Shown here piece after piece: positions 1 through 64,000 of a DNA stretch of 64,000 bases. The notes beneath the pieces were generated by a model, which had not been told where the DNA came from, ran no database searches, and saw nothing but the letters and a program-made list of their open reading frames with translations. The stretch comes from an uncultured Actinomycetes bacterium. Lineage in GTDB: Bacteria > Actinomycetota > Thermoleophilia > Solirubrobacterales > 70-9. Positions within the stretch are counted from its first letter, which is position 1. Each line of letters starts with the position of its first letter. Location of the stretch: positions 42,483-106,482 of the forward strand of contig CAVWKY010000004.1 of the NCBI GenBank assembly GCA_963755775.1, written 5' to 3'. The translations under genes were made by a program, and so were the position numbers.

Positions 1-96
1 GACACGCACAAGGATCAGGCGTGAATGATACGCCCCGGCGCCCTTCGGCCAACGTGACTCAGGGACGTATGCCTGCGGGCCCGTGCTCGGACGCGG

Positions 97-977
97 CTAG
101 CGGGGGGTCGGGAACTGGGTTCGCATGAAGGCGTCCCAGGCGCGGTCGGAGAGCAGCCGCCGCTGCGCGAGGGCCAGGCGCGCCGACGGCGTCACCTTGT
201 AGCGGGTCTTCGGGCCGCCGCGAGGTGATCGCCCGCTCGATCGCCCGGGCGACGGTCTCCGGCCCTCCGCCGAGGCGCGCCAGCGGCCCCTCGTAGACCT
301 CCGCGGTCGCCGGTGCCGACGGCGGCGTTGAACTCCGCGTAGGGGTCGTCGCCCGCCGCGTCGGCGGCGTCGATCGAGCCCGCGGCGGTCTCGCCGAACC
401 GGGTCGTGATCAGCCCCGGCTCGATCACGACCACGTCGACGCCGAACCCGCGCACCTCGAAGCGCAGCGCGTCCGAGAGCGCCTCGACCGCGTGCTTGGT
501 CCCGTGGTAGGCGCCGCCGCCGGGAAAGGTGAGCCGGCCGCCCATCGAGCTGACGTTGACGATCCGTCCCCAGCGCCTGGCGGCGCATGCCCGGCAGGAC
601 GAGCTGGCACATGCGGACCAGCCCGAAGACGTTGGTCTCGAACTGGGCCCTGAGGCGGTCCAGCGGCAGCGTCTCGAGCGCGCCCGACTGGCTGTAGCCG
701 GCGTTGTTGACGAGCGCGCCCACGGCTCCCTCGGCCTCCTCGACCGCGGCCACCGCCGCCCGCATCGAGTCCTCGTCGGTGACGTCCAGGGCCAGCGTCT
801 TGCAGCCCCGCTCGGCGAGATCGGCGATCGACTCGGGCGGCGGGCGGTCGCGTAGACCGTCCAGCCGCGCGCCGCGAGGTGCTCGGCGGTGGCGTGCCCG
901 ATCCCGGAGGAGCATCCGGTGATCAGCACGGCCTTGCGAGGCCTCGGCCATGGACGGACTCTATCCTGCGCCGCCAT
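97..977 (-). pseudogene. short-chain dehydrogenase/reductase (classical SDR), reading frame broken at least three times
   Basis: KAVLITGCSSGIGHATAEHLAARGWTVYATARRP (TGxxxGIG cofactor motif) and IVNVSSMGG...GGGAYHGTKHAVEALSDALRFEV (S...YxxxK) lie in the frame of ORF 192..989. DVTDEDSMRAAVAAVEEAEGAVGALVNNAGY...FETNVFGLVRMCQLVLPGM and the C-terminal KTRYKVTPSARLALAQRRLLSDRAWDAFM lie in the frame of ORF 97..951. One SDR is readable only by switching A-B-A-B. The start is ATG 977, or ATG 951 with one more shift. Confidence 0.75.
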
Positions 978-2030
978 GCGAGCGGTCACCTTCCAGGCCC
1001 CCGGGCGAGGTCCGGGTCGAGGAGCGACCGGATCCGGAGCCCGCCGCCCCCGACGACGCGGTGGTTCGGGTCGAGGCGACGGGGATCTGCGGCTCCGACC
1101 TCCACATCTACCACGGCCGCGTCGCGATCGAGCCCGGCTTCGTGATCGGCCACGAGTACGTGGGGACCGTGGTCGCCGCCGGCGACGCGGTCAGCGAGGT
1201 CGCGGTCTCGGACCGGGTGCTCGGGCACCTACGCCACCGCCTGCGGCGGCTGCTTTCACTGCCGCCGCGCCGAGTACCACCAGTGCGACTCGGGCCGGGT
1301 CTTCGGCCACGGCGCCACGCTCGGCTCGCTACAGGGAGCGCAGGCGGAGCTTCTGCTCGTCCCGAACGCCAACCTGACCCTTCGCCGCGTTCCCGAGGGG
1401 CTCTCGGACGAGGTGGCGCTGTTCGCCGGCGACGTGGCGGGGACCGCCTACCACGCGATCTGCGGCGACGCGGCGAAGCCGGACCCGCTCGAGCCCGGGC
1501 GCCGCGGTCGCGGTGCTCGGCCTCGGCCCGGTGGGCCTGTGCGCGGTGCAGGTGGCGAGGGCGAGCGGCGCGTCGCTGGTGGTCGCGGTCGACTCGGTGG
1601 AGGAGCGGCTGCGGACGGCCGAGGCGCTCGGCGCCGTGGCGGTCCACCTGACCGAGGACGACCCGCGCGGCCGGGTGAAGGAGCTCACCGGCGGCGCGGG
1701 GCGTGGACCTGTCCGTCGACGCGGTCGGCCATCCCGAGGCGCTCGACCTCGCCTGCCGCCTGGCTCGGAAGGCCGGCACCGTCTCGGCCACCGGGGTCTA
1801 CGCCGAGCCCGCCGAGGTTCACATGGGCGTGGTCTGGATCAAGGGGCTTGCCTGGCGCACCGGCCAGGCCAACGTGATCGGCCACCTCGATCGGGTGCTG
1901 GCGATGCTGTCGGCCGGGCGTGCTCGATCCCAGCTCGCTCGTCACCCACCGGATGAGCCTCGACGAGGCCCCGGAGGCGTACGCGATCTACGATCGTCGC
2001 GAGGCGCTGAAGATCGTGCTGCGGCCCTGA
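976..2030 (+). pseudogene. zinc-type (MDR) alcohol dehydrogenase, five frame steps
   Basis: The protein is read in six successive pieces. MRAVTFQAPG (phase of ORF 889..1377). EVRVEERPDP...EATGICGSDLHIYHG...GHEYVGTVV (ORF 950..1651). TACGGCFHCRRAEYHQC...LFAGDVAGTAYHAI (phase of ORF 1413..1877). VLGLGPVGLCAVQVARASGA (ORF 1513..1956). VDLSVDAVGHPEAL...GVYAEP (ORF 1703..2074). LVTHRMSLDEAPEAYAIYDRREALKIVLRP with stop 2028-2030. Coordinate phase goes 1,2,0,1,2,0, so every step is in the same direction. Confidence 0.75.
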
Positions 2031-2105
2031 CAGCTATCGACCGGCGGCGCTGGCGAGGGGCCGACTGGGCATGACGGCGGAGGCGGCGGGCCCGACCGAC
2101 GCCAA

Positions 2106-2197
2106 CTCCAGTTGTCGCAGACAATTGTCGTGATAACTGTCGTCCGTCAGCGACTGATGGAGACGCAAGTTGTCAGACAATCGTCGGACAACTGGAG
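2106..2197. repeat. 92-bp imperfect palindrome (long hairpin) with 11-bp perfect termini
   Basis: CTCCAGTTGTC (2106-2116) is the exact reverse complement of GACAACTGGAG (2187-2197). Inside, GACAATTGTC (2120-2129) pairs with GACAATCGTC (2176-2185) at 9 of 10 positions, and TGATAACT (2131-2138) pairs with AGTTGTCA (2168-2175). TTGTC/GACAA half-sites recur several times. It is locally AT-richer and lies between the convergent ends of the ADH pseudogene and the 2262..2510 gene. Confidence 0.6.
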
Positions 2198-2261
2198 AGG
2201 CGTCGGTCGGACCTCCGCGCCCCGCCGATTCGGGCTGTTCCCAGTGGCAGCGACCTCGACG

Positions 2262-2510
2262 CTAGATGTCCGGGTCGAACGGGAAGGCGAGCTGGACGTG
2301 GGTGCGGGCGACGGCGATGAACGAGCGGGTCTCCGGCGAGCCGCCGTCCAGGGGGGTCAGCTCCGCGTTGACCAGGGGGATGAAGTCCAGGTCGCCGCCG
2401 TTCAGGTAGTCGGAGAGGCGGCTGCGGTAGCCCTCCCGCGGCAGCGTCAGGTCGCCGACGATCCGGTGGCGGTCGGTCTCCAGCACCACGCGTTCGATCC
2501 GGGTCTCCAT
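2262..2510 (-). CDS. hypothetical small protein (82 aa)
   Basis: This is the internal ATG of ORF 2262..2654 (METRIERVVLETDRHRIVGDLTLP...). The upstream part of the ORF looks like non-coding Pro/Arg-rich read-through. I recognise no family. Confidence 0.4.
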   Translation of the reverse strand: METRIERVVLETDRHRIVGDLTLPREGYRSRLSDYLNGGDLDFIPLVNAELTPLDGGSPETRSFIAVARTHVQLAFPFDPDI

Positions 2511-2762
2511 ACGCTCAACATATCGGCCATTGCCCGACCTTGAGGCCGGGAAGCGCTTGGGGCCGGACAGCGCGCCCCTCGTAACGGGTGCGAGCGCATC
2601 GTGTGGGGGCGGATCGACCGGGGGGTGGCGAGCATCGAGGTCGTTTGACCACAAACGTGCGGCACGGTCGCCTGGCGCTGTGCCACATGAGCATCAGAGG
2701 CGCCAAGTCCTGCCAGACCGCACTCCTTGACCTCGGGGCGAGGGTGCCCCGCCGCCGCGGGC

Positions 2763-5507
2763 CTATCTGTGGCCCTGGATCTGGACCGCCTGCTGGAAGG
2801 TCGGGCGGTTGACCCAGGGGATCAGCGGCTGGGTGATCCCGCCGACCGCGCTGAAGCCGATCTTGTCGTGCTCGACCTGGGTCTGGCCGCCGTAGAGCTC
2901 GCGCGTTCGAGAGGTGCTGAGCGCGGCGCTGAGCGAGTTGAGCAGCGCGCTGCGGCAGGCGCTGACGCTGCCCTGCCCGCAGTAGACGCGCGAGTAGGGG
3001 CCCCGGACGCTCGCGCCCAGCAGGTCGCGGAGGTCCTTGTGCACGTAGCCGTACGAGCTGCTGTTGAAGGCGGAGCCGAGCCGCCCCGGGGCGTCGTGGC
3101 CAAACGGGGTCTGGTTGAACAGCGCCTGCGCCCAGCGTCGGCTTGAACTGGGCCTCGAGCAGGCGCGGCCACCAAGCGTCCATGATCCGGATCGCCCGGC
3201 GCCGTGCTCGTAGACCCCGTCCTTGTTGCGGTCGATGCGGTGGGCGCCGGCGGCGTCGCCAGGCCTTGAAGCTTCTGGAGCGCCTGCCTCCGGGCGGGGT
3301 CGGCGACCGGCTGCGTGTCGATCACCTTCAGGATCCAGGGCAGCACGCGGTCGCCGCGCAGGTCGACCGTCCCGGCATCCTCCATGTCGCTGATCAGCTG
3401 CTCGAGGGTGATCTTCTTGGTGCCGGCGATGTCGCGCCTGATGCGGTCGTCGAGCGGCTGCGACCGGTAGAGCGAGGAGTAGCCGGTGTTGTAGTCCGGC
3501 GCCTGGCGGTTGTTCCAGCTCGTGAGGAAGGCCTGGTCGACGACGCGGGGGTGCGCGCCCAGCGGCTCGATGTCCGCCGTGGCGTGTCCGGGTTGAAGTT
3601 CTGCCACAGGAACGGATCCCTGCCGAACGTCGGAAGGTTCGGGTCGACGTTGCTCGGCCGGACGGGGTTGGCGCCCGAGTTGAAGTAGGCGATGTGCTTG
3701 TCGTCGACGTAGAACCAGTTGAACGTGTAGGAGATGCGGTTCGCCGCCTGCATGAAGTCCTGGGGCGTCCGCATCTTGTTCGGGTTGTTGAAGTCGGCGA
3801 AGCCGAGCGCGGACGGGATCGACCTCGTGGAAGTAGGTGAAGCGGAGCTTCGTGTAGGCGTGCGGCTCGCCGTTGATCATCGCGCGGGCGATCACGACCC
3901 CCAGCTTGGTGCGCAGGGTGGTCAGCGTGTGGGAGCCCGCCGGGGTCTGGTCGGCAGGGGTGGGGACCCAGGAGTTGGTGCGCGTCAGGACGTCGAACGG
4001 CAGGCACTGCCCCGGAACAGGTAGTGGTCGGAGTTGATCGTCGGCGTGCCGCCGCCCGGCTCGCAGAGCTTGACCGCGTAGGTGTCGATGATGTCCTGCC
4101 CGGCCGAGGTGGCGCTCCAGGCGTAGTCGCGCCCCCGGCCAAGCTGCACGTAGAGGTTGGTGCCCGGGAAGGCCGCGCCCCGGGCGTCGATCGGCGGGCC
4201 CTGGCCGGTTGCCGGCGCGTGGATGTCCTGCTCCATCAGGATCTCCGGCGACCAGTAGCCGACCTGCGGGCCCATGACGGCGACGGGACGGCCGCTCTTC
4301 GACTCGCCGCGCCGAGACGAGCAGCGCGTTGGATGCATCGTCTCTGCTCGCTGGAGCGGCTCGAGCATCCCGGCCGGGAGCTCGCCCCCGGACTCGGCGC
4401 GCGGAGGCCTCGGCGCTCCCGCTCGCGGACTGGAACGACGTCGCCGAACTGCACGCGTGCCCGGGTCGGGCAGGGCGACCCCGCCGGCGGGCTGGCCGGC
4501 GGCTGGCCGTACGGGAAGCTCCTGCCCTGGACGGTCGTCGGCGCCTCTGGGTCGTTGAACGCCTGGAAGTCGGCCCAGACCCTCTTGCCCTGGCCGGCGC
4601 CGAACCGCTGCCTGCGCCGCCTGGAGGGCCAGCGCCGCGCCGAGCTCGCCGCCTCCGCCCTTGCCGAAGATCCCGGCGACCAGCGAGGCGATCGCGATCA
4701 CGTCGGCGACCTTCCACTCGTGGCCGGGCAGGCAGATGCTCTGGGAGGGGTCGATCAACCCGTACTCGCCCGGGCAGCTTCGCCGGGTTGGCGCAGGCCT
4801 CGTTGATGAACTTGTTGACGCCGGCGACGTAGTTGGTGACGTCGCTCTGGATCATCACGCCCTGCTGCCCGTAGAGCTCGTCGGCGCGGTCGTACTGGAG
4901 CTGGAGCTCCGACTCGTTGTAGGGCGTGTCCGCCCAGATCGACGCGTCCATGGCGGCGTTGGAGCCGCCGGCGAACGACGAGAGCTGCGCCCGGGCGGCG
5001 TGGCGGAGCGCGTCGATCATGAACAGGCGGTCCTCGGCGGCGACGTAGCCGGACCCGAACATCGTTCCCCGGCGGCTCGCGCCGTAGATGTGGGGAACGC
5101 CGAAGCCTGTCGCGCTGGATCGTCACGTCGGCACGCGGGCTGTAGGTCCGTTCGACGTTGGCCGGCGTGACCCCGAAGCTCGCGTCCTTGAAGTAGTTGG
5201 TGATCTGCGCGGCGGTCAGGCCGGGCGTCGCGTAGATGCAGGTCCCTGTACATCGTCGAGCTGGCGGTCGCTGGTGTGCGGCGGGTAGGTGCCGTTGGCC
5301 TGGAAGGCGGCGATCTGCGACGCGTTCGCGTTCTTGCCCTGTGCCGGCGGCAAGACGTTGCGAAAGCCGCGGAAGTCGTTATGCCTGTACGGAGACGGAG
5401 TGGGAGCAGCGCTCGCCGCGGCCGCCGACATCGCGAGCAGGGCCCCGATAGCGATGACGATCGTGCTGAGACGCCTGAAGACCCCGAAAATCAGACTTCC
5501 TCCTCAT
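2763..5507 (-). pseudogene. penicillin acylase / penicillin amidase family (Ntn hydrolase), many frame switches
   Basis: Pieces of one acylase lie in different minus-strand frames. They include MRRKSDF then VFRRLSTIVIAIGALLAMSAAAASA (signal peptide); FGSGYVAAEDRLFMIDALRHAARAQLSSFAGG and SNALLVS (ORF 2822..5062); MGPQVGYWSPEILMEQDIHAP...NLYVQLGRGRDYAWSATSAGQDIIDTY (ORF 3985..4758); ISYTFNWFYVDDKHIAYFNSGANP (ORF 3394..3774); and the C-terminal LIPWVNRPTFQQAVQIQGHR (ORF 2763..4142). Confidence 0.75.
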
Positions 5508-5700
5508 CAGCCTGGGGGTTGACCACCGGTTTTCCGGTGGATCAGCTCGGCTCACGCGGAGCATATACCGACCCGGGCGGTGGGGCGACGGTAACGGAGG
5601 GGGCGAGGAGAGACAGAGCGCCTGGCTCGGAAGCGCCCCTGTTCCCCCGGGCGGAAATCGCATAGGTTTCGCCTGCCAGGCGGACGAACGAAGGAGTGCC

Positions 5701-6561
5701 ATGGAGCCGAAGCACATTGACCCGGTCGAGTTCCGCGACGGCCAGCGCAAGCAATGGAATCAGGCCGCCACGGGCTGGCGCAAGTGGTCGGACTTGATCG
5801 ACCGGTCGGCGAGAGTCGTCAGCGAGCGCCTGGTCGAGATGGCCGAAGTCGGGCCCGGAAGCCGCGTGCTCGACGTAGCCGCTGGGTACGGCGAGCCGTC
5901 ACTCACCGCGGCTCGCGCCGCGGCCCCGGACGGCACCGTGGTGTCCACCGACATCTCCGCCGAGATGCTGGCCTACGGGCGCGAGCGTGCCGCGAACGCG
6001 GGCATCGACAACATCGAGTTCGTGGAGTCCGATGCGGCCGGCCTGGACTTTCCCGAGCAGAGCTTCGACGCGGCGTTGTCGCGCTTCGGGATCATCTTCG
6101 ACCCCGACGGCGAGGGCTCCGCGGGTGTAGTTCGTCGCCTCCTGAAGCCCGGCGGGCGGATGGCGATCGGTTCGTGGGGCCAGCCCGAGCAGGTGCCGTT
6201 CATAGCGATCCCGATGGGGGTTGCGATGCAGCGCCTCAACGTTCCGCCGCCGCCGCCCGGAACCCCTGGGCCGCTTTCCCGCCCCACTCCCGAGGCCCTC
6301 GGTGGCCTGCTGGGGGGCGGCGGGTTCTCGGAGGTGAAGGTGGAGGACGTCGAGGTCACCTTCGAGTGGGAGTCCCCCGAGGAGTTCACGACCTTCGTCC
6401 GGGAGATTGCCCCCCCGATCCGGGCGATCATCGACCCCCACCCCGAGGAGGTTCAGGACGAGACCTGGCAGGCGATCACGGATGCCATCCGGCAACAGGC
6501 GGCCGATGATGGGAGCGTGAAGCTCACGAATCTCGTCCTCATGGCAGTTGGTCGGGCTTAG
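5701..6561 (+). CDS. class I SAM-dependent methyltransferase
   Basis: Intact 286-aa ORF. It has motif I (RVLDVAAGYGEPS) and the post-I/II pattern (DISAEML...FVESDAAGLDFPEQSFDAALSRFG). AAGGAG lies just upstream of the ATG. Confidence 0.8.
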   Translation: MEPKHIDPVEFRDGQRKQWNQAATGWRKWSDLIDRSARVVSERLVEMAEVGPGSRVLDVAAGYGEPSLTAARAAAPDGTVVSTDISAEMLAYGRERAANAGIDNIEFVESDAAGLDFPEQSFDAALSRFGIIFDPDGEGSAGVVRRLLKPGGRMAIGSWGQPEQVPFIAIPMGVAMQRLNVPPPPPGTPGPLSRPTPEALGGLLGGGGFSEVKVEDVEVTFEWESPEEFTTFVREIAPPIRAIIDPHPEEVQDETWQAITDAIRQQAADDGSVKLTNLVLMAVGRA

Positions 6562-6593
6562 GTAGCGCAGGGGGAGAGCGCTCCAGCACGGCG

Positions 6594-7424
6594 ATGAAGT
6601 ACGGGATCGCCGTTTTCGCGACCGAGGACTCGGTCGATCCCGGCACCCTGGCGCGGATGGTCGAGGAGCGCGGGTTCGAGTCGCTGTTCTTGACCGAGCA
6701 CACCCACATCCCGGCGTCGCGCAGGACTCCGTATCCCGCGGGCGGGGAGTTGCCACCCGAGTACAGCCGCACGTATGACCCCTTTGTCGCGCTGACGGTC
6801 GCCGCCTGCGAGACCGAGAAGCTCCTCCTGGCGACCGGCATCTGCCTGGTGGTCCAGCGGGACCCAATCATCACCGCGAAGGAGGTCGCATCGGTGGATC
6901 GGCTCTCGGGGGGACGGTTCCTGTTCGGCGTCGGGGCAGGCTGGAACGTCGAGGAGATGGAGACCCACGGCACCGACCCGCGGCGCCGCTTCTCACTGAT
7001 GCGGGAGCGAATTGAGGCCATGAAGGCGATCTGGACTCAGGACGAGGCGTCCTACCACGGCGACCAGGTCGAGTTCGATCGCATTTGGTGCTGGCCCAAG
7101 CCGCTCCAGGACCCCCACCCGCCGGTCCTGGTGGGCGGCAACGGCGACCGAGTGCTGGATCGGGTGGTCGCCTTCGGCGACGAGTGGATGCCGAATCGCG
7201 TCTCCGGATTGCGGGACCGGATCGCGAAGCTCCAAGAGCTGGCGGCCGAAGCCGGACGCGATCCCATCCCAGTGACGCTCTCGGGCGCGAAGCCGGACCT
7301 CGACCTGATCGCGAGGGGCGAGGAGGCCGGCGTTCACCGCTGCGCCTTTTACATCCCGACCGCGGATGCGGGTGCGACCGAGCGCCACCTCGACCAGCTC
7401 GGCTTGGCGCTGGAGCTGTCCTAG
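6594..7424 (+). CDS. LLM-class (luciferase-like) F420-dependent oxidoreductase
   Basis: Intact 276-aa ORF. MKYGIAVFATEDSVDP...GFESLFLTEHTHIP...GICLVVQRDPIITAKEVASVDRLSGGRFLFGVGAGWNVEEME is typical of the Rv2161c-type LLM family. Confidence 0.8.
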   Translation: MKYGIAVFATEDSVDPGTLARMVEERGFESLFLTEHTHIPASRRTPYPAGGELPPEYSRTYDPFVALTVAACETEKLLLATGICLVVQRDPIITAKEVASVDRLSGGRFLFGVGAGWNVEEMETHGTDPRRRFSLMRERIEAMKAIWTQDEASYHGDQVEFDRIWCWPKPLQDPHPPVLVGGNGDRVLDRVVAFGDEWMPNRVSGLRDRIAKLQELAAEAGRDPIPVTLSGAKPDLDLIARGEEAGVHRCAFYIPTADAGATERHLDQLGLALELS

Positions 7425-8845
7425 AGCGGTGAACGGAGCGGGCTAGCCGCGGAGCGCTGCGGGCTCGCTATGCGTCGCCCCGCGGCGGCCCCGCGACGGC
7501 CCGGATGCCTGGCGATCGCCGGCTCGCGGCGGGGAGTGGGGCGTGAGGAGGGTGGGTTGTCGGCCGCCGGTGAGATGAGCCCGGACGGGGCGGCATCCGC
7601 AGGCCGCGGAGTCGTATCTGCCGGCGGAGAGGGGGTGGGCGGAACATCCACCGGGGCGGTGTTCACCGGTGCGGGTGGGGGAGTCGTCTGCACGGGGGCC
7701 GGCCCGTTGCCCACGGGGGAGGGGGGGTGAGGAGGATCGACCGGTGGCGGGGAGATGTCGGCCGGACGCCTTGGAGACAGGCCGGCTGGATCGGGTGTTC
7801 GCGGGACCTCCACTGCAGGCGGCGTGAGATCGGCCGGAGGCGTCGGAAGGTCGGCTGCCGGAGGAGTCACGTCGATAGGCCGGCTCGGCGGTGCGATGGG
7901 TCCGACGTCAACCGGCGGAGCCAGGGGGGAGAGGTCGATCGGGCCGACGTCGACCGGCGGTGGAGCGACCGGTGGCGGGTCGATCGGGCCGACGTCGATC
8001 GGCGGCGGTGAGACCGGTGGGGGATCGATGGGGCCGACGTCGATGGGAGGCGGAGCGACCGGTGGCGGGTCGATCGGGCCGACGTCGATCGGGGGCGGAG
8101 CGACCGGTGGCGGGTCGATCGGGCCGACGTCGATCGGCGGTGGTGAGACCGGCGGGGGATCGATGGGATTGACGTCGATGGGGGGCGGAGCGACCGGTGG
8201 CGGGTCGATCGGGCCGACGTCGATCGGCGGCGGTGAGACCGGCGGGGGATCGATGGGATTGACGTCGATGGGGGGCGGAGCGACCGGTGGCGGGTCGATC
8301 GGGCCGACGTCGATCGGCGGTGGTGAGACCGGCGGGGGATCGATGGGATTGACGTCGATGGGGGGCGGAGCGACAGGCGGAGGCGCAACGCCCGCCGGTG
8401 GCGGCGAGACGGGAGGCGGACTCGTGGGAGCAACACCAGGTGGCGCTGGGGCCATCCCGGGCGCCCCTGGGCCGGACGGGCCGGACGCGGTGCCGAACGG
8501 GACCTCCGATGGCCCGCCGCCGGGCACCGCATTACCGCTCGCGGTCGCGGCTTCGCCGGACTCCGACGGGCCCTTCGCCACCGCGGCGGGTGCCTGACGT
8601 AGCGCGGCGGCCGCGCTGGCCGGAGCGGTGGAACCGCTCGATCCCAAGTAGGCGACGGACGCGTCGCCGCTCGACCCTCCGAACGGGAGCCCCGTGAAAG
8701 CGACGAACGTGGCGAGCGCGAGGAAGATGATCAAGGTGCCGCTGGTCAGCGCCGTCGTCGCCCCGGCCCCCGCCAGGTAGGCGCGCAGGTGGGCTCGAGG
8801 ACGGGCGACGCCCGGCGTCGAGGCGGTGTGGGCAAGGCTCGTCAT
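7421..8845 (-). CDS. membrane-anchored proline-rich repeat protein
   Basis: ORF 7421..8881. The likely start is ATG 8845 (MTSLAHTAS...). One TM segment (LTSGTLIIFLALATFVAFTGL) is followed by a long extracytoplasmic Pro-rich region with about ten 15-aa units, PPPV[AS]PPPIDV[GN]PID. Confidence 0.65.
   Translation of the reverse strand: MTSLAHTASTPGVARPRAHLRAYLAGAGATTALTSGTLIIFLALATFVAFTGLPFGGSSGDASVAYLGSSGSTAPASAAAALRQAPAAVAKGPSESGEAATASGNAVPGGGPSEVPFGTASGPSGPGAPGMAPAPPGVAPTSPPPVSPPPAGVAPPPVAPPPIDVNPIDPPPVSPPPIDVGPIDPPPVAPPPIDVNPIDPPPVSPPPIDVGPIDPPPVAPPPIDVNPIDPPPVSPPPIDVGPIDPPPVAPPPIDVGPIDPPPVAPPPIDVGPIDPPPVSPPPIDVGPIDPPPVAPPPVDVGPIDLSPLAPPVDVGPIAPPSRPIDVTPPAADLPTPPADLTPPAVEVPRTPDPAGLSPRRPADISPPPVDPPHPPSPVGNGPAPVQTTPPPAPVNTAPVDVPPTPSPPADTTPRPADAAPSGLISPAADNPPSSRPTPRREPAIARHPGRRGAAAGRRIASPQRSAASPLRSPL
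7934..8375. repeat. tandem 45-bp (15-codon) coding repeat, about 10 copies, with a 90-bp higher-order unit
   Basis: Units 8101-8190 and 8281-8370 are identical, and 8191-8280 differs from them at one base. Flanking copies are progressively more diverged. Confidence 0.9.
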
Positions 8846-9022
8846 CGACCGGGTCGAATTACCCAGGCAGGCGGCCTTCAAACGCTCCCGCCGGCCCTTA
8901 CCGAGAAGTCCTTAGCCAATCCGAGGGTGTCCTCGGTTTCTTGCGCGGATTGGGTTACCCAGGATCTGGGTGCCGCGTCGATACCGCAGCGCACTCGTGG
9001 AGAGGGCAAGAGCCTCTGTCGC

Positions 9023-9254
9023 TCAGACTTCTCCGCTGTCCTCGTCTCGCTCGGTCGAGGAGATGTGGACGGGCTCACCGTACGCGGCCTGCGGGTCGTC
9101 GGGCTCCGGCTCTCCAGCGAGCTCTCGGGGATCCGGGGCGTCCGCACCGTGGGTGGCGTTCTCGATCAGCTCGCGCTCGCTCTCCTCGAACCCCTCCGCG
9201 GTACGGCGTACGGGCGATCGGCGGAGGCAAACGGGACTGTCCCCGGCCTAACAT
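9023..9254 (-). pseudogene. possible remnant of a small acidic protein gene (no usable start codon in frame)
   Basis: A minus-strand frame reads ...AEGFEESERELIENATHGADAPDPRELAGEPEPDDPQAAYGEPVHISSTERDEDSGEV with a stop at 9023-9025. That frame has no ATG, GTG or TTG. The only ATG (9254-9252) is in another frame. Confidence 0.25.
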
Positions 9255-9582
9255 GGACGAGGTTCACGAAGTGGCCTCCTGCGCTCATCTCGATCACGTC
9301 CACGTCAAGCGACTCCCGGACTCCGTGGAGGGCTGCGAGGATTGCCTCGCCACCGGCGACTCATGGGTGCACCTGCGTATCTGCCTGGAGTGCGGCAAGG
9401 TCGGCTGTTGCGACACCTCGCCGAACCGCCATGCCAGCGCCCATGCCCACAGCAGCGGCCACCCGCTCATCCGCTCGCTTCAGCCCGGGGAGGAATGGTG
9501 CTGGTGCTTCGTCGACGAGCAGGCGCTCCTGATTCCGGCGGTCAAGGGCGAAACGCGGATCCCGCCATCGCCTTTGGACTGA
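9253..9582 (+). CDS. UBP-type zinc-finger domain protein (109 aa)
   Basis: This is the internal ATG of ORF 8941..9582. CAHLDHV...CEDCLATGDSWVHLRICLECGKVGCCDTSPNRHASAHAHSSGHPLIRS...WCWCF has the Cys/His spacing of zf-UBP proteins. Confidence 0.7.
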   Translation: MDEVHEVASCAHLDHVHVKRLPDSVEGCEDCLATGDSWVHLRICLECGKVGCCDTSPNRHASAHAHSSGHPLIRSLQPGEEWCWCFVDEQALLIPAVKGETRIPPSPLD

Positions 9583-9643
9583 GGCGACCCAGCGCGCGCC
9601 GGTCCACGTGCGCGCTACCGCCTTTCGGCCAAACTCTCTGTGG

Positions 9644-10288
9644 TCAGGCCTGCGGGAGCGGACGGGCTTCGCCCGTCACCAGGGGCTCCACGATCGGCGG
9701 CGCCTTTGGCATGCTGTCCCGCTCTGAGTCGACGATCTCGAACCTGGATGCCTCGATCGTCCCCGCGGTGTCGCGGTTTGGATGGCAGCCGCGGCCGAAC
9801 CACCCCCACGGCCGCTCGAGGCGATCCTGCCAGAGCGCGCGTCTTTGGTCGCTTGCCCGGACGTGCTCCAGGAACAGGAGCCGCCCGCCGGGCTTCAGGA
9901 CGCGCGAGATCTCCGACAGGGCCGTTTTCGGATCGGGGATCGTGCAGAAGACGAGCGTGGCCACCGCCGTGTCGAAGCTGGCATCGGGAAAGGGCAACCG
10001 CTCGGCCCCCGCGCCGACGACCTGGGCGTCGAGCGGCGCGGCCTTCTTCTCGAGCTGGCGCCGCATGTGCTCGTCTGGCTCGGTCAAGACGAGCTCGGTG
10101 ACGGAGTCCGGGTAGAGCTCCAGGTTAATCCCGGTCCCGGCGCCGATCTCAAGCGTCCGCCCGTCGGCTCGGGCAAGCAGCGATCGCCGCTTGTCGCGCA
10201 GGCCGGCGTCCTCGGAGCCCTTCATGAAGCGGTCGTAGAGGCGGGCGAACAGCGGGCCCCAGAGCCGATCCGAGAGCTTGCCGGGCAT
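9644..10288 (-). CDS. class I SAM-dependent methyltransferase (Methyltransf_11-like)
   Basis: Intact 214-aa ORF with TLEIGAGTGINL and VLKPGGRLLFLEH. It sits 27 nt downstream of the arsI/cadI-type gene on the same strand. Confidence 0.75.
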   Translation of the reverse strand: MPGKLSDRLWGPLFARLYDRFMKGSEDAGLRDKRRSLLARADGRTLEIGAGTGINLELYPDSVTELVLTEPDEHMRRQLEKKAAPLDAQVVGAGAERLPFPDASFDTAVATLVFCTIPDPKTALSEISRVLKPGGRLLFLEHVRASDQRRALWQDRLERPWGWFGRGCHPNRDTAGTIEASRFEIVDSERDSMPKAPPIVEPLVTGEARPLPQA

Positions 10289-10315
10289 TGCCTGGAACCT
10301 ATCGCTTGAGGCCTC

Positions 10316-10780
10316 CTAAGAAGCCGGCACGGACACCTGACTCGCGCTGGCTGCATGCCCGCAGCACGCCGCTCCGCCGGCTTCCGAAGGGCCTTTGGGG
10401 TCCTCGGCGTCCTCATGCGTCGCGAACAGCTCCCAGGGGGTTCCATCCGGGTCGCGGACCCAGATCTTGTCCTGCTTCGCGTAGCAGCAGGTCGTGTCCA
10501 TCTCGTCGAAGGTGGCCAGGCCGGCCTTCTGGAGGCGCAGCTTCGCCATCAGGACGTCCTCCGTGGAGGACACTTGGATCCCGGCATGGTTGAAGGCGCC
10601 AAGTGACTCACCCCTCTCACCCTGGTTGAGGGTGAAGTTGAGTGCGGGATCTGCAACCTCGAACTTCGCGTATCCGGGTCGCACCTTCGAGGGCCCGACT
10701 CCGAAGAGCGCCTCGTAGAAGGGGATAGACAGCTCGACGTTGCTCACGGTGAGGGCGAGATGTGGTCTTAGGACAGCCAT
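10316..10780 (-). CDS. ArsI/CadI-family metalloenzyme (VOC/glyoxalase fold)
   Basis: MAVLRPHLALTVSNVELSIPFYEALFG...KVRPGYAKFEVADPALNFTLNQ...FNHAGIQV...AGLATFDEMDTTCCYAKQDKIWVRDPDGTPWELF, including the vicinal Cys pair (TTCCYA). ATG 10780 overlaps the arsR stop by 13 nt. Confidence 0.8.
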   Translation of the reverse strand: MAVLRPHLALTVSNVELSIPFYEALFGVGPSKVRPGYAKFEVADPALNFTLNQGERGESLGAFNHAGIQVSSTEDVLMAKLRLQKAGLATFDEMDTTCCYAKQDKIWVRDPDGTPWELFATHEDAEDPKGPSEAGGAACCGHAASASQVSVPAS

Positions 10781-11121
10781 GCGGAAAGTTCCTCCAGAGC
10801 TTCGGGGTTGACGTAGTAGTAGGCCCAAAGGCCTCGGCGCTCGGAACCGACGATCCCGGCCTCGCGCAGCACCTTCAGGTGGTGGGACACGGTCGGCTGC
10901 GAGAGGTCAAACAGCGGCACGAGCTCGCAGACGCAGACCTTGCCGGCATGCTTCTTGAGCACATCGACGAGTTGCATCCGAATCGGATCGCCGAGGGCCT
11001 TTGCCACCCGGCCCATGCGCTCGGCATCCTCGCGCTCAATGCTGGGATAGACCACTGGCTCGCAGCACGGCTCGCCGGCGGGACGTTTCTGCTTTGGGGC
11101 AAGCTCCAGATCGACGGACAT
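10768..11121 (-). CDS. arsR: ArsR/SmtB-family metalloregulator
   Basis: 117-aa ORF with LGDPIRMQLVDVLKKHAGKVCVCELVPLFDLSQPTVSHHLKVLREAGIV (winged HTH, CVC metal site) and an N-terminal CC pair. Confidence 0.85.
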   Translation of the reverse strand: MSVDLELAPKQKRPAGEPCCEPVVYPSIEREDAERMGRVAKALGDPIRMQLVDVLKKHAGKVCVCELVPLFDLSQPTVSHHLKVLREAGIVGSERRGLWAYYYVNPEALEELSAWLS

Positions 11122-11150
11122 CTATTTACATATATCAATTGAAATGACGA
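11122..11150. promoter_or_regulatory. 29-bp AT-rich divergent control region between arsR and the R2-like gene
   Basis: The sequence is ctatttacatatatcaattgaaatgacga. It contains the palindrome TCAATTGA (11135-11142). TTGA-N11-TCAA runs into the first codons of the plus-strand gene. There is too little room for normal leaders, so the transcripts are probably leaderless or very short-leadered. Confidence 0.45.
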
Positions 11151-12017
11151 ATGTCAATGGATAGGATCGCCTCGATGAGCGACGAGCGGCAGCTGAACGA
11201 TCCGCAGACCCTCTATCGCCGCTGGGAGGACTCGCAGTGGTCACCGTTTGAGATCGACCTTGGCAGGGACCAGGCGCAGTGGAGAGAGATGGACGGTGGC
11301 GGCCGGGACTTGGTCCTCTTCGTCGTCTGCTCGCTGATGGTGGCCGAGGAGCGGATCACGACCAAGTTCTCGGGCCTAGTCGGTGCCTACGGCTCGGAGG
11401 AGGAGGCGACCTTCCTGGCCACCCAGCAGGTCGACGAGGCGCGCCACATGCAGTTCTACGCGCGCTTCCGTGACGAGGTCATCTCGCAGCCCGATCTGAT
11501 CGCCAGGCACGTCGCGCGTGCCCGCGAGCACGTCTCCGCGGCCTTCCGCACACTCTTTGACCAGGCGCTGGTCCAAGCCCACGAGCGGTTGCTCGCCGAG
11601 CCCGAAAGCCAGGCGGCCAAGGTGGCCTTCGTCACGCTCTACCACCTGATCCTCGAGAGCACCCTTGGCCTGACGACCTTCAAGTTCACGACCGATTACC
11701 TAACCCGCGAGGGCCTTCTGCCCGGCTTCGTCGCTGGCTATTCGAGGATCCACCACGACGAGACGCGACACATCAGCTACGGCGTCTGGTTCTTGCGGGA
11801 GAGCGTCGCCGCCGACCCCGCCCTCGCCGACGTCGTCCGCGAGACGCTGCGGCAGCTCCTGCCATCGGTCGCTGAGTCGCTTTCACCATCCGACAACGGC
11901 TCCGGGAGCGTGGACTTCGATGCCCTCGGCGTCAGCGTCGACGACGTACGCGACTTCGCCCTCAACGGCCTCAAGCGCCGCCTCGAGTTGATCGGTGTGC
12001 GGCTGGAAGCACTGTGA
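11151..12017 (+). CDS. ferritin-like di-iron carboxylate protein, ribonucleotide reductase R2-like / R2lox-like
   Basis: Intact 288-aa ORF. All four metal-binding helices are recognisable: MVAEERITTKF, QQVDEARHMQFY, LYHLILESTLGL and RIHHDETRHISYG. Its stop overlaps the GTG of the next gene (GTGA). Confidence 0.7.
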   Translation: MSMDRIASMSDERQLNDPQTLYRRWEDSQWSPFEIDLGRDQAQWREMDGGGRDLVLFVVCSLMVAEERITTKFSGLVGAYGSEEEATFLATQQVDEARHMQFYARFRDEVISQPDLIARHVARAREHVSAAFRTLFDQALVQAHERLLAEPESQAAKVAFVTLYHLILESTLGLTTFKFTTDYLTREGLLPGFVAGYSRIHHDETRHISYGVWFLRESVAADPALADVVRETLRQLLPSVAESLSPSDNGSGSVDFDALGVSVDDVRDFALNGLKRRLELIGVRLEAL

Positions 12018-12715
12018 CGGAGGCACGGCCCGATCTGCTGCGCCGCTCAGGCGCCGAGGCGCTGGGAGCGTTCGCACTCGTCTTCGCCGGTTGTGGGGCG
12101 ATCGTGGCCACCTCTCAGTACCCCGGCGCCCTCGGCAACTTGGGAGAGGCCCTGGTCTTCGGCCTGGTGATAATGGCCATGATCTACGCGATCGGCCACC
12201 TCTCGGGGGCGCACATCAACCCGGCCGTCACGCTCGCCTTCACGCTTACACGCCACTTCCCCACCCGCGAGGCTGCGGCATACATCTCCGGGCAGCTCCT
12301 CGGCGCTGTCGCCGGCGCGGTCTTACTGCTCGCGGTCTGGCCGAGCCAGCCCGCCAGCCTCGGGGCGACGACGCCCAGCATCTCGACCGGGAGCGCGCTT
12401 GTCTACGAGATGGCACTAACGGCCTTCTTGATGTTCGTGATCACGGCCGTGGCCACCGATACCCGGGCGTTGGGCGCGGGAGCGGCGATCGCCATCGGGG
12501 GAACCGTCGGGCTTGACGCCCTCTTCGGCGGTCCTGTCACTGGCGCGTCAATGAACCCCGCCCGCTCCTTCGGTCCGGCCCTTGTCTCCGGCAACTGGCA
12601 CGACTTCTGGATCTATGTGGTCGGTCCGATCCTCGGAGCAGCACTGGGCGCCCTCGCCTACCAGCTCGTCCGCGGCGAGCAGCCCCAGCTTGGCCAAGCT
12701 GGGGACGACGCCTGA
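12014..12715 (+). CDS. MIP-family channel (aquaglyceroporin, AqpS/GlpF-like)
   Basis: Intact 233-aa ORF with two NPA boxes (GAHINPAVTLAF and GASMNPARSFGP) and six hydrophobic segments. Confidence 0.85.
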   Translation: MTEARPDLLRRSGAEALGAFALVFAGCGAIVATSQYPGALGNLGEALVFGLVIMAMIYAIGHLSGAHINPAVTLAFTLTRHFPTREAAAYISGQLLGAVAGAVLLLAVWPSQPASLGATTPSISTGSALVYEMALTAFLMFVITAVATDTRALGAGAAIAIGGTVGLDALFGGPVTGASMNPARSFGPALVSGNWHDFWIYVVGPILGAALGALAYQLVRGEQPQLGQAGDDA

Positions 12716-13131
12716 TGGCCCACATCCTTTTCGTCTGCCTGCACAACGCCGGGCGCTCGCAGATGAGCCAGTCGCTCTTCGAGCGCGCGGCCGACGGCCG
12801 CCACACTGCGGATTCAGCCGGGACAAGGCCCGGCGAGCGCATCCAACCGGAGGTTGTCGAGGTCATGCGCGAGGAAGGGATCGACCTCTTCGGCCGGCGC
12901 CCGAGGAAGCTCGAACCCGAGGCGGCCGAGGCGGCCGACGTCTTCGTGACCATGGGTTGCGGCGACGAGTGCCCCTATATCCCCGGCAGGCTCTACCTGG
13001 ATTGGGACCTCCCCGACCCGAGCGGGCGTCCGGTCGAGGAGGTCCGGAGGATCAGAGACGAGATTTCACGCCGGGTAACCGCCTTGGTCCAGGACCTGGA
13101 AACGGGACGGTCTCGGCGACGAGCCACCTAG
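12715..13131 (+). CDS. arsC: arsenate reductase, LMW-phosphatase type
   Basis: 138-aa ORF. ILFVCLHNAGRSQMS is the CX5R(S) P-loop, and TMGCGDECP is also present. The start overlaps the aquaporin stop (TGATG). Confidence 0.85.
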   Translation: MAHILFVCLHNAGRSQMSQSLFERAADGRHTADSAGTRPGERIQPEVVEVMREEGIDLFGRRPRKLEPEAAEAADVFVTMGCGDECPYIPGRLYLDWDLPDPSGRPVEEVRRIRDEISRRVTALVQDLETGRSRRRAT

Positions 13132-13368
13132 TGGTTTCGCAGCGCGTCGATGAGCTCGTCCTTACTCATCTCCGAGCGCCCCTCGATGCCGAGCTCCGCC
13201 GCGCGCTGCTCGAGCTCCTCCTTGGTCCGGTCCTCGTAGTCCTCGGCCTTGCCGCCCTTGCGGCTGACGTCTTCGCCGGCGGCCTTCGCGTTTGCGATCC
13301 GCGCCGCCTTCTCCTTGCTGTCGCCCTGCTCGCGCAGCTCCTCGTAGAGGCGGTCGTCCTTGACGCAT
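13128..13368 (-). pseudogene. small Rho_N-domain protein, frame disrupted at codon 2 (or non-canonical start)
   Basis: The minus frame reads VKDDRLYEELREQGDSKEKAARIANAKAAGEDVSRKGGKAEDYEDRTKEELEQRAAELGIEGRSEMSKDELIDALRNH and then a stop. The only ATG (13368-13366) is displaced by one base (ATG-C-GTC AAG GAC). The span is 241 nt, which is 3n+1. Confidence 0.6.
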
Positions 13369-13438
13369 TGGTCCGTGGCGATCCTGAAGGGATGCCGTGC
13401 GGATTGAGCCGACCTGGCTCCCGTGCGATCCTTGAGAC

Positions 13439-14362
13439 GTGTCCTTGTCCCCCTGGCCCGCGCTGTCGTATGAGCCCTGGAGCGCCACTTGCGACACGCT
13501 CCACGCGCATACGCAGGTGCTCGGCAAGCTCGCCGCGACGCTGGCCCCGCCCGAGCCCCAGCTTCAGCACGCGGCCCTGCGGCTCAGCGCTCGGGGCTGG
13601 GAGACGCTTCCACTGCCGGCCCCCGACGGATCGGGCGCAGTGAGCGTGGCACTCGACCTTCACGCGCACGAGGCCGTGGTCCAGCACAGCGACGGGCGCC
13701 TGGCCCGAATTGCGCTGACGCCGGACCGCCCGGTGGCCGAGGTCACCCGCGAGGTGCTGGGCGCCACGCGCCGCATGGCGGGGGAGTTCGATATCGACCC
13801 GGCGCCCCAGGAGGTCGCCTGGGAGGTGCCGCTCGACGAGGACTACGAGCACTCGCGCTACGACCCGACTCAGGTCGCGCCGTACTTCGAAGCCGCGACC
13901 CAGGCGGCGCTCGTCCTGGCCGCGTTCCGCGCTCCCTACCGCGGGCGCTCGACCCCCGTGAACGCGTGGTGGGGCTCATTCGACCTGGCCGTGAACCTCT
14001 TCTCCGGGAGCTCGGCGAAGCCCCCATCCGACGACTTCATCATGCGAAACGCGATGGATTCCCAGGAGGTCGCGATCGGCTGGTGGCCCGGGGACCAGCG
14101 GTACGGTCGCGCGGCCTTCTATGCCTATGCCCACCCGGCCCCGGACGGCTTCGAGGACGCGGAGCTCAGTCCCGACGCCGCACGATGGGAGCCCGAGCTG
14201 AGCGAGTACCTCCTGGACTGGGACGACATCCGGACGAGCTCCGACCCGTTCGGCCTTGCACTCGAGTTCGCGAGCTCGGCGTTTCGCCATGCGTGCGCCG
14301 TCTGCGACTGGGACCCCGCCCTTTCCGCGAGCGCCGAGGGCGCGCCGCCGCCGGTCCGGTAG
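13439..14362 (+). CDS. DUF5996-like protein
   Basis: Intact 307-aa ORF with WSATCDTLHAHTQVLGKLAATLAP...VNAWWGSFDLAVNLFSG...AIGWWPGD, as I remember this family. Confidence 0.6.
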   Translation: MSLSPWPALSYEPWSATCDTLHAHTQVLGKLAATLAPPEPQLQHAALRLSARGWETLPLPAPDGSGAVSVALDLHAHEAVVQHSDGRLARIALTPDRPVAEVTREVLGATRRMAGEFDIDPAPQEVAWEVPLDEDYEHSRYDPTQVAPYFEAATQAALVLAAFRAPYRGRSTPVNAWWGSFDLAVNLFSGSSAKPPSDDFIMRNAMDSQEVAIGWWPGDQRYGRAAFYAYAHPAPDGFEDAELSPDAARWEPELSEYLLDWDDIRTSSDPFGLALEFASSAFRHACAVCDWDPALSASAEGAPPPVR

Positions 14363-14430
14363 CGGGACAGTGGGACTGGGCGATGGCCGAATTCGTGCCC
14401 ATATGAATCGAAATTCGGTCCGGGCGACGG

Positions 14431-16596
14431 CTAGTTCCCGCGCCGCCGGACGACTGCCACCCGCTCTCGGTTGAGCTGGGCCACCGCCCCGATCAAGTCG
14501 CCTGCGTCGTAGTGGTCGACGGCGATCAGGTTCACCGGCAGGCCCCGGCGTCGGGCGCACTGATGAGCCCGCCGAACGATGAAGCCCTTGCGCAGGAAGT
14601 CGACATTGGCGGTGCGCCGGGGTGGGAACACGTCGGCCCAGTGATTGAGCATCAGCAGGGGACTCGCGCGGGTACCGCGATTGAGCGCACAGCTGAGGTC
14701 ATCCGGCTTGGTGGCCCCGAGTGGCGTGTCCTGAACGAACGAGAAGCCGTCGAGATACCAGGGGACGCTCTTGTCCGCGTCCCGCTCGGTGAACACGATC
14801 ACCCGCCGGTCGGTCCGCACCAGCTCGCCGAGGGTGGGCAGAGGCCCGTTCGGGTCGAGGGTTGCCACGTATTGGTCCAGACCGGCCTCCTCGAAGACCG
14901 CCGCGATGTCCTTCGGGGGCACGTAGGGCTCGATGAACAGGAACAGCACCTCGCCGGGGTTGCGTTCGAGGAACTTGCTCATGGTCGTCAGCGTGTCGAC
15001 CATGAGGGTCGCCCCGAGTTCGCACACGGTGTGGCACAGCCAGACCTCGCGGTCACCCCCCTCGCCGGGTCGCAGCCCGACGCCTCCCGCCAGGCGCTCG
15101 GCAGCCCGCAGCGTCTCAGGTGGCAGCGCGGCGGCAACACGGTTGCGGTTGCGTCCCTCGCTCTCGAAGTCGGTGCGGACCCGTCCGCCCTCGCCCTCGA
15201 CGCCCCAGTGAGGATCGATCAGGAAGAGGCGGATGCCGTCTTGAAGCTGGCGGTCGATCGTTCGGCGCTGGTTGGCGATGAACCACCCGGGGCTGTCCGC
15301 CGCCGAGAAGGAGTTGTGGGTCCCGGCGAAGACGGCCTCGTCGAGGCGCAGTGAGCACAACCCGGCCGAGCCGTTGCAGGCGCCGGCGGCGCTGACGGGG
15401 CCGCTGCCTGGAGCCTCCGTCTCCTCGCCCGTGAGAACCAGCGCGAGGGCGACCAGGGCGGCTACGGCGATGCCGCCGACGGCGCCCGCGGCGGCGAGCG
15501 ACCAGCGCCGTTTTCGCACCTCTTCCTCGCTGTGGCGCGCTCCGACCTGCGCCAGCAGCAGCAGCTCGATGAGCGCGAGGTAGATCAGGTAGGCGCCCGC
15601 CAGCACCGCGACCATCCGAAGCGCCAGCGACGGGTTGACGAGGATCGCGATCCCCAGGAGCAGTCCGGCGCCGGCTCGCAATCCTCGCCCCCAATTCGTC
15701 GCCGGGCGCTCGCGCAGGCGCCGTCTCACTCGTACGACGGGATCCTCGACCCGTACGGGGTCGAGGGCGGCGGCGACCGCGGCGACGATCACACCGGCCA
15801 GCCCGAGTACCAGGGCCCAGATGAAGAGGTCCCCGAAAAACGCGTCAAGGATCCCCGCCACCGCGCCACGGACCTCCTCGTCGGTGAGTTCGTCCTCTCC
15901 GAAGACGTTGGAGAGCACTCGCTCGCGCAGGATCAGCATCGCGATCACCATCACGGCCCCGACCGCGCCGACGGTGACGCCGCTTCGCATGATCGCCACC
16001 CTGCGGTCCCACGCCAGCGCAATGGCGGCGGCGAATGCGAGGATCGCCGCAATCGGCAGCACGATTCCCAGCACCCGGACGCCGTCCGCGACTTCGAGTG
16101 TCTGCCGCGCGAAGTCGCGCTGCTTCAATTTCAAGAGCGCGACGTCGACATCGGTCGGCACATCGGCGGCGACCTCAGGGGCAATGGACCTGAGACCGAA
16201 GCGGACGACCCTGTACGCATCGGAGATTCGAAATGCGGCGTTGTCACGATCGCGAACGAACAACACGCGGTTGCTCTCGATTGCGCCCTCGCGGAAGAGC
16301 TTCTGGAAGGCATCCGTGTCGAGGGCCGTGTTGACGACCGACTCGATCAGCGGGCGTGCCGCGATCAGGTCGCTGGAACCGCGATCGATCAGGTTCACGA
16401 CGAGCTCGCGGGTGACAACGGTGCGCACCTGGTCGTCGGCGACGGCCTCGACGGCTCGATTCGCGAAGGCTTCCTGGTCGATCACCTCGTCGCGCAGGTA
16501 GAGGGCGAGGACGCCGACGAGCAGCAGAACGCCGCCGATCACGATCAGGACAACGCTTGCGATGGCCCGCGTTCGGATCGACAAGCCTCCCTTCAC
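14431..16596 (-). CDS. polytopic membrane protein with C-terminal PI-PLC X-domain-like phosphodiesterase domain
   Basis: Intact 721-aa ORF with a GTG start. There are several N-terminal TM segments. The C-terminal part reads CSLRLDEAVFAGTHNSFSAADSPGWFIANQRRTIDRQLQDGIRLFLIDPH. Confidence 0.65.
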   Translation of the reverse strand: MKGGLSIRTRAIASVVLIVIGGVLLLVGVLALYLRDEVIDQEAFANRAVEAVADDQVRTVVTRELVVNLIDRGSSDLIAARPLIESVVNTALDTDAFQKLFREGAIESNRVLFVRDRDNAAFRISDAYRVVRFGLRSIAPEVAADVPTDVDVALLKLKQRDFARQTLEVADGVRVLGIVLPIAAILAFAAAIALAWDRRVAIMRSGVTVGAVGAVMVIAMLILRERVLSNVFGEDELTDEEVRGAVAGILDAFFGDLFIWALVLGLAGVIVAAVAAALDPVRVEDPVVRVRRRLRERPATNWGRGLRAGAGLLLGIAILVNPSLALRMVAVLAGAYLIYLALIELLLLAQVGARHSEEEVRKRRWSLAAAGAVGGIAVAALVALALVLTGEETEAPGSGPVSAAGACNGSAGLCSLRLDEAVFAGTHNSFSAADSPGWFIANQRRTIDRQLQDGIRLFLIDPHWGVEGEGGRVRTDFESEGRNRNRVAAALPPETLRAAERLAGGVGLRPGEGGDREVWLCHTVCELGATLMVDTLTTMSKFLERNPGEVLFLFIEPYVPPKDIAAVFEEAGLDQYVATLDPNGPLPTLGELVRTDRRVIVFTERDADKSVPWYLDGFSFVQDTPLGATKPDDLSCALNRGTRASPLLMLNHWADVFPPRRTANVDFLRKGFIVRRAHQCARRRGLPVNLIAVDHYDAGDLIGAVAQLNRERVAVVRRRGN

Positions 16597-16632
16597 GAGG
16601 CGATCGTAGTCGAGGCTTTCGCCTCGCGAAAA

Positions 16633-17028
16633 CTACTCCGCGAGCCCTGCGGCCTTCAGTGCCTTCTCTTTCGTGGTGAGCATGTCGAGCCGCGTCAGCT
16701 TCGAGTCGGTCAGCGTGTGGACGAACCAGAAATCACCCTCGATTTGGGCACCGCTCTGGGCGCCGGTGGCCGTCTGGTGGACTCGAACGATGACCTGATG
16801 GTCGTTCGCGTCGATCAGCTCCTCGGCGGTCGCCGCGAACTCGTCGAAGTCCTCCACCCACTCGGCGATCGCCTGGAGGAAGCCTTCGGGCCCGTGAAAC
16901 GTCGCCGCGTCGGGCTCGTCGCGGTAGGTGACCAGCTCGGGGTCCATGCTGGCGAGCATCGCTTCCATGTCGCCCTGCGCGTAGGCGTCGTACCCGCGTC
17001 GCACGATCTCGAGGTTCTCCCGCGACAT
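16633..17028 (-). CDS. NTF2-like / SnoaL-like protein
   Basis: 131-aa ORF. NLEIVRRGYDAYAQGDMEAMLASMDPELV is typical of the ketosteroid-isomerase-like fold. Confidence 0.65.
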   Translation of the reverse strand: MSRENLEIVRRGYDAYAQGDMEAMLASMDPELVTYRDEPDAATFHGPEGFLQAIAEWVEDFDEFAATAEELIDANDHQVIVRVHQTATGAQSGAQIEGDFWFVHTLTDSKLTRLDMLTTKEKALKAAGLAE

Positions 17029-17031
17029 GGC

Positions 17032-18600
17032 CTACCAGGTATCGACGAACCCCCGACCCCGTCCGGGCCGACGGCCAGACCCGGCGCTCGCTGCGAGGGT
17101 AGACGCGATGAGCGAGCGAGTCTCCGCAGGGTCGATGACGTCGTCGATCTCGAATAGCTGGGCGGCGTTGAGCGCCTTCGCGTTCTCCTGCGCGGCCGCG
17201 GTGACCTCGCGCACCCGCCGCTCGCGCTCCTCGTCGTCGGCGATAGCCTCGAGCTCCTTGCGCAGCGCAAGGCGGACTGCCCCTTCCAGCCCCATCGGCC
17301 CGAGGTGGGCGCTCGGCCACGCGACGGTGAGCAGAGGCTCGTGCAGGCTCCCGCCGACCATCGCCTGCGCTCCGAGCCCGTAGCCGCGGCGCAGGACCAC
17401 GGCGACCAGTGGAACGCGCAGCGCCGCGCCGGCGACCAGCAGCCGCGAGCCGCGGCGCACGAGCGCCTGCGCCTCGGCGTCCGGCCCGACCATGTACCCC
17501 GGGGTATCGACGAGCGAGACGACCGGCAGCTCGAAGGCGTCGCAGAGCTGTAGGAATCGCGCGGCCTTGTCGGATCCGGCAGCCGTCACTGCACCTGCCA
17601 TCACGAGCGTGTTGTTGGCGATGATCCCCACCGGCCGTCCATCGATGCGGGCGAGGGCGGTCACCATCTCTGGCGCGAAGCGCTGGCGAAGGAAGGTCAC
17701 CGATCCCTCGTCGGCCAGGGTTTCGGCGATCGGCGCGACGTCGTACGCGCGCCGCTCGCGCTCGGGCACCAGCTCGCGCATCCGCGTTTGGTCCGGCGCT
17801 GGGCCTGGCGGCGTGGCTCCCTGAAAGTAGGCGAGCAGGCGCTTGGTCATGGCGACCGCCTGCGCCTCGTCGGCAACCACGACGTCTACCACCCCGTTTG
17901 GGGCCTGCACGGCGATCGGCCCCACAGCGTCGGGCTCGACCTCTCCGAGCCCGCCGCCGGCGATCATCGCCGGCCCGCCCATGCCGATCGAGGTGTCGTC
18001 GGTGGCGACGATCAGATCGGAGCAGCCGGCGATCACGGCGTTGCCGGCGAAACAGCGGCCCTTGACGATCGCGATCCGCGGCACCAGGCCGGACAGCCCG
18101 GCCCATAACGCGAACGCCCGGACGTCGAGCGCGGAGACCACGGGATAGTCGGTGTCGCCCGGGCGGCCGCCGCCGCCTTCGGCGAGGAACACCGTCGGCA
18201 GGCGCATCCGCTCGATCAGCTCGAAGAGGCGGTCCTTCTTGAGATGACCAAGAGCGCCCTGCGTGCCGGCGAGCACCGTGTAGTCATAGGAGAGCACCGC
18301 GCAGGCGCTTCGCTCGTCGCCGAAGAGGTCGCCGTTGACACGCCCAGTGCCGGCCACGAGACCATCCGCGGGCGTGCGCTCGATCAGGTCGTCGAGGTCG
18401 CGGCGCTGGCGCTGCGCGGCGATCGCGAACCGCCCGTACTCCACGAAGGTGCCCGAATCGACCAGGTCGGTGACGTTCTCGCGTGCCGTTCGCCCGCCGC
18501 CCTCGTGCCGGCGCTCGACCGCGTCCGGGCGGGCGGCGTCCTCGGTGAGGGCCCGGCGGCGCAGCAGCTCGGCGAGATCGTCGCGGATCGAGTCGATCAG
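17032..18600 (-). CDS. acyl-CoA carboxylase carboxyltransferase (beta) subunit
   Basis: ORF 17032..18444 has LSYDYTVLAGTQG, FLAEGGGGRPGD and VVLRRGYGLGAQAM. Carboxyltransferase-like sequence (LIDSIRDDLAELLRRRALTEDAARPDAVERRHEGGGRTARENVTDLVDSGTF) continues upstream in frame to TAG 18607-18609. The only start-like codon there is CTG 18600, so the start is uncertain. Confidence 0.8.
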   Translation of the reverse strand: MIDSIRDDLAELLRRRALTEDAARPDAVERRHEGGGRTARENVTDLVDSGTFVEYGRFAIAAQRQRRDLDDLIERTPADGLVAGTGRVNGDLFGDERSACAVLSYDYTVLAGTQGALGHLKKDRLFELIERMRLPTVFLAEGGGGRPGDTDYPVVSALDVRAFALWAGLSGLVPRIAIVKGRCFAGNAVIAGCSDLIVATDDTSIGMGGPAMIAGGGLGEVEPDAVGPIAVQAPNGVVDVVVADEAQAVAMTKRLLAYFQGATPPGPAPDQTRMRELVPERERRAYDVAPIAETLADEGSVTFLRQRFAPEMVTALARIDGRPVGIIANNTLVMAGAVTAAGSDKAARFLQLCDAFELPVVSLVDTPGYMVGPDAEAQALVRRGSRLLVAGAALRVPLVAVVLRRGYGLGAQAMVGGSLHEPLLTVAWPSAHLGPMGLEGAVRLALRKELEAIADDEERERRVREVTAAAQENAKALNAAQLFEIDDVIDPAETRSLIASTLAASAGSGRRPGRGRGFVDTW

Positions 18601-19346
18601 GCCAGGCTAGTCAACCCGATGAGCACCTGTACGCGCAGCTCGTCGGGCGTCTCGCCCGCCTCGACGAGCTCCGCCGCTTGCGCCAGCCAGTCCGCGCGCT
18701 TGTCGTCGGGCAGCGCGGCGACGAAGCTCATCGAGGCGACGTACGCGACGATCTGGTCCGGGTTCGTGGGCTGCGGGGTAGTCACCCGAATCTCCCGCGG
18801 TGAGGTCCATCCCCCCGCGGCGCGGACGGCCTCCTCCCACGGCGGCCCGTCGAAGTACGGGTGCTCGGGGCGCAGACGCTGGATCATCGTGCCGAGCTCA
18901 TGCGCCCACGACGCTCCGCTCCAGTCCGGAATCGTGGAGATCACGGCCAGGCCGCCGCCCGGCACCAGGACTCGGCGGATCTCGGCCAGCGCCTGTGCCT
19001 GATCAAACCAGTGGAACCCGTCGGCCACCGTGACCGCGTCAACCGACACGTCGGAAAGCGGAATCGCCTCCGCGACGCCCTCGCGCACGCGGTCGACGCC
19101 GATGCCCTCCGCGAGCCGCTCTCGCAGCGCAGCCTGTGGCTCGACGGCCACCACGTCGAAGCCCGCAGCAACCAGCGGTCTGGTGAGCTTTCCGGTTCCC
19201 GCCGCGAGGTCGAGCACCGGCGCGCCGGGCGAGATCCCGAGCTCGGCCGCCAGCGCGCCGACGACGGCCGGCGCGTACTCGGGCCTGCCGCGCTCATAGG
19301 CATCCGCGACCGAGGCGAATCGCGCGGCGAGGGGATGGAGCGCCAC
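18597..19346 (-). CDS. class I SAM-dependent methyltransferase
   Basis: 249-aa ORF with VLDLAAGTGKLTRPLVAAGFDVVAVEP and VLVPGGGLAV. Confidence 0.8.
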   Translation of the reverse strand: MALHPLAARFASVADAYERGRPEYAPAVVGALAAELGISPGAPVLDLAAGTGKLTRPLVAAGFDVVAVEPQAALRERLAEGIGVDRVREGVAEAIPLSDVSVDAVTVADGFHWFDQAQALAEIRRVLVPGGGLAVISTIPDWSGASWAHELGTMIQRLRPEHPYFDGPPWEEAVRAAGGWTSPREIRVTTPQPTNPDQIVAYVASMSFVAALPDDKRADWLAQAAELVEAGETPDELRVQVLIGLTSLA

Positions 19347-19368
19347 GCTTGCCAGCGTAGTCGCGGGG

Positions 19369-20541
19369 CTACCCCCGCCGCTTGGCCAGCGGTGACGGAA
19401 ACCGGGGCAGGACGCGTGTGCCGCCCAGCCACTCGGTCAGGCGTTGCGACTCCTGCTCGAGAGCTCGCGTTGCCTCCCCGCCGACGTCCTCCAGGAGCTG
19501 CAGGACGACCTCGCCGTCATCGCCTTGGAGCCAGCCGCCCACGATCCGTCCGTTCCACCACGCGGTGGGACCGGCATTCCCGCTCGTGTCGAATAGGTGC
19601 TCGCGGTGGGGGCCGAGGTACCAATCGCGCTCGAGCCATCCCATCGTGGTCGGATCCAGGGGTGGCAGGAGGGCGGCCCAGGGCTCGACCGCGTCGCTCA
19701 TCTCCAGGTCATCGGCCATCAGGTATCCCGTCTGCCCACCGATATCCACCTCGACCGCTTCGAGGTGGGCAAGCGCGCGACGCACGGCCCCGACGGTCGA
19801 TCCCAGCCACCACTTGAGGTCGGCCGCCGTCCCGGGCCCGAACGCGCGCAGCCAAAGCTCGACCAGTCCGGCCGTGGCCTCCGCTTCCGGTGACGTAGCG
19901 AGCTCCTCGCCCAGCCAGGACTTCATGGAGGTCCAACGAGGTCGAGACGTGGTCCACCGGCCGTCGTTCGACGCGCGGACGACTTCCCCACCCGCCGCGA
20001 GCGTCGTCAGCACCCGCGGCCCAACCGGCGCCTGGCCTCCCCAGGACCGCCCCTCGCCGTAAGTGATCGAGCCTTCGAGCAGGGGAATGTCGGCACGGAG
20101 TTCAGACGACGTCGCCTCGCGCCCGTCGGCCAGCGCTGCCATCACCGCCTTCGAAGCCTGGGACAGCCAGCGGCGACCGTTTCGGCGCAGCCCCGCCTTC
20201 TCGACGTCCCGGATCAGCCTGCGCCGCTCGCTTTCGGCGACCCGGTTGCTTGCGCCCGCCTGGGCGATGCCCATGGTCTCGCGCGGGAGCACGAAGAGGG
20301 TGCGCCGCATCGCGATGTGCTTTACGAGTGAGCGTTCGGCGTACAGGGCGCGGTCCAAATCGCCGATCTGCATGCCGTCGGCGCGCGCCCAAGCCGACAG
20401 GTACACCGTTGCGGGGTCGGTGCCATGCAGGCAGACCACGCTCCTGGCCGCATCCACGACATCGTTCGTCCGATGAGCCGGCGCCAACCGATGGCGGCGG
20501 GCCAGCCGGGCCCGACGTTCAGCGACCGTGATCTCCTGCAC
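19369..20541 (-). CDS. winged-helix DNA-binding protein, YcaQ/AlkZ-like (DUF1006)
   Basis: 390-aa ORF. The N-terminus is ITVAERRARLARRHRLAP...VVCLHGTDPATVYLSAWAR...SLVKHIAMRRTLFVLP. Confidence 0.65.
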   Translation of the reverse strand: MQEITVAERRARLARRHRLAPAHRTNDVVDAARSVVCLHGTDPATVYLSAWARADGMQIGDLDRALYAERSLVKHIAMRRTLFVLPRETMGIAQAGASNRVAESERRRLIRDVEKAGLRRNGRRWLSQASKAVMAALADGREATSSELRADIPLLEGSITYGEGRSWGGQAPVGPRVLTTLAAGGEVVRASNDGRWTTSRPRWTSMKSWLGEELATSPEAEATAGLVELWLRAFGPGTAADLKWWLGSTVGAVRRALAHLEAVEVDIGGQTGYLMADDLEMSDAVEPWAALLPPLDPTTMGWLERDWYLGPHREHLFDTSGNAGPTAWWNGRIVGGWLQGDDGEVVLQLLEDVGGEATRALEQESQRLTEWLGGTRVLPRFPSPLAKRRG

Positions 20542-20617
20542 TCCGGGATCCTGTCACCGCTGTCCTCGAGTGCGGACGATCACGCCCGGGGGCTGAGATC
20601 GAGTGCTGACGGCGCGC

Positions 20618-21160
20618 CTATTGGACTGCGGCGCCGTCTGGTTGGACCGCAAGCCAGACGCCGCCGAACTCCTCGACTCCGTGACATAGAAGCTGACCGC
20701 GCGGATCGTCGACGTAGTAATAGAGAGGGCGACCGTCGTAGGTCACCTGGGTCGAGCCGTCATCACGCTCGACGGTGCCGAGCAGCTTCGTCTGGGCGCC
20801 CGCGGCAGCCTGTGGCTTGCCGTCGGTGACTACCGGCGGCCACGCGGTCGCGCACCCTCCATAGCACTCGCTGCGCCCAGAGCGTTCTTTGTCGAAGAAG
20901 TAGATCGCGCGATCGTCACCGTCGAAGAGAACCTGGCCGAATTGGGAGTCGGCTGTGGCGATGGTCACGCCGGGCTCGCTCGCCCGATCAATTGCCTCAG
21001 TCTGCCCCGAGCTGGCCCTCTCCCCTTTCGCGTGGCGGTCGCTCTGCTCTTCGCTGACGCTGGAGCCAGCTTGACCCGCGCTCTCGTTTCCCTCATTCCC
21101 GCCGCAGGCGAAGAGAGCGAGAGAGGTAGAGAGGACGGCTATCGCCAGGGGTGGCCTCAC
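20618..21160 (-). CDS. secreted lipoprotein with COG4315-type repeat
   Basis: It has a lipobox (LALFACGG). FGQVLFDGDDRAIYFFDKE...CYGGCATAWPPV and TYDGRPLYYYVDD are also present. Confidence 0.65.
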   Translation of the reverse strand: MRPPLAIAVLSTSLALFACGGNEGNESAGQAGSSVSEEQSDRHAKGERASSGQTEAIDRASEPGVTIATADSQFGQVLFDGDDRAIYFFDKERSGRSECYGGCATAWPPVVTDGKPQAAAGAQTKLLGTVERDDGSTQVTYDGRPLYYYVDDPRGQLLCHGVEEFGGVWLAVQPDGAAVQ

Positions 21161-21327
21161 GCTTCAGATCCTTGATCCGCTTGCGGATGATTGAAGGGGA
21201 ATCTCCCAGGTGACCCTTAAGCGGACCTTTCCGCGACGACTCGGCTTGGTGGGAGGAGCGGTCAAACCTGCCTCCAATCGTTGGGTCGCGCGACGTCTGG
21301 GGCGATTTCCCGTCTAGCCTCCCAGCG

Positions 21328-21690
21328 ATGGCCGGTTCACGCGGATGGCGATACGCCGCGGCGGCGTTCTGGGTCGCGAACGGCCTGAACCATTTCCGGG
21401 CGCCGAAGTTCTACGAGGCGATCGTGCCGCCGCCGTTCGAGCGGTGGAGGAGCGAGGTCAACGCAGCCTCGGGCGCGGCCGAGCTGGTCGGCGGGCTGGC
21501 GGTGCTGCCCGACCGCACGCGCCCGGCGGCCCGCTGGTGGCTGCTGGCGACGCTTCTCGCCGTTTATTGGGCCAACCTGCACATGGCGTTACGACCCCAG
21601 AAGTTCCCGCGCGTCAAGCCGGTGCTCCTGTACGCGCGCCTGCCGGTGCAGGGACTGTTCGCCTGGCTCACCTGGCGCGGGACCGAGTAA
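21328..21690 (+). CDS. small integral membrane protein (DoxX-like?)
   Basis: 120-aa ORF with three or four hydrophobic segments. The family call is tentative. Confidence 0.45.
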   Translation: MAGSRGWRYAAAAFWVANGLNHFRAPKFYEAIVPPPFERWRSEVNAASGAAELVGGLAVLPDRTRPAARWWLLATLLAVYWANLHMALRPQKFPRVKPVLLYARLPVQGLFAWLTWRGTE

Positions 21691-21782
21691 GCGCTTCGGT
21701 CAGCGAGTGCATCACGGGCGACGCCTAGTCGAGGTGGGCTCAGGGGGTTCCTGTTCCCTCCCGGCACCTATTCTCGCGGGCG

Positions 21783-22673
21783 GTGGCGGCGATCGAGATC
21801 CAGGAGGTCAGCAAGCGCTTCGGGTCGGTCCAAGCTGTGGCCGACCTGTCGTTCACGGTCGAGGCGGGCCGGGTCACCGGCTTCCTCGGACCTAACGGGG
21901 CAGGGAAGAGCACAACGCTGCGAGTGCTCCTCGGCCTGGTCCGGGCCAACGCCGGCACGGCTGGGTTCGACGGTCGGCGCTACGAGCAACTCACACATCC
22001 AAGCGCCCACGTCGGCGCCGTGCTCGAACAGGGGAGCTTCCATCCGGGTCGCACCGGCCGCAACCATCTGCGAGTGCTCGCGGCGGCCGGCCGCCACCCC
22101 CCCAAACGAGTGTCTGAGGTGCTCGACCAGGTTGGCTTGACGGCGGCTGCAAACCGGCGGGTCAAGGGGTACTCGATGGGGATGCGCCAGCGACTCGCGA
22201 TCGCGGCAGCCTTGCTGGGGGAGCCCGACGTGCTCATCCTCGATGAGCCCACCAACGGGTTGGACCCACCGGGGATCCGCTGGATGCGCGACCTCCTGCG
22301 CTCGGAGGCAGGGCGAGGGCGGGCGGTGCTCGTATCGAGCCACCTGCTGTCCGAGGTGGCCCAGAGCGTGGATGACGTCGTGGTCATCGCCCGCGGCAGG
22401 CTCCGTGCCAGCGGTCCGCTCAGGAACGTGCTCGGGACATCGGACGGGCCCGTGACTCGTGTTCGCTCGACGGAGGCCGAGCGGCTCGCCGGCCTCCTGC
22501 GCGAGCGGGGCATCGCGTCGGAACCGCACGATTCCAATGCCCTTCTGGTGCGCGAAGCGCCCGAGATGGTGGGTGAGGTAGCGGCCGAGCATCGTGTTCC
22601 CCTGAGCGAGCTGGTCGCGGTCTCGCGTTCCCTGGAGGAGGCCTTCTTCGAGCTCACGGAGGGCGAGGCATGA
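21783..22673 (+). CDS. ABC transporter ATP-binding protein
   Basis: Walker A (GPNGAGKST), signature (YSMGMRQRL) and Walker B (LILDEPTNGLD). The stop overlaps the next gene's start. Confidence 0.9.
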   Translation: MAAIEIQEVSKRFGSVQAVADLSFTVEAGRVTGFLGPNGAGKSTTLRVLLGLVRANAGTAGFDGRRYEQLTHPSAHVGAVLEQGSFHPGRTGRNHLRVLAAAGRHPPKRVSEVLDQVGLTAAANRRVKGYSMGMRQRLAIAAALLGEPDVLILDEPTNGLDPPGIRWMRDLLRSEAGRGRAVLVSSHLLSEVAQSVDDVVVIARGRLRASGPLRNVLGTSDGPVTRVRSTEAERLAGLLRERGIASEPHDSNALLVREAPEMVGEVAAEHRVPLSELVAVSRSLEEAFFELTEGEA

Positions 22674-23410
22674 CAGCGGTGCTGCAGGCCGAGCTGTTGA
22701 AGCTCCGCACCACGCGCACGTTCGTCGCGCTCGCCGCCGTCGCCGTCGCCACCTCGGTGCTGATCGCGGGGCTCACCAGCTTGCTGTCGGAGCCGACCGA
22801 GAAGTCCGTGCTCACGGACGTGTTCACGTCCGACACCAGCAGCCTCTTCATCCTGATCCTGGCGATCGTTGGGATCAGCGGCGAGTGGCGGCACAAGACG
22901 ATCGCCAGCTCGCTGCTCGCCGCGCCCGACCGGGTACGGTTCCTCGCCGCCAAGACGCTCGCCTTCGCGGCGGCTGGGCTCGCACTCTCGCTGCTGATCG
23001 CGATCGCCGTCTCGATTACGGGCTTCACAGTGCTCTCGGCGCGCGACCTGCCTATCCCAGATGCCGGAGAACTGACCGCACAGGTCGGGCGCAACGCGAT
23101 CGTCGCGGCCATGCTGGGCGCATTCGGCGTGGGAATCGGCGGCCTGGTGCGAAACCAACCCGTCGCGATCGTGGGGGTTCTCCTCGCCTCCTTCGTCGTC
23201 GAGCCCGCGATTCTTGGACTCGCCCCTGATGTGGGCCGCTACGGTCCCTTCGTCGGCCTTCCGGTCGCCGTCCAGGACATCCCATCCTCCGATCTGGGCT
23301 TCGACGCCGCTCTGTTCTCCCCAGCGCTCGCGGGCCTTCTCATGCTGGCCTGGATCGGCGCCGCCTTCGCTGCCGGAGCCGCGCTGCTGCGACGGCGTGA
23401 CATCGAGTAG
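22670..23410 (+). CDS. ABC-2-type transporter permease
   Basis: 246-aa hydrophobic ORF, translationally coupled to the ATPase. Confidence 0.75.
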   Translation: MTAVLQAELLKLRTTRTFVALAAVAVATSVLIAGLTSLLSEPTEKSVLTDVFTSDTSSLFILILAIVGISGEWRHKTIASSLLAAPDRVRFLAAKTLAFAAAGLALSLLIAIAVSITGFTVLSARDLPIPDAGELTAQVGRNAIVAAMLGAFGVGIGGLVRNQPVAIVGVLLASFVVEPAILGLAPDVGRYGPFVGLPVAVQDIPSSDLGFDAALFSPALAGLLMLAWIGAAFAAGAALLRRRDIE

Positions 23411-23570
23411 GGGCGACGTCTGGGCCATCCGCCTCGTAAGGCGCGCCCGCGCTCGGAAGCGGGGCGTTTGAGGGAGTTGAGCCGGATGGTCTTAGGACCT
23501 AAGTCCCATTGCAACTCAGACCCGCCCTGTCCCAGACTTCCCGCGAACCATCTACCTGAGGAGTCACACG

Positions 23571-23954
23571 ATGTTCAACCCCCGCATTCTGCTGATCAGC
23601 TTGGCCATCGCCGCGGTCGCAGCCGTCGCACCCGCTGTCGCGTTGGGCAAGGACGGCGACGTCGAGCGCAACGGCACCTGCACGGGCAACGCCACCGCGA
23701 AGATCAAGCTCAGCCCGGAGAACGGCCGGATCGAAACCGAGTTCGAGGTCGACCAGAACCGCAACGGCGTGACCTGGGACGTCGTGATCCGCCGCAACGG
23801 GAACGTTGCAGTGAGGACCAGGGCCACGACGCGTCCGCCCAGCGGATCGTTCGAGGTCCGACGGGTGCTCGCAAATGGTCCCGGTCCTGACACGATCTCG
23901 GCGCGGGCGACCAGCCCCGGTGGCCAGGTCTGCACGGCACGCGCGACGATCTGA
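23571..23954 (+). CDS. small secreted protein, unknown function
   Basis: Signal peptide (MFNPRILLISLAIAAVAAVAPAVALG) followed by a roughly 100-aa mature part containing two Cys. Confidence 0.6.
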   Translation: MFNPRILLISLAIAAVAAVAPAVALGKDGDVERNGTCTGNATAKIKLSPENGRIETEFEVDQNRNGVTWDVVIRRNGNVAVRTRATTRPPSGSFEVRRVLANGPGPDTISARATSPGGQVCTARATI

Positions 23955-24018
23955 GCTCCGACAGTTCGCGCGATCACGCCTGCGCCGCTGAGGCGAGGGC
24001 GCCGATCGCACTCTGATC

Positions 24019-24050
24019 GAGAGAGGCCCTGGGTCACCAGGGTCTCTCTC
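24019..24050 (+). terminator. strong hairpin downstream of 23571..23954
   Basis: GAGAGAGGCCCTGG-GTCA-CCAGGGTCTCTCTC forms a 14-bp stem with one G-T pair and a 4-nt loop, followed by GTTCGTG. The T-tract is weak. Confidence 0.5.
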
Positions 24051-24096
24051 GTTCGTGATCCGGGACCCCGGCCGGCGGGGCGTAACGTGTTGCCGG

Positions 24097-24993
24097 ATGG
24101 CTGAGAGCACGGCGCGCGTCAACGGGCTCGAGATCGTCTACGAGCAGTTCGGGGATGGTGAGAACCCGGCTCTTCTCTTGATCATGGGCCTGGGCGTGCA
24201 GATGCTCGGATGGGATGCCGAGCTCTGCGAACAACTGGCCGAGCGGGGCTTCCATGTCGTCCGGTTCGACAACCGCGACGTCGGACGCTCGACGAAGATC
24301 GAAGGCGGACCCCCGGCCGATGTGGCGGCCGCGATCGCCGGCGATGTGAGCTCAGCGAGCTACACGCTCGACGACATGGTGGACGACTGCGCCGGCCTCC
24401 TCGATCATCTGGGCGTCCAGGCCGCGCACGTGGTGGGGGCCTCGCAGGGCGGGATGATCGCCCAGACGATGGCGCTTCGGTTCCCGCAGCGGGTGAAGTC
24501 GCTGGTCTCGATCATGTCGAGCACCGGAAACCGCGAGGTGGGGCTGCCTCATCCCGAGGCGATCCCCGCCTTGCTGACGAGGCCGCCGGCGGATCGTGAG
24601 GGGTTCATCGACTTCGCGGTCTCCGTGTGGCGCGTGATCGGTTCGCCGGGATTCGACTTGGACGAAGAGGGACTTCGAGGTCGGGCTGGGGCGAGCTGGG
24701 ACCGGGGCATCCATTCCGACGGCACCGCGCGGCAGCTCGTGGCGATCCTGGCGTCGGGCGACCGCACCGAAGCCCTGCGGCGCCTCGACCTGCCGACGGT
24801 CGTGATCCACGGGACCGATGATGCCCTGATCGACGTCTCCGGCGGGAAGGCGACAGCGGCGGCGATCCCCGGGGCAAAGCTCGTCCTGATCGAAGGGATG
24901 GGTCACGACCTGCCGCGCGTCCTTTGGCCCCGACTGATCGACCTGATCGTCGCCAACGCCGGGCGGGCCAAGATGCTCGAGACAGCTTCCTGA
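24097..24993 (+). CDS. alpha/beta hydrolase
   Basis: The start is the internal ATG (MAESTARVNGLEIVYEQFGD). It has LLIMGLG, the nucleophile elbow (VGASQGG) and a C-terminal GMGHDLP. Confidence 0.8.
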   Translation: MAESTARVNGLEIVYEQFGDGENPALLLIMGLGVQMLGWDAELCEQLAERGFHVVRFDNRDVGRSTKIEGGPPADVAAAIAGDVSSASYTLDDMVDDCAGLLDHLGVQAAHVVGASQGGMIAQTMALRFPQRVKSLVSIMSSTGNREVGLPHPEAIPALLTRPPADREGFIDFAVSVWRVIGSPGFDLDEEGLRGRAGASWDRGIHSDGTARQLVAILASGDRTEALRRLDLPTVVIHGTDDALIDVSGGKATAAAIPGAKLVLIEGMGHDLPRVLWPRLIDLIVANAGRAKMLETAS

Positions 24994-25044
24994 CCGGCCT
25001 GCTCCGTCGCAGAGGGCGTGCAACCCCGGATACGCTGAACCGCG

Positions 25045-26055
25045 ATGAGCGATAGCCAACGAGATTCCGGGATACCGCCCAGAGCTCCGATCGAGCGAGG
25101 CCCAGCCCGTGCGCCCTCGGTGCCCTCCCGGTTGCTGCAAACCGGAGCCCGCGGAGCTCGCAGGATGGCGCGCGTGACCGGCATCGACACGACGGCGGAA
25201 GCGCTTGCCGAGGAAACGGCAGTCCGCGCGATCGAGAGCCGTGCGGCGGAGCGCATTCTGTCGCGGGTCCTCCAGGGGCCGGGACTCGAGGAGGCGGTCG
25301 AGCAGGCGCTCAACAGCCCGGCGGTCGAGCGGGCACTGAACCAGGCGATCGAAAGCGAGATGACGGAACGGGTTTGGGCGCGGCTCTTGGCCAGCGACGA
25401 AGTCCAGAAGCTCGTTGAGCGAATCGCCGAGGCGCCAGAGGTTCGGAACGCGATCGCCGCGCAGGGAGTTGGATTTCTCGGCGACCTGGGCCGCGAGCTG
25501 GCCAGGGCGACGCGTCGCCTCGATGATGTCGTGGAGGGGTTCGCGCGGCGGTTGCTGCGAAGACCGCGGCGCCAGGGGCCGGTCGCACGCGCGGGCCTGG
25601 TCAGTCGCTCGGCGGCGCTGCTGCTGGACGGGGCGATCGTCAACGGGGGGTTCCTCGTCCTCTCCGCCGTGATCGCCCTGGTCGCTTCGGTGTTCATCGA
25701 TGGCGATCCCGCCGCCGCCCCCACGATCGCGATCGGGAGCGGCCTCTGGCTGATCGGCGGCGCCGGATATCTCGTCGTCTTTTGGGCTCTGGCGGGGCAA
25801 ACGCCGGGCATGCGCTTCCTTCGGATCTACCTCGAGGCCGACGGTGAACGACGGATCGGGACGCGCCGCGCGATCAGGCGACTATTCGGCGCCGTGCTGT
25901 CGGCCGCCGCGTTCGGCCTCGGTTTCCTCGCGGTGCTGACCGACGAGCGGCGCCGCGGGTGGCTGGATCGCATTGCCAGTACCGAGGTCGTCTACGGGAG
26001 CACCTCGCCGGTGTCCGCGCCTTGGGCGGGCCGCGACGAGCTCGACACAGGCTGA
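25045..26055 (+). CDS. RDD-family membrane protein with long N-terminal helical region
   Basis: The C-terminus reads SAALLLDGAIVNGG...GQTPGMRFLRIYLEADGERRIGTRRAIRRLFG...LTDERRRGWLDRIASTEVV. Confidence 0.65.
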   Translation: MSDSQRDSGIPPRAPIERGPARAPSVPSRLLQTGARGARRMARVTGIDTTAEALAEETAVRAIESRAAERILSRVLQGPGLEEAVEQALNSPAVERALNQAIESEMTERVWARLLASDEVQKLVERIAEAPEVRNAIAAQGVGFLGDLGRELARATRRLDDVVEGFARRLLRRPRRQGPVARAGLVSRSAALLLDGAIVNGGFLVLSAVIALVASVFIDGDPAAAPTIAIGSGLWLIGGAGYLVVFWALAGQTPGMRFLRIYLEADGERRIGTRRAIRRLFGAVLSAAAFGLGFLAVLTDERRRGWLDRIASTEVVYGSTSPVSAPWAGRDELDTG

Positions 26056-26156
26056 GACTGCCGCTCACCGTGGTGTACGCCTGCAAGAAAAGAACCTTCA
26101 GGCGGCATACCTACTAAGAGCTTTCAGACCGTATACCTACTTCCAGGTGGCCCGTT

Positions 26157-26185
26157 TTGACCGACCCTTTCTTCGGGTGTAGGTT
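26157..26185 (+). promoter_or_regulatory. sigma-70-type promoter of oxidase paralogue 1
   Basis: TTGACC (26157-26162), a 17-nt spacer, then TAGGTT (26180-26185). The same architecture occurs upstream of paralogue 2. Confidence 0.6.
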
Positions 26186-26266
26186 CGCGCAAAAGGGCCC
26201 TGAGGGCCCCACGACAGGGAAGCGAAGGGGGGTGCCCTGTCCAGTAGTAAGTCATCTGCCGCGCTG

Positions 26267-28700
26267 GTGCGCCGGAGTTCTACCGATGCGCCGCTGGGAA
26301 CCAGCAAGAACTGGCGAGCGCCTGCTCGGCGCGTTGCACTGCTGTTCGCGCTGACGCTCACGGTCCTCGCCACTCAGGCCGCTTCGGCTGCGTTCGCTCA
26401 CGAGGCCGTAACCACGGTCCAGGGCCACATGGAGGAGGACTCCGTTTCGCACGGCCCGGCCATGGAGCGGCGGCTCGAGCTGCGCACCAGCGCGACTACG
26501 GCCGCCGACGCCGAGGCGGCCGCGGCCGCGGTGAGCGGCAACGAGGGTCAGGTGGGGCAATGGGGCCCGGTCGAAGACTGGCCGGTCGTGGGCGTCCACG
26601 CGGCCCTGCTCGAGGACGGCAAGGTGCTCGCGTACGACTCGGTGGGAGACAACGCGAGCGAGACCTATCCGGTTCACGACCACACCCGCGCCACCGTGTG
26701 GGACCCAGCTACTGGAACGCAGACGCCGGTCACCGTGACCACGGGCTACAACATCTTCTGCAGCGGCCTGGCGCACCTCATGGACGGGTCCCTGTTCGTC
26801 GCCGGCGGGAACAAGAACGCGCAGCTCGACGGCATCGTCCAGACACATATCTTCGATTCGGACACCAACACGTGGAGCCTTGGGCCGAACATGGCGGCGG
26901 ACCGCTGGTACCCGACCGTGACTCCCCTGCGAAATGGGGAGATGCTGATCACGGAGGGCGGCCCGGACACCCCGGAGGTGCGCATGACCGACGGCGGCTT
27001 GCGCGCGCTCACCACGGCTTCGCTCAACCTGCCTCTCTACCCGTGGATCGACGTCGCCCCCGACGGGCGGGCCTTCTACTCGGGTCCTGACCCGACGATG
27101 CGAAGCCTCGACACCGCCGGGGGAGGCTCCTGGCAGAGCCTTGGCCAGCGTGACACGTTGCACCGCACGTACGGCAGCCACGTCTACTTCGACGTCGGCA
27201 AGGTCCTGATCGCGGGCGGAGCTGCATCGAGCAGGGATGCCCGAGTCATCGACCTGAATGGGGCCGCCCCGCAGGTCACTGCTCCCTCGCCGATGGAGTA
27301 CGGCCGCCGCCAGCACAACCTGACCGTGCTCGCGGATGGATCCGTGCTCGCCACAGGCGGCAACTCGTCCGGGCGCCCCGCTCGTGGACCTCGGGAACGG
27401 CGTGTATCCAGCCGAGCTGTGGGACCCCGATACCGGCGACTGGCAGACGCTGGCGGCGATGCAGGTGACCCGCCAGTACCACTCCGTAGCCCTCCTGCTG
27501 CCCGACGGGCGAGTGCTGTCCGCGGGTGGCGGCATCTGCGGCACGTGCGATCGGGTGGGCTACTTGGCCAAGAACGCCGAGGTGTTCTCCCCGCCCTACC
27601 TGTTCAAGAAGGACGGGTCAGGCGAGCTCGCGCCGCGGCCGGAGATCACCTCCGCTCCCGACGAGACGACATACGACTCCGACTTCTCCTTCTCCGTCCG
27701 GAACGCGGCTTCCATCAGGAAGGTGGCGTTGGTCCGGCTGGGCGCGGTCACCCACTCAGTGAACATGGAGCAGCGCTACGTGCCGCTCTCGTTCACCGCC
27801 AACGGCGAGACGATCAACGCCGTCGGGCCGGCGAACCCCAACATCGCGCCACCCGGCATCTACATGCTCTTCGCGATCAACGCCAACGGTGTTCCATCGG
27901 TGGCGAGGATGGTGCGGGTTGGCACCGAGCCGACGACGGCGATAACTGCCGGCCCTCGCGCGGGGACCAACGACCCGACTCCCACCTTTTCGCTCGCCTC
28001 GCAGCCGGGAGCGACCTTCGAGTGCAGGCTGGACTCCGGGTCGTATGCCCCCTGCGACTCGCCGACGACCACGTCCTACCTCGACGACGGCTCTCATACC
28101 TTCTCCGTTCGCGCTGTCAACCAGGCGGGGGAAGTCGACCCATCGCCCGCCTCGCGCAGCTTCACGGTGAAAACGGCCGAGGTCCGGGTCTCGGACTCCG
28201 CGCTCGTCGTGAGGGGTGCACCGGGAGCCAAGGATCACTTCGAGATCACTCGTCCTTCGTCGTCAACCCTGCGCGTGACGGATGTTGCCTCGGGGCCCTA
28301 CCGCGGCTCCGGGATCCGCGCGGGGCCTGGGTGTGTCCGTAACGCCGAGGCGGTTGACTGCGACGGATTCGGGATCACCCGGATCCGGGTCTTCTCCCAC
28401 GATCAGATCGACAAGGTGGTGAACGTCACCGGGGTCAAGAGCTCGCTCAACGGCGGGGCGGCGGAGGACGTGCTGGTCGGCGGCTCTGGGGACGACACGC
28501 TGAGGGGGGGAGCGGGTGCCGACATATTCAGGGGCATGAACGGCAACGATGAGCTCGTCGCCCGTGATCTCGCCTCGGACACGAGGATGAACTGCGACGG
28601 GCTGACCAGTCCCGGCAGCGCCGACAAGGCCGAGCTCGACGTACTACCGAACGACTCGGACCTGGCCGTCACCAACTGCGAGACCAAGATGCGGCACTGA
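26267..28700 (+). pseudogene. secreted copper-radical oxidase (galactose/glyoxal oxidase family) with DUF1929, Ig-like and RTX-type Ca-binding tail; one frameshift near 27372
   Basis: It is split between ORFs 26267..28342 and 27336..28700. Motifs align with galactose oxidase Cu/cofactor residues: NIFCSGLAHLMDGSLFVAGG, DRWYPTVTPL, RQYHSVALLLPDGRV and THSVNMEQRY. The tail has GGAAEDVLVGGSGDDTLRGGAGADIF. Compared with paralogue 2, tccgggCgccccg carries one extra base. The start is GTG 26267, or ATG 26286, which is out of frame. Confidence 0.8.
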
Positions 28701-28791
28701 GCCGAGCCGCGACTCCGATAGCCCGGCGGTTTCCAGCGCGTGCGATGTAGGCTTGCTGAGCACGGCCATCGGCGCGTTAGGAGGCGATTGA

Positions 28792-30198
28792 GTGAGCACG
28801 GTCGCCGGTGAGACCAGAATCGATCGGACCGCGGTGGCAGATCTCGCGCGTTCGTTCCGTGGCCAGCTCGTTCGGCCGGAGGATCCCGGCTACGACGAGC
28901 ATCGCAAGGTCTGGAACGGGTCGATCGACCGCCGCCCAGCCCTGATCGCACGTTGCGCCGGGGCCCCCGACGTGAGGGCGGTGGTCGAGCTCGCGAAGCG
29001 CACTGGTGCGCCCCTGGCGGTCCGCGGCGGGGGCCACAGCTTCCCCGGCTTGTCCGTGTGCGACGGCGGGGTCATCGCCGACCTGCGCCCGATGAGCGAG
29101 ATTCGGGTGGATCCGGATTCGCGCACGGCCACGGTCCAGGCGGGGACTCTGTTGGGCGAGCTCGACCAGGCGACGCAGCAATTCGGGATGGCTGTCCCCT
29201 CGGGGATCGTCACCCACACCGGAGTAGCGGGGCTGACGCTCGGTGGTGGGATCGGGTGGCTGATGCGAAAGCACGGGCTCACCGTCGACCAGCTGCTGTC
29301 GGCGGACGTGATGACGGCCAGCGGCGAGTTGGTGCGGGCGTCGCGGGAAGAGAACCAAGACCTCTTCTGGGGCATCTGCGGCGGTGGGGGCAACTTCGGG
29401 ATCGTGACCGAGTTCGAGTTCCGCCTCAACCCGCTCGGCCCAACCGTGCTCGCGGGTCCGATCTTCTGGCCGATGGACGAGTCGCCGGGGCTGCTTCGCT
29501 TCTATCGCGAATGGATCGCCGAGGCGCCCGACGAGCTGATGACGATCGTGATCCACCGGCGCGCCCCACCGCTCTCGTTCGTTCCCAGCGAGCTTCATGG
29601 CGAGCTCGTGGCGAGCATCGTCTGCTGCTATTGCGGATCAGTGGAGGAGGGCGAGCGGGTGATCGCGCCGCTGCGGCGCTTCGGGCGGCCGGTCCTCGAC
29701 CTTTGCGAGCCGAAGCCCTTCCTGCAGCACCAAGCGATGTTCGACCCGTCCTTCCCCCATGGCCGCTGGTACTACATGCGCTCCTGCGACGTCGCCGAGC
29801 TCACTGACGATGTGATCGACATCACCGCCGAGCACTCGATGCGGATCAAGTCCCCGCTTACGGCCTTCCCGATCTGGCAGATGGGCGGCGCCGTGGCCCG
29901 CCAGGACGAGGACGCCACAGCCTTCAACGGCCGCCATGCCGGTCACACCTTCAACATCACTGCGAGTACTGAGACCGCGGGGGGCTTCGAGGAGGAGCGA
30001 GAGTGGGTTCGGGGGCTCTGGTCGGCGCTCGAGCCCCATCACATGGATAGCGTCTACGTCAACTTCCTCATGGAGGAGGGCGAGGATCGAGTTCGCGCCG
30101 CCTACGGCGGCGAGCGCTACGACCGGCTCAAGGCGCTGAAGGCCAAGTACGACCCAGACAACCTCTTTCGGCTGAACCAGAACATCGCTCCAAGCTGA
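28792..30198 (+). CDS. FAD-linked oxidase, BBE/VAO (PCMH) family
   Basis: Intact 468-aa ORF with PALIARCAGAPDVRAVVELAKRTGAPLAVRGGGHSF (His of the covalent-FAD motif) and a C-terminal BBE-like YVNFLMEE...YDPDNLFRLNQNI. There is no signal peptide. Confidence 0.8.
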   Translation: MSTVAGETRIDRTAVADLARSFRGQLVRPEDPGYDEHRKVWNGSIDRRPALIARCAGAPDVRAVVELAKRTGAPLAVRGGGHSFPGLSVCDGGVIADLRPMSEIRVDPDSRTATVQAGTLLGELDQATQQFGMAVPSGIVTHTGVAGLTLGGGIGWLMRKHGLTVDQLLSADVMTASGELVRASREENQDLFWGICGGGGNFGIVTEFEFRLNPLGPTVLAGPIFWPMDESPGLLRFYREWIAEAPDELMTIVIHRRAPPLSFVPSELHGELVASIVCCYCGSVEEGERVIAPLRRFGRPVLDLCEPKPFLQHQAMFDPSFPHGRWYYMRSCDVAELTDDVIDITAEHSMRIKSPLTAFPIWQMGGAVARQDEDATAFNGRHAGHTFNITASTETAGGFEEEREWVRGLWSALEPHHMDSVYVNFLMEEGEDRVRAAYGGERYDRLKALKAKYDPDNLFRLNQNIAPS

Positions 30199-30426
30199 TG
30201 ACGTCACCAGAGGTGTGGCTGCACGCCTTCCCCACACCCGGACGTACTGTCGCGCTGGCCACCCAGCGCGGAGGCTCGTGGCGATGGGTCTCGAACACAT
30301 CTCGCGGTGCCGGCTTCGCGCGACGAGCGATCCGGACGCAGTCGCCGCCTCGAACGCCCGCTTCGCGAGCGACGTTCTCCCCGGGCTCCGCTGAAACAGG
30401 CGCCTACCTGCTTTCCGGTATGCGCG

Positions 30427-30455
30427 TTGATCGCCCGCGACGCCGCGTGTAGGTT
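30427..30455 (+). promoter_or_regulatory. sigma-70-type promoter of oxidase paralogue 2
   Basis: TTGATC (30427-30432), a 17-nt spacer, then TAGGTT (30450-30455). Confidence 0.6.
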
Positions 30456-30581
30456 GGCCGACAAGTCCCCCTAAGCGGAGGGCTGGAACGAACAGCCCGG
30501 TCGGGGGGAGGGGTCGCGGTGTCCAGTTGTCAGTCTTATGCCAGGCCGCCCCGGCGGATTCCGGTGAGCGCAGCGCCGCCG

Positions 30582-32976
30582 ATGCGCAAGGGGCCGATGC
30601 GGCTGCGCGGGAGCTTCGCGCTGCTCGTAGCCGTAGCCCTCTCGATCTTCGTCACCGGAGCACCTGCCGCTGCGCTCGCTCACGATGGAGCCGCGATCAC
30701 CGCTGGCGATCACATCGAGGAGGATTCCGTTGCCCACAGCCCGGCCGAGGAGCAGCGGCTCGAACAACGCACCGGCACGACCACCGCCAAGGATGCCGCG
30801 GCTGCGGCGGCAATGGTGACCGGAAGTGAAGGCGAAGTGGGCCAGTGGGGCCCTGTTGTCGACTGGCCGGTGGTGGGCGTGCACGTGGCGCTGCTCAGGA
30901 ACGGGAAGGTGCTCGCATACGACTCGGTGGGAGACAACGCAACCGAGACCTATCCCGTCCACGACCACACCCGCGCCACGGTGTGGGATCCGGAAACGGG
31001 CACCCAAACTCCGGTGAACGTGACCACGGGCTACAACCTGTTTTGCAGCGGGCTGGCCCACCTCATGGACGGGTCCGTGTTCCTCGCCGGCGGAAACAAG
31101 AACGCCCAACTCGAAGGTCTCGTCCAAACACACGTCTTCGACTCGAACACGAACACGTGGAGCACTGGACCGAACATGGCGGCCGGCCGCTGGTACCCAA
31201 GCGTGACCCCCCTGCAGAACGGGGAGATGCTGATCACCGAGGGTGGGCCGGACATCCCGGAAGTGCGCAAGATCGACGGTAGCCTGCGGGCCCTCAACAC
31301 AGCCTCGCTGAACCTGCCGTTTTACCCCTGGATCGACGTTGCGCCCGACGGCCGCGCCTTCTACTCGGGCCCTCACCAGGCGATGCTGAGCCTCAACACA
31401 GCCCCAGGAGGCGCGTGGCGGAGCCTCGGCCAGCGCGACCCCGTGGACCGCACCTACGGCAGCCGTGCCCTTTTTGACGTAGGCAAGATCCTCGTCACGG
31501 GCGGAGCCACCTCGAGGCGGGATGGTCGCGTCATCGACATGAACGGGGCGACCCCGCAGGTCACGGCTGCCGCGCCGATGGCCTATGGCCGCCGACAGCA
31601 CAATCTCACCGTGCTGGCAGACGGCACCGTGCTCGCCACCGGCGGCAATTCGTCCGGGGCCCAATACGTGGACCTCGACAATGGCGTCTACCCAGCCGAA
31701 CTCTGGAATCCCGCCACCGGTCGGTGGCAAACGCTCGCGGCGATGCAGGTGACCCGCCAGTACCACTCCACCGCCCTGCTGTTGCCCGACGGACGAGTGC
31801 TTTCTTCAGGCGGTGGCATCTGCGGCACCTGTGACCAAGTGGGCTACCTGGCGAAGAACGCCGAGGTGTTCACCCCGCCCTACCTGTTCAAGAAGGATGG
31901 ATCAGGTGAGCTCGCTCCGCGGCCAGAGATCACGTCCGCCCACGACGAGATGACATACAACGCGCCGTCTTGCGATCTCCACGCCGGACGCGGGCTCCAT
32001 CAGCAAGGTGGCGCTGGTTCGGCTGGGCGCGGTAACGCACTCGGTGAACATGGAGCAGCGCTATGTGCCGCTCTCGTTCACCACTGACGATGGAGTGATC
32101 AACGCCACCGCCCCAGCCAACGCCAACGTCGCACCGCCAGGCCCTTACATGCTCTTCCTGATCGACTCGGACGGCGTGCCCTCGGTGGCGAGGATGGTCC
32201 GGGTTGGCAAGGAGCCGACTACGGAGATGACCGGCGGTCCAGGAGGTCGGACCAACGACCCAACTCCGACCTTCACCTTCTCCTCCCAGCCGGGAACGAG
32301 CTTTGAGTGCAAGCTCGACTCGGGGTCCTTCACCCCCTGCAGTTCGCCGATGACCACCTCCAATCTCAACGACGGCTCCCACACGCTCTTCGTCCGCGCC
32401 AAGGACCAGGCCGGCAACGTTGACCCGACTCCGGCCTCGCGCGCCTTCACGGTCAAGACCGCCGCTGTAAGCGTCTCGGGCTCGACCCTCCTGGTGACGG
32501 CTGCGGCAGGGGCCAAGGACAACCTGGTGATCGCGAAGCCGTCCGCTTCGACCCTGCGGATCACCGACGTTCCGAGCGGCGCCTACACGGGCTCTGGTGT
32601 CCACACGGGGACAGGCTGCACGCGGACTGGAACCTATGCGGCCGAATGCTCAGCCTCGGGGATCACCTTGGTCCAGGTCACCTCCGCCGATGACATCGAC
32701 AAGGTGACGAACTCGACCGCGCTCATGAGCTCGCTCAACGGCGGAGCCGCCAACGATCTCTTGACCGGGGGCTCTGCCGCAGACATCCTGACCGGATCGA
32801 CGGGGGCCGACGTGTTGAAGGGCATGAACGGAAACGACGATCTTCGTGCGCGCGACCTCACCTCGGACACGACGATCGACTGCGGAAGCGGAACAGCCGA
32901 CAAGGCCGACCTCGACCTGCTCCCCACGGACCCCGACTCTGTGGTGATCGGCTGCGAGACCAGGACCCGCCACTGA
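30582..32976 (+). pseudogene. secreted copper-radical oxidase paralogue 2 (same architecture); one frameshift near 31966-31972
   Basis: It is split between ORFs 30519..32087 and 32008..32976. The likely start is ATG 30582 (MRKGPMRLRGSFALLVAV...). It has the same motifs as paralogue 1: NLFCSGLAHL, GRWYPSVTPL, RQYHSTALLLPDGRV and THSVNMEQRY. The frame is lost between TYNAP and ISTPDAGSISKVALVRLG. Confidence 0.8.
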
Positions 32977-33124
32977 CAGCTTTCGGCCTCAGCTCTGGGG
33001 GCTAGTCCTGCTACGGTCCCCATGCTTGGTCAGGCAAGGAGCCTGACAAACCGTGTTCGCGCTCGCCGTCGTTGCCGTTCGTGCACCTCTGCGTCCGCTG
33101 CACATATCCGCAGAGGAGACAGAC

Positions 33125-33328
33125 ATGCCAACTGGAACCGTGAAGTGGTTCAGCGACGAGAAGGGATTCGGCTTCATCACTCCCGATGACGGCTCGAAGG
33201 ACCTCTTCGTCCATCAGAGCGCGATCGTCGGCGACGGCTTTCGCACCCTTCAGGAGGGGGCCAAGGTCACATACCAGGCCGAGGCCGGCGACAAGGGCCC
33301 CAGGGCCGCGGACGTACAAGCAAGCTAG
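33125..33328 (+). CDS. cold-shock protein (CSD)
   Basis: [34 protein letters not shown] carries the RNP1 and RNP2 motifs. GAGGAG lies 6 nt upstream of the ATG. Confidence 0.9.
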
Positions 33329-33353
33329 CCGCCTTCCTTAAGCGCCTTCAGGT

Positions 33354-33372
33354 CGGCGGAGCATGTCCGCCG
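33354..33372 (+). terminator. hairpin after the cold-shock gene
   Basis: CGGCGGA-GCATG-TCCGCCG forms a 7-bp stem, followed by gcccagTTTcg. Confidence 0.4.
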
Positions 33373-33454
33373 GCCCAGTTTCGCCCGCCATATTGCTCGT
33401 CGGGAACACGTGTGACCATCAGCAATCCGACGGCACCGGGAACATCCCGGCGCG

Positions 33455-33997
33455 ATGGCACCTCGTCCATCACTCCGCAGGAAGCGGGGAGCGGGCACCC
33501 CGCGCCCGGCGAGCTACTACCGGGTCGCCGGCGTGGACCTGCGTGCGGAGATGGAGGGCCTTAGCCGCCTTGCGGTTTTCGGGGGCGAGGATGGGCCGCT
33601 CGTCCGCCGCCAACCCACGCTGACGATCCGGCGGGCCTCGAAACGACCCCGCAGCCGACTGGGATTCGCAATCCCCGACGAGTGGCGGATCTCGGTGACC
33701 GCTTTTCCGGGACAGCGCCCCGGTGACGCCAGGGAGACGCTCGTCCATGAGCTCGTCCACCTCGTAATCGGTGCGTCGCCGGGCAGCCGTCGCTGGCACG
33801 GCCGCAAGTTCACGACGACGATGCGCCAAGCGATGCTGCAGGGCTATGGCATCGGCGACGTGAAGGCGAAAAGCAGCTATCACGGCGCCTACGCCGAGGC
33901 GCTCGAGAAACGTGGAGCCCAACCCCCTCGGGGACGGTCGAAAGCCCTTCACCCAGGCCAACTGCGGCTGATCGAGCCCGCTGTCGCACAGGGTTAG
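33455..33997 (+). CDS. SprT-like zinc-metallopeptidase-domain protein
   Basis: ETLVHELVHLVIG...RRWHGRKF contains HExxH followed by a downstream His. Confidence 0.5.
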   Translation: MAPRPSLRRKRGAGTPRPASYYRVAGVDLRAEMEGLSRLAVFGGEDGPLVRRQPTLTIRRASKRPRSRLGFAIPDEWRISVTAFPGQRPGDARETLVHELVHLVIGASPGSRRWHGRKFTTTMRQAMLQGYGIGDVKAKSSYHGAYAEALEKRGAQPPRGRSKALHPGQLRLIEPAVAQG

Positions 33998-34179
33998 CCG
34001 CAATCTGGGCCATCCGGTCGAGCTCTGTTTTCGGAGGGGACGTTGACCGGGGCGATGGCAAGATCGTTGCGGTCGGCGTGGGACTGGGGACCAACTACAC
34101 CAGTGACTTCGCGCTCGCTCGCTATCCAGGGACCTGAGTTACGCACATCACGGCGGCGCCCAGCCTCTAGAGTCGAGCG

Positions 34180-34683
34180 GTGCTACTGCGCGGCGAGCGC
34201 CCACCTGACACCTGGGAGCGCGACGAGGCGATCGTGGCCTGGGTCTATGGCTCGCTCCTCGCGGGAGCCTCGGTGGTACCGAGCGGCGTAGTCGCCACAG
34301 CTCCAGGCCAGGTGCTCCTTTATACGACCGTCAGCATGGTCGTGATCTGGGTGGCTCACTCCTACGCGGCCTTCGTCGGACATGGCGGTCGCTTCGACTC
34401 GGGGGGACTCGTCGCCCGAGTCCGCCACGCGATGGGAACGGAGCTCCCGGTCCTCGCGTCGGCGACCCCGACCCTGATCGCGCTGGCGACCGCTTGGCTG
34501 TTCGGGGCGGGGGTTGCTTCGACCGCGCTGGTCGGGCTTTGCACGGCAGTCGCGACCATGGCTGTGGTCGCCGCCGGAGCGGCACGCCGAGCAGGCGCGG
34601 GCAGGTTGGGTATCTGCGCCGCGGTGACCGCGGCACTGGTCCTCGGTACCCTGCTGATCGCCGCCAAGGTCGCGCTGAAGTAG
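34180..34683 (+). CDS. integral membrane protein, unknown function
   Basis: 167-aa ORF with four or five hydrophobic segments. Confidence 0.5.
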   Translation: MLLRGERPPDTWERDEAIVAWVYGSLLAGASVVPSGVVATAPGQVLLYTTVSMVVIWVAHSYAAFVGHGGRFDSGGLVARVRHAMGTELPVLASATPTLIALATAWLFGAGVASTALVGLCTAVATMAVVAAGAARRAGAGRLGICAAVTAALVLGTLLIAAKVALK

Positions 34684-34872
34684 ACCTCCCGGGGATCCCG
34701 AATCAGCGTAATGTGGCACGGTTCCGGCTTGCGCTCGCCACGGATCTGTGGTCGGATTGATGTCCGTGGCGGAACCGGAGCAGGTGAGTGAAACGATGAC
34801 CGACCAAGAACTACCGGCAGGCTGGCAGGAAGGGAAAGAGGGCTACTGGACGGCAACGCCCTGAAAGGGCAT

Positions 34873-35946
34873 GTGAGAACCGTGCGTATCTGCATCGCCG
34901 TGGCGCTTGGCTTGTGTCTGAGCGGCATGCATATCGGCGTCGCCGAGGCAGCGTGCCACGGTCACCGGGCGACGATCCGGGGACACGGCAAGACCATCAT
35001 CGGCACCCCGCAGCGCGACGTGATCGTCGGCACCGCTCGCTCCAACTGGATCGTCGGCGGAGGCGGCCGCGATGTCGTCTGCGCTGGTCGCGGCCGCGAC
35101 CGAGTATTGATCGGGGTGCTCGGCAAGAGCTCTGAGCCGGCATTCGTCGCCCTCGGTCGGGGCGCCGATTATGTCGCGGGGGCGACCTCTGGCGACCGCC
35201 TCTACGGCAAGGCCGGGGAGGATTACCTGGCGGGTGAGGCCGGGTACGACAGGATGTTCGGTGGGCCGGGCGACGATCACCTCGCCGGGGCCACTGGAGA
35301 GGACCGAATCAAGGGGGGGTCCGGGAACGACGTCGTCACGGGCTCATCCCAGAACGACGTGGTCAGGGGCGGGCCGGGCGACGACCGGATCAGCACCGGG
35401 CCCGGGGGCGACCGGGTATGGGGCGATCAGGGCAACGACGAGATCCACCTTCTGGAAGGGAGCGATCGCGGGCGCGGCGGGCGCGGCGACGACTACGTCG
35501 GCGGGTTCAACGGCGATGACTCCCTGCGGGGCGGCCCGGGCTTCGATGCCGGCAAGGGCGGGTGGGGGATCGACACCCTCATGGAGTTCGAGGTCTGGTT
35601 CGACATCGAAAGCCGGGGCGGGGAGCCGCTCATCGGGGCCCCGATCCCGAAGCTGTCACCCGCCCCGACCACGGGCGCGGTCAGGCGGCTGGCCGCCTAT
35701 AAGCGAACCCTGCATACCCGTGAATCCGTCCGCACCGATCGCCAGGTGGCGTTCATGTACGCCAAGTCGAGGCAGCTCGGCAACGCAGCCGTGCGGCTCG
35801 TTCACAAGCGGTTCCGCCACCGGCGAGACAGCATGAGCATCACGAGAGCGAGGTTGCTCCGCAGTCGGGAGTCGCACCGGGTGCGCCATCTGCTCATCGA
35901 CATCTCTCATGAGATCGACCGGCTGGTGATCGGTCGCCTGGACTGA
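34873..35946 (+). CDS. secreted calcium-binding protein with RTX-type (GGxGxD) repeats and basic C-terminal tail
   Basis: It has a signal peptide (MRTVRICIAVALGLCLSGMHIGVAEA). About ten nonapeptide-like repeats follow (GGPGDDHLAG, GGSGNDVVTG, GGPGDDRIST, ...). Confidence 0.7.
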   Translation: MRTVRICIAVALGLCLSGMHIGVAEAACHGHRATIRGHGKTIIGTPQRDVIVGTARSNWIVGGGGRDVVCAGRGRDRVLIGVLGKSSEPAFVALGRGADYVAGATSGDRLYGKAGEDYLAGEAGYDRMFGGPGDDHLAGATGEDRIKGGSGNDVVTGSSQNDVVRGGPGDDRISTGPGGDRVWGDQGNDEIHLLEGSDRGRGGRGDDYVGGFNGDDSLRGGPGFDAGKGGWGIDTLMEFEVWFDIESRGGEPLIGAPIPKLSPAPTTGAVRRLAAYKRTLHTRESVRTDRQVAFMYAKSRQLGNAAVRLVHKRFRHRRDSMSITRARLLRSRESHRVRHLLIDISHEIDRLVIGRLD

Positions 35947-35958
35947 TTCCTCCAGGAC

Positions 35959-37383
35959 GTGCCCTCCGCTCCCACTAAACCCAAGCTCGTGTCCACCGCC
36001 TCCGCGGAGGAGCGCGCAGCCGCCGGCAAGGCGGCGCGCGAAAAGGTTCCGCGCTCGAGCCACGGGGAATGGAAGCCGCCAGCGCGCCGGCGAGATCCGG
36101 TCAAGGTGCTCGAGGACCAGGGCAAGAGCCGCGTCCCGGAGCTGGTGCCGATCCGCTACGGGCGGATGCTCGCCTCGCCGTTCACGTTCTTTCGCGGCGC
36201 GGCGGCGATCATGGCGATGGACCTCGCCAAGACCCCCCAGTCCGGGTTGCATGTCCAGGCATGCGGCGACGCCCACCTGTCGAACTTCGGTGTCTTCGCC
36301 GCCCCCGATCGGCGTCTGGTGGTGGACGTCAACGACTTCGACGAGACCCTTCCTGGGCCCTGGGAATGGGACGTCAAGCGCCTCGCGGCGAGCTTCGCGA
36401 TCGCCGGGCGCGACCGCGACTTCACCCCGGAGGAGACCCGTACCGCGGTCCTCACCACCGTCCGCTCCTTCCGCGAGGCGATGCGCGAATTCGCCGCGAT
36501 GCGAAACCTCGACGTCTGGTACGCGCGCCTCGACGTCGAGGGCCTGCTCGCCGACCTGGCCAAGGTGGCCGACCGCAAGCAGATGAAGACGGTGCAGAAG
36601 AACGTGGCCAAGGCCCACAAGAAGAACAGCCTCAAGGCCTTCGACCGCCTCGTCCGGGTGGTTGACGGCGAGCCGCGGATCATCAGCGATCCACCGCTGC
36701 TGGTCCCCGCGCGAGAGCTCGTCGCCAGGGACCAGCGCCATGAGCTCGAGGAGCGGATCCTCGAGATGCTCGGCCGCTACCGCCAGAGCCTCAAGGGGGA
36801 TCGCCGCCACCTGTTCGACAGCTATCGGTTCGTCGAGATGGCCCGCAAGGTGGTCGGGGTCGGAAGCGTCGGAACCCGCGCCTGGGTAGTGCTGATGATG
36901 GGCCGCGACGGGCAGGACCCGCTCTTCCTGCAGGCCAAGGAGGCCGAGGCCTCGGTGCTCGAGCCCTACGTTGAGGAGAGCGAGTTCGGAAACCATGGCG
37001 AGCGGGTGGTCGAAGGCCAGTGGCTGATGCAGGCCGCGAGCGACATCCTTCTCGGCTGGCTTCCGGCGCTCGGGTTCGACGACAAAAAGCGAGACTTCTA
37101 CGTCCGCCAGCTGTGGGACGGCAAGCGCTCGGTGGACGTCGAGACCATGCCGCCGGAGGGCCTTGCGATCTACGGCCGGGTCTGCGGCTGGACGCTGGCC
37201 CGAGCCCACGCGCGATCCGGCGACCGGATCGCGATCGCCTCCTACCTCGGCAAGGGCGAGACGTTCGACCAGGCGATCGCCGACTTCTCAGAGCTCTACG
37301 CGGACCAAAACGAGCTCGACTACGGTGCGCTCGCCGACGCGGCCAAGTCGGGCCGCATCGAGGTGGAGACGGACCTCATCTAG
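35959..37383 (+). CDS. DUF2252-family protein
   Basis: 474-aa ORF with LVPIRYGRMLASPFTFFRGAAAIMAMDL...ACGDAHLSNFG...DVNDFDETLPGPWEWDVKRLAAS. Confidence 0.7.
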   Translation: MPSAPTKPKLVSTASAEERAAAGKAAREKVPRSSHGEWKPPARRRDPVKVLEDQGKSRVPELVPIRYGRMLASPFTFFRGAAAIMAMDLAKTPQSGLHVQACGDAHLSNFGVFAAPDRRLVVDVNDFDETLPGPWEWDVKRLAASFAIAGRDRDFTPEETRTAVLTTVRSFREAMREFAAMRNLDVWYARLDVEGLLADLAKVADRKQMKTVQKNVAKAHKKNSLKAFDRLVRVVDGEPRIISDPPLLVPARELVARDQRHELEERILEMLGRYRQSLKGDRRHLFDSYRFVEMARKVVGVGSVGTRAWVVLMMGRDGQDPLFLQAKEAEASVLEPYVEESEFGNHGERVVEGQWLMQAASDILLGWLPALGFDDKKRDFYVRQLWDGKRSVDVETMPPEGLAIYGRVCGWTLARAHARSGDRIAIASYLGKGETFDQAIADFSELYADQNELDYGALADAAKSGRIEVETDLI

Positions 37384-37414
37384 AAAAGGTCAGCCCGCGG
37401 TCAGGGTTGCCGCC

Positions 37415-37993
37415 TCAGCGAAGCCGGCCATCGAGCGAGCCGGCGGTCGCCTCGGCGAGCGCGATGCCCAGGAGCGATCCAGCCATGACGTCGCCGGGAT
37501 AGTGCACGCCCGTATGTACGCGGGAGTACGCGACCAATGCTGCCAGCGCCCGTAGGGGAGCGGCTGCCGCGGGCGAAACATGAGCGACTCCGGTCGCGAA
37601 CGCAAACGCCGCAGCCGAGTGCCCGGACGGGAACGAGCTGGAGACCGGCATGCGAACCTGGCGGGCAAGGGGAACCTCCTGCGCGATCCGGTCTGGACGG
37701 CGGCGACGGCCGAGCGGCTTGGCAATCAGGTTGGCGACGGTCGCCGTGACCGCAACCGAAGCGAGCCCGATCACGGCCGCCCGACGGCCGTCGCGCCCGC
37801 CCACTACCGCCAACACGGCAGCTGAACCTAACGATAGGCGTGAATAGTCGGCGGCACGCGAGAGCCGACTCATGGCGCGGTCGATCGCCGGCGTGGAGGT
37901 GCGGGCGATCGCCGCGTAGACCCCGACGTCGAGGCGCTCGGCCTCGTCGAGCCAGCGCCCGAGGCGCGGCGGCGCCGCGGTAGAGGCGTCCAT
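37415..37993 (-). CDS. PAP2-family phosphatase
   Basis: KPLGRRRRP ... SFPSGHS ... SRVHTGVHYPGD are the three PAP2 motifs. Confidence 0.8.
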   Translation of the reverse strand: MDASTAAPPRLGRWLDEAERLDVGVYAAIARTSTPAIDRAMSRLSRAADYSRLSLGSAAVLAVVGGRDGRRAAVIGLASVAVTATVANLIAKPLGRRRRPDRIAQEVPLARQVRMPVSSSFPSGHSAAAFAFATGVAHVSPAAAAPLRALAALVAYSRVHTGVHYPGDVMAGSLLGIALAEATAGSLDGRLR

Positions 37994-38030
37994 GTCGGAG
38001 GAGCTCAGATCCGGGGAGCGGTCCGCGATG

Positions 38031-38249
38031 TCACCACTTCAACTCGATCTCGAGCTCTCGCTCATCGCTCTCCACCTCTAGCTCGACCTTGAACTGCACC
38101 TCGTCGGGGACGTGAACCGTCATGTTCATTCCGCCCTGCTCGAACTTGATGTCGTTGCTCTTGGCGAGCATGGTGGCGAGCCTGCGCAGCCGGGTCGCGA
38201 CTTCCTTGCGGCTCAGGGTCTCCTTCTGCTCGATCTCGACGATGTCCAT
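38031..38249 (-). CDS. amphi-Trp domain protein (72 aa)
   Basis: MDIVEIEQKETLSRKEVATRLRRLA...ELEIELKW, with a terminal Trp and an acidic alternating C-terminus. Confidence 0.65.
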   Translation of the reverse strand: MDIVEIEQKETLSRKEVATRLRRLATMLAKSNDIKFEQGGMNMTVHVPDEVQFKVELEVESDERELEIELKW

Positions 38250-38281
38250 GTTGCTCCTTGCCTTAGTGGTGTCCTATGTCG

Positions 38282-39613
38282 TCATGCGGCGCCCTGGCGG
38301 CGCGGCGCCTGACCGGGCTCCGGTGAGGCACGCCCCATAGCGATCCGCGACAGTGCACGGACGGTCTCCCAGTAGCCGTCGGGTATCGCGGCGGAGGGCG
38401 AGGCGCCCGGATGGGCGCGGGCAATCCGCACTCGCAGTACGCCGGGTCTGATTCGGAAGCGAAGTGGCGGGTCCAGCCTCACCGCCTCACCGTCGATGCC
38501 GGCGGCGATTGGGGCGTCCGCGTCGACCTCGAACTCGGGGGTGGACCACTCGCGCCATGGTCGCTGCGGCAGGTGCTGATGCTCACCGCGCCCGATCGGC
38601 GCGGCGGCAATCGTGACCCCGAGCAGGCCGTCGTCGATTTTCGGACGAGTTCCGGAGCCAACGGCGCGGCCCAGCCGGTAGCGGTTGTTGGAGACCAGGA
38701 TCGCAGCGCCGGAGGAGCGTTCATCACCATTAGGCCCCCTCCAGCGAAGATCGAGCCCCTCGCCGTCGGGACCGAGGGCATCGGGGAGCGTGTCGAGGAT
38801 CGTCCGAAGCTTCGCATCGCGATAGCCCTCCCGCTGGACCGCCTCCGCGTAGAGCCCGAGCGAGACGTTGTTGACGAACACCCGCCCGTTGATTTCGGCG
38901 AGGTCGACGCGGCGCTCACCACCATCGACGAAGGAGTCGAGGGCGCCCACGACGTCATCGCGATCGACGCCCAGGTCGAGGGCGAAGTGGTTGCGAGTGC
39001 CGGCCGGGATGCAGCCGTAGGGCAGATCGACCTCGGCGGCGATCGAGGCGACGATTGCCTGTGAGCCGTCGCCCCCGGCCATCGCCAGCCCGTCGGCGCC
39101 ATCGGCCACGGCGGCGCGCACAAGTTGCTCCAGGTCGGCGCCGAGCGTCAGCTCGATAGGCCGGATGCCGCGGGCGCGCGCTTCCTCGGCGAGGTTGAAC
39201 TTCTCGGCCTTACCTCCGCCGGATTTTGGGTTGAAGAAGAGGACCGGATGCTCCGGCGGTCGGGCGTCGGCAAGAGGGACGTGGAGGCTGAAGGCGGCGC
39301 GTGTCGCTGCCAGCGCCAGCGCGATTCCGGCCAGGATGACGAGCGCCTGGACCACGTGGTCGCCGTCGGTTATCAGCACGACGACTGTCGCCGCGAGCGC
39401 CACAATGGCGATCGCGACTCCCAGGACCCTGGCCACCCCGGTGCGAAGCAGGCCATACCAGGCGGCTGCGAAAGCGATCGCCACTGCTGCGAGGACGATC
39501 AGCCCGCGCGGGAACTGCTCGACCACGATGTCGACGGCAAGAACGAGGATCACGGGCGGCAGCACGAGGGCCGTGAGTGCTGCTATCCGCTGCGGCGCCC
39601 GGTGCTCCCCCAT
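38282..39613 (-). CDS. diacylglycerol-kinase-family lipid kinase with N-terminal TM domain
   Basis: The start is the internal ATG 39613 (MGEHRAPQRI...). Four hydrophobic helices precede the catalytic part, which reads VLFFNPKSGGGKA...GADGLAMAGGDGS...GCIPAGTRNHFA. Confidence 0.75.
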   Translation of the reverse strand: MGEHRAPQRIAALTALVLPPVILVLAVDIVVEQFPRGLIVLAAVAIAFAAAWYGLLRTGVARVLGVAIAIVALAATVVVLITDGDHVVQALVILAGIALALAATRAAFSLHVPLADARPPEHPVLFFNPKSGGGKAEKFNLAEEARARGIRPIELTLGADLEQLVRAAVADGADGLAMAGGDGSQAIVASIAAEVDLPYGCIPAGTRNHFALDLGVDRDDVVGALDSFVDGGERRVDLAEINGRVFVNNVSLGLYAEAVQREGYRDAKLRTILDTLPDALGPDGEGLDLRWRGPNGDERSSGAAILVSNNRYRLGRAVGSGTRPKIDDGLLGVTIAAAPIGRGEHQHLPQRPWREWSTPEFEVDADAPIAAGIDGEAVRLDPPLRFRIRPGVLRVRIARAHPGASPSAAIPDGYWETVRALSRIAMGRASPEPGQAPRRQGAA

Positions 39614-39794
39614 GAGGTAACCGTAACCGCTGGCTCCACCGTCCGCGCGCGACTCTGATTCAAACGCGAGGATCGTTCTCCGGCCAGGGTTCGCCTGGGA
39701 AGGCGGCCGATTAGTATCGCCCTGAGATCGAGCATCGGCACTGGCGAACTTGCCGGCGAAACCGCACATCGCGACCTAGCGACTGTCGCGCTCG

Positions 39795-40910
39795 GTGTCG
39801 GGATCGACCGAGGTGACATCGAAACCTCCCTCCATCGGCGATTGGGTCGAGCAGGCGATCGAGGATCACGCCGACGCCGAGCGGGAGATCGAACGTGGAG
39901 AGGCGGAGACTGGACCGGCGCGCGGCGTCGCGCGAACCGCCTTCTGGCTCGCGGTCACCGCGATCTCGCTCTACGTCGTGGCTCCAAGCCTGATCGACGT
40001 CCTCGGCTCGTGGCGCGATCTCTCCGAGCTCGCTCTTGCTTGGTTTCCGGCGATGGCCGCCCTCCAGGGCGCCGCGCTTGCTTGCCTCTGGATGCTTCAG
40101 CGAGTCGCTTTGAATAGGGCGGCTTGGCGCGACGTCATCGACTCGCAGCTAGCGGGCAACGCTCTGGCCAAGGTTGCGCCCGGTGGTGGAGCCCTCGGCG
40201 CCGCCCTGCAATACCGGATGTTGGTCCAGGCCGGGATCGAGCGAGGCCGGGCGATCGCAGGGCTGACGGCTGCGAACCTCCTGACCTTCGCAATCGTGCT
40301 TGCGCTCCCGGTCCTGGTCGCGCCGGCGATCATTCGCGGCGGGGTGCCCAGAAGCCTGACGGAGGCGACCGTGGTCGGCCTGGTGGCATTCGCGGTTCTG
40401 CTTGCGGTTGGGACGGCTGTGTTCGCGCTCGACGGCCCGCTCGCCTGGATCGGCCGGGTCGCGCAGCGTATTCGCAACCGGTTGCGCCGTCACGCTCCAC
40501 CAGTCACCCGCCTGCCGCAGCGACTGATGCGTGAGCGGGATCGGCTGCTCGGCATCCTGGGTCCGCGCTGGAAGCGAGCCCTGCTTGCAGCGGCGGGTCG
40601 TTGGGCATTCGACTACGCAACGCTTCTCGCCGCCCTGGCAGCGGTCGGCTCCCACCCGCGCCCGGCGCTCGTTCTGCTTGCCTTCTGTGCCGCACAGGTC
40701 CTGGCCCAGATCCCGATCACGCCCGGCGGGCTCGGCTTCGTCGAGGCGGGACTAACCGCGACCCTGGCACTGGCCGGGGTCCAGGCAGGCGACGCCGTGC
40801 TGGCAACCTTTGCGTATCGCCTTTTTTCTTATTGGCTACCGCTGCCGCTCGGGCTTGTGGGCGCGATAGCCCATCGCCGCCGCTACCTCGGGGCAGCTCC
40901 GGCGTCATGA
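39795..40910 (+). CDS. flippase-like / lysyl-phosphatidylglycerol-synthase TM-domain (UPF0104) protein
   Basis: 371-aa polytopic ORF, with PITPGGLGFVEAGLTATL near the C-terminus. Confidence 0.65.
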   Translation: MSGSTEVTSKPPSIGDWVEQAIEDHADAEREIERGEAETGPARGVARTAFWLAVTAISLYVVAPSLIDVLGSWRDLSELALAWFPAMAALQGAALACLWMLQRVALNRAAWRDVIDSQLAGNALAKVAPGGGALGAALQYRMLVQAGIERGRAIAGLTAANLLTFAIVLALPVLVAPAIIRGGVPRSLTEATVVGLVAFAVLLAVGTAVFALDGPLAWIGRVAQRIRNRLRRHAPPVTRLPQRLMRERDRLLGILGPRWKRALLAAAGRWAFDYATLLAALAAVGSHPRPALVLLAFCAAQVLAQIPITPGGLGFVEAGLTATLALAGVQAGDAVLATFAYRLFSYWLPLPLGLVGAIAHRRRYLGAAPAS

Positions 40911-41048
40911 GGCATGGCGAGCTCAGCCGCTCGAATTCGCCTCCGGTCCGAAGGGGTGGTTCGCGCCGGTGGAAGCTCGCCTGGACTCGGCTCCTTGGTC
41001 GCGGACAGTAGGATCGCTCCGAACTGCTAGCTCAGGAGAGGAGCTGCG

Positions 41049-41279
41049 ATGGGCATGCGAGACCTATTGGGCCGAGCGAAGAAGACGGTGGACGACCGCG
41101 GCGGGGTAAAGAGCCTCAAGGAGGACGCCGAGGAGCTGAAGGGCGTCGCGCGCGGCGGGGGCAGCGCGGCGGACAAGGCGAAGAAGGCCGCCGAGGCGGT
41201 GAAGGATCCGGGCGCCCCAGGCGGGAAGCCCGCCGAGACCTCAAGCGAGGAGCATCCGCCCGACGTCACCGGACGCTAG
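41049..41279 (+). CDS. small Lys/Ala/Gly-rich protein (CsbD/Rv0909-like?)
   Basis: 76-aa ORF. GGAGAGGAG lies upstream of the ATG. The family call is tentative. Confidence 0.4.
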   Translation: MGMRDLLGRAKKTVDDRGGVKSLKEDAEELKGVARGGGSAADKAKKAAEAVKDPGAPGGKPAETSSEEHPPDVTGR

Positions 41280-41430
41280 CCGGGCGAGAACAAGCCGCCC
41301 ATCGAACGAGCAAGCCGCAGCAGTCCCGTCGATCTGCTGAAGAGGGGGGCGGGGCGGATGCTCGAGCAGGGCTAGCTGCTCGGTGCTCGCAGCAGAGAGG
41401 AGTGCACAGCGGTGCGCCGAACCTCCCGAC

Positions 41431-41880
41431 ATGGAGGAACACCTGCGTTCACGTCGCCTTGGTCGAGGCTTTCAGCGACGTGTGGAGAGGAAGGGCCTCC
41501 GACCGCGCTACGCCGCGAGCGTGATCGTCATCTTCTGGAGCCTTGGAGTCGTCGTCTTCGGCGTAGTCGAGCGTCTCGTGGATCCGGGGACATTCGACAG
41601 CGTGTGGCTCGGCATGTGGTGGGCGATCCAGACGGTTACCACGGTCGGCTATGGCGACGTCGTCCCGGGCTCCACCGGCGGAAAGGTGATTGCGGCGTTC
41701 ATGATGCTCGGCGGCCTCTCGCTGTTTGCGGTCGTCACTGGAGCGATTACCAGCGCCTTCGTCACACAGGCTCAGAGGCAGATGCCAGGGGACCCGGTGA
41801 TCGAAAAGCTGGACCACATGACGGCTCAACTCGAGACATTGAAGGCCGACGTTGCACGCTTGGAGCGCTCCGGCGGTTGA
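41431..41880 (+). CDS. two-TM potassium channel
   Basis: WWAIQTVTTVGYGDVVP is the selectivity filter (TVGYGD), flanked by two TM helices. ATG 41431 is preferred to GTG 41383. Confidence 0.8.
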   Translation: MEEHLRSRRLGRGFQRRVERKGLRPRYAASVIVIFWSLGVVVFGVVERLVDPGTFDSVWLGMWWAIQTVTTVGYGDVVPGSTGGKVIAAFMMLGGLSLFAVVTGAITSAFVTQAQRQMPGDPVIEKLDHMTAQLETLKADVARLERSGG

Positions 41881-41917
41881 CCTTGGGCGGCAGCGGGCCC
41901 GTCGTCGAGCACCGCGC

Positions 41918-43534
41918 CTACTCCGTGCCCCCCGGCTCGGTCTCCGCGAGTGACTGCGTCGGCAGGCGGCGCGTGAACCAAAGCGACAGCAGCGCAGCAG
42001 CCGCCACGGCGCCGAGCGCCAGCCGCAGCGCGTCGAGCTGCGCATCGCCGTAGTCGGCCGCGACGACCTGCGCTTGTTCTTGCGTTAGACCGCCCGCGAC
42101 CGCCGCCTTTTCGGCTTCAGCCACGGTCACGAGGTCGATCCCTGCTTGGGCGTTCGAAGCGATCTGTTCACGGGCGGCCGCTGGAACGTCGGGGTTGTTG
42201 GCGATCCTCTCGCTGAATCCCGTCGCCAGCGAGGCGAGCAGCACGGCGCCGATGATCGCTGTCCCGAGCGAGGAACCGAGATTCTGGGCGGTGCCCTGGA
42301 GCCCACCCCCCTCGCTGCTCTTGGCGGGCGAGACGGAGGACATGATGACGTTCCCGAGCTGAGACGCAAGCAGGCCGCCGCCCGCACCGATGATGGCCAG
42401 TGCGATCTTGAAGCCGGTGTCGTTCAGCGTCACGTCGAGGGTCGCCAGCATCACGATCGCGCCGATGCCGACCGCGACCAGCCCAAGCTGCGCGACAGTA
42501 CGCGGGGATCGTCGCGCGGCGAGCCGCGGCCCCAGCAACGCGAAGACGAGCATCGCCACTGAGAGCGGGAGCAGGCGCTTGCCGGTCTCGAACGCGTCGA
42601 AGCCCAACACGACCTGGAGGTACACGGGGATGACGAAGAAGGTGCCCATCAGGATGAGCTGCTGCCCCAGAAGGCTCGAGAGCCCTGCGCGCAGCTGCGG
42701 GACCCGCAGCAGTGTGGGGTCCAGCAGCTGGTCCCGGCCCAGCCGGGCGCGACGCTCTTCCCAGATGAAGAACGTCCCGAGCAATGCGAGGCCGCCCAGC
42801 ACCATCAACGGCACCGGCGAGAAGCCAAGCGGCGTGATCTCCGTGCCGTTGATGGTTGGCGGCGTTCGCGGCTGGACGAACCCCCAGACGCTGCTGCGCA
42901 GGATTGCGAAGACGATCAGGCCGAGGCCGCTGGATGAGAGCGCCACACCGACCAGGTCGAGCCGCGGGCGCCGCTCTGCGGCTGCAGCTCGGGGAATCCG
43001 CCCGCTAAGGAGAAGGAGGAAGATCACGACGACGGTCTCGCCGGCAAACACGTAGCGCCACGAGAACTCGGTCGTCACCCATCCGCCGAGGAGCGGGCCC
43101 GCAGCGATGGCGAGGGCAGCGACCCCGCCGAGCACCGCGTAGGCCAGAGCGCGTTCGCGGCCCTCATAGCTCGCGGCGGTGAGCGCCGCGATCGCCGGGA
43201 TCACGAGCACCGCACCGAACCCCTCGACCCCCGACCAGCCGATCAGCAGAACGGCGAGGTTTGGACTCAGCGCCGTGGTCAGCGACCCGGCGCCGTAGAT
43301 CGCCAGGCCGATCGCGAACCCGCGATTACGGCCCAGGATGTCCCCGAGCTTCGCCCCGAGCAGCATGAACGCCGCCATCACGAGCGTGTACATCGTGATC
43401 GCCGTCTGCACCCCCTGGATCGTTGTGTCGAGGTCCTCGACGATCTGCGAAATCGCCACGTTCATGACGCTGGTGTCGAGCACCATCACGAACTGGGCCG
43501 AGGCCAGCATGAGGAGGGGGATCCACTTCCGCAT
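41918..43534 (-). CDS. MFS transporter, 14-TMS drug:H+ antiporter (DHA2) type
   Basis: Internal ATG 43534 begins MRKWIPLLMLASAQFVMVLDTSVMNVAISQI. LGDILGRNRG is also present. The protein is long and polytopic. Confidence 0.8.
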   Translation of the reverse strand: MRKWIPLLMLASAQFVMVLDTSVMNVAISQIVEDLDTTIQGVQTAITMYTLVMAAFMLLGAKLGDILGRNRGFAIGLAIYGAGSLTTALSPNLAVLLIGWSGVEGFGAVLVIPAIAALTAASYEGRERALAYAVLGGVAALAIAAGPLLGGWVTTEFSWRYVFAGETVVVIFLLLLSGRIPRAAAAERRPRLDLVGVALSSSGLGLIVFAILRSSVWGFVQPRTPPTINGTEITPLGFSPVPLMVLGGLALLGTFFIWEERRARLGRDQLLDPTLLRVPQLRAGLSSLLGQQLILMGTFFVIPVYLQVVLGFDAFETGKRLLPLSVAMLVFALLGPRLAARRSPRTVAQLGLVAVGIGAIVMLATLDVTLNDTGFKIALAIIGAGGGLLASQLGNVIMSSVSPAKSSEGGGLQGTAQNLGSSLGTAIIGAVLLASLATGFSERIANNPDVPAAAREQIASNAQAGIDLVTVAEAEKAAVAGGLTQEQAQVVAADYGDAQLDALRLALGAVAAAALLSLWFTRRLPTQSLAETEPGGTE

Positions 43535-43649
43535 GGCCGGCGCGATCCTAACCCCAACGTACGAAGCCAGTGGGCGCGCTAAAAGACCGCGCTGGTGGAG
43601 ACGAGCAGGGCGAACAGCGAGATCGGGATCCCGAAATCGCTGATCAAGA

Positions 43650-43922
43650 TCACCGTGCTGCCGGGGGCGTAGTTCTTCTCGCGTACCCGAGCTCGTACTG
43701 GAAGCCACTGGTGTCCCACCCGATCTCCCGCGCCGTCTGTCGCGCGAAGACGGTGTGCGCCGCGCTCGCCCCCGCAACGCTGCCGCCTGCGCCGATCAGG
43801 AGCATCCAACGGAGCGCCAGCTCGTCGAACGGCGTCGAGGAGTCCGTGCCAAACGCCTGCACGTCGAAGGCGGCGAGGAGCCAGGCAACGACGAACGCGG
43901 CCGGGGGGAGATACGCGCCCAC
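43650..43922 (-). CDS. small membrane protein, possibly continuing after a frame change to about 43579
   Basis: The 90-aa ORF has a hydrophobic N-terminus. A further hydrophobic tail (ILISDFGIPISLFALLVSTSAVF) sits in another frame immediately downstream. Confidence 0.3.
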   Translation of the reverse strand: MGAYLPPAAFVVAWLLAAFDVQAFGTDSSTPFDELALRWMLLIGAGGSVAGASAAHTVFARQTAREIGWDTSGFQYELGYARRTTPPAAR

Positions 43923-43932
43923 TGGGGCGAGC

Positions 43933-45174
43933 CTAACTCGGCGTTTCGGACCTGAACCGAACGGGCAGCGTCTTCAGCTGATTCACGAATAGCGAGCGCG
44001 CTGGCGTGGGCTCGCCGGCCAACTCGATGTCCGGGAAGCGACGGAGCGTCTCGGCGAGCAGGGTCCTGAGTTCGAGCCGGGCGAGGGCCGCGCCGAGGCA
44101 GAAGTGCCGTCCGCCGGCGCCAAACGCCTGGTGGTCGGGGTTGCGGGTCACGTCCAGCCGCTGCGGATCGTCGTAGACAGTCTCGTCGCGGTTGCTGGAG
44201 ACGTACCACAGCATCACCTTGTCGCCCTCGCGGATCGTCTTTCCGTGCATCTCGACATCACGGGTCGCGGTGCGACGGAAATGAGCGAATGCCGGGTAGT
44301 AGCGCAGGAGCTCCTCGACAGCGCTGGGAACCAGGGAGGGATCGTCGAGCAGAAGCTGCATCTGCTCGCGGTTCTCCATCAATCCCCGCATTCCGCTCGT
44401 GAACACGGCCCGGGTGCTGTCGTTGCCGGCGGCGCCCAGCAGGCCGATGCCCATGTAGATCTCGGAGTCGGTGAGCTGCTCGCCGTCGACCTCGGCGTGG
44501 ACGAGGACGCTGATCAGGTCATCACCGGGGCTTTCTCGTCGCTCGGCGATGAACTCCATCGTCTCGTTCCAGGTGCGAGTCAGCATCTCGGTCAGTGCCT
44601 CCTCGCTCGGGCGCAGATCCTCATCCCCGAACCCCAGTGCGAGGTTGGTGTCCTCCATGTGCCGCGCGTCGTCCTCCTCCGGCGTGCCCATGAACGACCC
44701 GATCACGCGCGAGACGACTGGGCCGGCGACATCCGCGACCAGGTCGCACTCGCCGCGCTCGGCGACGCGATCGAGCGTGCGGTCGACGATGCCGCGGATT
44801 CGATCCGTGTGCTCCGCGATCCGCTTTGGCGTGAAGCCCCGCTGGAAGAGCGCCTTGATGCGGTCGTGTCGCGGCGGGTCCATCGAGATCATCTGCTGGC
44901 GCTGGGCCTCCAGCGGAATGCCGAAGTCGTCAAGGACGAGGATCCCGCCCACCTCCGAGGAGAAGGTCTCCCAGTCGAGGCTGACCTCGCGGACGTCCGC
45001 CGCCCGAGTGATCGACCAGAACCCGGCCTCATCCGGATGGTCCGCCAGCGGGCTCCAGTGAACCGGGGCCTCGTGGCGAAGCCGGGTGAAGATGTCGTGC
45101 GGGGGACCGTGCGCCCAAAGCGAGAGATCGCCGAGGTCGAGCTGCTCGAGGTCCTGCACAGCGATCGTCGTCAT
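43933..45174 (-). CDS. cytochrome P450
   Basis: The 413-aa ORF has the heme loop FGAGGRHFCLGAALARLE, the EELLR (ExxR) motif and an I-helix GLLGAAGNDST. Confidence 0.9.
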   Translation of the reverse strand: MTTIAVQDLEQLDLGDLSLWAHGPPHDIFTRLRHEAPVHWSPLADHPDEAGFWSITRAADVREVSLDWETFSSEVGGILVLDDFGIPLEAQRQQMISMDPPRHDRIKALFQRGFTPKRIAEHTDRIRGIVDRTLDRVAERGECDLVADVAGPVVSRVIGSFMGTPEEDDARHMEDTNLALGFGDEDLRPSEEALTEMLTRTWNETMEFIAERRESPGDDLISVLVHAEVDGEQLTDSEIYMGIGLLGAAGNDSTRAVFTSGMRGLMENREQMQLLLDDPSLVPSAVEELLRYYPAFAHFRRTATRDVEMHGKTIREGDKVMLWYVSSNRDETVYDDPQRLDVTRNPDHQAFGAGGRHFCLGAALARLELRTLLAETLRRFPDIELAGEPTPARSLFVNQLKTLPVRFRSETPS

Positions 45175-45328
45175 CGGCTCCTCCGTTTGGCTCAGGCGCT
45201 CCGTCGATCGGTCACACTACCGCCCTGAACGATGGCGCCCCTGGTACCGGTCCTCAGCTTCGCTCTGCGACCAGGTTCGATATGACTCGCGAAGCCGTCG
45301 CGCCCAATCTCACGAAAGGAATCCAGAT

Positions 45329-45838
45329 ATGGCTGACCGGCCCGTGTTCCTCTATGCCGCCGTTTACGACGAGATCGCCGACGCCGAGGCCGACTACGAG
45401 GCGGTGTTCGACCTCCACGCGGCTGGGGCGATCGGAACCTTCGACTCCGCCGTGATCCGAAAGGAAGCGGATGGCAAGGTCCGGGTGACAAAGACCGAGA
45501 AGCCGACTCAGCACGGAGCCTGGACAGGCGCTGGCGTCGGAGCCTTGGTCGGGATCCTGTTCCCCCCGGCGCTCATCGGCAGTGCGATCGTCGGCGCCGG
45601 TGCCGGCGGCCTGATCGGCCACCTCAGGGGCGGCATCTCCCGCGATGACCTGAAGGAGCTCGGCGACGAGCTCGAGGCGGGAAGCGCCGCGGTGATCGTG
45701 CTCGGCGAGTCAAAGATCGAGGAGCAGCTCGAGCGGGCGACCAAGCGGGCCAACAAGCTAATCGAGAAGCAGATCGACGCCGACGCCGACGCGCTCGAGC
45801 GCGAGATCGATGCGGCGGCCCGAGAGAAAGCAGAGTAG
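45329..45838 (+). CDS. DUF1269-like membrane protein
   Basis: MADRPVFLYAAVYDEIADAEADYEAV...DGKVRV...GAWTGAGVGALVGILFPPALIGSAIVGAGAGGLIGHL. Confidence 0.6.
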   Translation: MADRPVFLYAAVYDEIADAEADYEAVFDLHAAGAIGTFDSAVIRKEADGKVRVTKTEKPTQHGAWTGAGVGALVGILFPPALIGSAIVGAGAGGLIGHLRGGISRDDLKELGDELEAGSAAVIVLGESKIEEQLERATKRANKLIEKQIDADADALEREIDAAAREKAE

Positions 45839-45988
45839 GGCCAGACACCAAAGTGGCCGACCGCCCCGACACCCCATCGTCGCCCGAGAAAGCCCCGAAG
45901 TCAGCACCCGAGACCTCGGGGGCGCCCGCGCCGGCGGGTTCCGCAGGCCGGACGCCCGAAGCGCCGCCGCCGCACCCTGGTCTGGTCG

Positions 45989-47482
45989 ATGATCGTGCTG
46001 GCGTCGATCGTCCTGGTGGTCTCGATGATCGCGAACTGGGTTCAGCAGGAGGCACTTGAGACGGAGCAGGTCGAGGAGACGACCGACCAGATCGTCAGGG
46101 ACGAGGACGTACGCGAGGCACTCGCCACCTTCACGGTCGATCAGCTGTACGCCAACGTCGACGTCCAGGGCGAGATCGAGCAGCGGCTGCCGGGTCCCGC
46201 TCAGCCGCTCGCGGCTCCGATCGCGGCGGCGACCAGAAACCTGGCGACCAATGTGGCTGAGCGGGCGCTTTCCTCGCCGCAGGTGCAGAACCTCGTCTCC
46301 ACCGCCGTCGGTCGGGCGCACGCGCAGTTCGTGAGCCTGATCGAGGACGAGAAGGAGTACGTCGCGACCACTGGCGGGAACGTCACGCTCCAATACGGAA
46401 GCGTCGTCGCCGACCTCGCCGCCCGCCTCGGGGTGGATCCAGCGACGATCTCCGAGATCCAGGCCGTGGTGCAGGAGTACTCGGTAAAGCTGCGCCAGCG
46501 GTTGGCTTCGGCCCAGACTCGGATCGAGTCCGCGCGAGCAACTCTCTCCCAAGCACAAGCGGGCGAGCTGAGCCCCGAGGTGCGAGGAAATCTCCAGGCT
46601 CTCAACCAGAGCGCCGCCGAGCTCGGGGGGGTGGTCAAGAGCCTCGAGCAGAAGGTCAAGGGCGTTCAGCCAAAGGTCCCCGACCAGCTCCAGGGCCGGT
46701 TGTCCCAACTCCAGGGCCGCCTGTCGGACGCCGATGCCCGGCTGACTGCGCTAAAGCAACAGAGCGCCGCCGTGCTTAGGGATCCGAGCGCGGCGAACAC
46801 CCAAACCCTGGATGCCTCGCTGGCCTCTCTCCAACCACGGATCGCAGCCCTGCTCGAGCGCCAGGCCGTGCAGACCCCCGGTCAGCTGGTCCTGATGAGC
46901 TCAAGCCAGCTCGAAGGGCTCCAGACTCTGGTGGGCGCGCTTCGCAACCTCGGCTACGTGCTCCCGGTGTTGGCGCTGCTGCTCTACCTCGGCGCCCTCT
47001 ACCTGGCCAAGGGATGGCGCCGCGAGGCTTTGATCGCCGCCGGAGGCGGGATCTTGGTCGCGACGCTGTTCGTTTTGGTCCTCCGGCGCCTGATCGGCAA
47101 CGGAGTGGACTCGGTGGCTGCCGCCGAGACGGTCAAGCCGGCGGTCACCTCGGTTTGGGAGATCATCTCCGACGGGCTTCGCCAGCGGGCGCTGTTCGTG
47201 CTCGCGATCGGCGTCGCGTTCATCGGTGGGGGCCTTTTGGCGGGACCGGGCCGTCATGAAGTCGCGGTGCGACGCTTCCTTTCCCCGTACCTGCGCGACC
47301 ATCCGGTGGCCGTCTACGCGGTCGTGGCGGCGCTGTTCCTGCTCTGGCTGTCGTTCATCCCGGGGATCAACAACCTCGGACAGGTGCTGGTGATCGTGGT
47401 GCTCGCGGCGCTCGCCGTGGTGGGCATCGAGATCCTGCGCCGGCAGGCGGCGCGGGAGTTTCCAGATCGGGGCTCCCGCTAA
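45989..47482 (+). CDS. large membrane protein with central coiled-coil region, unknown function
   Basis: 497-aa ORF with an N-terminal TM, a long Q/L/A-rich helical stretch and a C-terminal polytopic part. Basic and Pro-rich sequence in other frames just upstream (45853-45990) suggests the true N-terminus may be longer and frame-shifted. Confidence 0.55.
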   Translation: MIVLASIVLVVSMIANWVQQEALETEQVEETTDQIVRDEDVREALATFTVDQLYANVDVQGEIEQRLPGPAQPLAAPIAAATRNLATNVAERALSSPQVQNLVSTAVGRAHAQFVSLIEDEKEYVATTGGNVTLQYGSVVADLAARLGVDPATISEIQAVVQEYSVKLRQRLASAQTRIESARATLSQAQAGELSPEVRGNLQALNQSAAELGGVVKSLEQKVKGVQPKVPDQLQGRLSQLQGRLSDADARLTALKQQSAAVLRDPSAANTQTLDASLASLQPRIAALLERQAVQTPGQLVLMSSSQLEGLQTLVGALRNLGYVLPVLALLLYLGALYLAKGWRREALIAAGGGILVATLFVLVLRRLIGNGVDSVAAAETVKPAVTSVWEIISDGLRQRALFVLAIGVAFIGGGLLAGPGRHEVAVRRFLSPYLRDHPVAVYAVVAALFLLWLSFIPGINNLGQVLVIVVLAALAVVGIEILRRQAAREFPDRGSR

Positions 47483-47597
47483 TTGGGACCGGTGCTCGTC
47501 CAAGGGGCATCGCCTCGAGGACCTTCATGGAGAGCGGATGATGCGAACCCACGAAGCCGTTGTAGGTTTAACTCAATCGACTTTGAAAGGAGGGCCG

Positions 47598-48053
47598 ATG
47601 AGCACGGATGAGCTCGAGGAATTGGGCCCGATCGATTACATCCTGGTCGAGTGGCCGGGCCGCCAGCCGAACGGAGAGGCAGCGCCGATCCTCGTCGACC
47701 TGGTCGAGCGCGGAATCATCCGCGTCCTCGACCTCGCCTTCATTACCAAGGCCGAGGACGGCTCAATTGCCGGCTTGGAGATCTCCGAGCTCGGGCAGGA
47801 CGTGGAGGAGCTGAAGGTCTTCGAGGGCGCTTCCTCGGGTCTGCTATCCGATGACGACACCGCCGAGGCGGCGGCGGCACTCGAGCCGGGCACCTCGGCG
47901 GCACTGCTCGTGTTCGAGAATCGGTGGGCCGGGCCATTTGCGGCTGCCGTGCGGCGCTCGGGCGGACAGCTCGTCGCCAGCGGCCGCATCCCGGTGCAAG
48001 CGGTCCTCGCAGCGCTCGAGGCGGCCGATGAAGCCGAATCTGCAACCGCCTGA
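47598..48053 (+). CDS. DUF6325-like protein
   Basis: GPIDYILVEWPGRQPNGEAAPILVDLVERGIIRVLDLAFITKAEDGSIAGLEISEL. AAGGAGG lies upstream of ATG 47598. Confidence 0.55.
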   Translation: MSTDELEELGPIDYILVEWPGRQPNGEAAPILVDLVERGIIRVLDLAFITKAEDGSIAGLEISELGQDVEELKVFEGASSGLLSDDDTAEAAAALEPGTSAALLVFENRWAGPFAAAVRRSGGQLVASGRIPVQAVLAALEAADEAESATA

Positions 48054-48077
48054 CGCGAATCCAGAAAGGAGCAAGTG

Positions 48078-48341
48078 ATGCCAGGATTGATTCGAGGTGT
48101 TGCCCGTACGGCAGTGGTGGCCGGCACGGCGACCGCGGTCAGCAACCGCGTCTCGCGCCGCCAGGCGGACCGCTGGGCAACCCAGCAGGGCGGGTACAGC
48201 GAGGCCCCGCCTCCGGCGGCCCCCGCGCAGGCGAGCGTCGACCCTGTGCAGCAGCTGAAGGAGCTTGGCGAGCTGAGGGACAAGGGCGTCCTCACCGAAG
48301 AGGAGTTCGCTTCCCAGAAGGCGAAGATACTCGGCTCCTGA
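48078..48341 (+). CDS. SHOCT-domain protein
   Basis: The C-terminus reads QLKELGELRDKGVLTEEEFASQKAKILGS. Confidence 0.7.
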   Translation: MPGLIRGVARTAVVAGTATAVSNRVSRRQADRWATQQGGYSEAPPPAAPAQASVDPVQQLKELGELRDKGVLTEEEFASQKAKILGS

Positions 48342-48359
48342 TCTTGGCTGGCGCCGAGA

Positions 48360-49169
48360 TCAGCGCTCGCTCGCGATGAACCGCAGGGCGACCTGGTCGA
48401 GGAAGTCGTCGCTCCCGGGAAGGGTGATCGAGTCCGCCAGCTCAAGTCCGGCCTCGCTCGCCTCATCCTCGAGCCCGGCCTGGGTGAGTTCGGCGTAGCA
48501 CGTTCGGGCGGTGGTCTCCTCACCGTCGACCCGACGCGACCAGATGATCCGGAGCGATCGCTCCCCGTCATGGTTGTGCCAGTAGGAATCGAGGGCCTCG
48601 ACCTCGAAGGTGCGGCCGTCGAGCTCTGTCACACGAGGCGGGAGGGGGGCGTCGTCTTCGTCGCTCCAGGCTTGGTCGAGCTCGGGCTGGAAAGTCATCC
48701 AGAACGAGGAGCCGTCGAGTCGCGTGAGGTGGCTAGCGGCGCACGTCATGATCGCGACGCGGGCGGCCCGCGCCTCGAACATCTGCACGAAAACCTGGGG
48801 GGCGATTACAAGGTCAAAACGCTGCTCCCCGCCCGTGTACGAGCGAGCATCCGCGCAGATCGGAAAGATCTCTCCGACCCCCCTGGCTTCGGCCCGCCGG
48901 ACCAGCTCGTCAAGTAACTCCTGCTCGCGGTCCAGGGCCCACACAGACACGCCGAGTGCCCGGAGTCGAACGGCAACACGCCCGACGCCGGCGCCCAGCT
49001 CGAGTACCGTCCGGGCGCCGCACGTGGGCGCGGGCGAGCCACTGAGCGGCTTCGGACTGCACAGGCCCGTCCATAGTGAGAGATCAGCCGTGTACTCGCG
49101 GTTCTCGATCTCACACCAAGCGACCTGGTCGCTGCTACATCCGCTATTCGAGCTGGACATGGGGTACAT
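48360..49169 (-). CDS. class I SAM-dependent methyltransferase
   Basis: Internal ATG 49169 begins MYPMSSSN.... VLELGAGVGRVAVRLRALGVSVWALD is present. The 5' part looks less G+C-rich than its surroundings, judged by eye. Confidence 0.7.
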   Translation of the reverse strand: MYPMSSSNSGCSSDQVAWCEIENREYTADLSLWTGLCSPKPLSGSPAPTCGARTVLELGAGVGRVAVRLRALGVSVWALDREQELLDELVRRAEARGVGEIFPICADARSYTGGEQRFDLVIAPQVFVQMFEARAARVAIMTCAASHLTRLDGSSFWMTFQPELDQAWSDEDDAPLPPRVTELDGRTFEVEALDSYWHNHDGERSLRIIWSRRVDGEETTARTCYAELTQAGLEDEASEAGLELADSITLPGSDDFLDQVALRFIASER

Positions 49170-49183
49170 CTCACTGGATTCGG

Positions 49184-49757
49184 CAGGCCGACCTGGGCGT
49201 AGCGCTCTCCGGCAACGTGTCCCTGCTCCACCAGCCTGTACATCGGGGTTCCGTGCGAGCGCTCGACCCCCCAAAGCTCACGACCGGTATCGGTGTGGGC
49301 GTCGAGTGGATCAGGCCGAGCGAGCCGTGGCGCTCGGCACAACCGCGGATGTCGGGCTCGGCGATCGAGTGGTCCCCGCCGAGTACGAGCGGGATCGCCC
49401 AGGCATCGACCACCTCGCCGACGATGCGCTCGATGGCCACGTGCGAGGTGGCCGGATCGGCAGGGATCACCGGCGCGTCGCCGAAATCCACCGCCCGCAG
49501 CGCCTCGAATGGGTCGCCTCCGGCGTCGAGGTGCACCCCACCGGAGGCGTCGCTCGCGATCCGGATCGCGAGCGGAGCTAGACGCGCGCCCGGGAGGTCC
49601 GTGACGAGCTCTCCAGGGGCGCTCCCACGATCGCCACGTCGACCCCGTCGAGGTCGTCAACCGATTCGGTGTAGGAACGGCCCCCGAACGACTGCAGGCC
49701 GGCGTAGCCAGGACGTCCGTGAGGCTTCCAGCGCTCGTGCGGGTCGATCGTCGCCAT
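49184..49757 (-). pseudogene. agmatinase/arginase-family gene, 5' half only, frameshifted
   Basis: MATIDPHERWKPHGRPGYAGLQSFGGRSYTES...VDVAIVGAP is followed by a frame change to ...VDFGDAPVIPADP...AIPLVLGGDHSIAEP, then another to ...LDAHTDTGRELWGVERSHGTPMYRLVEQGHVAGERYAQVGL. Similarity stops about 15 nt before the methyltransferase start. The C-terminal metal-binding half is absent. Confidence 0.7.
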
Positions 49758-49861
49758 CGTGCGCCAGCATGCCCCATCGAGGCTGCTGGCGATCTGCAGG
49801 GCGCGGATTGCCAGGGACCCACGACGGCGGCTTGTGCTGCCCGTCCGAAGGGGAGCGAGAG

Positions 49862-50329
49862 TCAGCCGACGTCGAGGATCTCTAGCTGCTTGGCGCCCCG
49901 TGGTGTGTCGAGGGACACCTGCTGCCCAGCGCGGGCGCCGAGAAGAGCCTGCGCGACAGGGCTCTCGACCGACACCTTGCCCTCCGCGACCTTCGCCTCC
50001 AACCGGTGAACAAGGGTTACCTCGGTGACCGTGCCGTTCCCACGGTCGCGAAAGCTCACCCGCGATCCGACGCCGATCAAGTCACCACTCGTCTCCTCTT
50101 GCACCTTCGACATCGCCAGGTGGTGCTCGAGCGCCCGTATACGGGCCTCGTTTAGGCCCTGCGCTTCGCGGGCCGCGTGGTATTCAGCGTTCTCGGACAA
50201 GTCCCCGAACTCGCGTGCCACCTTGATCTCGGCGACGATCTGGGGGCGCCGCACCTCAACCAGGTGCTGAAGCTCGGCCTCTGCGTTCGCCCGGCCTTCG
50301 GGGCTGATCGAATGCTTTGCGCCTTCCAT
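49862..50329 (-). CDS. greA: transcription elongation factor GreA
   Basis: 155-aa ORF with AREFGDLSENAEYHAAREAQGLNEARIRALE and a C-terminal SVESPVAQALLGARAGQ. Confidence 0.9.
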   Translation of the reverse strand: MEGAKHSISPEGRANAEAELQHLVEVRRPQIVAEIKVAREFGDLSENAEYHAAREAQGLNEARIRALEHHLAMSKVQEETSGDLIGVGSRVSFRDRGNGTVTEVTLVHRLEAKVAEGKVSVESPVAQALLGARAGQQVSLDTPRGAKQLEILDVG

Positions 50330-50437
50330 GCCGGCACAGTACCTGCGACGAGCGTCCCTTGGGCCCGCGACCCAGACCGAGGACGAGGCTCCTGACGAAA
50401 CCCGGCGCGCGAAAGCCGGTTCTCTCGGCGGACCGCG

Positions 50438-51037
50438 TCAGCAGAGCAGCAGCCGGTGGATTAGGACGATCTCGCGGACGCTCGTCTCGATCGGCCACCG
50501 GCTGGCCGCCTGGTCCAGAAACGCGACGCCCGCCCGCCGACCCGGATCAGCGAGCCAGGCCTCTGGTGCAAGACGCGGCAACAGTGAGAGCAGTGGGGCG
50601 ATGCTGGCGTCCTCGTAAAGGAGGTCGGCGGCGAGCACCATGTCGAATGGCCCCCGCCTGACCAGTTCGTCGGGCTTTGCCCATTCGACCGTCGCCGTCT
50701 CGAGGCGCACGTCGTTCAGTCGCGCGTTGCGCGCGACGAGCGCCAGCGCTTCGGCGCATGCGTCGGTGGCGAGCACGGCGGCGCCTGCGCGCGCCGCGGC
50801 AATGCTCGGGGCAGCCAGTCCACAGCCGAGCTCGACGACCCGTAGGCCGCGAAGCGCCATCCCGTCGAGCTCGCGCGCGAGCGCTACGCCGCTGCGCCAG
50901 AGGACCGACCAATATGGCGCGATTGGCCCCCATTCGACGCCGCCCTCGTCTGGCAGCTCGGCGGATTCCTGCGGCTGTAGCAGGCGGAGCCCACCGCTCG
51001 GCAGCTCGATGGACCGGCTGGCGAGCTCTTCGGGCAT
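50438..51037 (-). CDS. class I SAM-dependent methyltransferase (Methyltransf_16 / protein-lysine MT-like)
   Basis: LRGLRVVELGCGLAAPSIAAARAGAAVLATD...MVLAADLLYE. Confidence 0.7.
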   Translation of the reverse strand: MPEELASRSIELPSGGLRLLQPQESAELPDEGGVEWGPIAPYWSVLWRSGVALARELDGMALRGLRVVELGCGLAAPSIAAARAGAAVLATDACAEALALVARNARLNDVRLETATVEWAKPDELVRRGPFDMVLAADLLYEDASIAPLLSLLPRLAPEAWLADPGRRAGVAFLDQAASRWPIETSVREIVLIHRLLLC

Positions 51038-51083
51038 CCGCCGACTCTACGCATTCGGCCCTTTCGCTTTGGCCTGAGAGTGG

Positions 51084-51569
51084 CTACAGCGACTGACGCG
51101 CCTTCTCGCCGGGGTTCGGGGCGCGGTCGCCGGGATCGCTGCAGCTGCGCGCCACCCAGAAGTACTTCTCCTGGCTGTTGACCGCACTGGCGATTCGGCC
51201 GCGACCGACGAGGAAGACGACCGTCCTGCCACCGTTGGCGAGATGAACGTGGACACCCTCACCACCTCTTCTCAGCACGTAGTCGATCCCGCTGGAGCGG
51301 CTGCGGGAGATAGCGACGGAGTGGGGGAAGGTCGATGTCCCGAGTTGGAGCGTGATGGTGTGGCGCAGGCGGCCGTCGTCGGTCCGCTTGGACGTCGCCT
51401 CGCGAATGTCGCATCCCTCCTCGATGGAGGTGCGTCCGTCCTTGACCACGGTCTTCTTCGATCCTGCCGCCACCACCTCGCCGGCGACGGCGACCGCACC
51501 CAACAACATTACGACGGCCGCAAGTCGCCCGCAGGCCCTCACGCGACGCGATCGGTTCATCCCCAACAT
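51084..51569 (-). CDS. secreted protein, unknown function
   Basis: 161-aa ORF with a signal-like N-terminus (RLAAVVMLLGAVAVAGEVVAA). Confidence 0.5.
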   Translation of the reverse strand: MLGMNRSRRVRACGRLAAVVMLLGAVAVAGEVVAAGSKKTVVKDGRTSIEEGCDIREATSKRTDDGRLRHTITLQLGTSTFPHSVAISRSRSSGIDYVLRRGGEGVHVHLANGGRTVVFLVGRGRIASAVNSQEKYFWVARSCSDPGDRAPNPGEKARQSL

Positions 51570-51639
51570 TGGACGGTGCCTCCTGCGAGCAACCCTATCT
51601 CAGCGGAGCCGCCCGCCCCGCAGTCTTGTTTCTCCGCGA

Positions 51640-52455
51640 TCAGCCTGGACCGGGCGTGTTCGAGGGCGCGCGCAGTGTTCCGATGATGCGGGGATGAGCG
51701 TCGATGACCGGCGCGGCGAGCAACTCGAACCCTTCGTAGCCGGCGTGCTGGGCCAGGCGGCGCAAGCTTTCCGCGGTGAAGCCCCAATACACATAGTCAT
51801 CCCGAGCGTTGACCTCACCCGGCTCCCAGACCTGGATCGCCGCCGAGGCCTCGAGCGTCGGTTCCGCCGAGCCGTAGGTTTCAAGGAGCACCATGCCGCC
51901 GACCGAGAGGCGCCGTCGAAGCACCTTCAGCAGGCCCATCGGATTGTCCACCCGGTGCAGGATCCCGAAGCAGAAGATGAAGTCGAACGTCTCCTCGAGT
52001 TGGGCGAGATCGAAGGCGTCGAGACGCTGGTATTCGACCTTCGAGCCGAGCAGCTTCCGGATCGCGGTGAAGCCCTCACCTCCGTCGAGCTCGACACCCC
52101 AGCGGGACTTGACCCAGGCTCTGTACTGCTCGTTGTCCACCGCAACGACCCGCCGCGCGCCGCGGGCTTCGGCGAGGAATGCGTAGAAGCCGTCGAAGGT
52201 GCCGACGTCGAGCACGCTCATCGCGCTGAAGTCCTCTGGCAGGGCGGGGATCCGGTAGCGGTGGTCGCGGGCCACGCCGTGCGTGTAAAGCTCGTCGGAG
52301 TGGTCGAGCGAGAACGTGTGGAACCAGAGCGGCACCTGATCCAGGACGGCTCTGGCCGCGTCGGGATCGGCCTCGATCGGCAGCAGATCAGCCACCTCGC
52401 GCTCGGCGGCCGTGGGCTTAGGAGGAGCCTCCCTCCTCGGTGCACTCTCGCTCAA
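51640..52455 (-). CDS. class I SAM-dependent methyltransferase, DUF1698/CmoB-like
   Basis: WFHTFSL...MSVLDVGTFDGFYAFLAEARGARRVVAVDNEQY...FIFCFGILHRVDNPMGLL. I prefer TTG 52455, which has AGGAG 5 nt upstream. The 353-aa ORF start would overlap the GDPD gene. Confidence 0.65.
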   Translation of the reverse strand: MSESAPRREAPPKPTAAEREVADLLPIEADPDAARAVLDQVPLWFHTFSLDHSDELYTHGVARDHRYRIPALPEDFSAMSVLDVGTFDGFYAFLAEARGARRVVAVDNEQYRAWVKSRWGVELDGGEGFTAIRKLLGSKVEYQRLDAFDLAQLEETFDFIFCFGILHRVDNPMGLLKVLRRRLSVGGMVLLETYGSAEPTLEASAAIQVWEPGEVNARDDYVYWGFTAESLRRLAQHAGYEGFELLAAPVIDAHPRIIGTLRAPSNTPGPG

Positions 52456-52579
52456 ATCATCTCCTGGACGGGTACGGCTGAGACTACCGGCGCGTACCGA
52501 GATTCCTGGCAGGACCCGCCCACGCCCCGATTGACGCCCACCGCGTAGGTCGTCGGCTGGTAGCGGAGTAGCGACCTGT

Positions 52580-53374
52580 TTACGCGCGCCCTGAGCCCGG
52601 CGTGGCGAGTTCCGCGTCAACGATCGCGGTGATTGACGGTGGCTCCTCGATCCGCAACACCTCGGCGCGGAGCTCCGCCGGGCGGTCTGTACAGACCGCA
52701 TCCGGCGCCGCGAGCTCGGTGATTCGGGCGAGCAACTCGGCGTCGTTGACGGTGCCGGTGTTGACGCTCAGCCCGGCGAGGCGGAAGACCGAGACGAGCT
52801 TCGCGGAGAGCAGAAAGTGCTCGACCGAGACCCCCGTCACCCCACGCCATGCGGCCCATGCCGCGAGCGCCTCGGGCGCGTAGTCGGCCCAGACCACCAG
52901 CCTCGAGCGAAAACCGTAGGCGGCCGCCGTGGCGCAGGCGGCCGAGTGGAAGCTGATCAACTCGAGGCGGCGGCGCTCCGTACCTCTGCGCTCGCATACC
53001 GCCGCGGCGGTCCGGCGAGCCAGCTCCGGATCGGCGTGGGCTTTGACCTCGACCTGGATCGGCAGGTCCGCTGGAGCGTAGGCGAGAAGCTCGTCCAGGG
53101 TCAGGGGCCGCTCGTCGGTCGGGACGCGGTCGCGATCGAGGATCCGTGCCTGGACGATCGCGGTGGCTGTGTGCTCATGGGCCCAGCCGTCGAGCGTCGT
53201 GCCGAGCGATAGCAGCGGATCGTGAAGAAGCACCAGCTCCCCGTCGGAGGTCAGGCAGACGTCGGTCTCGAGGCCGTCGACACCGGCCGCCAGGGCGCCG
53301 GCCAGAGCCTTCGCCGAGGAGTCGGGGCCATAGGAACGACCCAAGCGGTGTGCGTAGAGCGGCGGGGCGAGCAT
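52580..53374 (-). CDS. glycerophosphodiester phosphodiesterase
   Basis: YAHRLG...ALAAGVDGLETDVCLTSDGELVLLHD...LPIQVEVK. Confidence 0.8.
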   Translation of the reverse strand: MLAPPLYAHRLGRSYGPDSSAKALAGALAAGVDGLETDVCLTSDGELVLLHDPLLSLGTTLDGWAHEHTATAIVQARILDRDRVPTDERPLTLDELLAYAPADLPIQVEVKAHADPELARRTAAAVCERRGTERRRLELISFHSAACATAAAYGFRSRLVVWADYAPEALAAWAAWRGVTGVSVEHFLLSAKLVSVFRLAGLSVNTGTVNDAELLARITELAAPDAVCTDRPAELRAEVLRIEEPPSITAIVDAELATPGSGRA

Positions 53375-53513
53375 GGAAACATGGCACCAGACCCACGGCG
53401 GCTCCGTGTTATCTCAGTGTGACCGCCGTGACCAGCAGCCCAAGGCCGCGTGGCCGCAAGGTCAGGGCAGTTGGAGCTGTATCCAGGCTCGCGCGTGCTG
53501 GTGCTGCCGGAAA

Positions 53514-54227
53514 CTAGCTCTTCCATTGCGTGATCAACAGCGCCCGCGCAACCGCGAGCGTCTCGCCGTCGGCTGTCAGCACGGCCGCCCCGGCGTGGTG
53601 TTTTCGACCCTCGAACTCGATCGGCCACGCGATCACGACGTGCTGCTCACCGGCAAGCACGGGACGATCGAGTCGCGCGGCGAGGCGGCCCAGCACGCTC
53701 ATGGGCAGCTCCCGGTCCATGTAAAGGGCGAAGTATGTGGGGCAATCGAGGACTGCCCATACGAACTCGGGTCGGACGCGTCCGGCGTCATCCGCGGTCC
53801 ATGGCGGAGGCGTCCATGGCGATGCCACGAGCTCCCGGCCTTCAACCTGCCCCGCGAATACACCTAGGGCGTCCCCGCGCGCCCGCCCGCAAACGAAGCA
53901 TCGGGAAAAGAGGCCGTCGGCAAGCCCCCGATAGCGGCCGGTAGCCTGGCTCGCCTCCCGCGGGCTCACCGGCTCGGGTGCCTCGGCCTCGACATCAGCG
54001 ATCGAGCGTGCCTCTGCGATCAGTGTTTCGCCGTCAAGCACGCGGAGCGCGTCGGCGCTCCGGCGCTCGAGGTCGAGCGGGGTGTCCAGGGGGACTGGGG
54101 CCCTGAGGTTCACCTCCGCCGCACCCTCGACGAAGCCCGCCACTACCCCCGCGGAATACCCGCCGTTACCGCTTTCAAGGGGCCCGTTGAACTGCTTTGG
54201 GATGGAGATCGATTCGGGCGCTGGCAC
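53514..54227 (-). CDS. hotdog-fold (thioesterase-like) protein
   Basis: GNGGYSAGVVAG...CFVCG...VWAVLDCP. The GTG 54227 start was chosen to avoid overlap with the upstream gene. The family call is tentative. Confidence 0.45.
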   Translation of the reverse strand: MPAPESISIPKQFNGPLESGNGGYSAGVVAGFVEGAAEVNLRAPVPLDTPLDLERRSADALRVLDGETLIAEARSIADVEAEAPEPVSPREASQATGRYRGLADGLFSRCFVCGRARGDALGVFAGQVEGRELVASPWTPPPWTADDAGRVRPEFVWAVLDCPTYFALYMDRELPMSVLGRLAARLDRPVLAGEQHVVIAWPIEFEGRKHHAGAAVLTADGETLAVARALLITQWKS

Positions 54228-54319
54228 CCGGGGGAACCTACCGCCCCGGTCATTGGCAGTTCCGGCTGGAGCGGACCGGTCTGCCTGAGCCGTCGGGCAG
54301 GCGGGTTTGGACGGGGGCG

Positions 54320-55357
54320 CTATCCACTGTTTCGCGCCGGTCGGGCGCGCTCGAGCACCTCGAGCACCGCCACCGCATCCCAGGGATCGACCGGCAGCGG
54401 TTGCTTGTTGCACAAGGCCTCGGCGAGCTGCTCGTAGAAGCGCGGCCAGGCGCCGTTCTCCGACGGGACCTGCTCGCTATGCTCGCCACGGACGAGCTGC
54501 CCCCAGCGCTCCTCGGGCTCGGCACCCCAGCTGTTCGCCCCCCGTGGTCGCAGCCCGGCCTGAAGCGCGTCCTCTTGGCCATCGATCTCCTGAACGACGA
54601 ACGCGGCTCGGGTTCCCAGAACCCTCAAGCGCGGCCCAGCAGCACCCGCCACCGCCGACACGCAGAGGTGACTGCGGACGCCCGAATCATGCTCGATCGC
54701 CACGAACGCGTCGTCGTCGGCTGCGGCGCCGCGACGGAGATCGACCTCGCCATAGACGTGGCGCGCCGCACCGAACAGCGTCAGGGCCTGATCGACTAGA
54801 TGAGTCCCAAGGTCAAGCAGCACGCCGCCGCCCTCTCGGGGCGACGTCGTCTCCCAGGCCTTGCCTCGTACCCGCGGCAGCCAGCGCTCGAAGCGGGACT
54901 CGTACCGCCGAACGTCCCCGAGCGAGCCCTCGCGGATCAGGCGCCGCAGGGTCAACTGGTCGGAGTCCCAGCGGCGGTTTTGGAACACGGTCAGGGCGAC
55001 GCCGCGGTGCTCGGCCCGGTCGATGAGCTCGCCCGCAGCCCCGCTCGTCGGCGCCAGCGGCTTGTCGACGACCGTCGCCAGCCCGGCTTCGATTGCCCGC
55101 GAGGCAACGTCGACATGGGTGTGGTTCGGCGTCGCGACGACGACGAAGTCGTGCTCATGCGGCCTCTCCCACAACGCCTCCGCGCTCGGCTCGATGTGAA
55201 CCCCCGGATACTCGCGTCGCGCTTGGTCGGCGCGACCGGAATTCCCCGTGACCACCGTCTTCAGGGCGATTCCGGGCGTGGCCGCAATCAGCGGCGCGTG
55301 GAAGACCGAGCCCCCGAGCCCGAACCCGATCAGCGCCGCGCGGAGCTCAGCAGGCAT
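54320..55357 (-). CDS. Gfo/Idh/MocA-family oxidoreductase
   Basis: LRAALIGFGLGGSVFHAPLI...VVVATPNHTHVDVASRAIEAGLATVVDKPLA. Confidence 0.85.
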   Translation of the reverse strand: MPAELRAALIGFGLGGSVFHAPLIAATPGIALKTVVTGNSGRADQARREYPGVHIEPSAEALWERPHEHDFVVVATPNHTHVDVASRAIEAGLATVVDKPLAPTSGAAGELIDRAEHRGVALTVFQNRRWDSDQLTLRRLIREGSLGDVRRYESRFERWLPRVRGKAWETTSPREGGGVLLDLGTHLVDQALTLFGAARHVYGEVDLRRGAAADDDAFVAIEHDSGVRSHLCVSAVAGAAGPRLRVLGTRAAFVVQEIDGQEDALQAGLRPRGANSWGAEPEERWGQLVRGEHSEQVPSENGAWPRFYEQLAEALCNKQPLPVDPWDAVAVLEVLERARPARNSG

Positions 55358-55393
55358 ATGCCCAACGCCTTGCGCAGGCGGTCAGGACGCTAC

Positions 55394-56170
55394 TCACCGG
55401 CCCCGCCACACGGGGTCGCGCTTCTCGGCGAACGCCCGGGGTCCCTCCTTCGCGTCGTCCGATGTGATCGCGTGTTGATACTCCGGGATGCTGCCGTCGC
55501 GTAGCGCGCGGTACCCGTCTTCGACCGAGAGCTCCTCGGTGGCGGTGACGATCGCCTTTACCGCTTGCACTGAGAGCGGCGCCGCGGACTCGATATCCGT
55601 CGCGAGTTCACGGGCGACAGGAAGCAGCTGGTCACGCTCGACGATTCGGTTGACGAGCCCCCACCCGGCGGCGCGTTCGGCGTCAATCGGCCGGCCCGTA
55701 AGCAGCATCTCCATCGCCAGGGCGCGCGGGATTCGCTTCGGGAGCCGCAGGGCGCCGCCAGCGTCGGGAATCAGTCCGACCCTTACCTCCGGCACCGAGA
55801 ACCGCGCGTCCGGGACGGCGAGGATCAGGTCGCAGGAGAGCGCGAGCTCGAGGCCGCCCCCGGCCGCGTACCCATTGATCGCAGCGATCACCGGCTTTTT
55901 GAGATCGAACAGTTCCGTGAGCCCGGCGAACCCCCCCGGGCCCCACTCCTCCGAGTCGCCCTCGGCGGCCGCCTTCATGTCCCAGCCCGGCGAGAAGAAA
56001 CGCTCGCCGGCGGCGGTCAGGATGGCGACCCGCAGCTCGGCATCGTCGCGGAATCCGACGAAGGCATCGCCGAGTGCCCGGCTGGTGGCCGAATCGATCG
56101 CGTTCGCGTTCGGCCGGTCAATCGTGACCTCAAGCGTCGCTCCCCGCCGCTCGGTCCGCACGCCGTCCAT
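55394..56170 (-). CDS. enoyl-CoA hydratase/isomerase (crotonase) family
   Basis: LTAAGERFFSPGWDMK...PVIAAINGYAAGGGLELALSCDL. Confidence 0.85.
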   Translation of the reverse strand: MDGVRTERRGATLEVTIDRPNANAIDSATSRALGDAFVGFRDDAELRVAILTAAGERFFSPGWDMKAAAEGDSEEWGPGGFAGLTELFDLKKPVIAAINGYAAGGGLELALSCDLILAVPDARFSVPEVRVGLIPDAGGALRLPKRIPRALAMEMLLTGRPIDAERAAGWGLVNRIVERDQLLPVARELATDIESAAPLSVQAVKAIVTATEELSVEDGYRALRDGSIPEYQHAITSDDAKEGPRAFAEKRDPVWRGR

Positions 56171-56218
56171 GACGGCTCAGCCTACGCAACCGAGGGCCCA
56201 CGGGGCCACTGCCCCCTT

Positions 56219-56263
56219 ACGGGCGCGGCTGGTTTCGAACCAGCGACCTCTCGCGTGTGAAGC
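56219..56263 (-). other. 3' fragment of a tRNA-Val(CAC)-like gene (anticodon loop to acceptor end); not an intact tRNA
   Basis: The minus strand reads CGC-TTCACAC-GCGAG AGGTC GCTGG-TTCGAAA-CCAGC CGCGCCC G. These are the anticodon loop with U33/CAC/A37, the variable loop, a perfect T-arm and the 3' acceptor strand. No D-arm or complementary GGGCGCG 5' strand is present upstream. Confidence 0.6.
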
Positions 56264-56339
56264 GGCAGGGCTGAGGAAGGCAGAAACGGCATCAGCAAGC
56301 GGTATGCGCCGCTATCTGCCCGGGTAGCTTCGGTCGGCG

Positions 56340-56379
56340 GATTACCAGGGATTACGCGCGATTACCGGGGATTCGGGCA
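56340..56379. repeat. four phased 10-bp repeats beginning GATT(A/C)
   Basis: GATTACCAGG GATTACGCGC GATTACCGGG GATTCGGGCA. The block is flanked by two GGCAGA...TCTGCC inverted repeats (56279-56320 and 56385-56407). Confidence 0.6.
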
Positions 56380-56443
56380 GAGAGGGCGGCTTTCTGCCTA
56401 GGCGCGGGAAAGAAACCTAATCCGGCTTGTTCAACCGGTCGAG

Positions 56444-56626
56444 GTGATCGCTATCACCTCGGTTGCGGCCAACCTCACCGCGATCGTCGGGGGCATCCTG
56501 GTCTTCCGTGACCCGGTCGGCACGGGGGCGCTGGAGATCAGCGGGCGGATGCTCGCGTTCTCTCTCGTCGTCGCAGGTGCGGCTCTCATCCCGGCCCCGG
56601 TCCGCGCCACCCGACACGCCGTCTGA
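56444..56626 (+). pseudogene. C-terminal two-TM fragment of a DMT/NIPA-like transporter (or a tiny membrane ORF)
   Basis: VIAITSVAANLTAIVGGILVFRDPVG...ISGRMLAFSLVVAGAALI. The frame opens only at TAA 56419, so the N-terminal helices are absent. Confidence 0.35.
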
Positions 56627-56925
56627 TGCCTCTCTGGGAGCCAAGGACGGTGGCGCGAGTGTCGAACGAAGCCCTCGAAGCTGCCGGGCTGCGGGAGTAG
56701 GCGAGTCGCAGGCCATGAGCCCGACGGGAATCAGCCGAAAATGGGGATGCGCCATCGGCCTGGCTGCGCCAAGATTGGAGTCGCCCGGCCAGCGCCCACC
56801 GAACGAAAGGCACGCATGAGTCCCACGCTACGACCTCGTCCACGGATGACCGCGAGCGCCAGGGGCGGTCGTCGGTCCGCGGAGGCGTTCGGCGACGATG
56901 GCGCCTACGGGCCGTGGGTGGCGTC

Positions 56926-58866
56926 ATGAGCGCGGCGAAGCCCAAGCGCATGGAGAAGCCGGCGCGCGGCGAACGCACAGACAGCAAACCGGCGCCTGCG
57001 CCCCAGAGCGCCGCGGCGCCCTCGCCCTTCCCACCGATCGCCGACTACGCCTTCCTGTCTAACTGCCACACGGGCGCCCTGGTCGCACCGGACGGCGCGA
57101 TCGACTGGCTCTGCGTACCGCGGTTCGACTCGCCGAGCGTCTTCGGCGCCCTGCTCGACCGCCAGAACGGCGCCTTCCGCTTCGGGCCCTTCGGGATCAA
57201 CGTGCCAACGGCACGGATCTACGAGCCGGGCACGAACACCATCGCGACGACTTGGCACACGCCGATGGGTTGGGTGCTGATCCGCGACGCGCTCACCATG
57301 GCCCCGAGTCAGGGGGAGGACAGGATCACGCCGCACACCCGGCCGCCGGCCGACGAGGACGGCGAGCACCTGCTCGTGCGCACGGCGCTCTGCATCGAGG
57401 GGAGCGTCGAGCTCGAGCTGGTCTGCGAGCCGACCTTCGACTACGGCCGCGCGCCGGCCGAATGGAGCCTGGGCGGCGACGACCGGCAGACCGCCGATGC
57501 GACCGGCGCCGGGCAGACGATCCGGCTGCGCTCCGACATGCAGCTGGGGATCGAGGGCGACCGCGTCCGGGCGCGGCACGCGCTCCAGAAGGGAGAGCAG
57601 ATCTTCTGCTCGCTCTCGTGGGCCGAGGAGCTGGCGTCGCCCGAGGACGTCGACGATGCGAACGCCAAGCTCGCCGCGACCGCGCACTTCTGGCGCGACT
57701 GGCTTGCCCGGGCCCGGATGCCCGACCATCGCTGGCGCGAGCCGATCCAGCGCTCGGCGCTGACGATCAAGGGCCTCACCTACATGCCAACCGGCGCCAC
57801 GGTCGCGGCGCTCACGACCTCGCTCCCCGAGACGCCCGGGGGCGAGCGCAATTGGGACTACCGCTTCACCTGGATGCGCGACACGACCTTCACCCTCCAG
57901 GCGCTGCATTTCCTCGACCTCGACTGGGAGGCGGACGAGTTCATGCAATTCGTTGCCGACCTCGAGGCGAATGAGGACGGGGCGCTGCAGATCATGTACG
58001 GGATCGACGGACGGCGCGACCTGACCGAGTCGACCCGCGACGAGCTCTCCGGCTATGCCGGGGCGCGTCCGGTGCGGATCGGCAACGGCGCCTTCGACCA
58101 GCGCCAGAACGATGTCTTCGGCGCAGTCTTGGACTCGATCATGCTCCACACTCAGCGCAGCCAGCGGCTCCCGCGCCGCCTGTGGCCGATCGTCCAGGCG
58201 CAGGCCGAGTGCGCGGTCAAGGTCTGGCGCGAGCCCGACCAGGGGATCTGGGAGGCGCGTGGTGCGCCGCGGCACTACGTCTCCTCGAAGCTGATGTGCT
58301 GGGTCGCGCTGGACCGGGCGGCAAGGCTGGGCGCGATCGCTGGTGATTCTGAGCTCGAGGTAAGCTGGCGGGCCACCGCCGAGGAGATCCGCGCCGACAT
58401 CCTCAAGCACGGGGTGCGCGACGGGGTCCTGCGCCAGCACTACGAGACCGAGGCGCTTGACGCCTCGACCCTGCTGGCGGCGATCTTCGGCTTCCTGCCC
58501 GGAAACGACGAGACCCTGCGACGCTCGGTCGAAGCGATCGCGGACGAACTCACCGAGGACGGGTTCGTGCTCCGCTACCGGACCGACGAGACCGACGACG
58601 GGCTCTCGGGCAAGGAGGGCAGTTTTCTGATCTGCTCGTTCTGGCTCGTCTCGGCGCTCGCGATCGTCGGCGCTGAGCAGCGCGCTCGCGACATGATGGA
58701 GCGCCTGCTGAGGGTCGCCTCGCCGCTCGGGCTCTACGCCGAGGAGTTCGACACCGGCACCGGCCTCCACCTCGGCAACTTTCCCCAGGCCTTCTCGCAC
58801 CTGGCCCTGATCGCGGCCGCGGCGCCGATCATTCTCGCCGAGCGGCTGCGCGAGTACAGGGGATGA
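56926..58866 (+). CDS. glycoside hydrolase family 15 (glucoamylase/trehalase-like)
   Basis: IADYAFLSNCHTGALVAPDGAIDWLCVPRFDSPSVFGALLD...RNWDYRFTWMRDTTFTLQAL...GNFPQAFSHLALI. Confidence 0.85.
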   Translation: MSAAKPKRMEKPARGERTDSKPAPAPQSAAAPSPFPPIADYAFLSNCHTGALVAPDGAIDWLCVPRFDSPSVFGALLDRQNGAFRFGPFGINVPTARIYEPGTNTIATTWHTPMGWVLIRDALTMAPSQGEDRITPHTRPPADEDGEHLLVRTALCIEGSVELELVCEPTFDYGRAPAEWSLGGDDRQTADATGAGQTIRLRSDMQLGIEGDRVRARHALQKGEQIFCSLSWAEELASPEDVDDANAKLAATAHFWRDWLARARMPDHRWREPIQRSALTIKGLTYMPTGATVAALTTSLPETPGGERNWDYRFTWMRDTTFTLQALHFLDLDWEADEFMQFVADLEANEDGALQIMYGIDGRRDLTESTRDELSGYAGARPVRIGNGAFDQRQNDVFGAVLDSIMLHTQRSQRLPRRLWPIVQAQAECAVKVWREPDQGIWEARGAPRHYVSSKLMCWVALDRAARLGAIAGDSELEVSWRATAEEIRADILKHGVRDGVLRQHYETEALDASTLLAAIFGFLPGNDETLRRSVEAIADELTEDGFVLRYRTDETDDGLSGKEGSFLICSFWLVSALAIVGAEQRARDMMERLLRVASPLGLYAEEFDTGTGLHLGNFPQAFSHLALIAAAAPIILAERLREYRG

Positions 58867-59200
58867 GGGGACCCTCCCGGGCCGAGTGATCGAGGGCGAG
58901 CTCCCGGCGCGGGGCGACGCCCGGCTGAGCCCTGGGGGCGGACGCCGCGGAGGCGGCGCTTGATCGTCCTGGAGGCGTGGATGCCCTGCTGCATGGCGAC
59001 CTCGGCCACGCCGGGCAGACCGTCGAGCCCCGCCATGTCGCCGATCGCGAACACCTCGGGGCGACCGGGCAGGGAACAGGCGGGCCGACCGCGACACGGC
59101 CTGCCCGGTCGCAGTCGCAATCGGAGGCGACTGGCTCGACGGTGGCGATCAAAGTGATCGCTACACAGGCGGTCGACCACGGCGAGATTTCTCGTCGCGT
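58867..59200 (-). pseudogene. remnant of a type-II NADH dehydrogenase / pyridine-nucleotide-disulfide oxidoreductase (C-terminal part, frameshifted)
   Basis: DRAGRVAVG lies in one frame and LPGRPEVFAIGDMAGLDGLPGVAEVAMQQGIHASRTIKRRLRG in another. No N-terminal FAD/NAD domains are present, and the plus-strand gene at 59343 occupies their place. Confidence 0.55.
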
Positions 59201-59342
59201 CACATACGCGACTACGCAACCCAGGCGTGCGAGGTGAGCCGAACGTCGGTACCACCCGTTCTGAGCCGACGGCTCGCGAGATACTGCGCGGGCTATGTCG
59301 CAGGACATCGAAGTCGCATCCATCTGATAAAAGCGCCTCGCC

Positions 59343-59963
59343 GTGACCGTCGCGTCCACACTGCCGTTGGCCTTCGTGATGATCGCCGGACCGCAGATCA
59401 TCAGCTCGTTCTTTCTCGCCACCAGCGAGAAGTGGAAGGGGGATTCCGTCGCATACGTCCTCGGCGCAGCGGTATCGCTGCTCGCCGTTGTCACGGTCGC
59501 TTACTTCGTCGCCAAAGGAATCAAGGACGGCAGCAGCCACGAGGGCTCGCAGTCGCAGACGATCGACTACGTGATCGTGGCCCTTCTCCTCGTTGCGATG
59601 GCCCACGTGTTCCTCCGCAGGAAGCAGTCGGAACCTCCAAAGTGGATGGGCAAGCTCGAGACGGCGACTCCCAGGTTCACCTTTACCCTGGGCTTTCTGC
59701 TCCTGGGTTTCTTTCCCAGCGACCTGATCTGCTCGGTCGTCATCGGCACCCACCTGGCTAATCACGGTGACCCCTGGTGGCACGCGCTTCCCTTTGTGTT
59801 CCTCACCCTCTTCCTGCTGGCCCTGCCCGCCCTGCTCGTCTTGGCGCTCGGCCAACGAGCCGAGACGTTGCTTCCCAAAATCCGTGACTGGATGGGCACG
59901 AACTCCTGGATCGTCAGCGAGATCGTCCTGGCGTTCTTCATCGTCATCGTGCTCAGCGGGTAG
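59343..59963 (+). CDS. GAP-family (Sap-like) membrane protein
   Basis: 206-aa ORF with PLAFVMIAGPQIISSFFLATSEKW... and six hydrophobic segments. Confidence 0.6.
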   Translation: MTVASTLPLAFVMIAGPQIISSFFLATSEKWKGDSVAYVLGAAVSLLAVVTVAYFVAKGIKDGSSHEGSQSQTIDYVIVALLLVAMAHVFLRRKQSEPPKWMGKLETATPRFTFTLGFLLLGFFPSDLICSVVIGTHLANHGDPWWHALPFVFLTLFLLALPALLVLALGQRAETLLPKIRDWMGTNSWIVSEIVLAFFIVIVLSG

Positions 59964-60109
59964 CTGAGCGTCCTCGAAGCGCCGGGCTGCGGGACTGGGC
60001 GACTCGGCGTACAGGCTGGCGCGGAACTGACGCCAACCGGCGGTCGGCACAACTGAAGGGAGAGCGCATTGCGAGAGCGGACAGGCGTCCGTGGCGGCCT
60101 GCGCCGGCT

Positions 60110-60574
60110 CTAAGTGCTCGCCAGCACCGTATGCGTCGAAAGCTCGGCGCTTCGCTCGAGCACATGAGCGAAGCCTTGCTCGAGCTGGCGCTTAAAGATC
60201 CGGTCCATTGCTCCTCCGATCACCGGGATCGGGATCTCGAACGATGACGTCCACACCGCGTTCGTGCCGGTGCCGTCGGCCTTGAGGCGGATGCTGCCGC
60301 CCCCGTGGCGGAACGGAAGCGTCTTGACGTGTCTGATCAGGTAGTCGAAGCGCCGCGGGGGGTCAAAGGCGGTGATTTCTTCCTCGAAGCGAAGCGGTCC
60401 GAGCCAGACCCAGCGGACGGCGCCGAGACCGTTCGGGTCAGAATCCCCGGGTTCGATCAGCTCCGAGCGGCGGATCCCGTCGAAGCGGTCGTAGCGCGCA
60501 TGGTCGGCGACGATCTCAAATACCGCCTCGGGTGGCGCGTCCAGCCGTCGTTCGACGCGAATCGACCGCCTCAT
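60110..60574 (-). CDS. SRPBCC-family (polyketide cyclase/START-like) protein
   Basis: RSIRVERRLDAPPEAVFEIVADHARY... Confidence 0.7.
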   Translation of the reverse strand: MRRSIRVERRLDAPPEAVFEIVADHARYDRFDGIRRSELIEPGDSDPNGLGAVRWVWLGPLRFEEEITAFDPPRRFDYLIRHVKTLPFRHGGGSIRLKADGTGTNAVWTSSFEIPIPVIGGAMDRIFKRQLEQGFAHVLERSAELSTHTVLAST

Positions 60575-61005
60575 CCTACGTCGCTCTGCTCCGCCAGTCC
60601 CATGTCCGACAGCGTAGCCCGCGGGGACTTCGTCGAGCGGTGTCCGAGGCGAAGCCGCGCTTGGGCTGGGAGCGCTCGCGCTTTGGCGTGAAAGCGAAAG
60701 CGCCAGCTCATTGGCGTCCTAGTCGCGGGAAATTCCAAATTTTCGCGCGAAGGTGAGAGCGCCTCCGCGGACCGTTCGGTTCCCACTGGCGTCCGCCGCT
60801 CGTCCTGCCGCGCGACCGGTGCTCGGAGGATGGCCGGCATTAGCTGGCCATACTTAGGTGGTGGCTCGCTCGGGAGAAGAGATCGTGTGGCGAGTCGTAG
60901 AGCTCTTCGCGGCGCCGGCAGCGCAGCCGCGATCAGTTCCCGGCGCGGACCGGTCATACGCATTGAGAAGCCGCGGCGACAGCGGCCGCCTACTGAGGAG
61001 GCGCG

Positions 61006-61173
61006 ATGAGCAAGCTTAGGTGTCATATCTCGATCTCCGTGGACGGTTTCGTCGCTGGCCCGAACCAGAGCGAGGAGAACCCGCTCGGCGAGGGCGGCGA
61101 GGGCCTTCACGACTGGGTGGTCCCGCTGGCCGCCTGGCGCCAAGCCCACGACACACTGACTCACCCTGAGTGA
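61006..61173 (+). pseudogene. 5' stub (55 codons) of a dihydrofolate-reductase-family (RibD C-terminal-like) gene
   Basis: GAGGAGG is followed by ATG 61006. MSKLRCHISISVDGFVAGPNQSEENPLGEGGEGLHDWVVPLAAWRQAHD reads into a stop at 61171-61173. In my experience family members are about four times longer. Confidence 0.5.
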
Positions 61174-61272
61174 AAGGCTGGTCCTTCGGCGGTCGCCGGA
61201 TTCGCCGCCTAGCCCTAATGGACTCTGCTGACGCACCGGCCTCCGCGTTGATCGACTCTCCCGGAGGTTCCA

Positions 61273-64000
61273 ATGCGCTCGCGATTCCGTCCCCACGACA
61301 CCATCGTCGCCTACCTGGCCGCCGTAACCGTGCTTGTCTGCCTGTTCGCGGTTCCGGCTGCGGCACTCGGACAGACCAAGCCCACAGAAGTCGGCTCGGA
61401 GGCAGAGCTGCGGGCCGCCTGGGCGGACCCGTTGCAGACCGAGATCGAGCTCACCGACGACATCTTCCTGCGGGCGTGCCTGCGTGGCGGGCCGATTCGG
61501 GAGTCCCAGCGTCCGATGACCCTGGATGGCAACGGCCACACGATCCGACAGACCTGCTTCGAGAAGCGGCTGCTGCGCCAGGACGGCACCGGCTTCCTCC
61601 TGATTAAGGACGTCACCCTCACGCGGGGCGGTAACGACGGCCCCGGCGCGGCGGTCACGACGCGGGGGGAGATCGTGCTGAAGGATTCCAAGGTGATGGA
61701 GAACCTCTCCGAGGAGCCGGGCGGCGGGATCTTCTCGCAACGAAGGGCGACGATCATTCGCTCCGTCATCACCGGCAACCTGGCGAACGACGACGGCGGA
61801 GGCGTTTACGCCCGCCGCGGCGGGATCCAGGTCTTCGACTCGATCGTCAGCAACAATCTCGTCGACGGCTCCGGCGGCGCACTGGGCTCGACCGGTGACA
61901 TCCTGGTCGTGCGCTCGCGCGTCGACGGCAACACCACCGACGGGGACGGTGGCGCCATCTACACCGACGAGGACGGGGACGTGACGGTGATCGACTCGAC
62001 CGTTGACGGCAACGACGCCGATGGCCCCGGCGGCGCGATCTTCACCCTCGAGGGCGACGTCACGATCGTCAACTCGACCCTGAACGGCAACCGTGCCGAC
62101 GATCGCGGTGGCGCGATCTCGGGCGAGGCCGACGTGACAGTAATCAACTCCACGATTGCCCGCAACGCCGCCGTCGCGCATGTCGGCGGGGGAATCTGGG
62201 CTCGCAGTGACCTGTTCGTTGCCAACTCGACGATCAGCAACAACTACGCGGAGGGCGAGGGAGGCGGCGTTCTCGCCGCCGGAACCGTCGGCCTCGTCAA
62301 CTCGACGGTCCTCGACAACATCGCGTCGGTCGCGGCGAACGTCGGGGCCGGCGCGCGGCTGGAAGCCTTCGGCTCGATCATCGGCCCCGCCGACACGAGC
62401 CCAACCGGGGGTCAGGTGCAGCCAACGGAGACGAATTGCCGCGTCACGGCTTCGACCTCGGCTGGCTACAACTTCGTCAGCGACGACTCCTGCGGCCTGG
62501 AGGGGCCCGGCGACGCGATCGGCAGCGGGGACCCGATGCTTGAGGCCCTCGCGGACAACGGGGGTAGGGGCGAGACGCGTTTGCCCCTGCCGGGCAGCCC
62601 GGTGCTGGACCGGATACCCGTCGGCCAATGCGCGTTTACACCGTTCGGCTACGACCTCGAGGGCGAGCAGCATCTCGCCCGGTTCGGAATCGACCCCCTG
62701 GCTCCGATCACCACGGATCAACGCGGGGTCGGTCGTCCGCAGGATCTGGGATGCGAGGTCGGTGCCGTCGAGCTTTCCTCGCTTCCCCCTGCTTCGCCAC
62801 CTTCGCTGCCCACGCCGCGCCAACCGGAGCCCGGAGATGGGCCGACCTCAGGAATGGGCGATCACGACCTCGACTCGTCGCGTCCCGTGGCACCGGCACT
62901 TCGGACGGTGCAGAAGGGACACAAGGCGTCCCCGCGCAGGCAGGATCGACGCCGCCACGGCGGGCGATCGCTTCGCTCGAAGGTCCGGAGGCTGGAGAAG
63001 CAGTTCGCCTTCAACCAGGGGAGAGTCGAGTTGATGGAGCGGATCGCGAGGAACTTCCGTCACTGGATGACCTGCGTTTCGCCGCTGCCGGTGAGCGAGT
63101 ATGGAGACCCCGATCACCGGTCAGGCTTCCTCTATGACGAGAGGGACGGAACCGGACTCGACCGCAGGCCGGCACTCGCGGTTGGCACCGGAAACCGGGG
63201 CCGCCCCGACTACCTGTTTCTCAAGTTCGCCCATCGCGACGACTGTCAAAGCGCTCCGACCAGGCCTGGGACCCCGGGCTCTCCGGGCACGGGCGACAAT
63301 GCCAAGCAGAGGGCTCCACAGGGGTCGCTTCGGTCGAGGGTTCGGGCTCTCGAGCGGGGGGTGACGGACCTCGACAGAAGGGCCGTACGCCTGGATTCAA
63401 TGTCCGAGCGTTTCGATGAGTGGGAGTCGTGCCTGTCGTGGATACCGGTGACCGAATACGGAGACCCGGATCGAGAGTTCGGATACCTCTTCGGGCGCCA
63501 AGGAAGTGAGCCCGGATACAGGCCGGCTCTGGCCGTCGACATCAGTGAATGGGACGATCCCGACTACGAGTTCCTCGCCTTCAAGGGCCGGGACCGACCG
63601 TTCCGTGAACGCGAGTGTGGAAATGAGCCGGGGGAGGAGGTCGACAAGGCCCCTGCGGCGGGGCGCTCAGCAAAGGCGCGCGGACCGCACCGGAGAGGCA
63701 AGTCCTCCCTGCGTGACAGGGCGGCGGACGTTGGCCAGGAGTTGAGCTCGCTGCAGGAGGAGGTGGAAGACCTGGGGGAGCCGGTGCAGGAGTTCGCGAT
63801 CTTCGATCAGTGCATGCACACGATCGGGGTCACCGAGTACGGAAGCAGGTCGGGCGGTTCTGGCTACCTCTACGGCGCAGGCCGCAGGCCCCGGCCCGCA
63901 TTCGCAATGGACATGCGCGGCTTGAACTCCCCCGAGTATCAACTCCTGGCATTTCCCGGGGAGGAGCCGCCCAGCATCGAGTGCAATGAAGACGCGGGAG
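61273..64000 (+). CDS. secreted beta-helix (Pmp/PbH1-type) protein with choice-of-anchor-Q-like domain and C-terminal tandem modules; 3' end outside window
   Basis: GGAGG lies 5 nt before ATG 61273. I translated all 909 codons to position 63999 and found no stop. There is a signal peptide (MRSRFRPHDTIVAYLAAVTVLVCLFAVPAAALG). The turns are of the type NSTxxxN...GG[GA][IV]. GYNFVSDDSCGLEGPGD...DPMLEALADNGGRGETRLPLPGSPVLDRIP...DQRGVGRP...CEVGAVE follows. The ORF is not in the supplied track, presumably because it has no stop in the window. Confidence 0.85.
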   Translation, partial: MRSRFRPHDTIVAYLAAVTVLVCLFAVPAAALGQTKPTEVGSEAELRAAWADPLQTEIELTDDIFLRACLRGGPIRESQRPMTLDGNGHTIRQTCFEKRLLRQDGTGFLLIKDVTLTRGGNDGPGAAVTTRGEIVLKDSKVMENLSEEPGGGIFSQRRATIIRSVITGNLANDDGGGVYARRGGIQVFDSIVSNNLVDGSGGALGSTGDILVVRSRVDGNTTDGDGGAIYTDEDGDVTVIDSTVDGNDADGPGGAIFTLEGDVTIVNSTLNGNRADDRGGAISGEADVTVINSTIARNAAVAHVGGGIWARSDLFVANSTISNNYAEGEGGGVLAAGTVGLVNSTVLDNIASVAANVGAGARLEAFGSIIGPADTSPTGGQVQPTETNCRVTASTSAGYNFVSDDSCGLEGPGDAIGSGDPMLEALADNGGRGETRLPLPGSPVLDRIPVGQCAFTPFGYDLEGEQHLARFGIDPLAPITTDQRGVGRPQDLGCEVGAVELSSLPPASPPSLPTPRQPEPGDGPTSGMGDHDLDSSRPVAPALRTVQKGHKASPRRQDRRRHGGRSLRSKVRRLEKQFAFNQGRVELMERIARNFRHWMTCVSPLPVSEYGDPDHRSGFLYDERDGTGLDRRPALAVGTGNRGRPDYLFLKFAHRDDCQSAPTRPGTPGSPGTGDNAKQRAPQGSLRSRVRALERGVTDLDRRAVRLDSMSERFDEWESCLSWIPVTEYGDPDREFGYLFGRQGSEPGYRPALAVDISEWDDPDYEFLAFKGRDRPFRERECGNEPGEEVDKAPAAGRSAKARGPHRRGKSSLRDRAADVGQELSSLQEEVEDLGEPVQEFAIFDQCMHTIGVTEYGSRSGGSGYLYGAGRRPRPAFAMDMRGLNSPEYQLLAFPGEEPPSIECNEDAG
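62968..64000 (+). repeat. three (or more) tandem, diverged protein-level modules of about 119-127 codons inside the open-ended ORF
   Basis: Modules start at 62968 (SLRSKVRRLEKQ), 63325 (SLRSRVRALERG) and 63706 (SLRDRAADVGQE). All three share F-x2-[WF]-x2-C-x3-[LI]-[PG]-V-[ST]-E-Y-G, G-[FY]-L-[FY], R-P-A-[LF]-A-[VM], P-[DE]-Y-x-[FL]-L-x-F and a second Cys. Confidence 0.8.

Follow-up and report, generated by a model that had tools for sequence, protein, structure and literature searches.

An exported beta-helix protein of a soil actinomycete appears to be fused to a three-module unit that relatives can encode separately

The 64,000-nucleotide stretch of DNA analysed here (the window), from an uncultured soil actinomycete (Actinomycetota), contains at its downstream edge a genuine, monocistronic plus-strand gene for a Sec-exported surface protein of 914 residues. 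Comparison with relatives identifies the protein as the fused form of two units, which can also be encoded separately. The first is a right-handed beta-helix with a choice-of-anchor-Q cap, and the second is a previously undescribed three-module family without a database match. Taking the evidence as a whole, we lean towards the reading that the protein is an exported two-unit fusion in which unit 2 is an assembly or tether body.

The gene starts at ATG 61273, with a GGAGG Shine-Dalgarno sequence 5 nt upstream (61263..61267, plus strand). Its frame (61273..64000, plus strand) contains no stop through base 64000, so that all 909 codons of the original prediction could be read in the sequence. 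NCBI/ENA already lists the prediction of an identical protein (P0001; 914 aa, 100% identity), from a contig of 113 kb, and this supplies the end that had been sought past the window, i.e. five further codons (GLFTN) and the stop. GC content at codon positions 1/2/3 is 0.675/0.521/0.821, and position-3 GC reaches 0.86–0.92 in 300-nt windows of the beta-helix section. Nucleotide differences from the homologous gene at locus L001 number 136/107/318 at plus-frame codon positions 1/2/3, and four further relatives gave the same pattern. The product has more than 2600 homologues conserved over their full length, a lower bound that counts the clusters at 90% identity that were scored. The closest relative in the genome contig scan is 79% identical over the whole protein.

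As had been pointed out, this gene is missing from the list of open reading frames (ORFs) for the window; the cause is mechanical, because ORFs running off the ends of the source go unlisted. The longest complete ORF listed in the region lies on the opposite strand (60571..62823, minus strand, 750 aa), and its length is what could be said for it as the true gene, with the plus frame open by chance. We give that reading practically no credence. The codon-position GC of the minus ORF (0.81/0.55/0.67) is the mirror of the coding plus frame, and comparison of position-3 GC on the two strands (0.821 versus 0.67, with 0.81 at position 1 of the minus ORF) favours the plus strand. Searches of Pfam and NCBIfam with the minus product found no family. 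Substitutions among relatives concentrate on plus-frame third positions, and the antisense stop-free stretch varies among them in both length and position (375–751 aa), whereas the plus product is conserved throughout. A minus-strand gene was thus rejected on GC3, substitution pattern and the lack of homologues, and the ORF is the motif-free antisense shadow it had been taken for. Long antisense shadows are general in this window of 68.5% GC. Elsewhere in the window, a real GH15 gene (56914..58866, plus strand) is overlapped by a longer minus-strand ORF (56905..59097, 730 aa). The warning that the list misleads on strand holds for ORFs called from the cut window but not for the public calls, which include the 914-aa plus-strand protein; the annotation side of the finding is of no consequence, since those calls are already on the right strand.

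The N-terminus is a predicted Sec signal peptide (aa 1–33, 61273..61371, plus strand; MRSRFRPH...VPAAALG/QTKP), in which inspection of the translation reveals a basic n-region, a hydrophobic core and an A-L-G cleavage site. In the AlphaFold2 (AF2) model, residues 8–25 form a lone helix with flanks of low pLDDT. The right-handed parallel beta-helix that follows (aa ~38–375, 61384..62397, plus strand) is built of PMP-type rungs. The roughly eight GGAI-type rungs noticed earlier are legible in the translation and were matched by PF02415 (Chlam_PMP; 7.6e-14, 50.8 bits versus a cut-off of 20.6), PF13229 (Beta_helix; 1.9e-10, 41 bits versus 25.9) and TIGR01376 (POMP_repeat; 1.3e-10, 40.6 bits versus 15). 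Its N-terminal cap (aa 38–124) matches PF20585 (Pectate_lyase_5, a putative adhesive domain; 9.5e-07, 29.5 bits versus 24.3), a family membership that would not imply lyase activity. AF2 predicted regular E-E-E three-strand rungs over residues 57–366 with pLDDT mostly 85–98. All Foldseek matches to this part were beta-helix proteins of a generic kind, among them Rhombotarget A (RbtA), a serine-rich-repeat adhesin (SRRP, 5nxk), tailspikes and AlgE4.

The beta-helix unit is capped at its C-terminal end by the choice-of-anchor-Q region (aa ~385–501, 62425..62775, plus strand), which contains four cysteines (389, 407, 453 and 494) and terminates in DQRGVGRPQDLGCEVGAVE. This ending has the form DQRGxxRPxxxxCDxGAxE, as in choice-of-anchor-Q proteins. 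The corresponding model, NF041518, scored 45.4 bits with the whole protein and 50.8 bits with residues 361–526 against a curated cut-off of 25, which bears out the assignment of a Cys-containing Q domain made from the translation; the match consists of two stretches separated by an insertion and is best at residues 479–501. Other surface proteins with NF041518 and PMP repeats share the signal peptide, the GGAI rungs and the Cys-containing Q cap. In proteins of the 'choice-of-anchor' class, such a domain precedes a C-terminal sorting or anchor signal that can be any of several alternatives, e.g. LPXTG, PEP-CTERM or T9SS (bioRxiv 10.1101/2023.03.06.531300). The window protein has no recognised LPXTG, PEP-CTERM, T9SS or GlyGly-CTERM signal after the Q domain; instead there is a 350-aa three-module unit. 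The alternative-anchor property is thus absent here, but it is a property of the class rather than a criterion of the model, so membership in NF041518 stands. In the literature, no paper was found that mentions 'choice-of-anchor Q'.

Beyond the Q cap lies a linker (aa 502–564, 62776..62964, plus strand; pI 11.2) that is first Pro-rich and then strongly basic. Composition and pLDDT mark it as disordered, with pLDDT below 50 over residues 516–562. It marks the fusion junction, being the position at which a stop, the next start and a new signal peptide fall in split relatives. Unit 2 then comprises three modules of ~100 aa, each with an amphipathic heptad helix of 33 aa, a five-stranded antiparallel sheet behind it and two cysteines that are invariant. 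Module R1 (aa 565–662, 62965..63258, plus strand; HMM iE 1.4e-30) has a basic helix and Cys601 and Cys658, R2 (aa 685–786, 63325..63630, plus strand; 7e-39) a neutral helix and Cys720 and Cys782, and R3 (aa 812–909 in the window, continuing to 914; 63706..64000, plus strand; 2e-32) an acidic helix and Cys847 and Cys904. The modules are homologous to one another (pairwise phmmer E 1e-6 to 1e-18). Their helices carry an a/d hydrophobic stripe, and the family mean net charge of the helix is +5.2 in R1, 0.1 in R2 and -8.1 in R3. Across 62 sequences of 41–87% identity, all six module cysteines are invariant, as are the SEWDDPDY loop in the R2 sheet and the motif GEEPPxIECNEDA at the C-terminal end of R3. 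The two cysteines of each module probably form an extracellular disulfide. Modelling of unit 2 alone gave a pLDDT of 84.7 and a pTM of 0.82, and the full-length model reached a pTM of 0.78 despite the 47-residue disordered linker. The C-terminus of the whole protein (...FPGEEPPSIECNEDAGGLFTN) is acidic and has neither a hydrophobic segment nor LPXTG; neither a transmembrane signal nor any other kind of sorting signal was seen there by eye, and none of the sorting-signal families of Pfam or NCBIfam matched.

Searches with residues 553–909 against Pfam (E up to 1) and NCBIfam (E up to 10) returned no known domain. VPA1267_fam on the R2 helix scored 15.9 bits versus a cut-off of 90 and was dismissed as chance. 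The module profile found only coiled-coil noise among PDB sequences, and Foldseek with unit 2 gave a best E of 3.6 against the PDB and of 0.2 against BFVD, the latter with an rmsd above 30 Å. An impression of a cystatin-like helix-on-sheet from the secondary-structure string was set aside, there being no counterpart in PDB or BFVD. Among 1.84e9 proteins, just 243 representatives carried unit 2 at E<=1e-3; the carriers that were identified are soil Actinomycetota only (Nocardioides, Solirubrobacterales, Rubrobacter and Gaiellaceae), and cultured Nocardioides species, N. euryhalodurans (P0082) and N. mangrovi (P0099), have the fused gene. Every long representative that was inspected among the 243 proved to be a fragment or a frameshifted part of a member of this beta-helix family. 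In the window and 15 homologous loci, the module HMM found exactly three copies per locus and none elsewhere, with no extra copies or other architectures.

That the two units are separable is seen in gene structure. Of the best 120 homologues, 102 are fused and 10 are of a split type in which the beta-helix product stops 3–6 residues past the Q motif. The same was seen at seven inspected loci (L017, L018, L019, L020, L022, L023 and L024), where the modules are encoded by one or two following genes with overlapping stop and start codons, each with its own signal peptide. For example, L018 encodes a 509-aa beta-helix protein and, across an ATGA overlap, a 403-aa protein consisting of a signal peptide and R1-R2-R3; L020 has three genes, for the beta-helix with Q, a signal peptide with R1-R2, and a signal peptide with R3. 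Only two modules are present at L017. The breaks between genes always coincide with unit or module boundaries. Proteins consisting of a signal peptide and R1-R2-R3 also occur as diverse stand-alone entries (P0122–P0125, P0127, P0128, P0132 and P0133), and an R3-type module was seen as a lone protein with its own signal peptide.

Assembly or sequencing frameshifts could in principle produce split genes, leaving the 914-aa fusion as the sole real form and its fission uninformative. The gene is indeed in pieces, with no new signal peptides, at loci from nanopore-derived metagenome-assembled genomes (L002, L004, L006, L008 and L013–L015), and at L019 the signal peptide of the second gene is out of frame with its ATG. 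At L017, L018, L020, L022, L023 and L024, on the other hand, the upstream gene ends at one constant place and the downstream genes open with canonical signal peptides foreign to the fused linker. These six loci were drawn from independent assemblies, Illumina as well as long-read (ENA, JGI, Logan and NCBI), and the eight R1-R2-R3 representatives with signal peptides are mutually divergent. We therefore regard artefact as a very improbable source of the split forms. The domain order that had been called unusual, at least 400 residues following a Q domain, is real, but it has a simple explanation: an autonomous unit 2 is fused behind the choice-of-anchor-Q domain. In the split relatives the Q domain lies at the C-terminal end of its protein, where it had been expected.

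Just upstream of the gene is a truncated RibD_C-type reductase remnant of 55 codons (61006..61173, plus strand). It shares 75% identity across 48 aa with the N-terminal end of the RibD_C gene product at L018 (212 aa); the fragment alone gave no Pfam match. The remnant lies outside the system and marks synteny with this split-type locus. Clustering of GC3-called ORFs from the window and the 15 loci revealed no common partner genes beyond the family itself and thus no hint of function, and the neighbours in the window are unrelated (GH15, an SfLAP-type membrane protein, SRPBCC and enoyl-CoA hydratase).

These observations suggest the following arrangement. Unit 1 (aa 34–501) is a right-handed beta-helix of the PMP type, sealed at its C-terminal end by a disulfide-containing Q cap, and unit 2 (aa 565–914) is attached to it through the disordered basic linker. 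The helices of R1 (basic), R2 (neutral) and R3 (acidic) may pack as one compact pseudo-trimeric body, and where the units are separate polypeptides this body would hold the beta-helix unit non-covalently. Such bundling and docking is suggested by the pTM values, the charge complementarity of the helices and the logic of fusion and fission. Unit 2 may accordingly be named a candidate extracytoplasmic assembly or tethering unit. More speculatively, it could stand where other choice-of-anchor proteins have their sorting or anchor signal. In that position it would tether or organise the beta-helix on the cell envelope, with R1 and the basic linker turned towards anionic polymers of the wall. The two modules of L017 indicate that an arrangement of three helices is not universal. 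A bolder version, which we consider rather unlikely, is that the three-module unit is a new fold and a new kind of non-covalent surface-display device in Actinomycetota, whose separately secretable subunits zip into a disulfide-stabilised, heterotrimer-like body, capture the Q end of the passenger and keep it on the cell envelope, a further 'choice of anchor' supplied in trans.

The beta-helix itself bears on what unit 2 does. Among sequences with an overall identity of about 50%, dozens of residues in its rungs are invariant, a degree of conservation that is unusual for an adhesin and closer to the level of enzymes, so the beta-helix could be an enzyme. If it were, unit 2 might serve substrate targeting rather than anchoring, as a lectin- or CBM-like head that binds an extracellular polymer and brings an enzyme to it, for instance a polysaccharide lyase, an epimerase or a depolymerase, and not as a tether to the envelope. 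Tailspike depolymerases, the AlgE4 epimerase and lyases of alginate and pectate are among the structural neighbours, the invariant acidic loops YDERDGTG, SEWDDPDY and ECNEDA could bind Ca2+ or sugars, and binding modules are typically tandem C-terminal repeats. The enzymes that Foldseek matched are nevertheless weak hits of a generic kind (tailspikes at E of 4e-3 or more, epimerases and lyases at 0.08 or weaker, TM 0.2–0.47), and no catalytic family in Pfam or NCBIfam scored above threshold. Moreover, a separately secreted binding module would be useful only if docked on the enzyme, so the assembly step of the tether reading would still be required. We give a binding head only a modest chance. 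Alternatively, unit 2 could be devoted to helping the beta-helix fold or be secreted outside the cytoplasm, or to inhibiting it, in the manner of a partner chaperone or removable latency subunit. Tight translational coupling of the two genes and a protease-accessible linker in the fused form would suit such a role. We think it improbable, given that unit 2 shows the strong conservation of a structural domain, including probable disulfides of its own and an invariant motif at the C-terminus, that it is itself divided into separately secreted modules, which fits a simple chaperone poorly, and that known foldases showed no similarity to it by PDB Foldseek or the PDB-sequence profile.

Of the known structures matched to the beta-helix part, RbtA (TIGR04212; PDB 9cdu/9cdv) comes closest (Foldseek E 2.5e-4), but the sequence match is weak (E 0.071; 18.9 bits for TIGR04212 versus an equivalog cut-off of 295), TM-scores are only 0.2–0.36, and the window protein has no GlyGly-CTERM tail. 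The function of RbtA was not established in the paper reporting its structure (PMC12643943). Chlamydial Pmps and type V autotransporters share the Chlam_PMP repeat family and a beta-helical passenger, but the window protein has no C-terminal beta-barrel translocator and no autotransporter family match, and its C-terminal 350 residues are predicted as helix and small sheets, unlike an autotransporter barrel. Actinomycetota are usually viewed as monoderm, with no outer membrane to hold a beta-barrel. The serine-rich-repeat adhesin of Lactobacillus reuteri (PDB 5nxk/5ny0), which is LPXTG-anchored and SecA2-exported, is a beta-solenoid and a top-ranked match (E 3e-3 to 4e-2) at 12–13% identity, but it has no equivalent of unit 2. 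SLH anchors consist of a tandem triplet of repeats at one terminus of a secreted surface protein; the repeats build a pseudo-threefold body around a helical core, and this body attaches to wall polymers without covalent bonds. The likeness of unit 2 to them is an analogy, with no tested homology: there was no Pfam match to SLH, and neither Foldseek against the PDB (best E 3.6) nor the PDB-sequence profile returned any SLH structure. The modules of unit 2, at about twice the length of SLH repeats, have probable disulfides and can be made as polypeptides of their own.

By 'Rosetta-stone' logic, the repeated fusion and fission exactly at module borders predict, unusually cleanly, a secreted complex of several subunits. 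Unit 2 is confidently modelled, strongly conserved and extracytoplasmic, with no counterpart in Pfam, NCBIfam, PDB or Foldseek searches. As cultured Nocardioides carry the fused gene, the tether idea is directly testable. If the tether were proven, a non-covalent anchor supplied in trans would join LPXTG/sortase, SLH, LysM and others, and this reading of unit 2 would account for the part behind the choice-of-anchor-Q domain in a family of proteins that is widespread.

The plus-strand frame that begins at ATG 61273, preceded by a GGAGG at a distance of 5 nt, was translated and stayed open for 909 codons to the window edge (61273-64000), as the original prediction had stated. NCBI/ENA already lists, on a 113-kb contig, a predicted 914-aa protein (P0001) that is 100% identical to this product. 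As P0001 ends in ...ECNEDAGGLFTN, the window is short of only 5 codons and the stop. GC content at codon positions 1/2/3 of the plus frame was 0.675/0.521/0.821, with position-3 values of up to 0.86-0.92 over the β-helix part, whereas the minus-strand ORF at 60571..62823 gave the mirror image (0.81/0.55/0.67); this comparison of both strands favored the plus strand. We also compared the window gene with five homologous loci in a codon-by-codon alignment. Most nucleotide differences fell at third positions of the plus frame (136/107/318 at positions 1/2/3 against locus L001), and the longest antisense stop-free stretch varied in size (375-751 aa) and position between relatives. The minus-strand ORF, described earlier as devoid of motifs, had no family match in Pfam or NCBIfam.

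A real plus-strand ORF with an antisense shadow was thus a correct but ordinary observation. The ORF was missing from the ORF list because the listing leaves out ORFs that run off the source sequence, and in this window, with its G+C content of 68.5%, it is normal for an antisense shadow to exceed the true gene in length. The 650-aa GH15/trehalase-like glucoamylase encoded at 56914-58866 on the plus strand lies opposite a longer minus-strand shadow ORF of 730 aa (56905-59097), showing that the phenomenon is general in the window.

The original description of the N-terminal 500 residues was correct: Pfam, NCBIfam and an AF2 model agreed with the predicted β-helix and choice-of-anchor-Q domain, and residues 1-33 resemble, by inspection, a signal peptide of the Sec type. 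Pfam matches between residues 38 and 358 were Chlam_PMP (7.6e-14), Beta_helix (1.9e-10) and Pectate_lyase_5 (9.5e-07), and NCBIfam matched POMP_repeat. The choice_anch_Q model (NF041518; cut-off 25) scored 45.4 bits with the whole protein and 50.8 bits with residues 361-526, its best stretch being the DQRGVGRPQDLGCEVGAVE motif at residues 479-501. The protein scored above the thresholds of both the PMP/β-helix and choice-of-anchor-Q families and is a member of each. The full-length AF2 model, built on a 62-sequence alignment (A3), had a pLDDT of 80.1 and a pTM of 0.78; in it a long β-helix leads through a cap and a disordered segment (residues 516-562) to three helix-plus-sheet modules. Foldseek returned only generic β-helix proteins for this model (TM-scores 0.2-0.47), among them RbtA (9cdu, E 2.5e-4), L. 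reuteri SRRP, phage tailspikes, AlgE4 and lyases; at 18.9 bits vs 295, the protein does not qualify as an RbtA equivalog. The β-helix rungs (61273-62397; residues 93-332) were unusually invariant for a surface protein, as in CFEKRLLRQDGTGF, NLANDDGGGVYARRGG, VDGSGGA.GSTGD, TTDGDGGA.Y.DEDGD, ADGPGGAIFTL and NRADDRGGAISGE. Their recurring D-G-x-G-G motif and flanking acidic residues might be candidates for metal binding or catalysis.

Pairwise phmmer comparisons (E 1e-6 to 1e-18) divided the C-terminal 350 residues, here called unit 2, into three homologous plus-strand modules: R1 (residues 565-662), R2 (685-786) and R3 (812-914). AF2 modeled residues 553-909 (pLDDT 84.7, pTM 0.82) as modules that each comprise a helix of 33-35 residues and then five β-strands. 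Each contains two Cys residues, and all six were invariant in 62 homologues, as were the loops SEWDDPDY in R2 and GEEPPxIECNEDA at the C-terminus. The helices bear an a/d-type hydrophobic stripe and have a family-conserved net charge of +5.2 in R1, 0.1 in R2 and -8.1 in R3 (n = 62 each); the pI is 9.8 for R1 and 11.2 for the Pro-rich linker that precedes it. We infer that the three helices would pack together and unit 2 against the β-helix-Q unit. This arrangement is consistent with the conservation of helix charge (basic, neutral and acidic), with the high pTM obtained for the three modules and with the full-length pTM of 0.78 despite a 47-residue disordered linker.

Pfam and NCBIfam contained nothing meaningful for residues 553-909. 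VPA1267_fam aligned with the R2 helix (63319-63438; residues 683-722) at E 0.011-0.015 and 15.5-15.9 bits (cut-off 90), and was judged a chance match. A 33-sequence module profile recovered only coiled-coil noise from all PDB sequences, and just 243 matches at E<=1e-3 in an exhaustive search of 1.84 billion representative proteins. The best Foldseek hits of unit 2 had E 3.6 in the PDB and E 0.2, with an absurd rmsd, in BFVD. The fold of unit 2 is probably novel. SLH proteins also contain triple tandem repeats, a resemblance by analogy only; the window protein had no sequence or fold match to them.

A homologue search scored >2600 matches among 8000 candidates. Nocardioides, Solirubrobacterales and many soil MAGs kept the whole architecture, with identities of 48-66% and coverage of 96-100%, and scanning genomes with the C-terminal 400 aa found further loci in Rubrobacter/Rubrobacteraceae and Gaiellaceae MAGs. 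All 15 genome loci contained exactly three modules, with no copies elsewhere. Among the best 120 matches, 102 were fused and 10 were β-helix proteins stopping 3-6 residues past the C[DE]xGAxE motif. No neighboring gene was conserved across the window and the 15 loci. The immediate upstream genes, encoding an SfLAP/Sap-type integral membrane protein (59343-59963, plus strand) and an SRPBCC (Polyketide_cyc2) protein (60110-60574, minus strand), were not kept beside the family in the other loci examined. A truncated RibD_C-type reductase remnant of 55 codons (MSKLRCHISISVDGFVAGPNQ...; 61006-61173, plus strand; 75% identity over 48 aa) matches the N-terminus of an intact 212-aa gene upstream of the β-helix gene in the syntenic locus L018.

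L018, on a 262-kb contig, was one of seven split-type loci inspected (L017, L018, L019, L020, L022, L023 and L024). Its 509-aa β-helix-Q protein ends ...CDVGAVELGVATP*, and the second gene, joined by an ATGA overlap, encodes 403 aa that start MIRRRLALLLLAPLAVAAAGSAAA... and continue with R1-R2-R3. L019 has the same layout, the signal peptide of its second gene being probably disrupted by an assembly indel. An ATG (TGATGCGCCGCCGC...) follows the L019 β-helix stop, and a hydrophobic signal peptide-like stretch, AVLLGFLAVCAVGSGAAASS, lies in a different frame (6539-6661); the module gene as called therefore starts without a signal peptide. At L019 alone among these loci, the gene directly upstream (4055-4993, plus strand) ends 8 nt before the β-helix gene, and its 312-aa product matches HemolysinCabind (RTX) weakly. 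L022, L023 and L024 have two genes each, with TGATG, ATGA and GTGA junctions. In L020 the β-helix-Q gene is followed by signal peptide-R1-R2 (275 aa) and signal peptide-R3 (137 aa) genes, and in L017 by genes for a signal peptide with one module and for signal peptide-R3. The first L017 module combines an R1-type YDERDGTG loop with a SDWDDPDY loop and an EPGEGVD end of R2 type, and looks like an R1/R2 hybrid. This two-module form (120-539) points to loss or recombination of modules and means that not every member has a strict three-module body.

At L016 and L021 the end of an R2-type ORF precedes a separate signal peptide-R3 gene. We also found eight stand-alone signal peptide-R1-R2-R3 representatives, divergent from each other, and several signal peptide-R3 single-module proteins. 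Split points always fell on the border of a unit or of a module, and each piece carried a signal peptide of its own. In the MAG assemblies L002, L004, L006, L008, L013, L014 and L015, several being MFD bins, the gene lies in 2-4 overlapping ORF pieces that lack new signal peptides (match regions ~8000-11300; 345-2432 in L008). Such broken genes, a frameshift artefact of nanopore MAGs, probably reflect homopolymer indel errors and are distinct from the genuine split forms.

The odd domain order noted originally holds in that a tail does follow the Q domain, but the tail is a separate unit with its own gene or genes in split relatives. Judged from these arrangements, the window gene is a β-helix-Q 'passenger' fused to an autonomous, independently exported partner. 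By Rosetta-stone logic, the exact boundaries at which fusion and fission occur, together with the obligatory adjacency and the translational coupling of the genes, suggest that the parts act as one extracytoplasmic complex. The protein has no barrel and hence is not an autotransporter. Choice-of-anchor domains are named for the alternative anchoring signals that follow them (10.1101/2023.03.06.531300), and inspection of the P0001 C-terminus revealed no anchoring signal after the Q domain. For this reason we favor, speculatively, unit 2 as a non-covalent tether or organizer occupying the anchor-signal position, with tethering possibly via the very basic linker and R1. The main rival makes unit 2 a ligand- or substrate-binding head that serves a β-helix enzyme. 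Rungs conserved at a level typical of enzymes, and Foldseek neighbors that include depolymerases, an epimerase and lyases, favor such a head, which would still need an assembly step. The hidden ORF and its shadow are themselves ordinary, and the odd domain order leads to an undescribed three-module extracytoplasmic unit, modestly new, that occurs both fused and split.

Follow-up and report, generated by a model that had tools for sequence, protein, structure and literature searches.

The window analysed here, a stretch of 64,000 nucleotides from an uncultured Actinomycetes bacterium, carries at its downstream end the gene of a predicted secreted protein in which a beta-helix half is followed by a disordered linker and by three homologous modules, denoted m1, m2 and m3. 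The features of this gene are:

61263..61267, + strand, Shine-Dalgarno-like GGAGG, read from the sequence, 5 nt before the start codon
61273..64000, + strand, open reading frame of the whole protein, with 909 of 914 codons inside the window and GLFTN plus the stop codon outside
61273..61371, + strand, inferred N-terminal signal peptide MRSRFRPHDTIVAYLAAVTVLVCLFAVPAAALG, cleavage site approximate
61372..62808, + strand, PMP-type right-handed parallel beta-helix with choice-of-anchor-Q end domain, residues 34-512, from profile matches
62809..62967, + strand, Pro-rich linker, residues 513-565, disordered and non-conserved
62968..63324, + strand, module m1: basic heptad helix, five-stranded beta head, PGT-rich tail
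62968-63072, + strand, basic heptad helix of m1, from sequence and model
63073-63075 and 63244-63246, + strand, Cys601 and Cys658 of the m1 head
63325..63705, + strand, module m2: charge-neutral heptad helix, head, tail
63325-63429, + strand, charge-neutral heptad helix of m2, from sequence and model
63430-63432 and 63616-63618, + strand, Cys720 and Cys782 of the m2 head
63706..64000, + strand, module m3: acidic heptad helix, head, C-terminal peptide
63706-63810, + strand, acidic heptad helix of m3, from sequence and model
63811-63813 and 63982-63984, + strand, Cys847 and Cys904 of the m3 head

The ATG at 61273 lies downstream of the last in-frame stop codon (61249-61251), and frame +1 is open throughout 62968-64000. 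The complete polypeptide is represented by a full-length protein of 914 amino acids (P0121), which is 100% identical and has the C-terminal end ...ECNEDAGGLFTN. In the AlphaFold full-length model residues 8-25 of the signal-peptide region are helical and are followed by a low-confidence segment. The C-terminus (...NEDAGGLFTN) contains no transmembrane segment, and known wall-binding, lipid or sortase motifs are absent from the protein. Beta-helix and modules are connected by the Pro-rich linker, of which residues 513-563 have pLDDT values below 50 in the full-length model and whose columns show no consensus in the homolog alignment; in split-gene relatives the stop codon of one gene lies at this position, followed by the start codon and signal peptide of the next.

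That the modules sit on a secreted beta-helix protein, as suggested by an earlier reading of the sequence alone (hereafter the sequence-only reading), is borne out by Pfam and NCBIfam matches in the N-terminal half. Above their cut-offs are Chlam_PMP (50.8 bits vs 20.6), Beta_helix (41.0 vs 25.9) and Pectate_lyase_5 (29.5 vs 24.3) of Pfam as well as choice_anch_Q (NF041518, 45.4 vs 25) and POMP_repeat (40.6 vs 15) of NCBIfam, which places this half among the PMP-type beta-helix and choice-of-anchor-Q proteins. Its six cysteines are invariant in 86 homologs. The m1-m2-m3 unit occupies the position at which choice-of-anchor-Q proteins have their anchor. The best Foldseek matches of the beta-helix are Rhombotarget A, phage tailspikes and SRRP, the top structural match being RbtA (9cdu/9cdv, E 5e-5). 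Membership in the Rhombotarget A family (TIGR04212) was rejected at 18.9 bits against an equivalog cut-off of 295 and with a C-terminus devoid of a transmembrane segment; the likeness to RbtA is limited to the beta-helix fold. The RbtA structures appear to derive from a macrocycle-binder design paper (PMC12643943). Repeats of the GGA(I/L/V) type build the coils of the parallel beta-helix (PMC11166332, PMC10715098), and a beta-helix with such repeats is common to chlamydial Pmps, Rhombotarget A and the window protein. The three differ in what is found at the end of the chain, namely an autotransporter barrel in Pmps, a GlyGly-CTERM signal in RbtA and the m1-m2-m3 unit in the window protein.

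In the C-terminal half, three consecutive modules with periods of 357 and 381 nt had been described, and the three segments align end to end with 21 invariant columns including both cysteines. The estimate of about one third identity between homologous copies agrees with BLASTP, which yields 38% for m1/m2 (E 2e-23), 34% for m2/m3 (E 3e-15) and 30% for m1/m3 (E 3e-10), all well outside what chance would give. Recent slippage had been dismissed, rightly so, as Tandem Repeats Finder detects no repeat at the DNA level and the copies are thus old. The notion that each copy is maintained holds as well, orthologous modules being 50-67% identical between taxa vs 20-40% between paralogs. The core motifs C-x5-V-x-EYG, GYLF, RPALAV, PDYxFLxF and the second C are present as expected. 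Both cysteines occur without exception in the 43 modules compared, which represent all three classes, and this renders the suspected intramodule disulfide plausible; since they are invariant, the pair cannot show covariation. The best-conserved module is m2, with an invariant SEWDDPDY and the tail motif CGxEPGExVD, and the C-terminal peptide PGEEPPxIECNEDAGG of m3 is nearly invariant. The sequence-only reading let each module begin with a basic heptad-like stretch, of which the heptad pattern stands for all three modules, whereas the basic character applies to m1 only and m3 is strongly acidic: the helices of the window protein have net charges of +6 (m1), 0 (m2) and -8 (m3), with means across 69 homologs of +3.8, +0.2 and -10.2, respectively.

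No family had been recognised in the module, and the searches lead to the same result. In Pfam and NCBIfam none of the three modules has a match at E <= 1, 43 family modules searched against Pfam return scattered single matches only (E > 0.04), and PHROGs contains no module match. PDB-sequence profile searches find coiled-coil peptides only (E > 0.1), and Foldseek reaches a best E of 0.41 against the PDB (TM 0.14-0.20) and of 0.27 against BFVD. Sub-threshold matches to coiled-coil families (DUF7310, LPP, bZIP, Trimer_CC and others) cover helix segments only, as does the single match above cut-off, MerR-DNA-bind in P0065 (26.0 vs 25.4 bits). The precomputed Pfam labels PF23991, PF09278 and PF14965 on a few homologs were discarded as coiled-coil noise on the helices. 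Literature searches that dealt with Actinobacteria and their PMP, rhombotarget and choice-of-anchor proteins likewise yielded no description of the module, and in RefSeq and UniRef the proteins that carry it are labelled just 'hypothetical' or 'beta-helix repeat protein'. The module hence belongs to no described protein family in the libraries searched (Pfam, NCBIfam, PHROGs, PDB, BFVD). When 1.84 billion representatives were searched exhaustively with an HMM, 231 clusters were obtained, all from the same beta-helix/m1-m2-m3 system. The modules thereby constitute a protein family so far without annotation, which comprises about 230 clusters at 50% identity; its structure is predicted with confidence, and no relatives of the family could be detected.

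The AlphaFold model of the module triplet has a pLDDT of 85.9 and a pTM of 0.83, with pLDDT values of about 95 from the first helix residues onward; the conserved tails after the second cysteine are of low confidence in this and in the full-length model. Across the 69 homologs, positions 6, 9, 13, 16, 20, 23, 30 and 33 of all three helices are hydrophobic in at least 74% (mostly more than 90%) of the sequences and position 27 is weaker (49-99%), and heptad a/d periodicity extends over at least four heptads in each helix. Mean-field DCA of the modules was calculated from 216 sequences with a low effective number of 123, where phylogeny can inflate couplings. Its top intra-module couplings reproduce the beta ladders of the AlphaFold model. 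Among the inter-module helix-helix couplings in the top 100, 14 of 17 have a position offset of at most 5 (background 0.29, p = 7.8e-6), while an antiparallel arrangement fits only 2 of the 17. Furthermore, g-e' couplings are found in cyclic order, namely between g19 of m2 and e24 of m1, g5 of m3 and e10 of m2, and g12 of m1 and e17 of m3. The sequence-only reading had pictured the helices as independent arms; covariation and AlphaFold instead indicate their packing as one parallel three-helix bundle.

For the full-length protein a pTM of 0.79 is obtained despite the 50-residue disordered linker, whereas by our estimate a value near 0.5 would be expected if the two bodies, about 480 and 350 residues long, were not docked. 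DCA between beta-helix and module triplet (effective number 76) is dominated by a few hub columns and looks like phylogenetic signal. Judged from covariation and pTM, the three helices are most likely in contact, parallel and in register; the evidence for the bundle and for the docking of the beta-helix is indirect, coming from pTM, heptads and covariation.

The array had been thought to continue past the window, which left its copy number open. Instead, P0121 ends five residues later, all homologs stop at the same place, and the copy number is exactly three. In all of the 85 loci, which belong to Thermoleophilia, Rubrobacteraceae and Nocardioides/Mumia, the order is beta-helix, m1, m2, m3, once each. 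The parts are fused in 36 of these loci, divided between two genes in 13 and among three genes in 20; in the other 16 one of these forms is broken or truncated. Split pieces have their own signal-peptide-like N-termini, and the stop and start codons of adjacent split genes overlap in several loci. One naturally split trio (locus L005) has the beta-helix at 6244-8004, m1m2 at 8001-8867 and m3 at 8860-9345. Where a long N-terminal extension is present in triplet proteins (127 cases) it matches the beta-helix, the 7 exceptions being frameshifted junk. The module triplet is thus exclusively associated with the beta-helix, never joined to another N-terminal domain, and constitutes a fixed triplet of position-specific paralogs and no open-ended repeat array. 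A pooled-module HMM, used to look for a distant family or for an ancestor with one module that might have been homotrimeric, retrieved as single-stretch matches only standalone m3 subunits or frameshifted fragments. Clustering of all open reading frames from the 85 loci revealed no conserved neighbour gene above 14 of 85 loci; recurrent neighbours are an RTX-like protein or reflect lineage-specific synteny, e.g. Mfd in Nocardioides. Lipoprotein anchoring of split m3 subunits was considered and rejected, as most of their signal peptides end in a signal-peptidase-I-like A-x-A and the cysteine positions are inconsistent. A clean LAAAC lipobox is seen in P0289 alone among the split m3 subunits.

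We propose, with a probability of roughly 0.6, that this fixed and ancient paralog triplet forms a pseudo-trimeric coiled-coil body which is the obligate extracellular partner of one PMP-type beta-helix. Each module would consist of a heptad helix of roughly 35 residues followed by a small five-stranded beta-sheet head, the two invariant cysteines of which probably form a disulfide staple. The helices, graded from basic over neutral to acidic, would zip into a parallel, in-register three-stranded coiled coil. A single polypeptide would thus yield a pseudo-trimeric body whose three heads differ from each other, and two polypeptides (m1m2 and m3) would yield the same body in relatives. Its partner would be the one beta-helix with a choice-of-anchor-Q domain, to which the body is fused via the disordered linker in the window protein; in relatives body and beta-helix are encoded by neighbouring genes, frequently with an overlap, and would be exported as separate chains. 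A physical complex of the m1-m2-m3 body with the beta-helix is quite probable. The series of one-, two- and three-gene arrangements by fusion and fission can be read as a Rosetta stone, which predicts a four-part extracellular complex of fixed 1:1:1:1 composition. The graded helix charges suggest a simple code for the ordered assembly of a heterotrimer, which would be of interest to protein designers.

The SLH and CWB2 systems likewise have three tandem repeats that form one terminal unit of a secreted protein, a similarity that would amount to functional analogy only. SLH domains adopt a pseudo-threefold geometry with central helices. Three tandem diverged SLH repeats act as a trimer-like unit for non-covalent hold on the envelope ('SLH domain trimers', PMC6081394). 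The SLH triplet (PF00395), found on surface proteins of Gram-positive bacteria, and m1-m2-m3 have in common the three tandem diverged repeats and the location at a terminus of a cargo protein in monoderm bacteria. They are unlike in sequence and fold, with Pfam at E <= 1 (window) and E <= 10 (43 modules) and Foldseek all negative. In addition, the modules are about twice as long as SLH repeats, each with a 35-residue heptad helix and a putatively disulfide-stapled beta head, and, unlike SLH, the m1-m2-m3 unit and its cargo are often found on different polypeptides. The CWB2 fold is different again and lacks a coiled coil; in SlpA, anchor and functional part are separate chains that stay associated. 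Three tandem CWB2 motifs are jointly required for the non-covalent anchoring of surface proteins to a wall polymer (PMC4973711). Pfam searches show no homology of the modules to CWB2 (PF04122) of the cell-wall proteins of Clostridioides difficile, and the modules match neither PF00395 nor PF04122.

Type IV pilins and pseudopilins likewise combine a long N-terminal helix with an antiparallel, disulfide-stabilised beta-sheet behind it, and minor pseudopilins form hetero-trimeric tip complexes via their helices. Pilin helices are hydrophobic membrane anchors, whereas the module helices are charged and amphipathic; a prepilin peptidase motif is lacking and no pilin occurs among the Foldseek matches. 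Type IV pilin-like membership was rejected on these grounds.

In collectins the neck is a parallel coiled coil of three strands, directly followed by three globular heads with stabilising disulfides, and by comparison the m1-m2-m3 unit could be a ligand-binding end, lectin-like or Ca2+-dependent, in which a coiled-coil neck bears three binding domains that are not identical; the beta-helix would then serve as stalk or as another functional domain, and the unit would be no anchor. This agrees with the highly conserved acidic, aromatic and glycine motifs of the heads (EYGD, YDERDGTG, SEWDDPDY, ECNEDAGG), with the coiled-coil neck that directly precedes each disulfide-stabilised head in the AlphaFold model, with the several paralogous cassettes per genome, which fit diversified specificities, and with the RTX Ca2+-binding protein encoded downstream in 14 of 85 loci. 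However, collectins are homotrimers of identical separate chains, whereas here three paralogs reside on one chain or on two (m1m2 and m3), and the unit has no C-type lectin signature and no lectin or CBM family or fold match. Moreover, the heads are too conserved between classes of Actinomycetota for a diversifying binder, and a noisy covariation of some conserved tails with neighbouring modules suggests structural straps instead of ligand sites. We therefore regard ligand binding as unlikely. Strict 1:1 co-occurrence with translational coupling, the high pTM of the fusion model, which suggests a docked complex, and the extreme conservation of the beta-helix would suit an extracellular assembly or folding helper or cap, i.e. 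a chaperone of the beta-helix, either intramolecular or as a partner, without an anchoring or binding function of its own. Three differentiated heads and an invariant C-terminal peptide would be superfluous for such a helper, and other PMP or choice-of-anchor-Q beta-helices are not known to need a partner of this kind for folding, which makes this role improbable.

The model implicit in the sequence-only reading was a beads-on-a-string stalk of a surface adhesin, with independently folding modules in variable copy number. The tandem order of the modules and their low-complexity Pro/Gly-rich spacers favour it, but the constant three copies, the separate orthologous sequence class at each position, the high triplet pTM, the inter-helix covariation and the complementary helix charges render it very improbable. 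Finally, high-GC DNA yields long shadow ORFs, such as a 750-aa antisense ORF at 60571-62823, and the region might in principle be untranslated or the repeat a compositional artefact. This is refuted by conservation: more than 660 protein homologs were found, changes at third codon positions are in excess (110 vs 45 at position 1 and 36 at position 2), and 83 synonymous compared with 67 non-synonymous codon changes separate the gene from an 80%-identical relative. Together with the confident structure model, these data leave a negligible chance for non-translation.

Returning to the pseudo-trimeric body, we tentatively suggest that it serves the beta-helix as a pedestal or anchors it non-covalently to the envelope, by analogy with the SLH and CWB2 triplets. 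The adhesin or enzyme-display role raised by the sequence-only reading is neither favoured nor disfavoured by the data. The module triplet and the beta-helix are both acidic (net charges -8 and -31, respectively), so that binding of anionic wall polymers would be awkward. Rather doubtful is the wider proposition of an undescribed fold and self-contained heterotrimerisation device, in which charge-coded helices permit one order and which would represent a new non-covalent envelope anchor or pedestal, an actinobacterial counterpart of the SLH and CWB2 triplets known from Firmicutes. If the body were an envelope anchor, the Actinomycetota would possess a novel principle of anchoring, and the 'anchor' slot of the choice-of-anchor-Q proteins would be filled in these monoderm bacteria. 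As the family is present in cultured Nocardioides and Mumia strains, localisation and binding are directly testable. Cultured carriers are Nocardioides euryhalodurans, N. mangrovi, N. caricicola JCM 17686, N. zeicaulis CCM 8654 and Mumia xiangluensis. The carriers of the beta-helix/module system are soil Actinomycetota.

The window ends within an open reading frame that starts at an ATG (61273). The closest preceding stop codon in frame lies at 61249-61251, and a GGAGG can be read in the window sequence 5 nt upstream of the ATG. The encoded chain is 100% identical to a database protein of 914 aa (P0121, C-terminus ...ECNEDAGGLFTN), so that the window misses just five codons and the stop. It is a surface protein built on a beta-helix and ending in a new unit, laid out as follows.

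61273 to past the window end, + strand: open reading frame of the secreted beta-helix protein
N-terminus: signal peptide
Following part: parallel beta-helix of the chlamydial polymorphic membrane protein (PMP) type (Pfam Chlam_PMP 50.8 bits, Beta_helix 41.0, Pectate_lyase_5 29.5)
End of the beta-helix: choice-of-anchor-Q domain (NF041518, 45.4 bits)
Residues 513-565: Pro-rich linker, non-conserved across homologs and modelled as disordered
62968-63324, + strand: module m1, the first of three C-terminal to the linker
63325-63705, + strand: module m2
63706-64000, + strand: module m3

Frame +1 is open throughout 62968-64000, and the window protein has more than 660 protein homologs. Comparison with a relative of 80% identity shows 83 synonymous and 67 non-synonymous codon changes, with an excess at third positions (110 changes, versus 45 at first and 36 at second positions). 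A 750-aa antisense reading frame (60571-62823, - strand) overlapping the beta-helix gene was rejected as a high-GC shadow and is not a gene.

In its N-terminal half the protein is a typical PMP/choice-of-anchor-Q beta-helix. The three modules, which follow one another with periods of 357 and 381 nt, align end to end with 21 invariant columns, two cysteines among them, at 38% identity for m1/m2 (BLASTP E 2e-23), 34% for m2/m3 (3e-15) and 30% for m1/m3 (3e-10), and Tandem Repeats Finder detects no repeat at the DNA level. The triplication is thus real and old, as the sequence-only reading of this region had proposed. Its expectation that the array runs on beyond the window end does not hold: the copy number is exactly three, since P0121 and all complete homologs stop there, closed by the same conserved terminal peptide.

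The same reading could not match the module to a known family, and the searches bear this out. Neither Pfam-A nor NCBIfam gives a match at E <= 1 for m1, m2 or m3, 43 modules scanned singly yield nothing but scattered matches at E > 0.04, PHROGs contains no match, and PDB profile searches return just coiled-coil peptides at E > 0.1. Foldseek with the AlphaFold model of the tail (m1-m2-m3) finds nothing significant in the PDB (best E 0.41, TM 0.14-0.20) or BFVD (best E 0.27). A few homologs carry precomputed Pfam labels; these are coiled-coil families covering the helices alone, sub-threshold save for a borderline MerR-DNA-bind match to a helix segment, and were discarded. Carriers are named 'hypothetical protein' or 'right-handed parallel beta-helix repeat-containing protein' in RefSeq and UniRef. 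As a family the C-terminal unit is undescribed, and it has no sequence neighbour in the libraries searched and no fold neighbour in PDB or BFVD.

In the AlphaFold2 model of the tail (69-sequence alignment; pLDDT 85.9, pTM 0.83) each module consists of a 34-35-residue helix and a head of five strands, with pLDDT of about 95 from the first helix residues onward. Such a pTM would not be expected of three independent domains. Heptad a/d positions 6, 9, 13, 16, 20, 23, 30 and 33 of all three helices are hydrophobic in at least 74%, mostly more than 90%, of 69 homologs; position 27 is weaker (49-99%). The mean net charge of the helices in these homologs is +3.8, +0.2 and -10.2 for m1, m2 and m3 (+6, 0 and -8 in the window protein), and hence the basic arm ascribed to every module is confined to m1. 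The model would make the unit an unusual design, a single-chain, charge-graded heterotrimeric coiled coil. Both cysteines are invariant in every module class and bracket the head, one being its first residue and the other lying just after the last strand, consistent with a putative disulfide staple.

Mean-field direct coupling analysis of 216 distinct m1+m2+m3 concatenates (Neff 123) agrees with this architecture. The strongest intra-module couplings match the predicted beta ladders (e.g. m3 40-82, 38-84 and 42-80). The top 100 include 17 inter-module helix-helix couplings: 14 join positions no more than 5 apart (background rate 0.29, binomial p 7.8e-6), and only two would fit helices running antiparallel. 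Three couplings form canonical g-e' pairs that follow a cyclic order: m2 R19/m1 E24, m3 R5/m2 E10 and m1 12/m3 17. The offsets, mostly 3-5 and not 0, favour coiled-coil geometry over concerted evolution at paralogous positions. The 26-29-residue spacers between modules should let the chain retrace the length of a helix (about 52 Å), which is needed for a parallel bundle.

The order beta-helix, m1, m2, m3, one copy each, is kept in 85 of 85 loci examined, and at every position the closest window counterpart is the module of the same rank. Gene boundaries vary: 36 loci carry a single fused frame as in the window, 13 are split as beta-helix/m1m2m3 (11 intact, two with a fragmented beta-helix), frequently with a 4-nt stop/start overlap, and 20 as beta-helix/m1m2/m3 (16 intact, four fragmented in the same way). 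The remaining 16 are broken or truncated versions, plausibly caused by frameshifts in long-read assemblies. Most split loci encode pieces that each begin with a hydrophobic stretch resembling a signal peptide; the splits are therefore genuine and the subunits exported separately. Among 366 module-containing proteins, 127 possess a long N-terminal extension, which matches the beta-helix in every case; seven apparent exceptions were dismissed as out-of-frame junk. Gene fusions and fissions of this kind are classical Rosetta-stone evidence for a 1:1:1:1 complex.

Although its linker is disordered, the full-length model (86-sequence alignment) reaches pLDDT 80.1 and pTM 0.79. By our own estimate, a pTM near 0.5 would be expected if the two bodies, about 480 and 350 residues long, were not docked; the model thus suggests that beta-helix and tail are docked. 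Couplings computed between these two parts fell on a few hub columns, which looks like phylogenetic signal. Foldseek of this model matches the beta-helix only, best to Rhombotarget A (9cdu/9cdv, E 5e-5), followed by phage tailspikes, the L. reuteri SRRP and polysaccharide lyases; the Rhombotarget A structures apparently stem from work on macrocycle-binder design (PMC12643943). Well over 100 beta-helix columns are invariant in 86 sequences with identities down to about 50%, and the motifs ANDDGGG, DGSGGA, DGDGGA, DGPGGA, DDRGGA and QTCFEKRLLRQDGTG are largely so. The beta-helix part (61273-62808) is conserved far beyond expectation for an adhesin; such constraint suggests a role in catalysis, metal binding or assembly.

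The triplet is probably (about 0.7) a pseudo-trimeric coiled-coil body in an obligate extracellular complex with the beta-helix. An ordinary beads-on-a-string stalk is very improbable given the fixed module number, the pTM and the covariation. What the body does is less certain. A pedestal or envelope anchor is tentatively preferred because the tail sits C-terminally, in the place that the anchor takes in choice-of-anchor-Q proteins, and because m1-m2-m3, like SLH trimers (PMC6081394) and CWB2 triplets (PMC4973711), follows a three-repeat plan. Against an anchor, tail and beta-helix are both acidic, and a known anchoring motif is absent from the window protein. A lectin-like or Ca2+-dependent binding head appears unlikely, and a helper for assembly of the beta-helix more doubtful still. 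Structure and evolution make a solid case for the unit, one that can be tested in cultured strains.

The neighbourhoods of the 85 loci contain no conserved gene beyond the cassette (beta-helix plus m1m2m3). Upstream in the window lie the following reading frames, of which the first three do not adjoin the cassette in other genomes.

56914-58866, + strand: GH15/trehalase-like glycoside hydrolase
59343-59963, + strand: Sap (SfLAP) family membrane protein
60110-60574, - strand: SRPBCC polyketide-cyclase-like protein
61006-61173, + strand: 55-codon frame just upstream of the beta-helix gene, beginning MSKLRCHISISVDGFVAGPNQ...

By eye the last resembles the N-terminus of the RibD_C/dihydrofolate-reductase family and is apparently a truncated remnant; it has no Pfam match. 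A secreted RTX-type Ca2+-binding protein lies downstream of the cassette in 14 of 85 loci, for instance directly downstream on the same strand in relatives' loci L022 (about 7200-8119) and L002 (9178-10038). It combines HemolysinCabind repeats with a collagen-like GAPGxP stretch and occurs in a subset of Solirubrobacterales-like genomes.

An exhaustive search of 1.84 billion representative proteins (E <= 1e-3) with a pooled-module HMM built from 43 sequences (A3) found only 231 clusters and neither a distant family nor a single-module ancestor; where it matched one module alone, the protein was either a frameshifted fragment or an m3 subunit standing by itself with its own signal peptide. Relatives are encoded by 120 stretches in GTDB species representatives, the best 80 of which are Actinomycetota throughout (Solirubrobacterales, Thermoleophilaceae, Conexibacter, Rubrobacteraceae, and cultured Nocardioides and Mumia). 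The family is limited to few actinobacterial lineages. Several genomes carry two or more paralogous cassettes (locus pairs L058/L062, L010/L012, L017/L024, L021/L045, L083/L084, L016/L066 and L074/L085), those of L058 and L062 lying on one contig about 9 kb apart. In locus L039 an extra frame with m2-like and m3-like modules only (6962-7840) directly follows a complete m1m2m3 gene. The 139-aa homolog P0276 is apparently a natural chimera, a single module whose first half is m1-like and whose second half is m2-like. In P0289 (163 aa), a standalone m3, a clean lipobox (LAAAC) closes the signal peptide and continues directly into the m2-tail motif GNEPGESVD, which hints that the m3 subunit may be lipid-anchored in one lineage.
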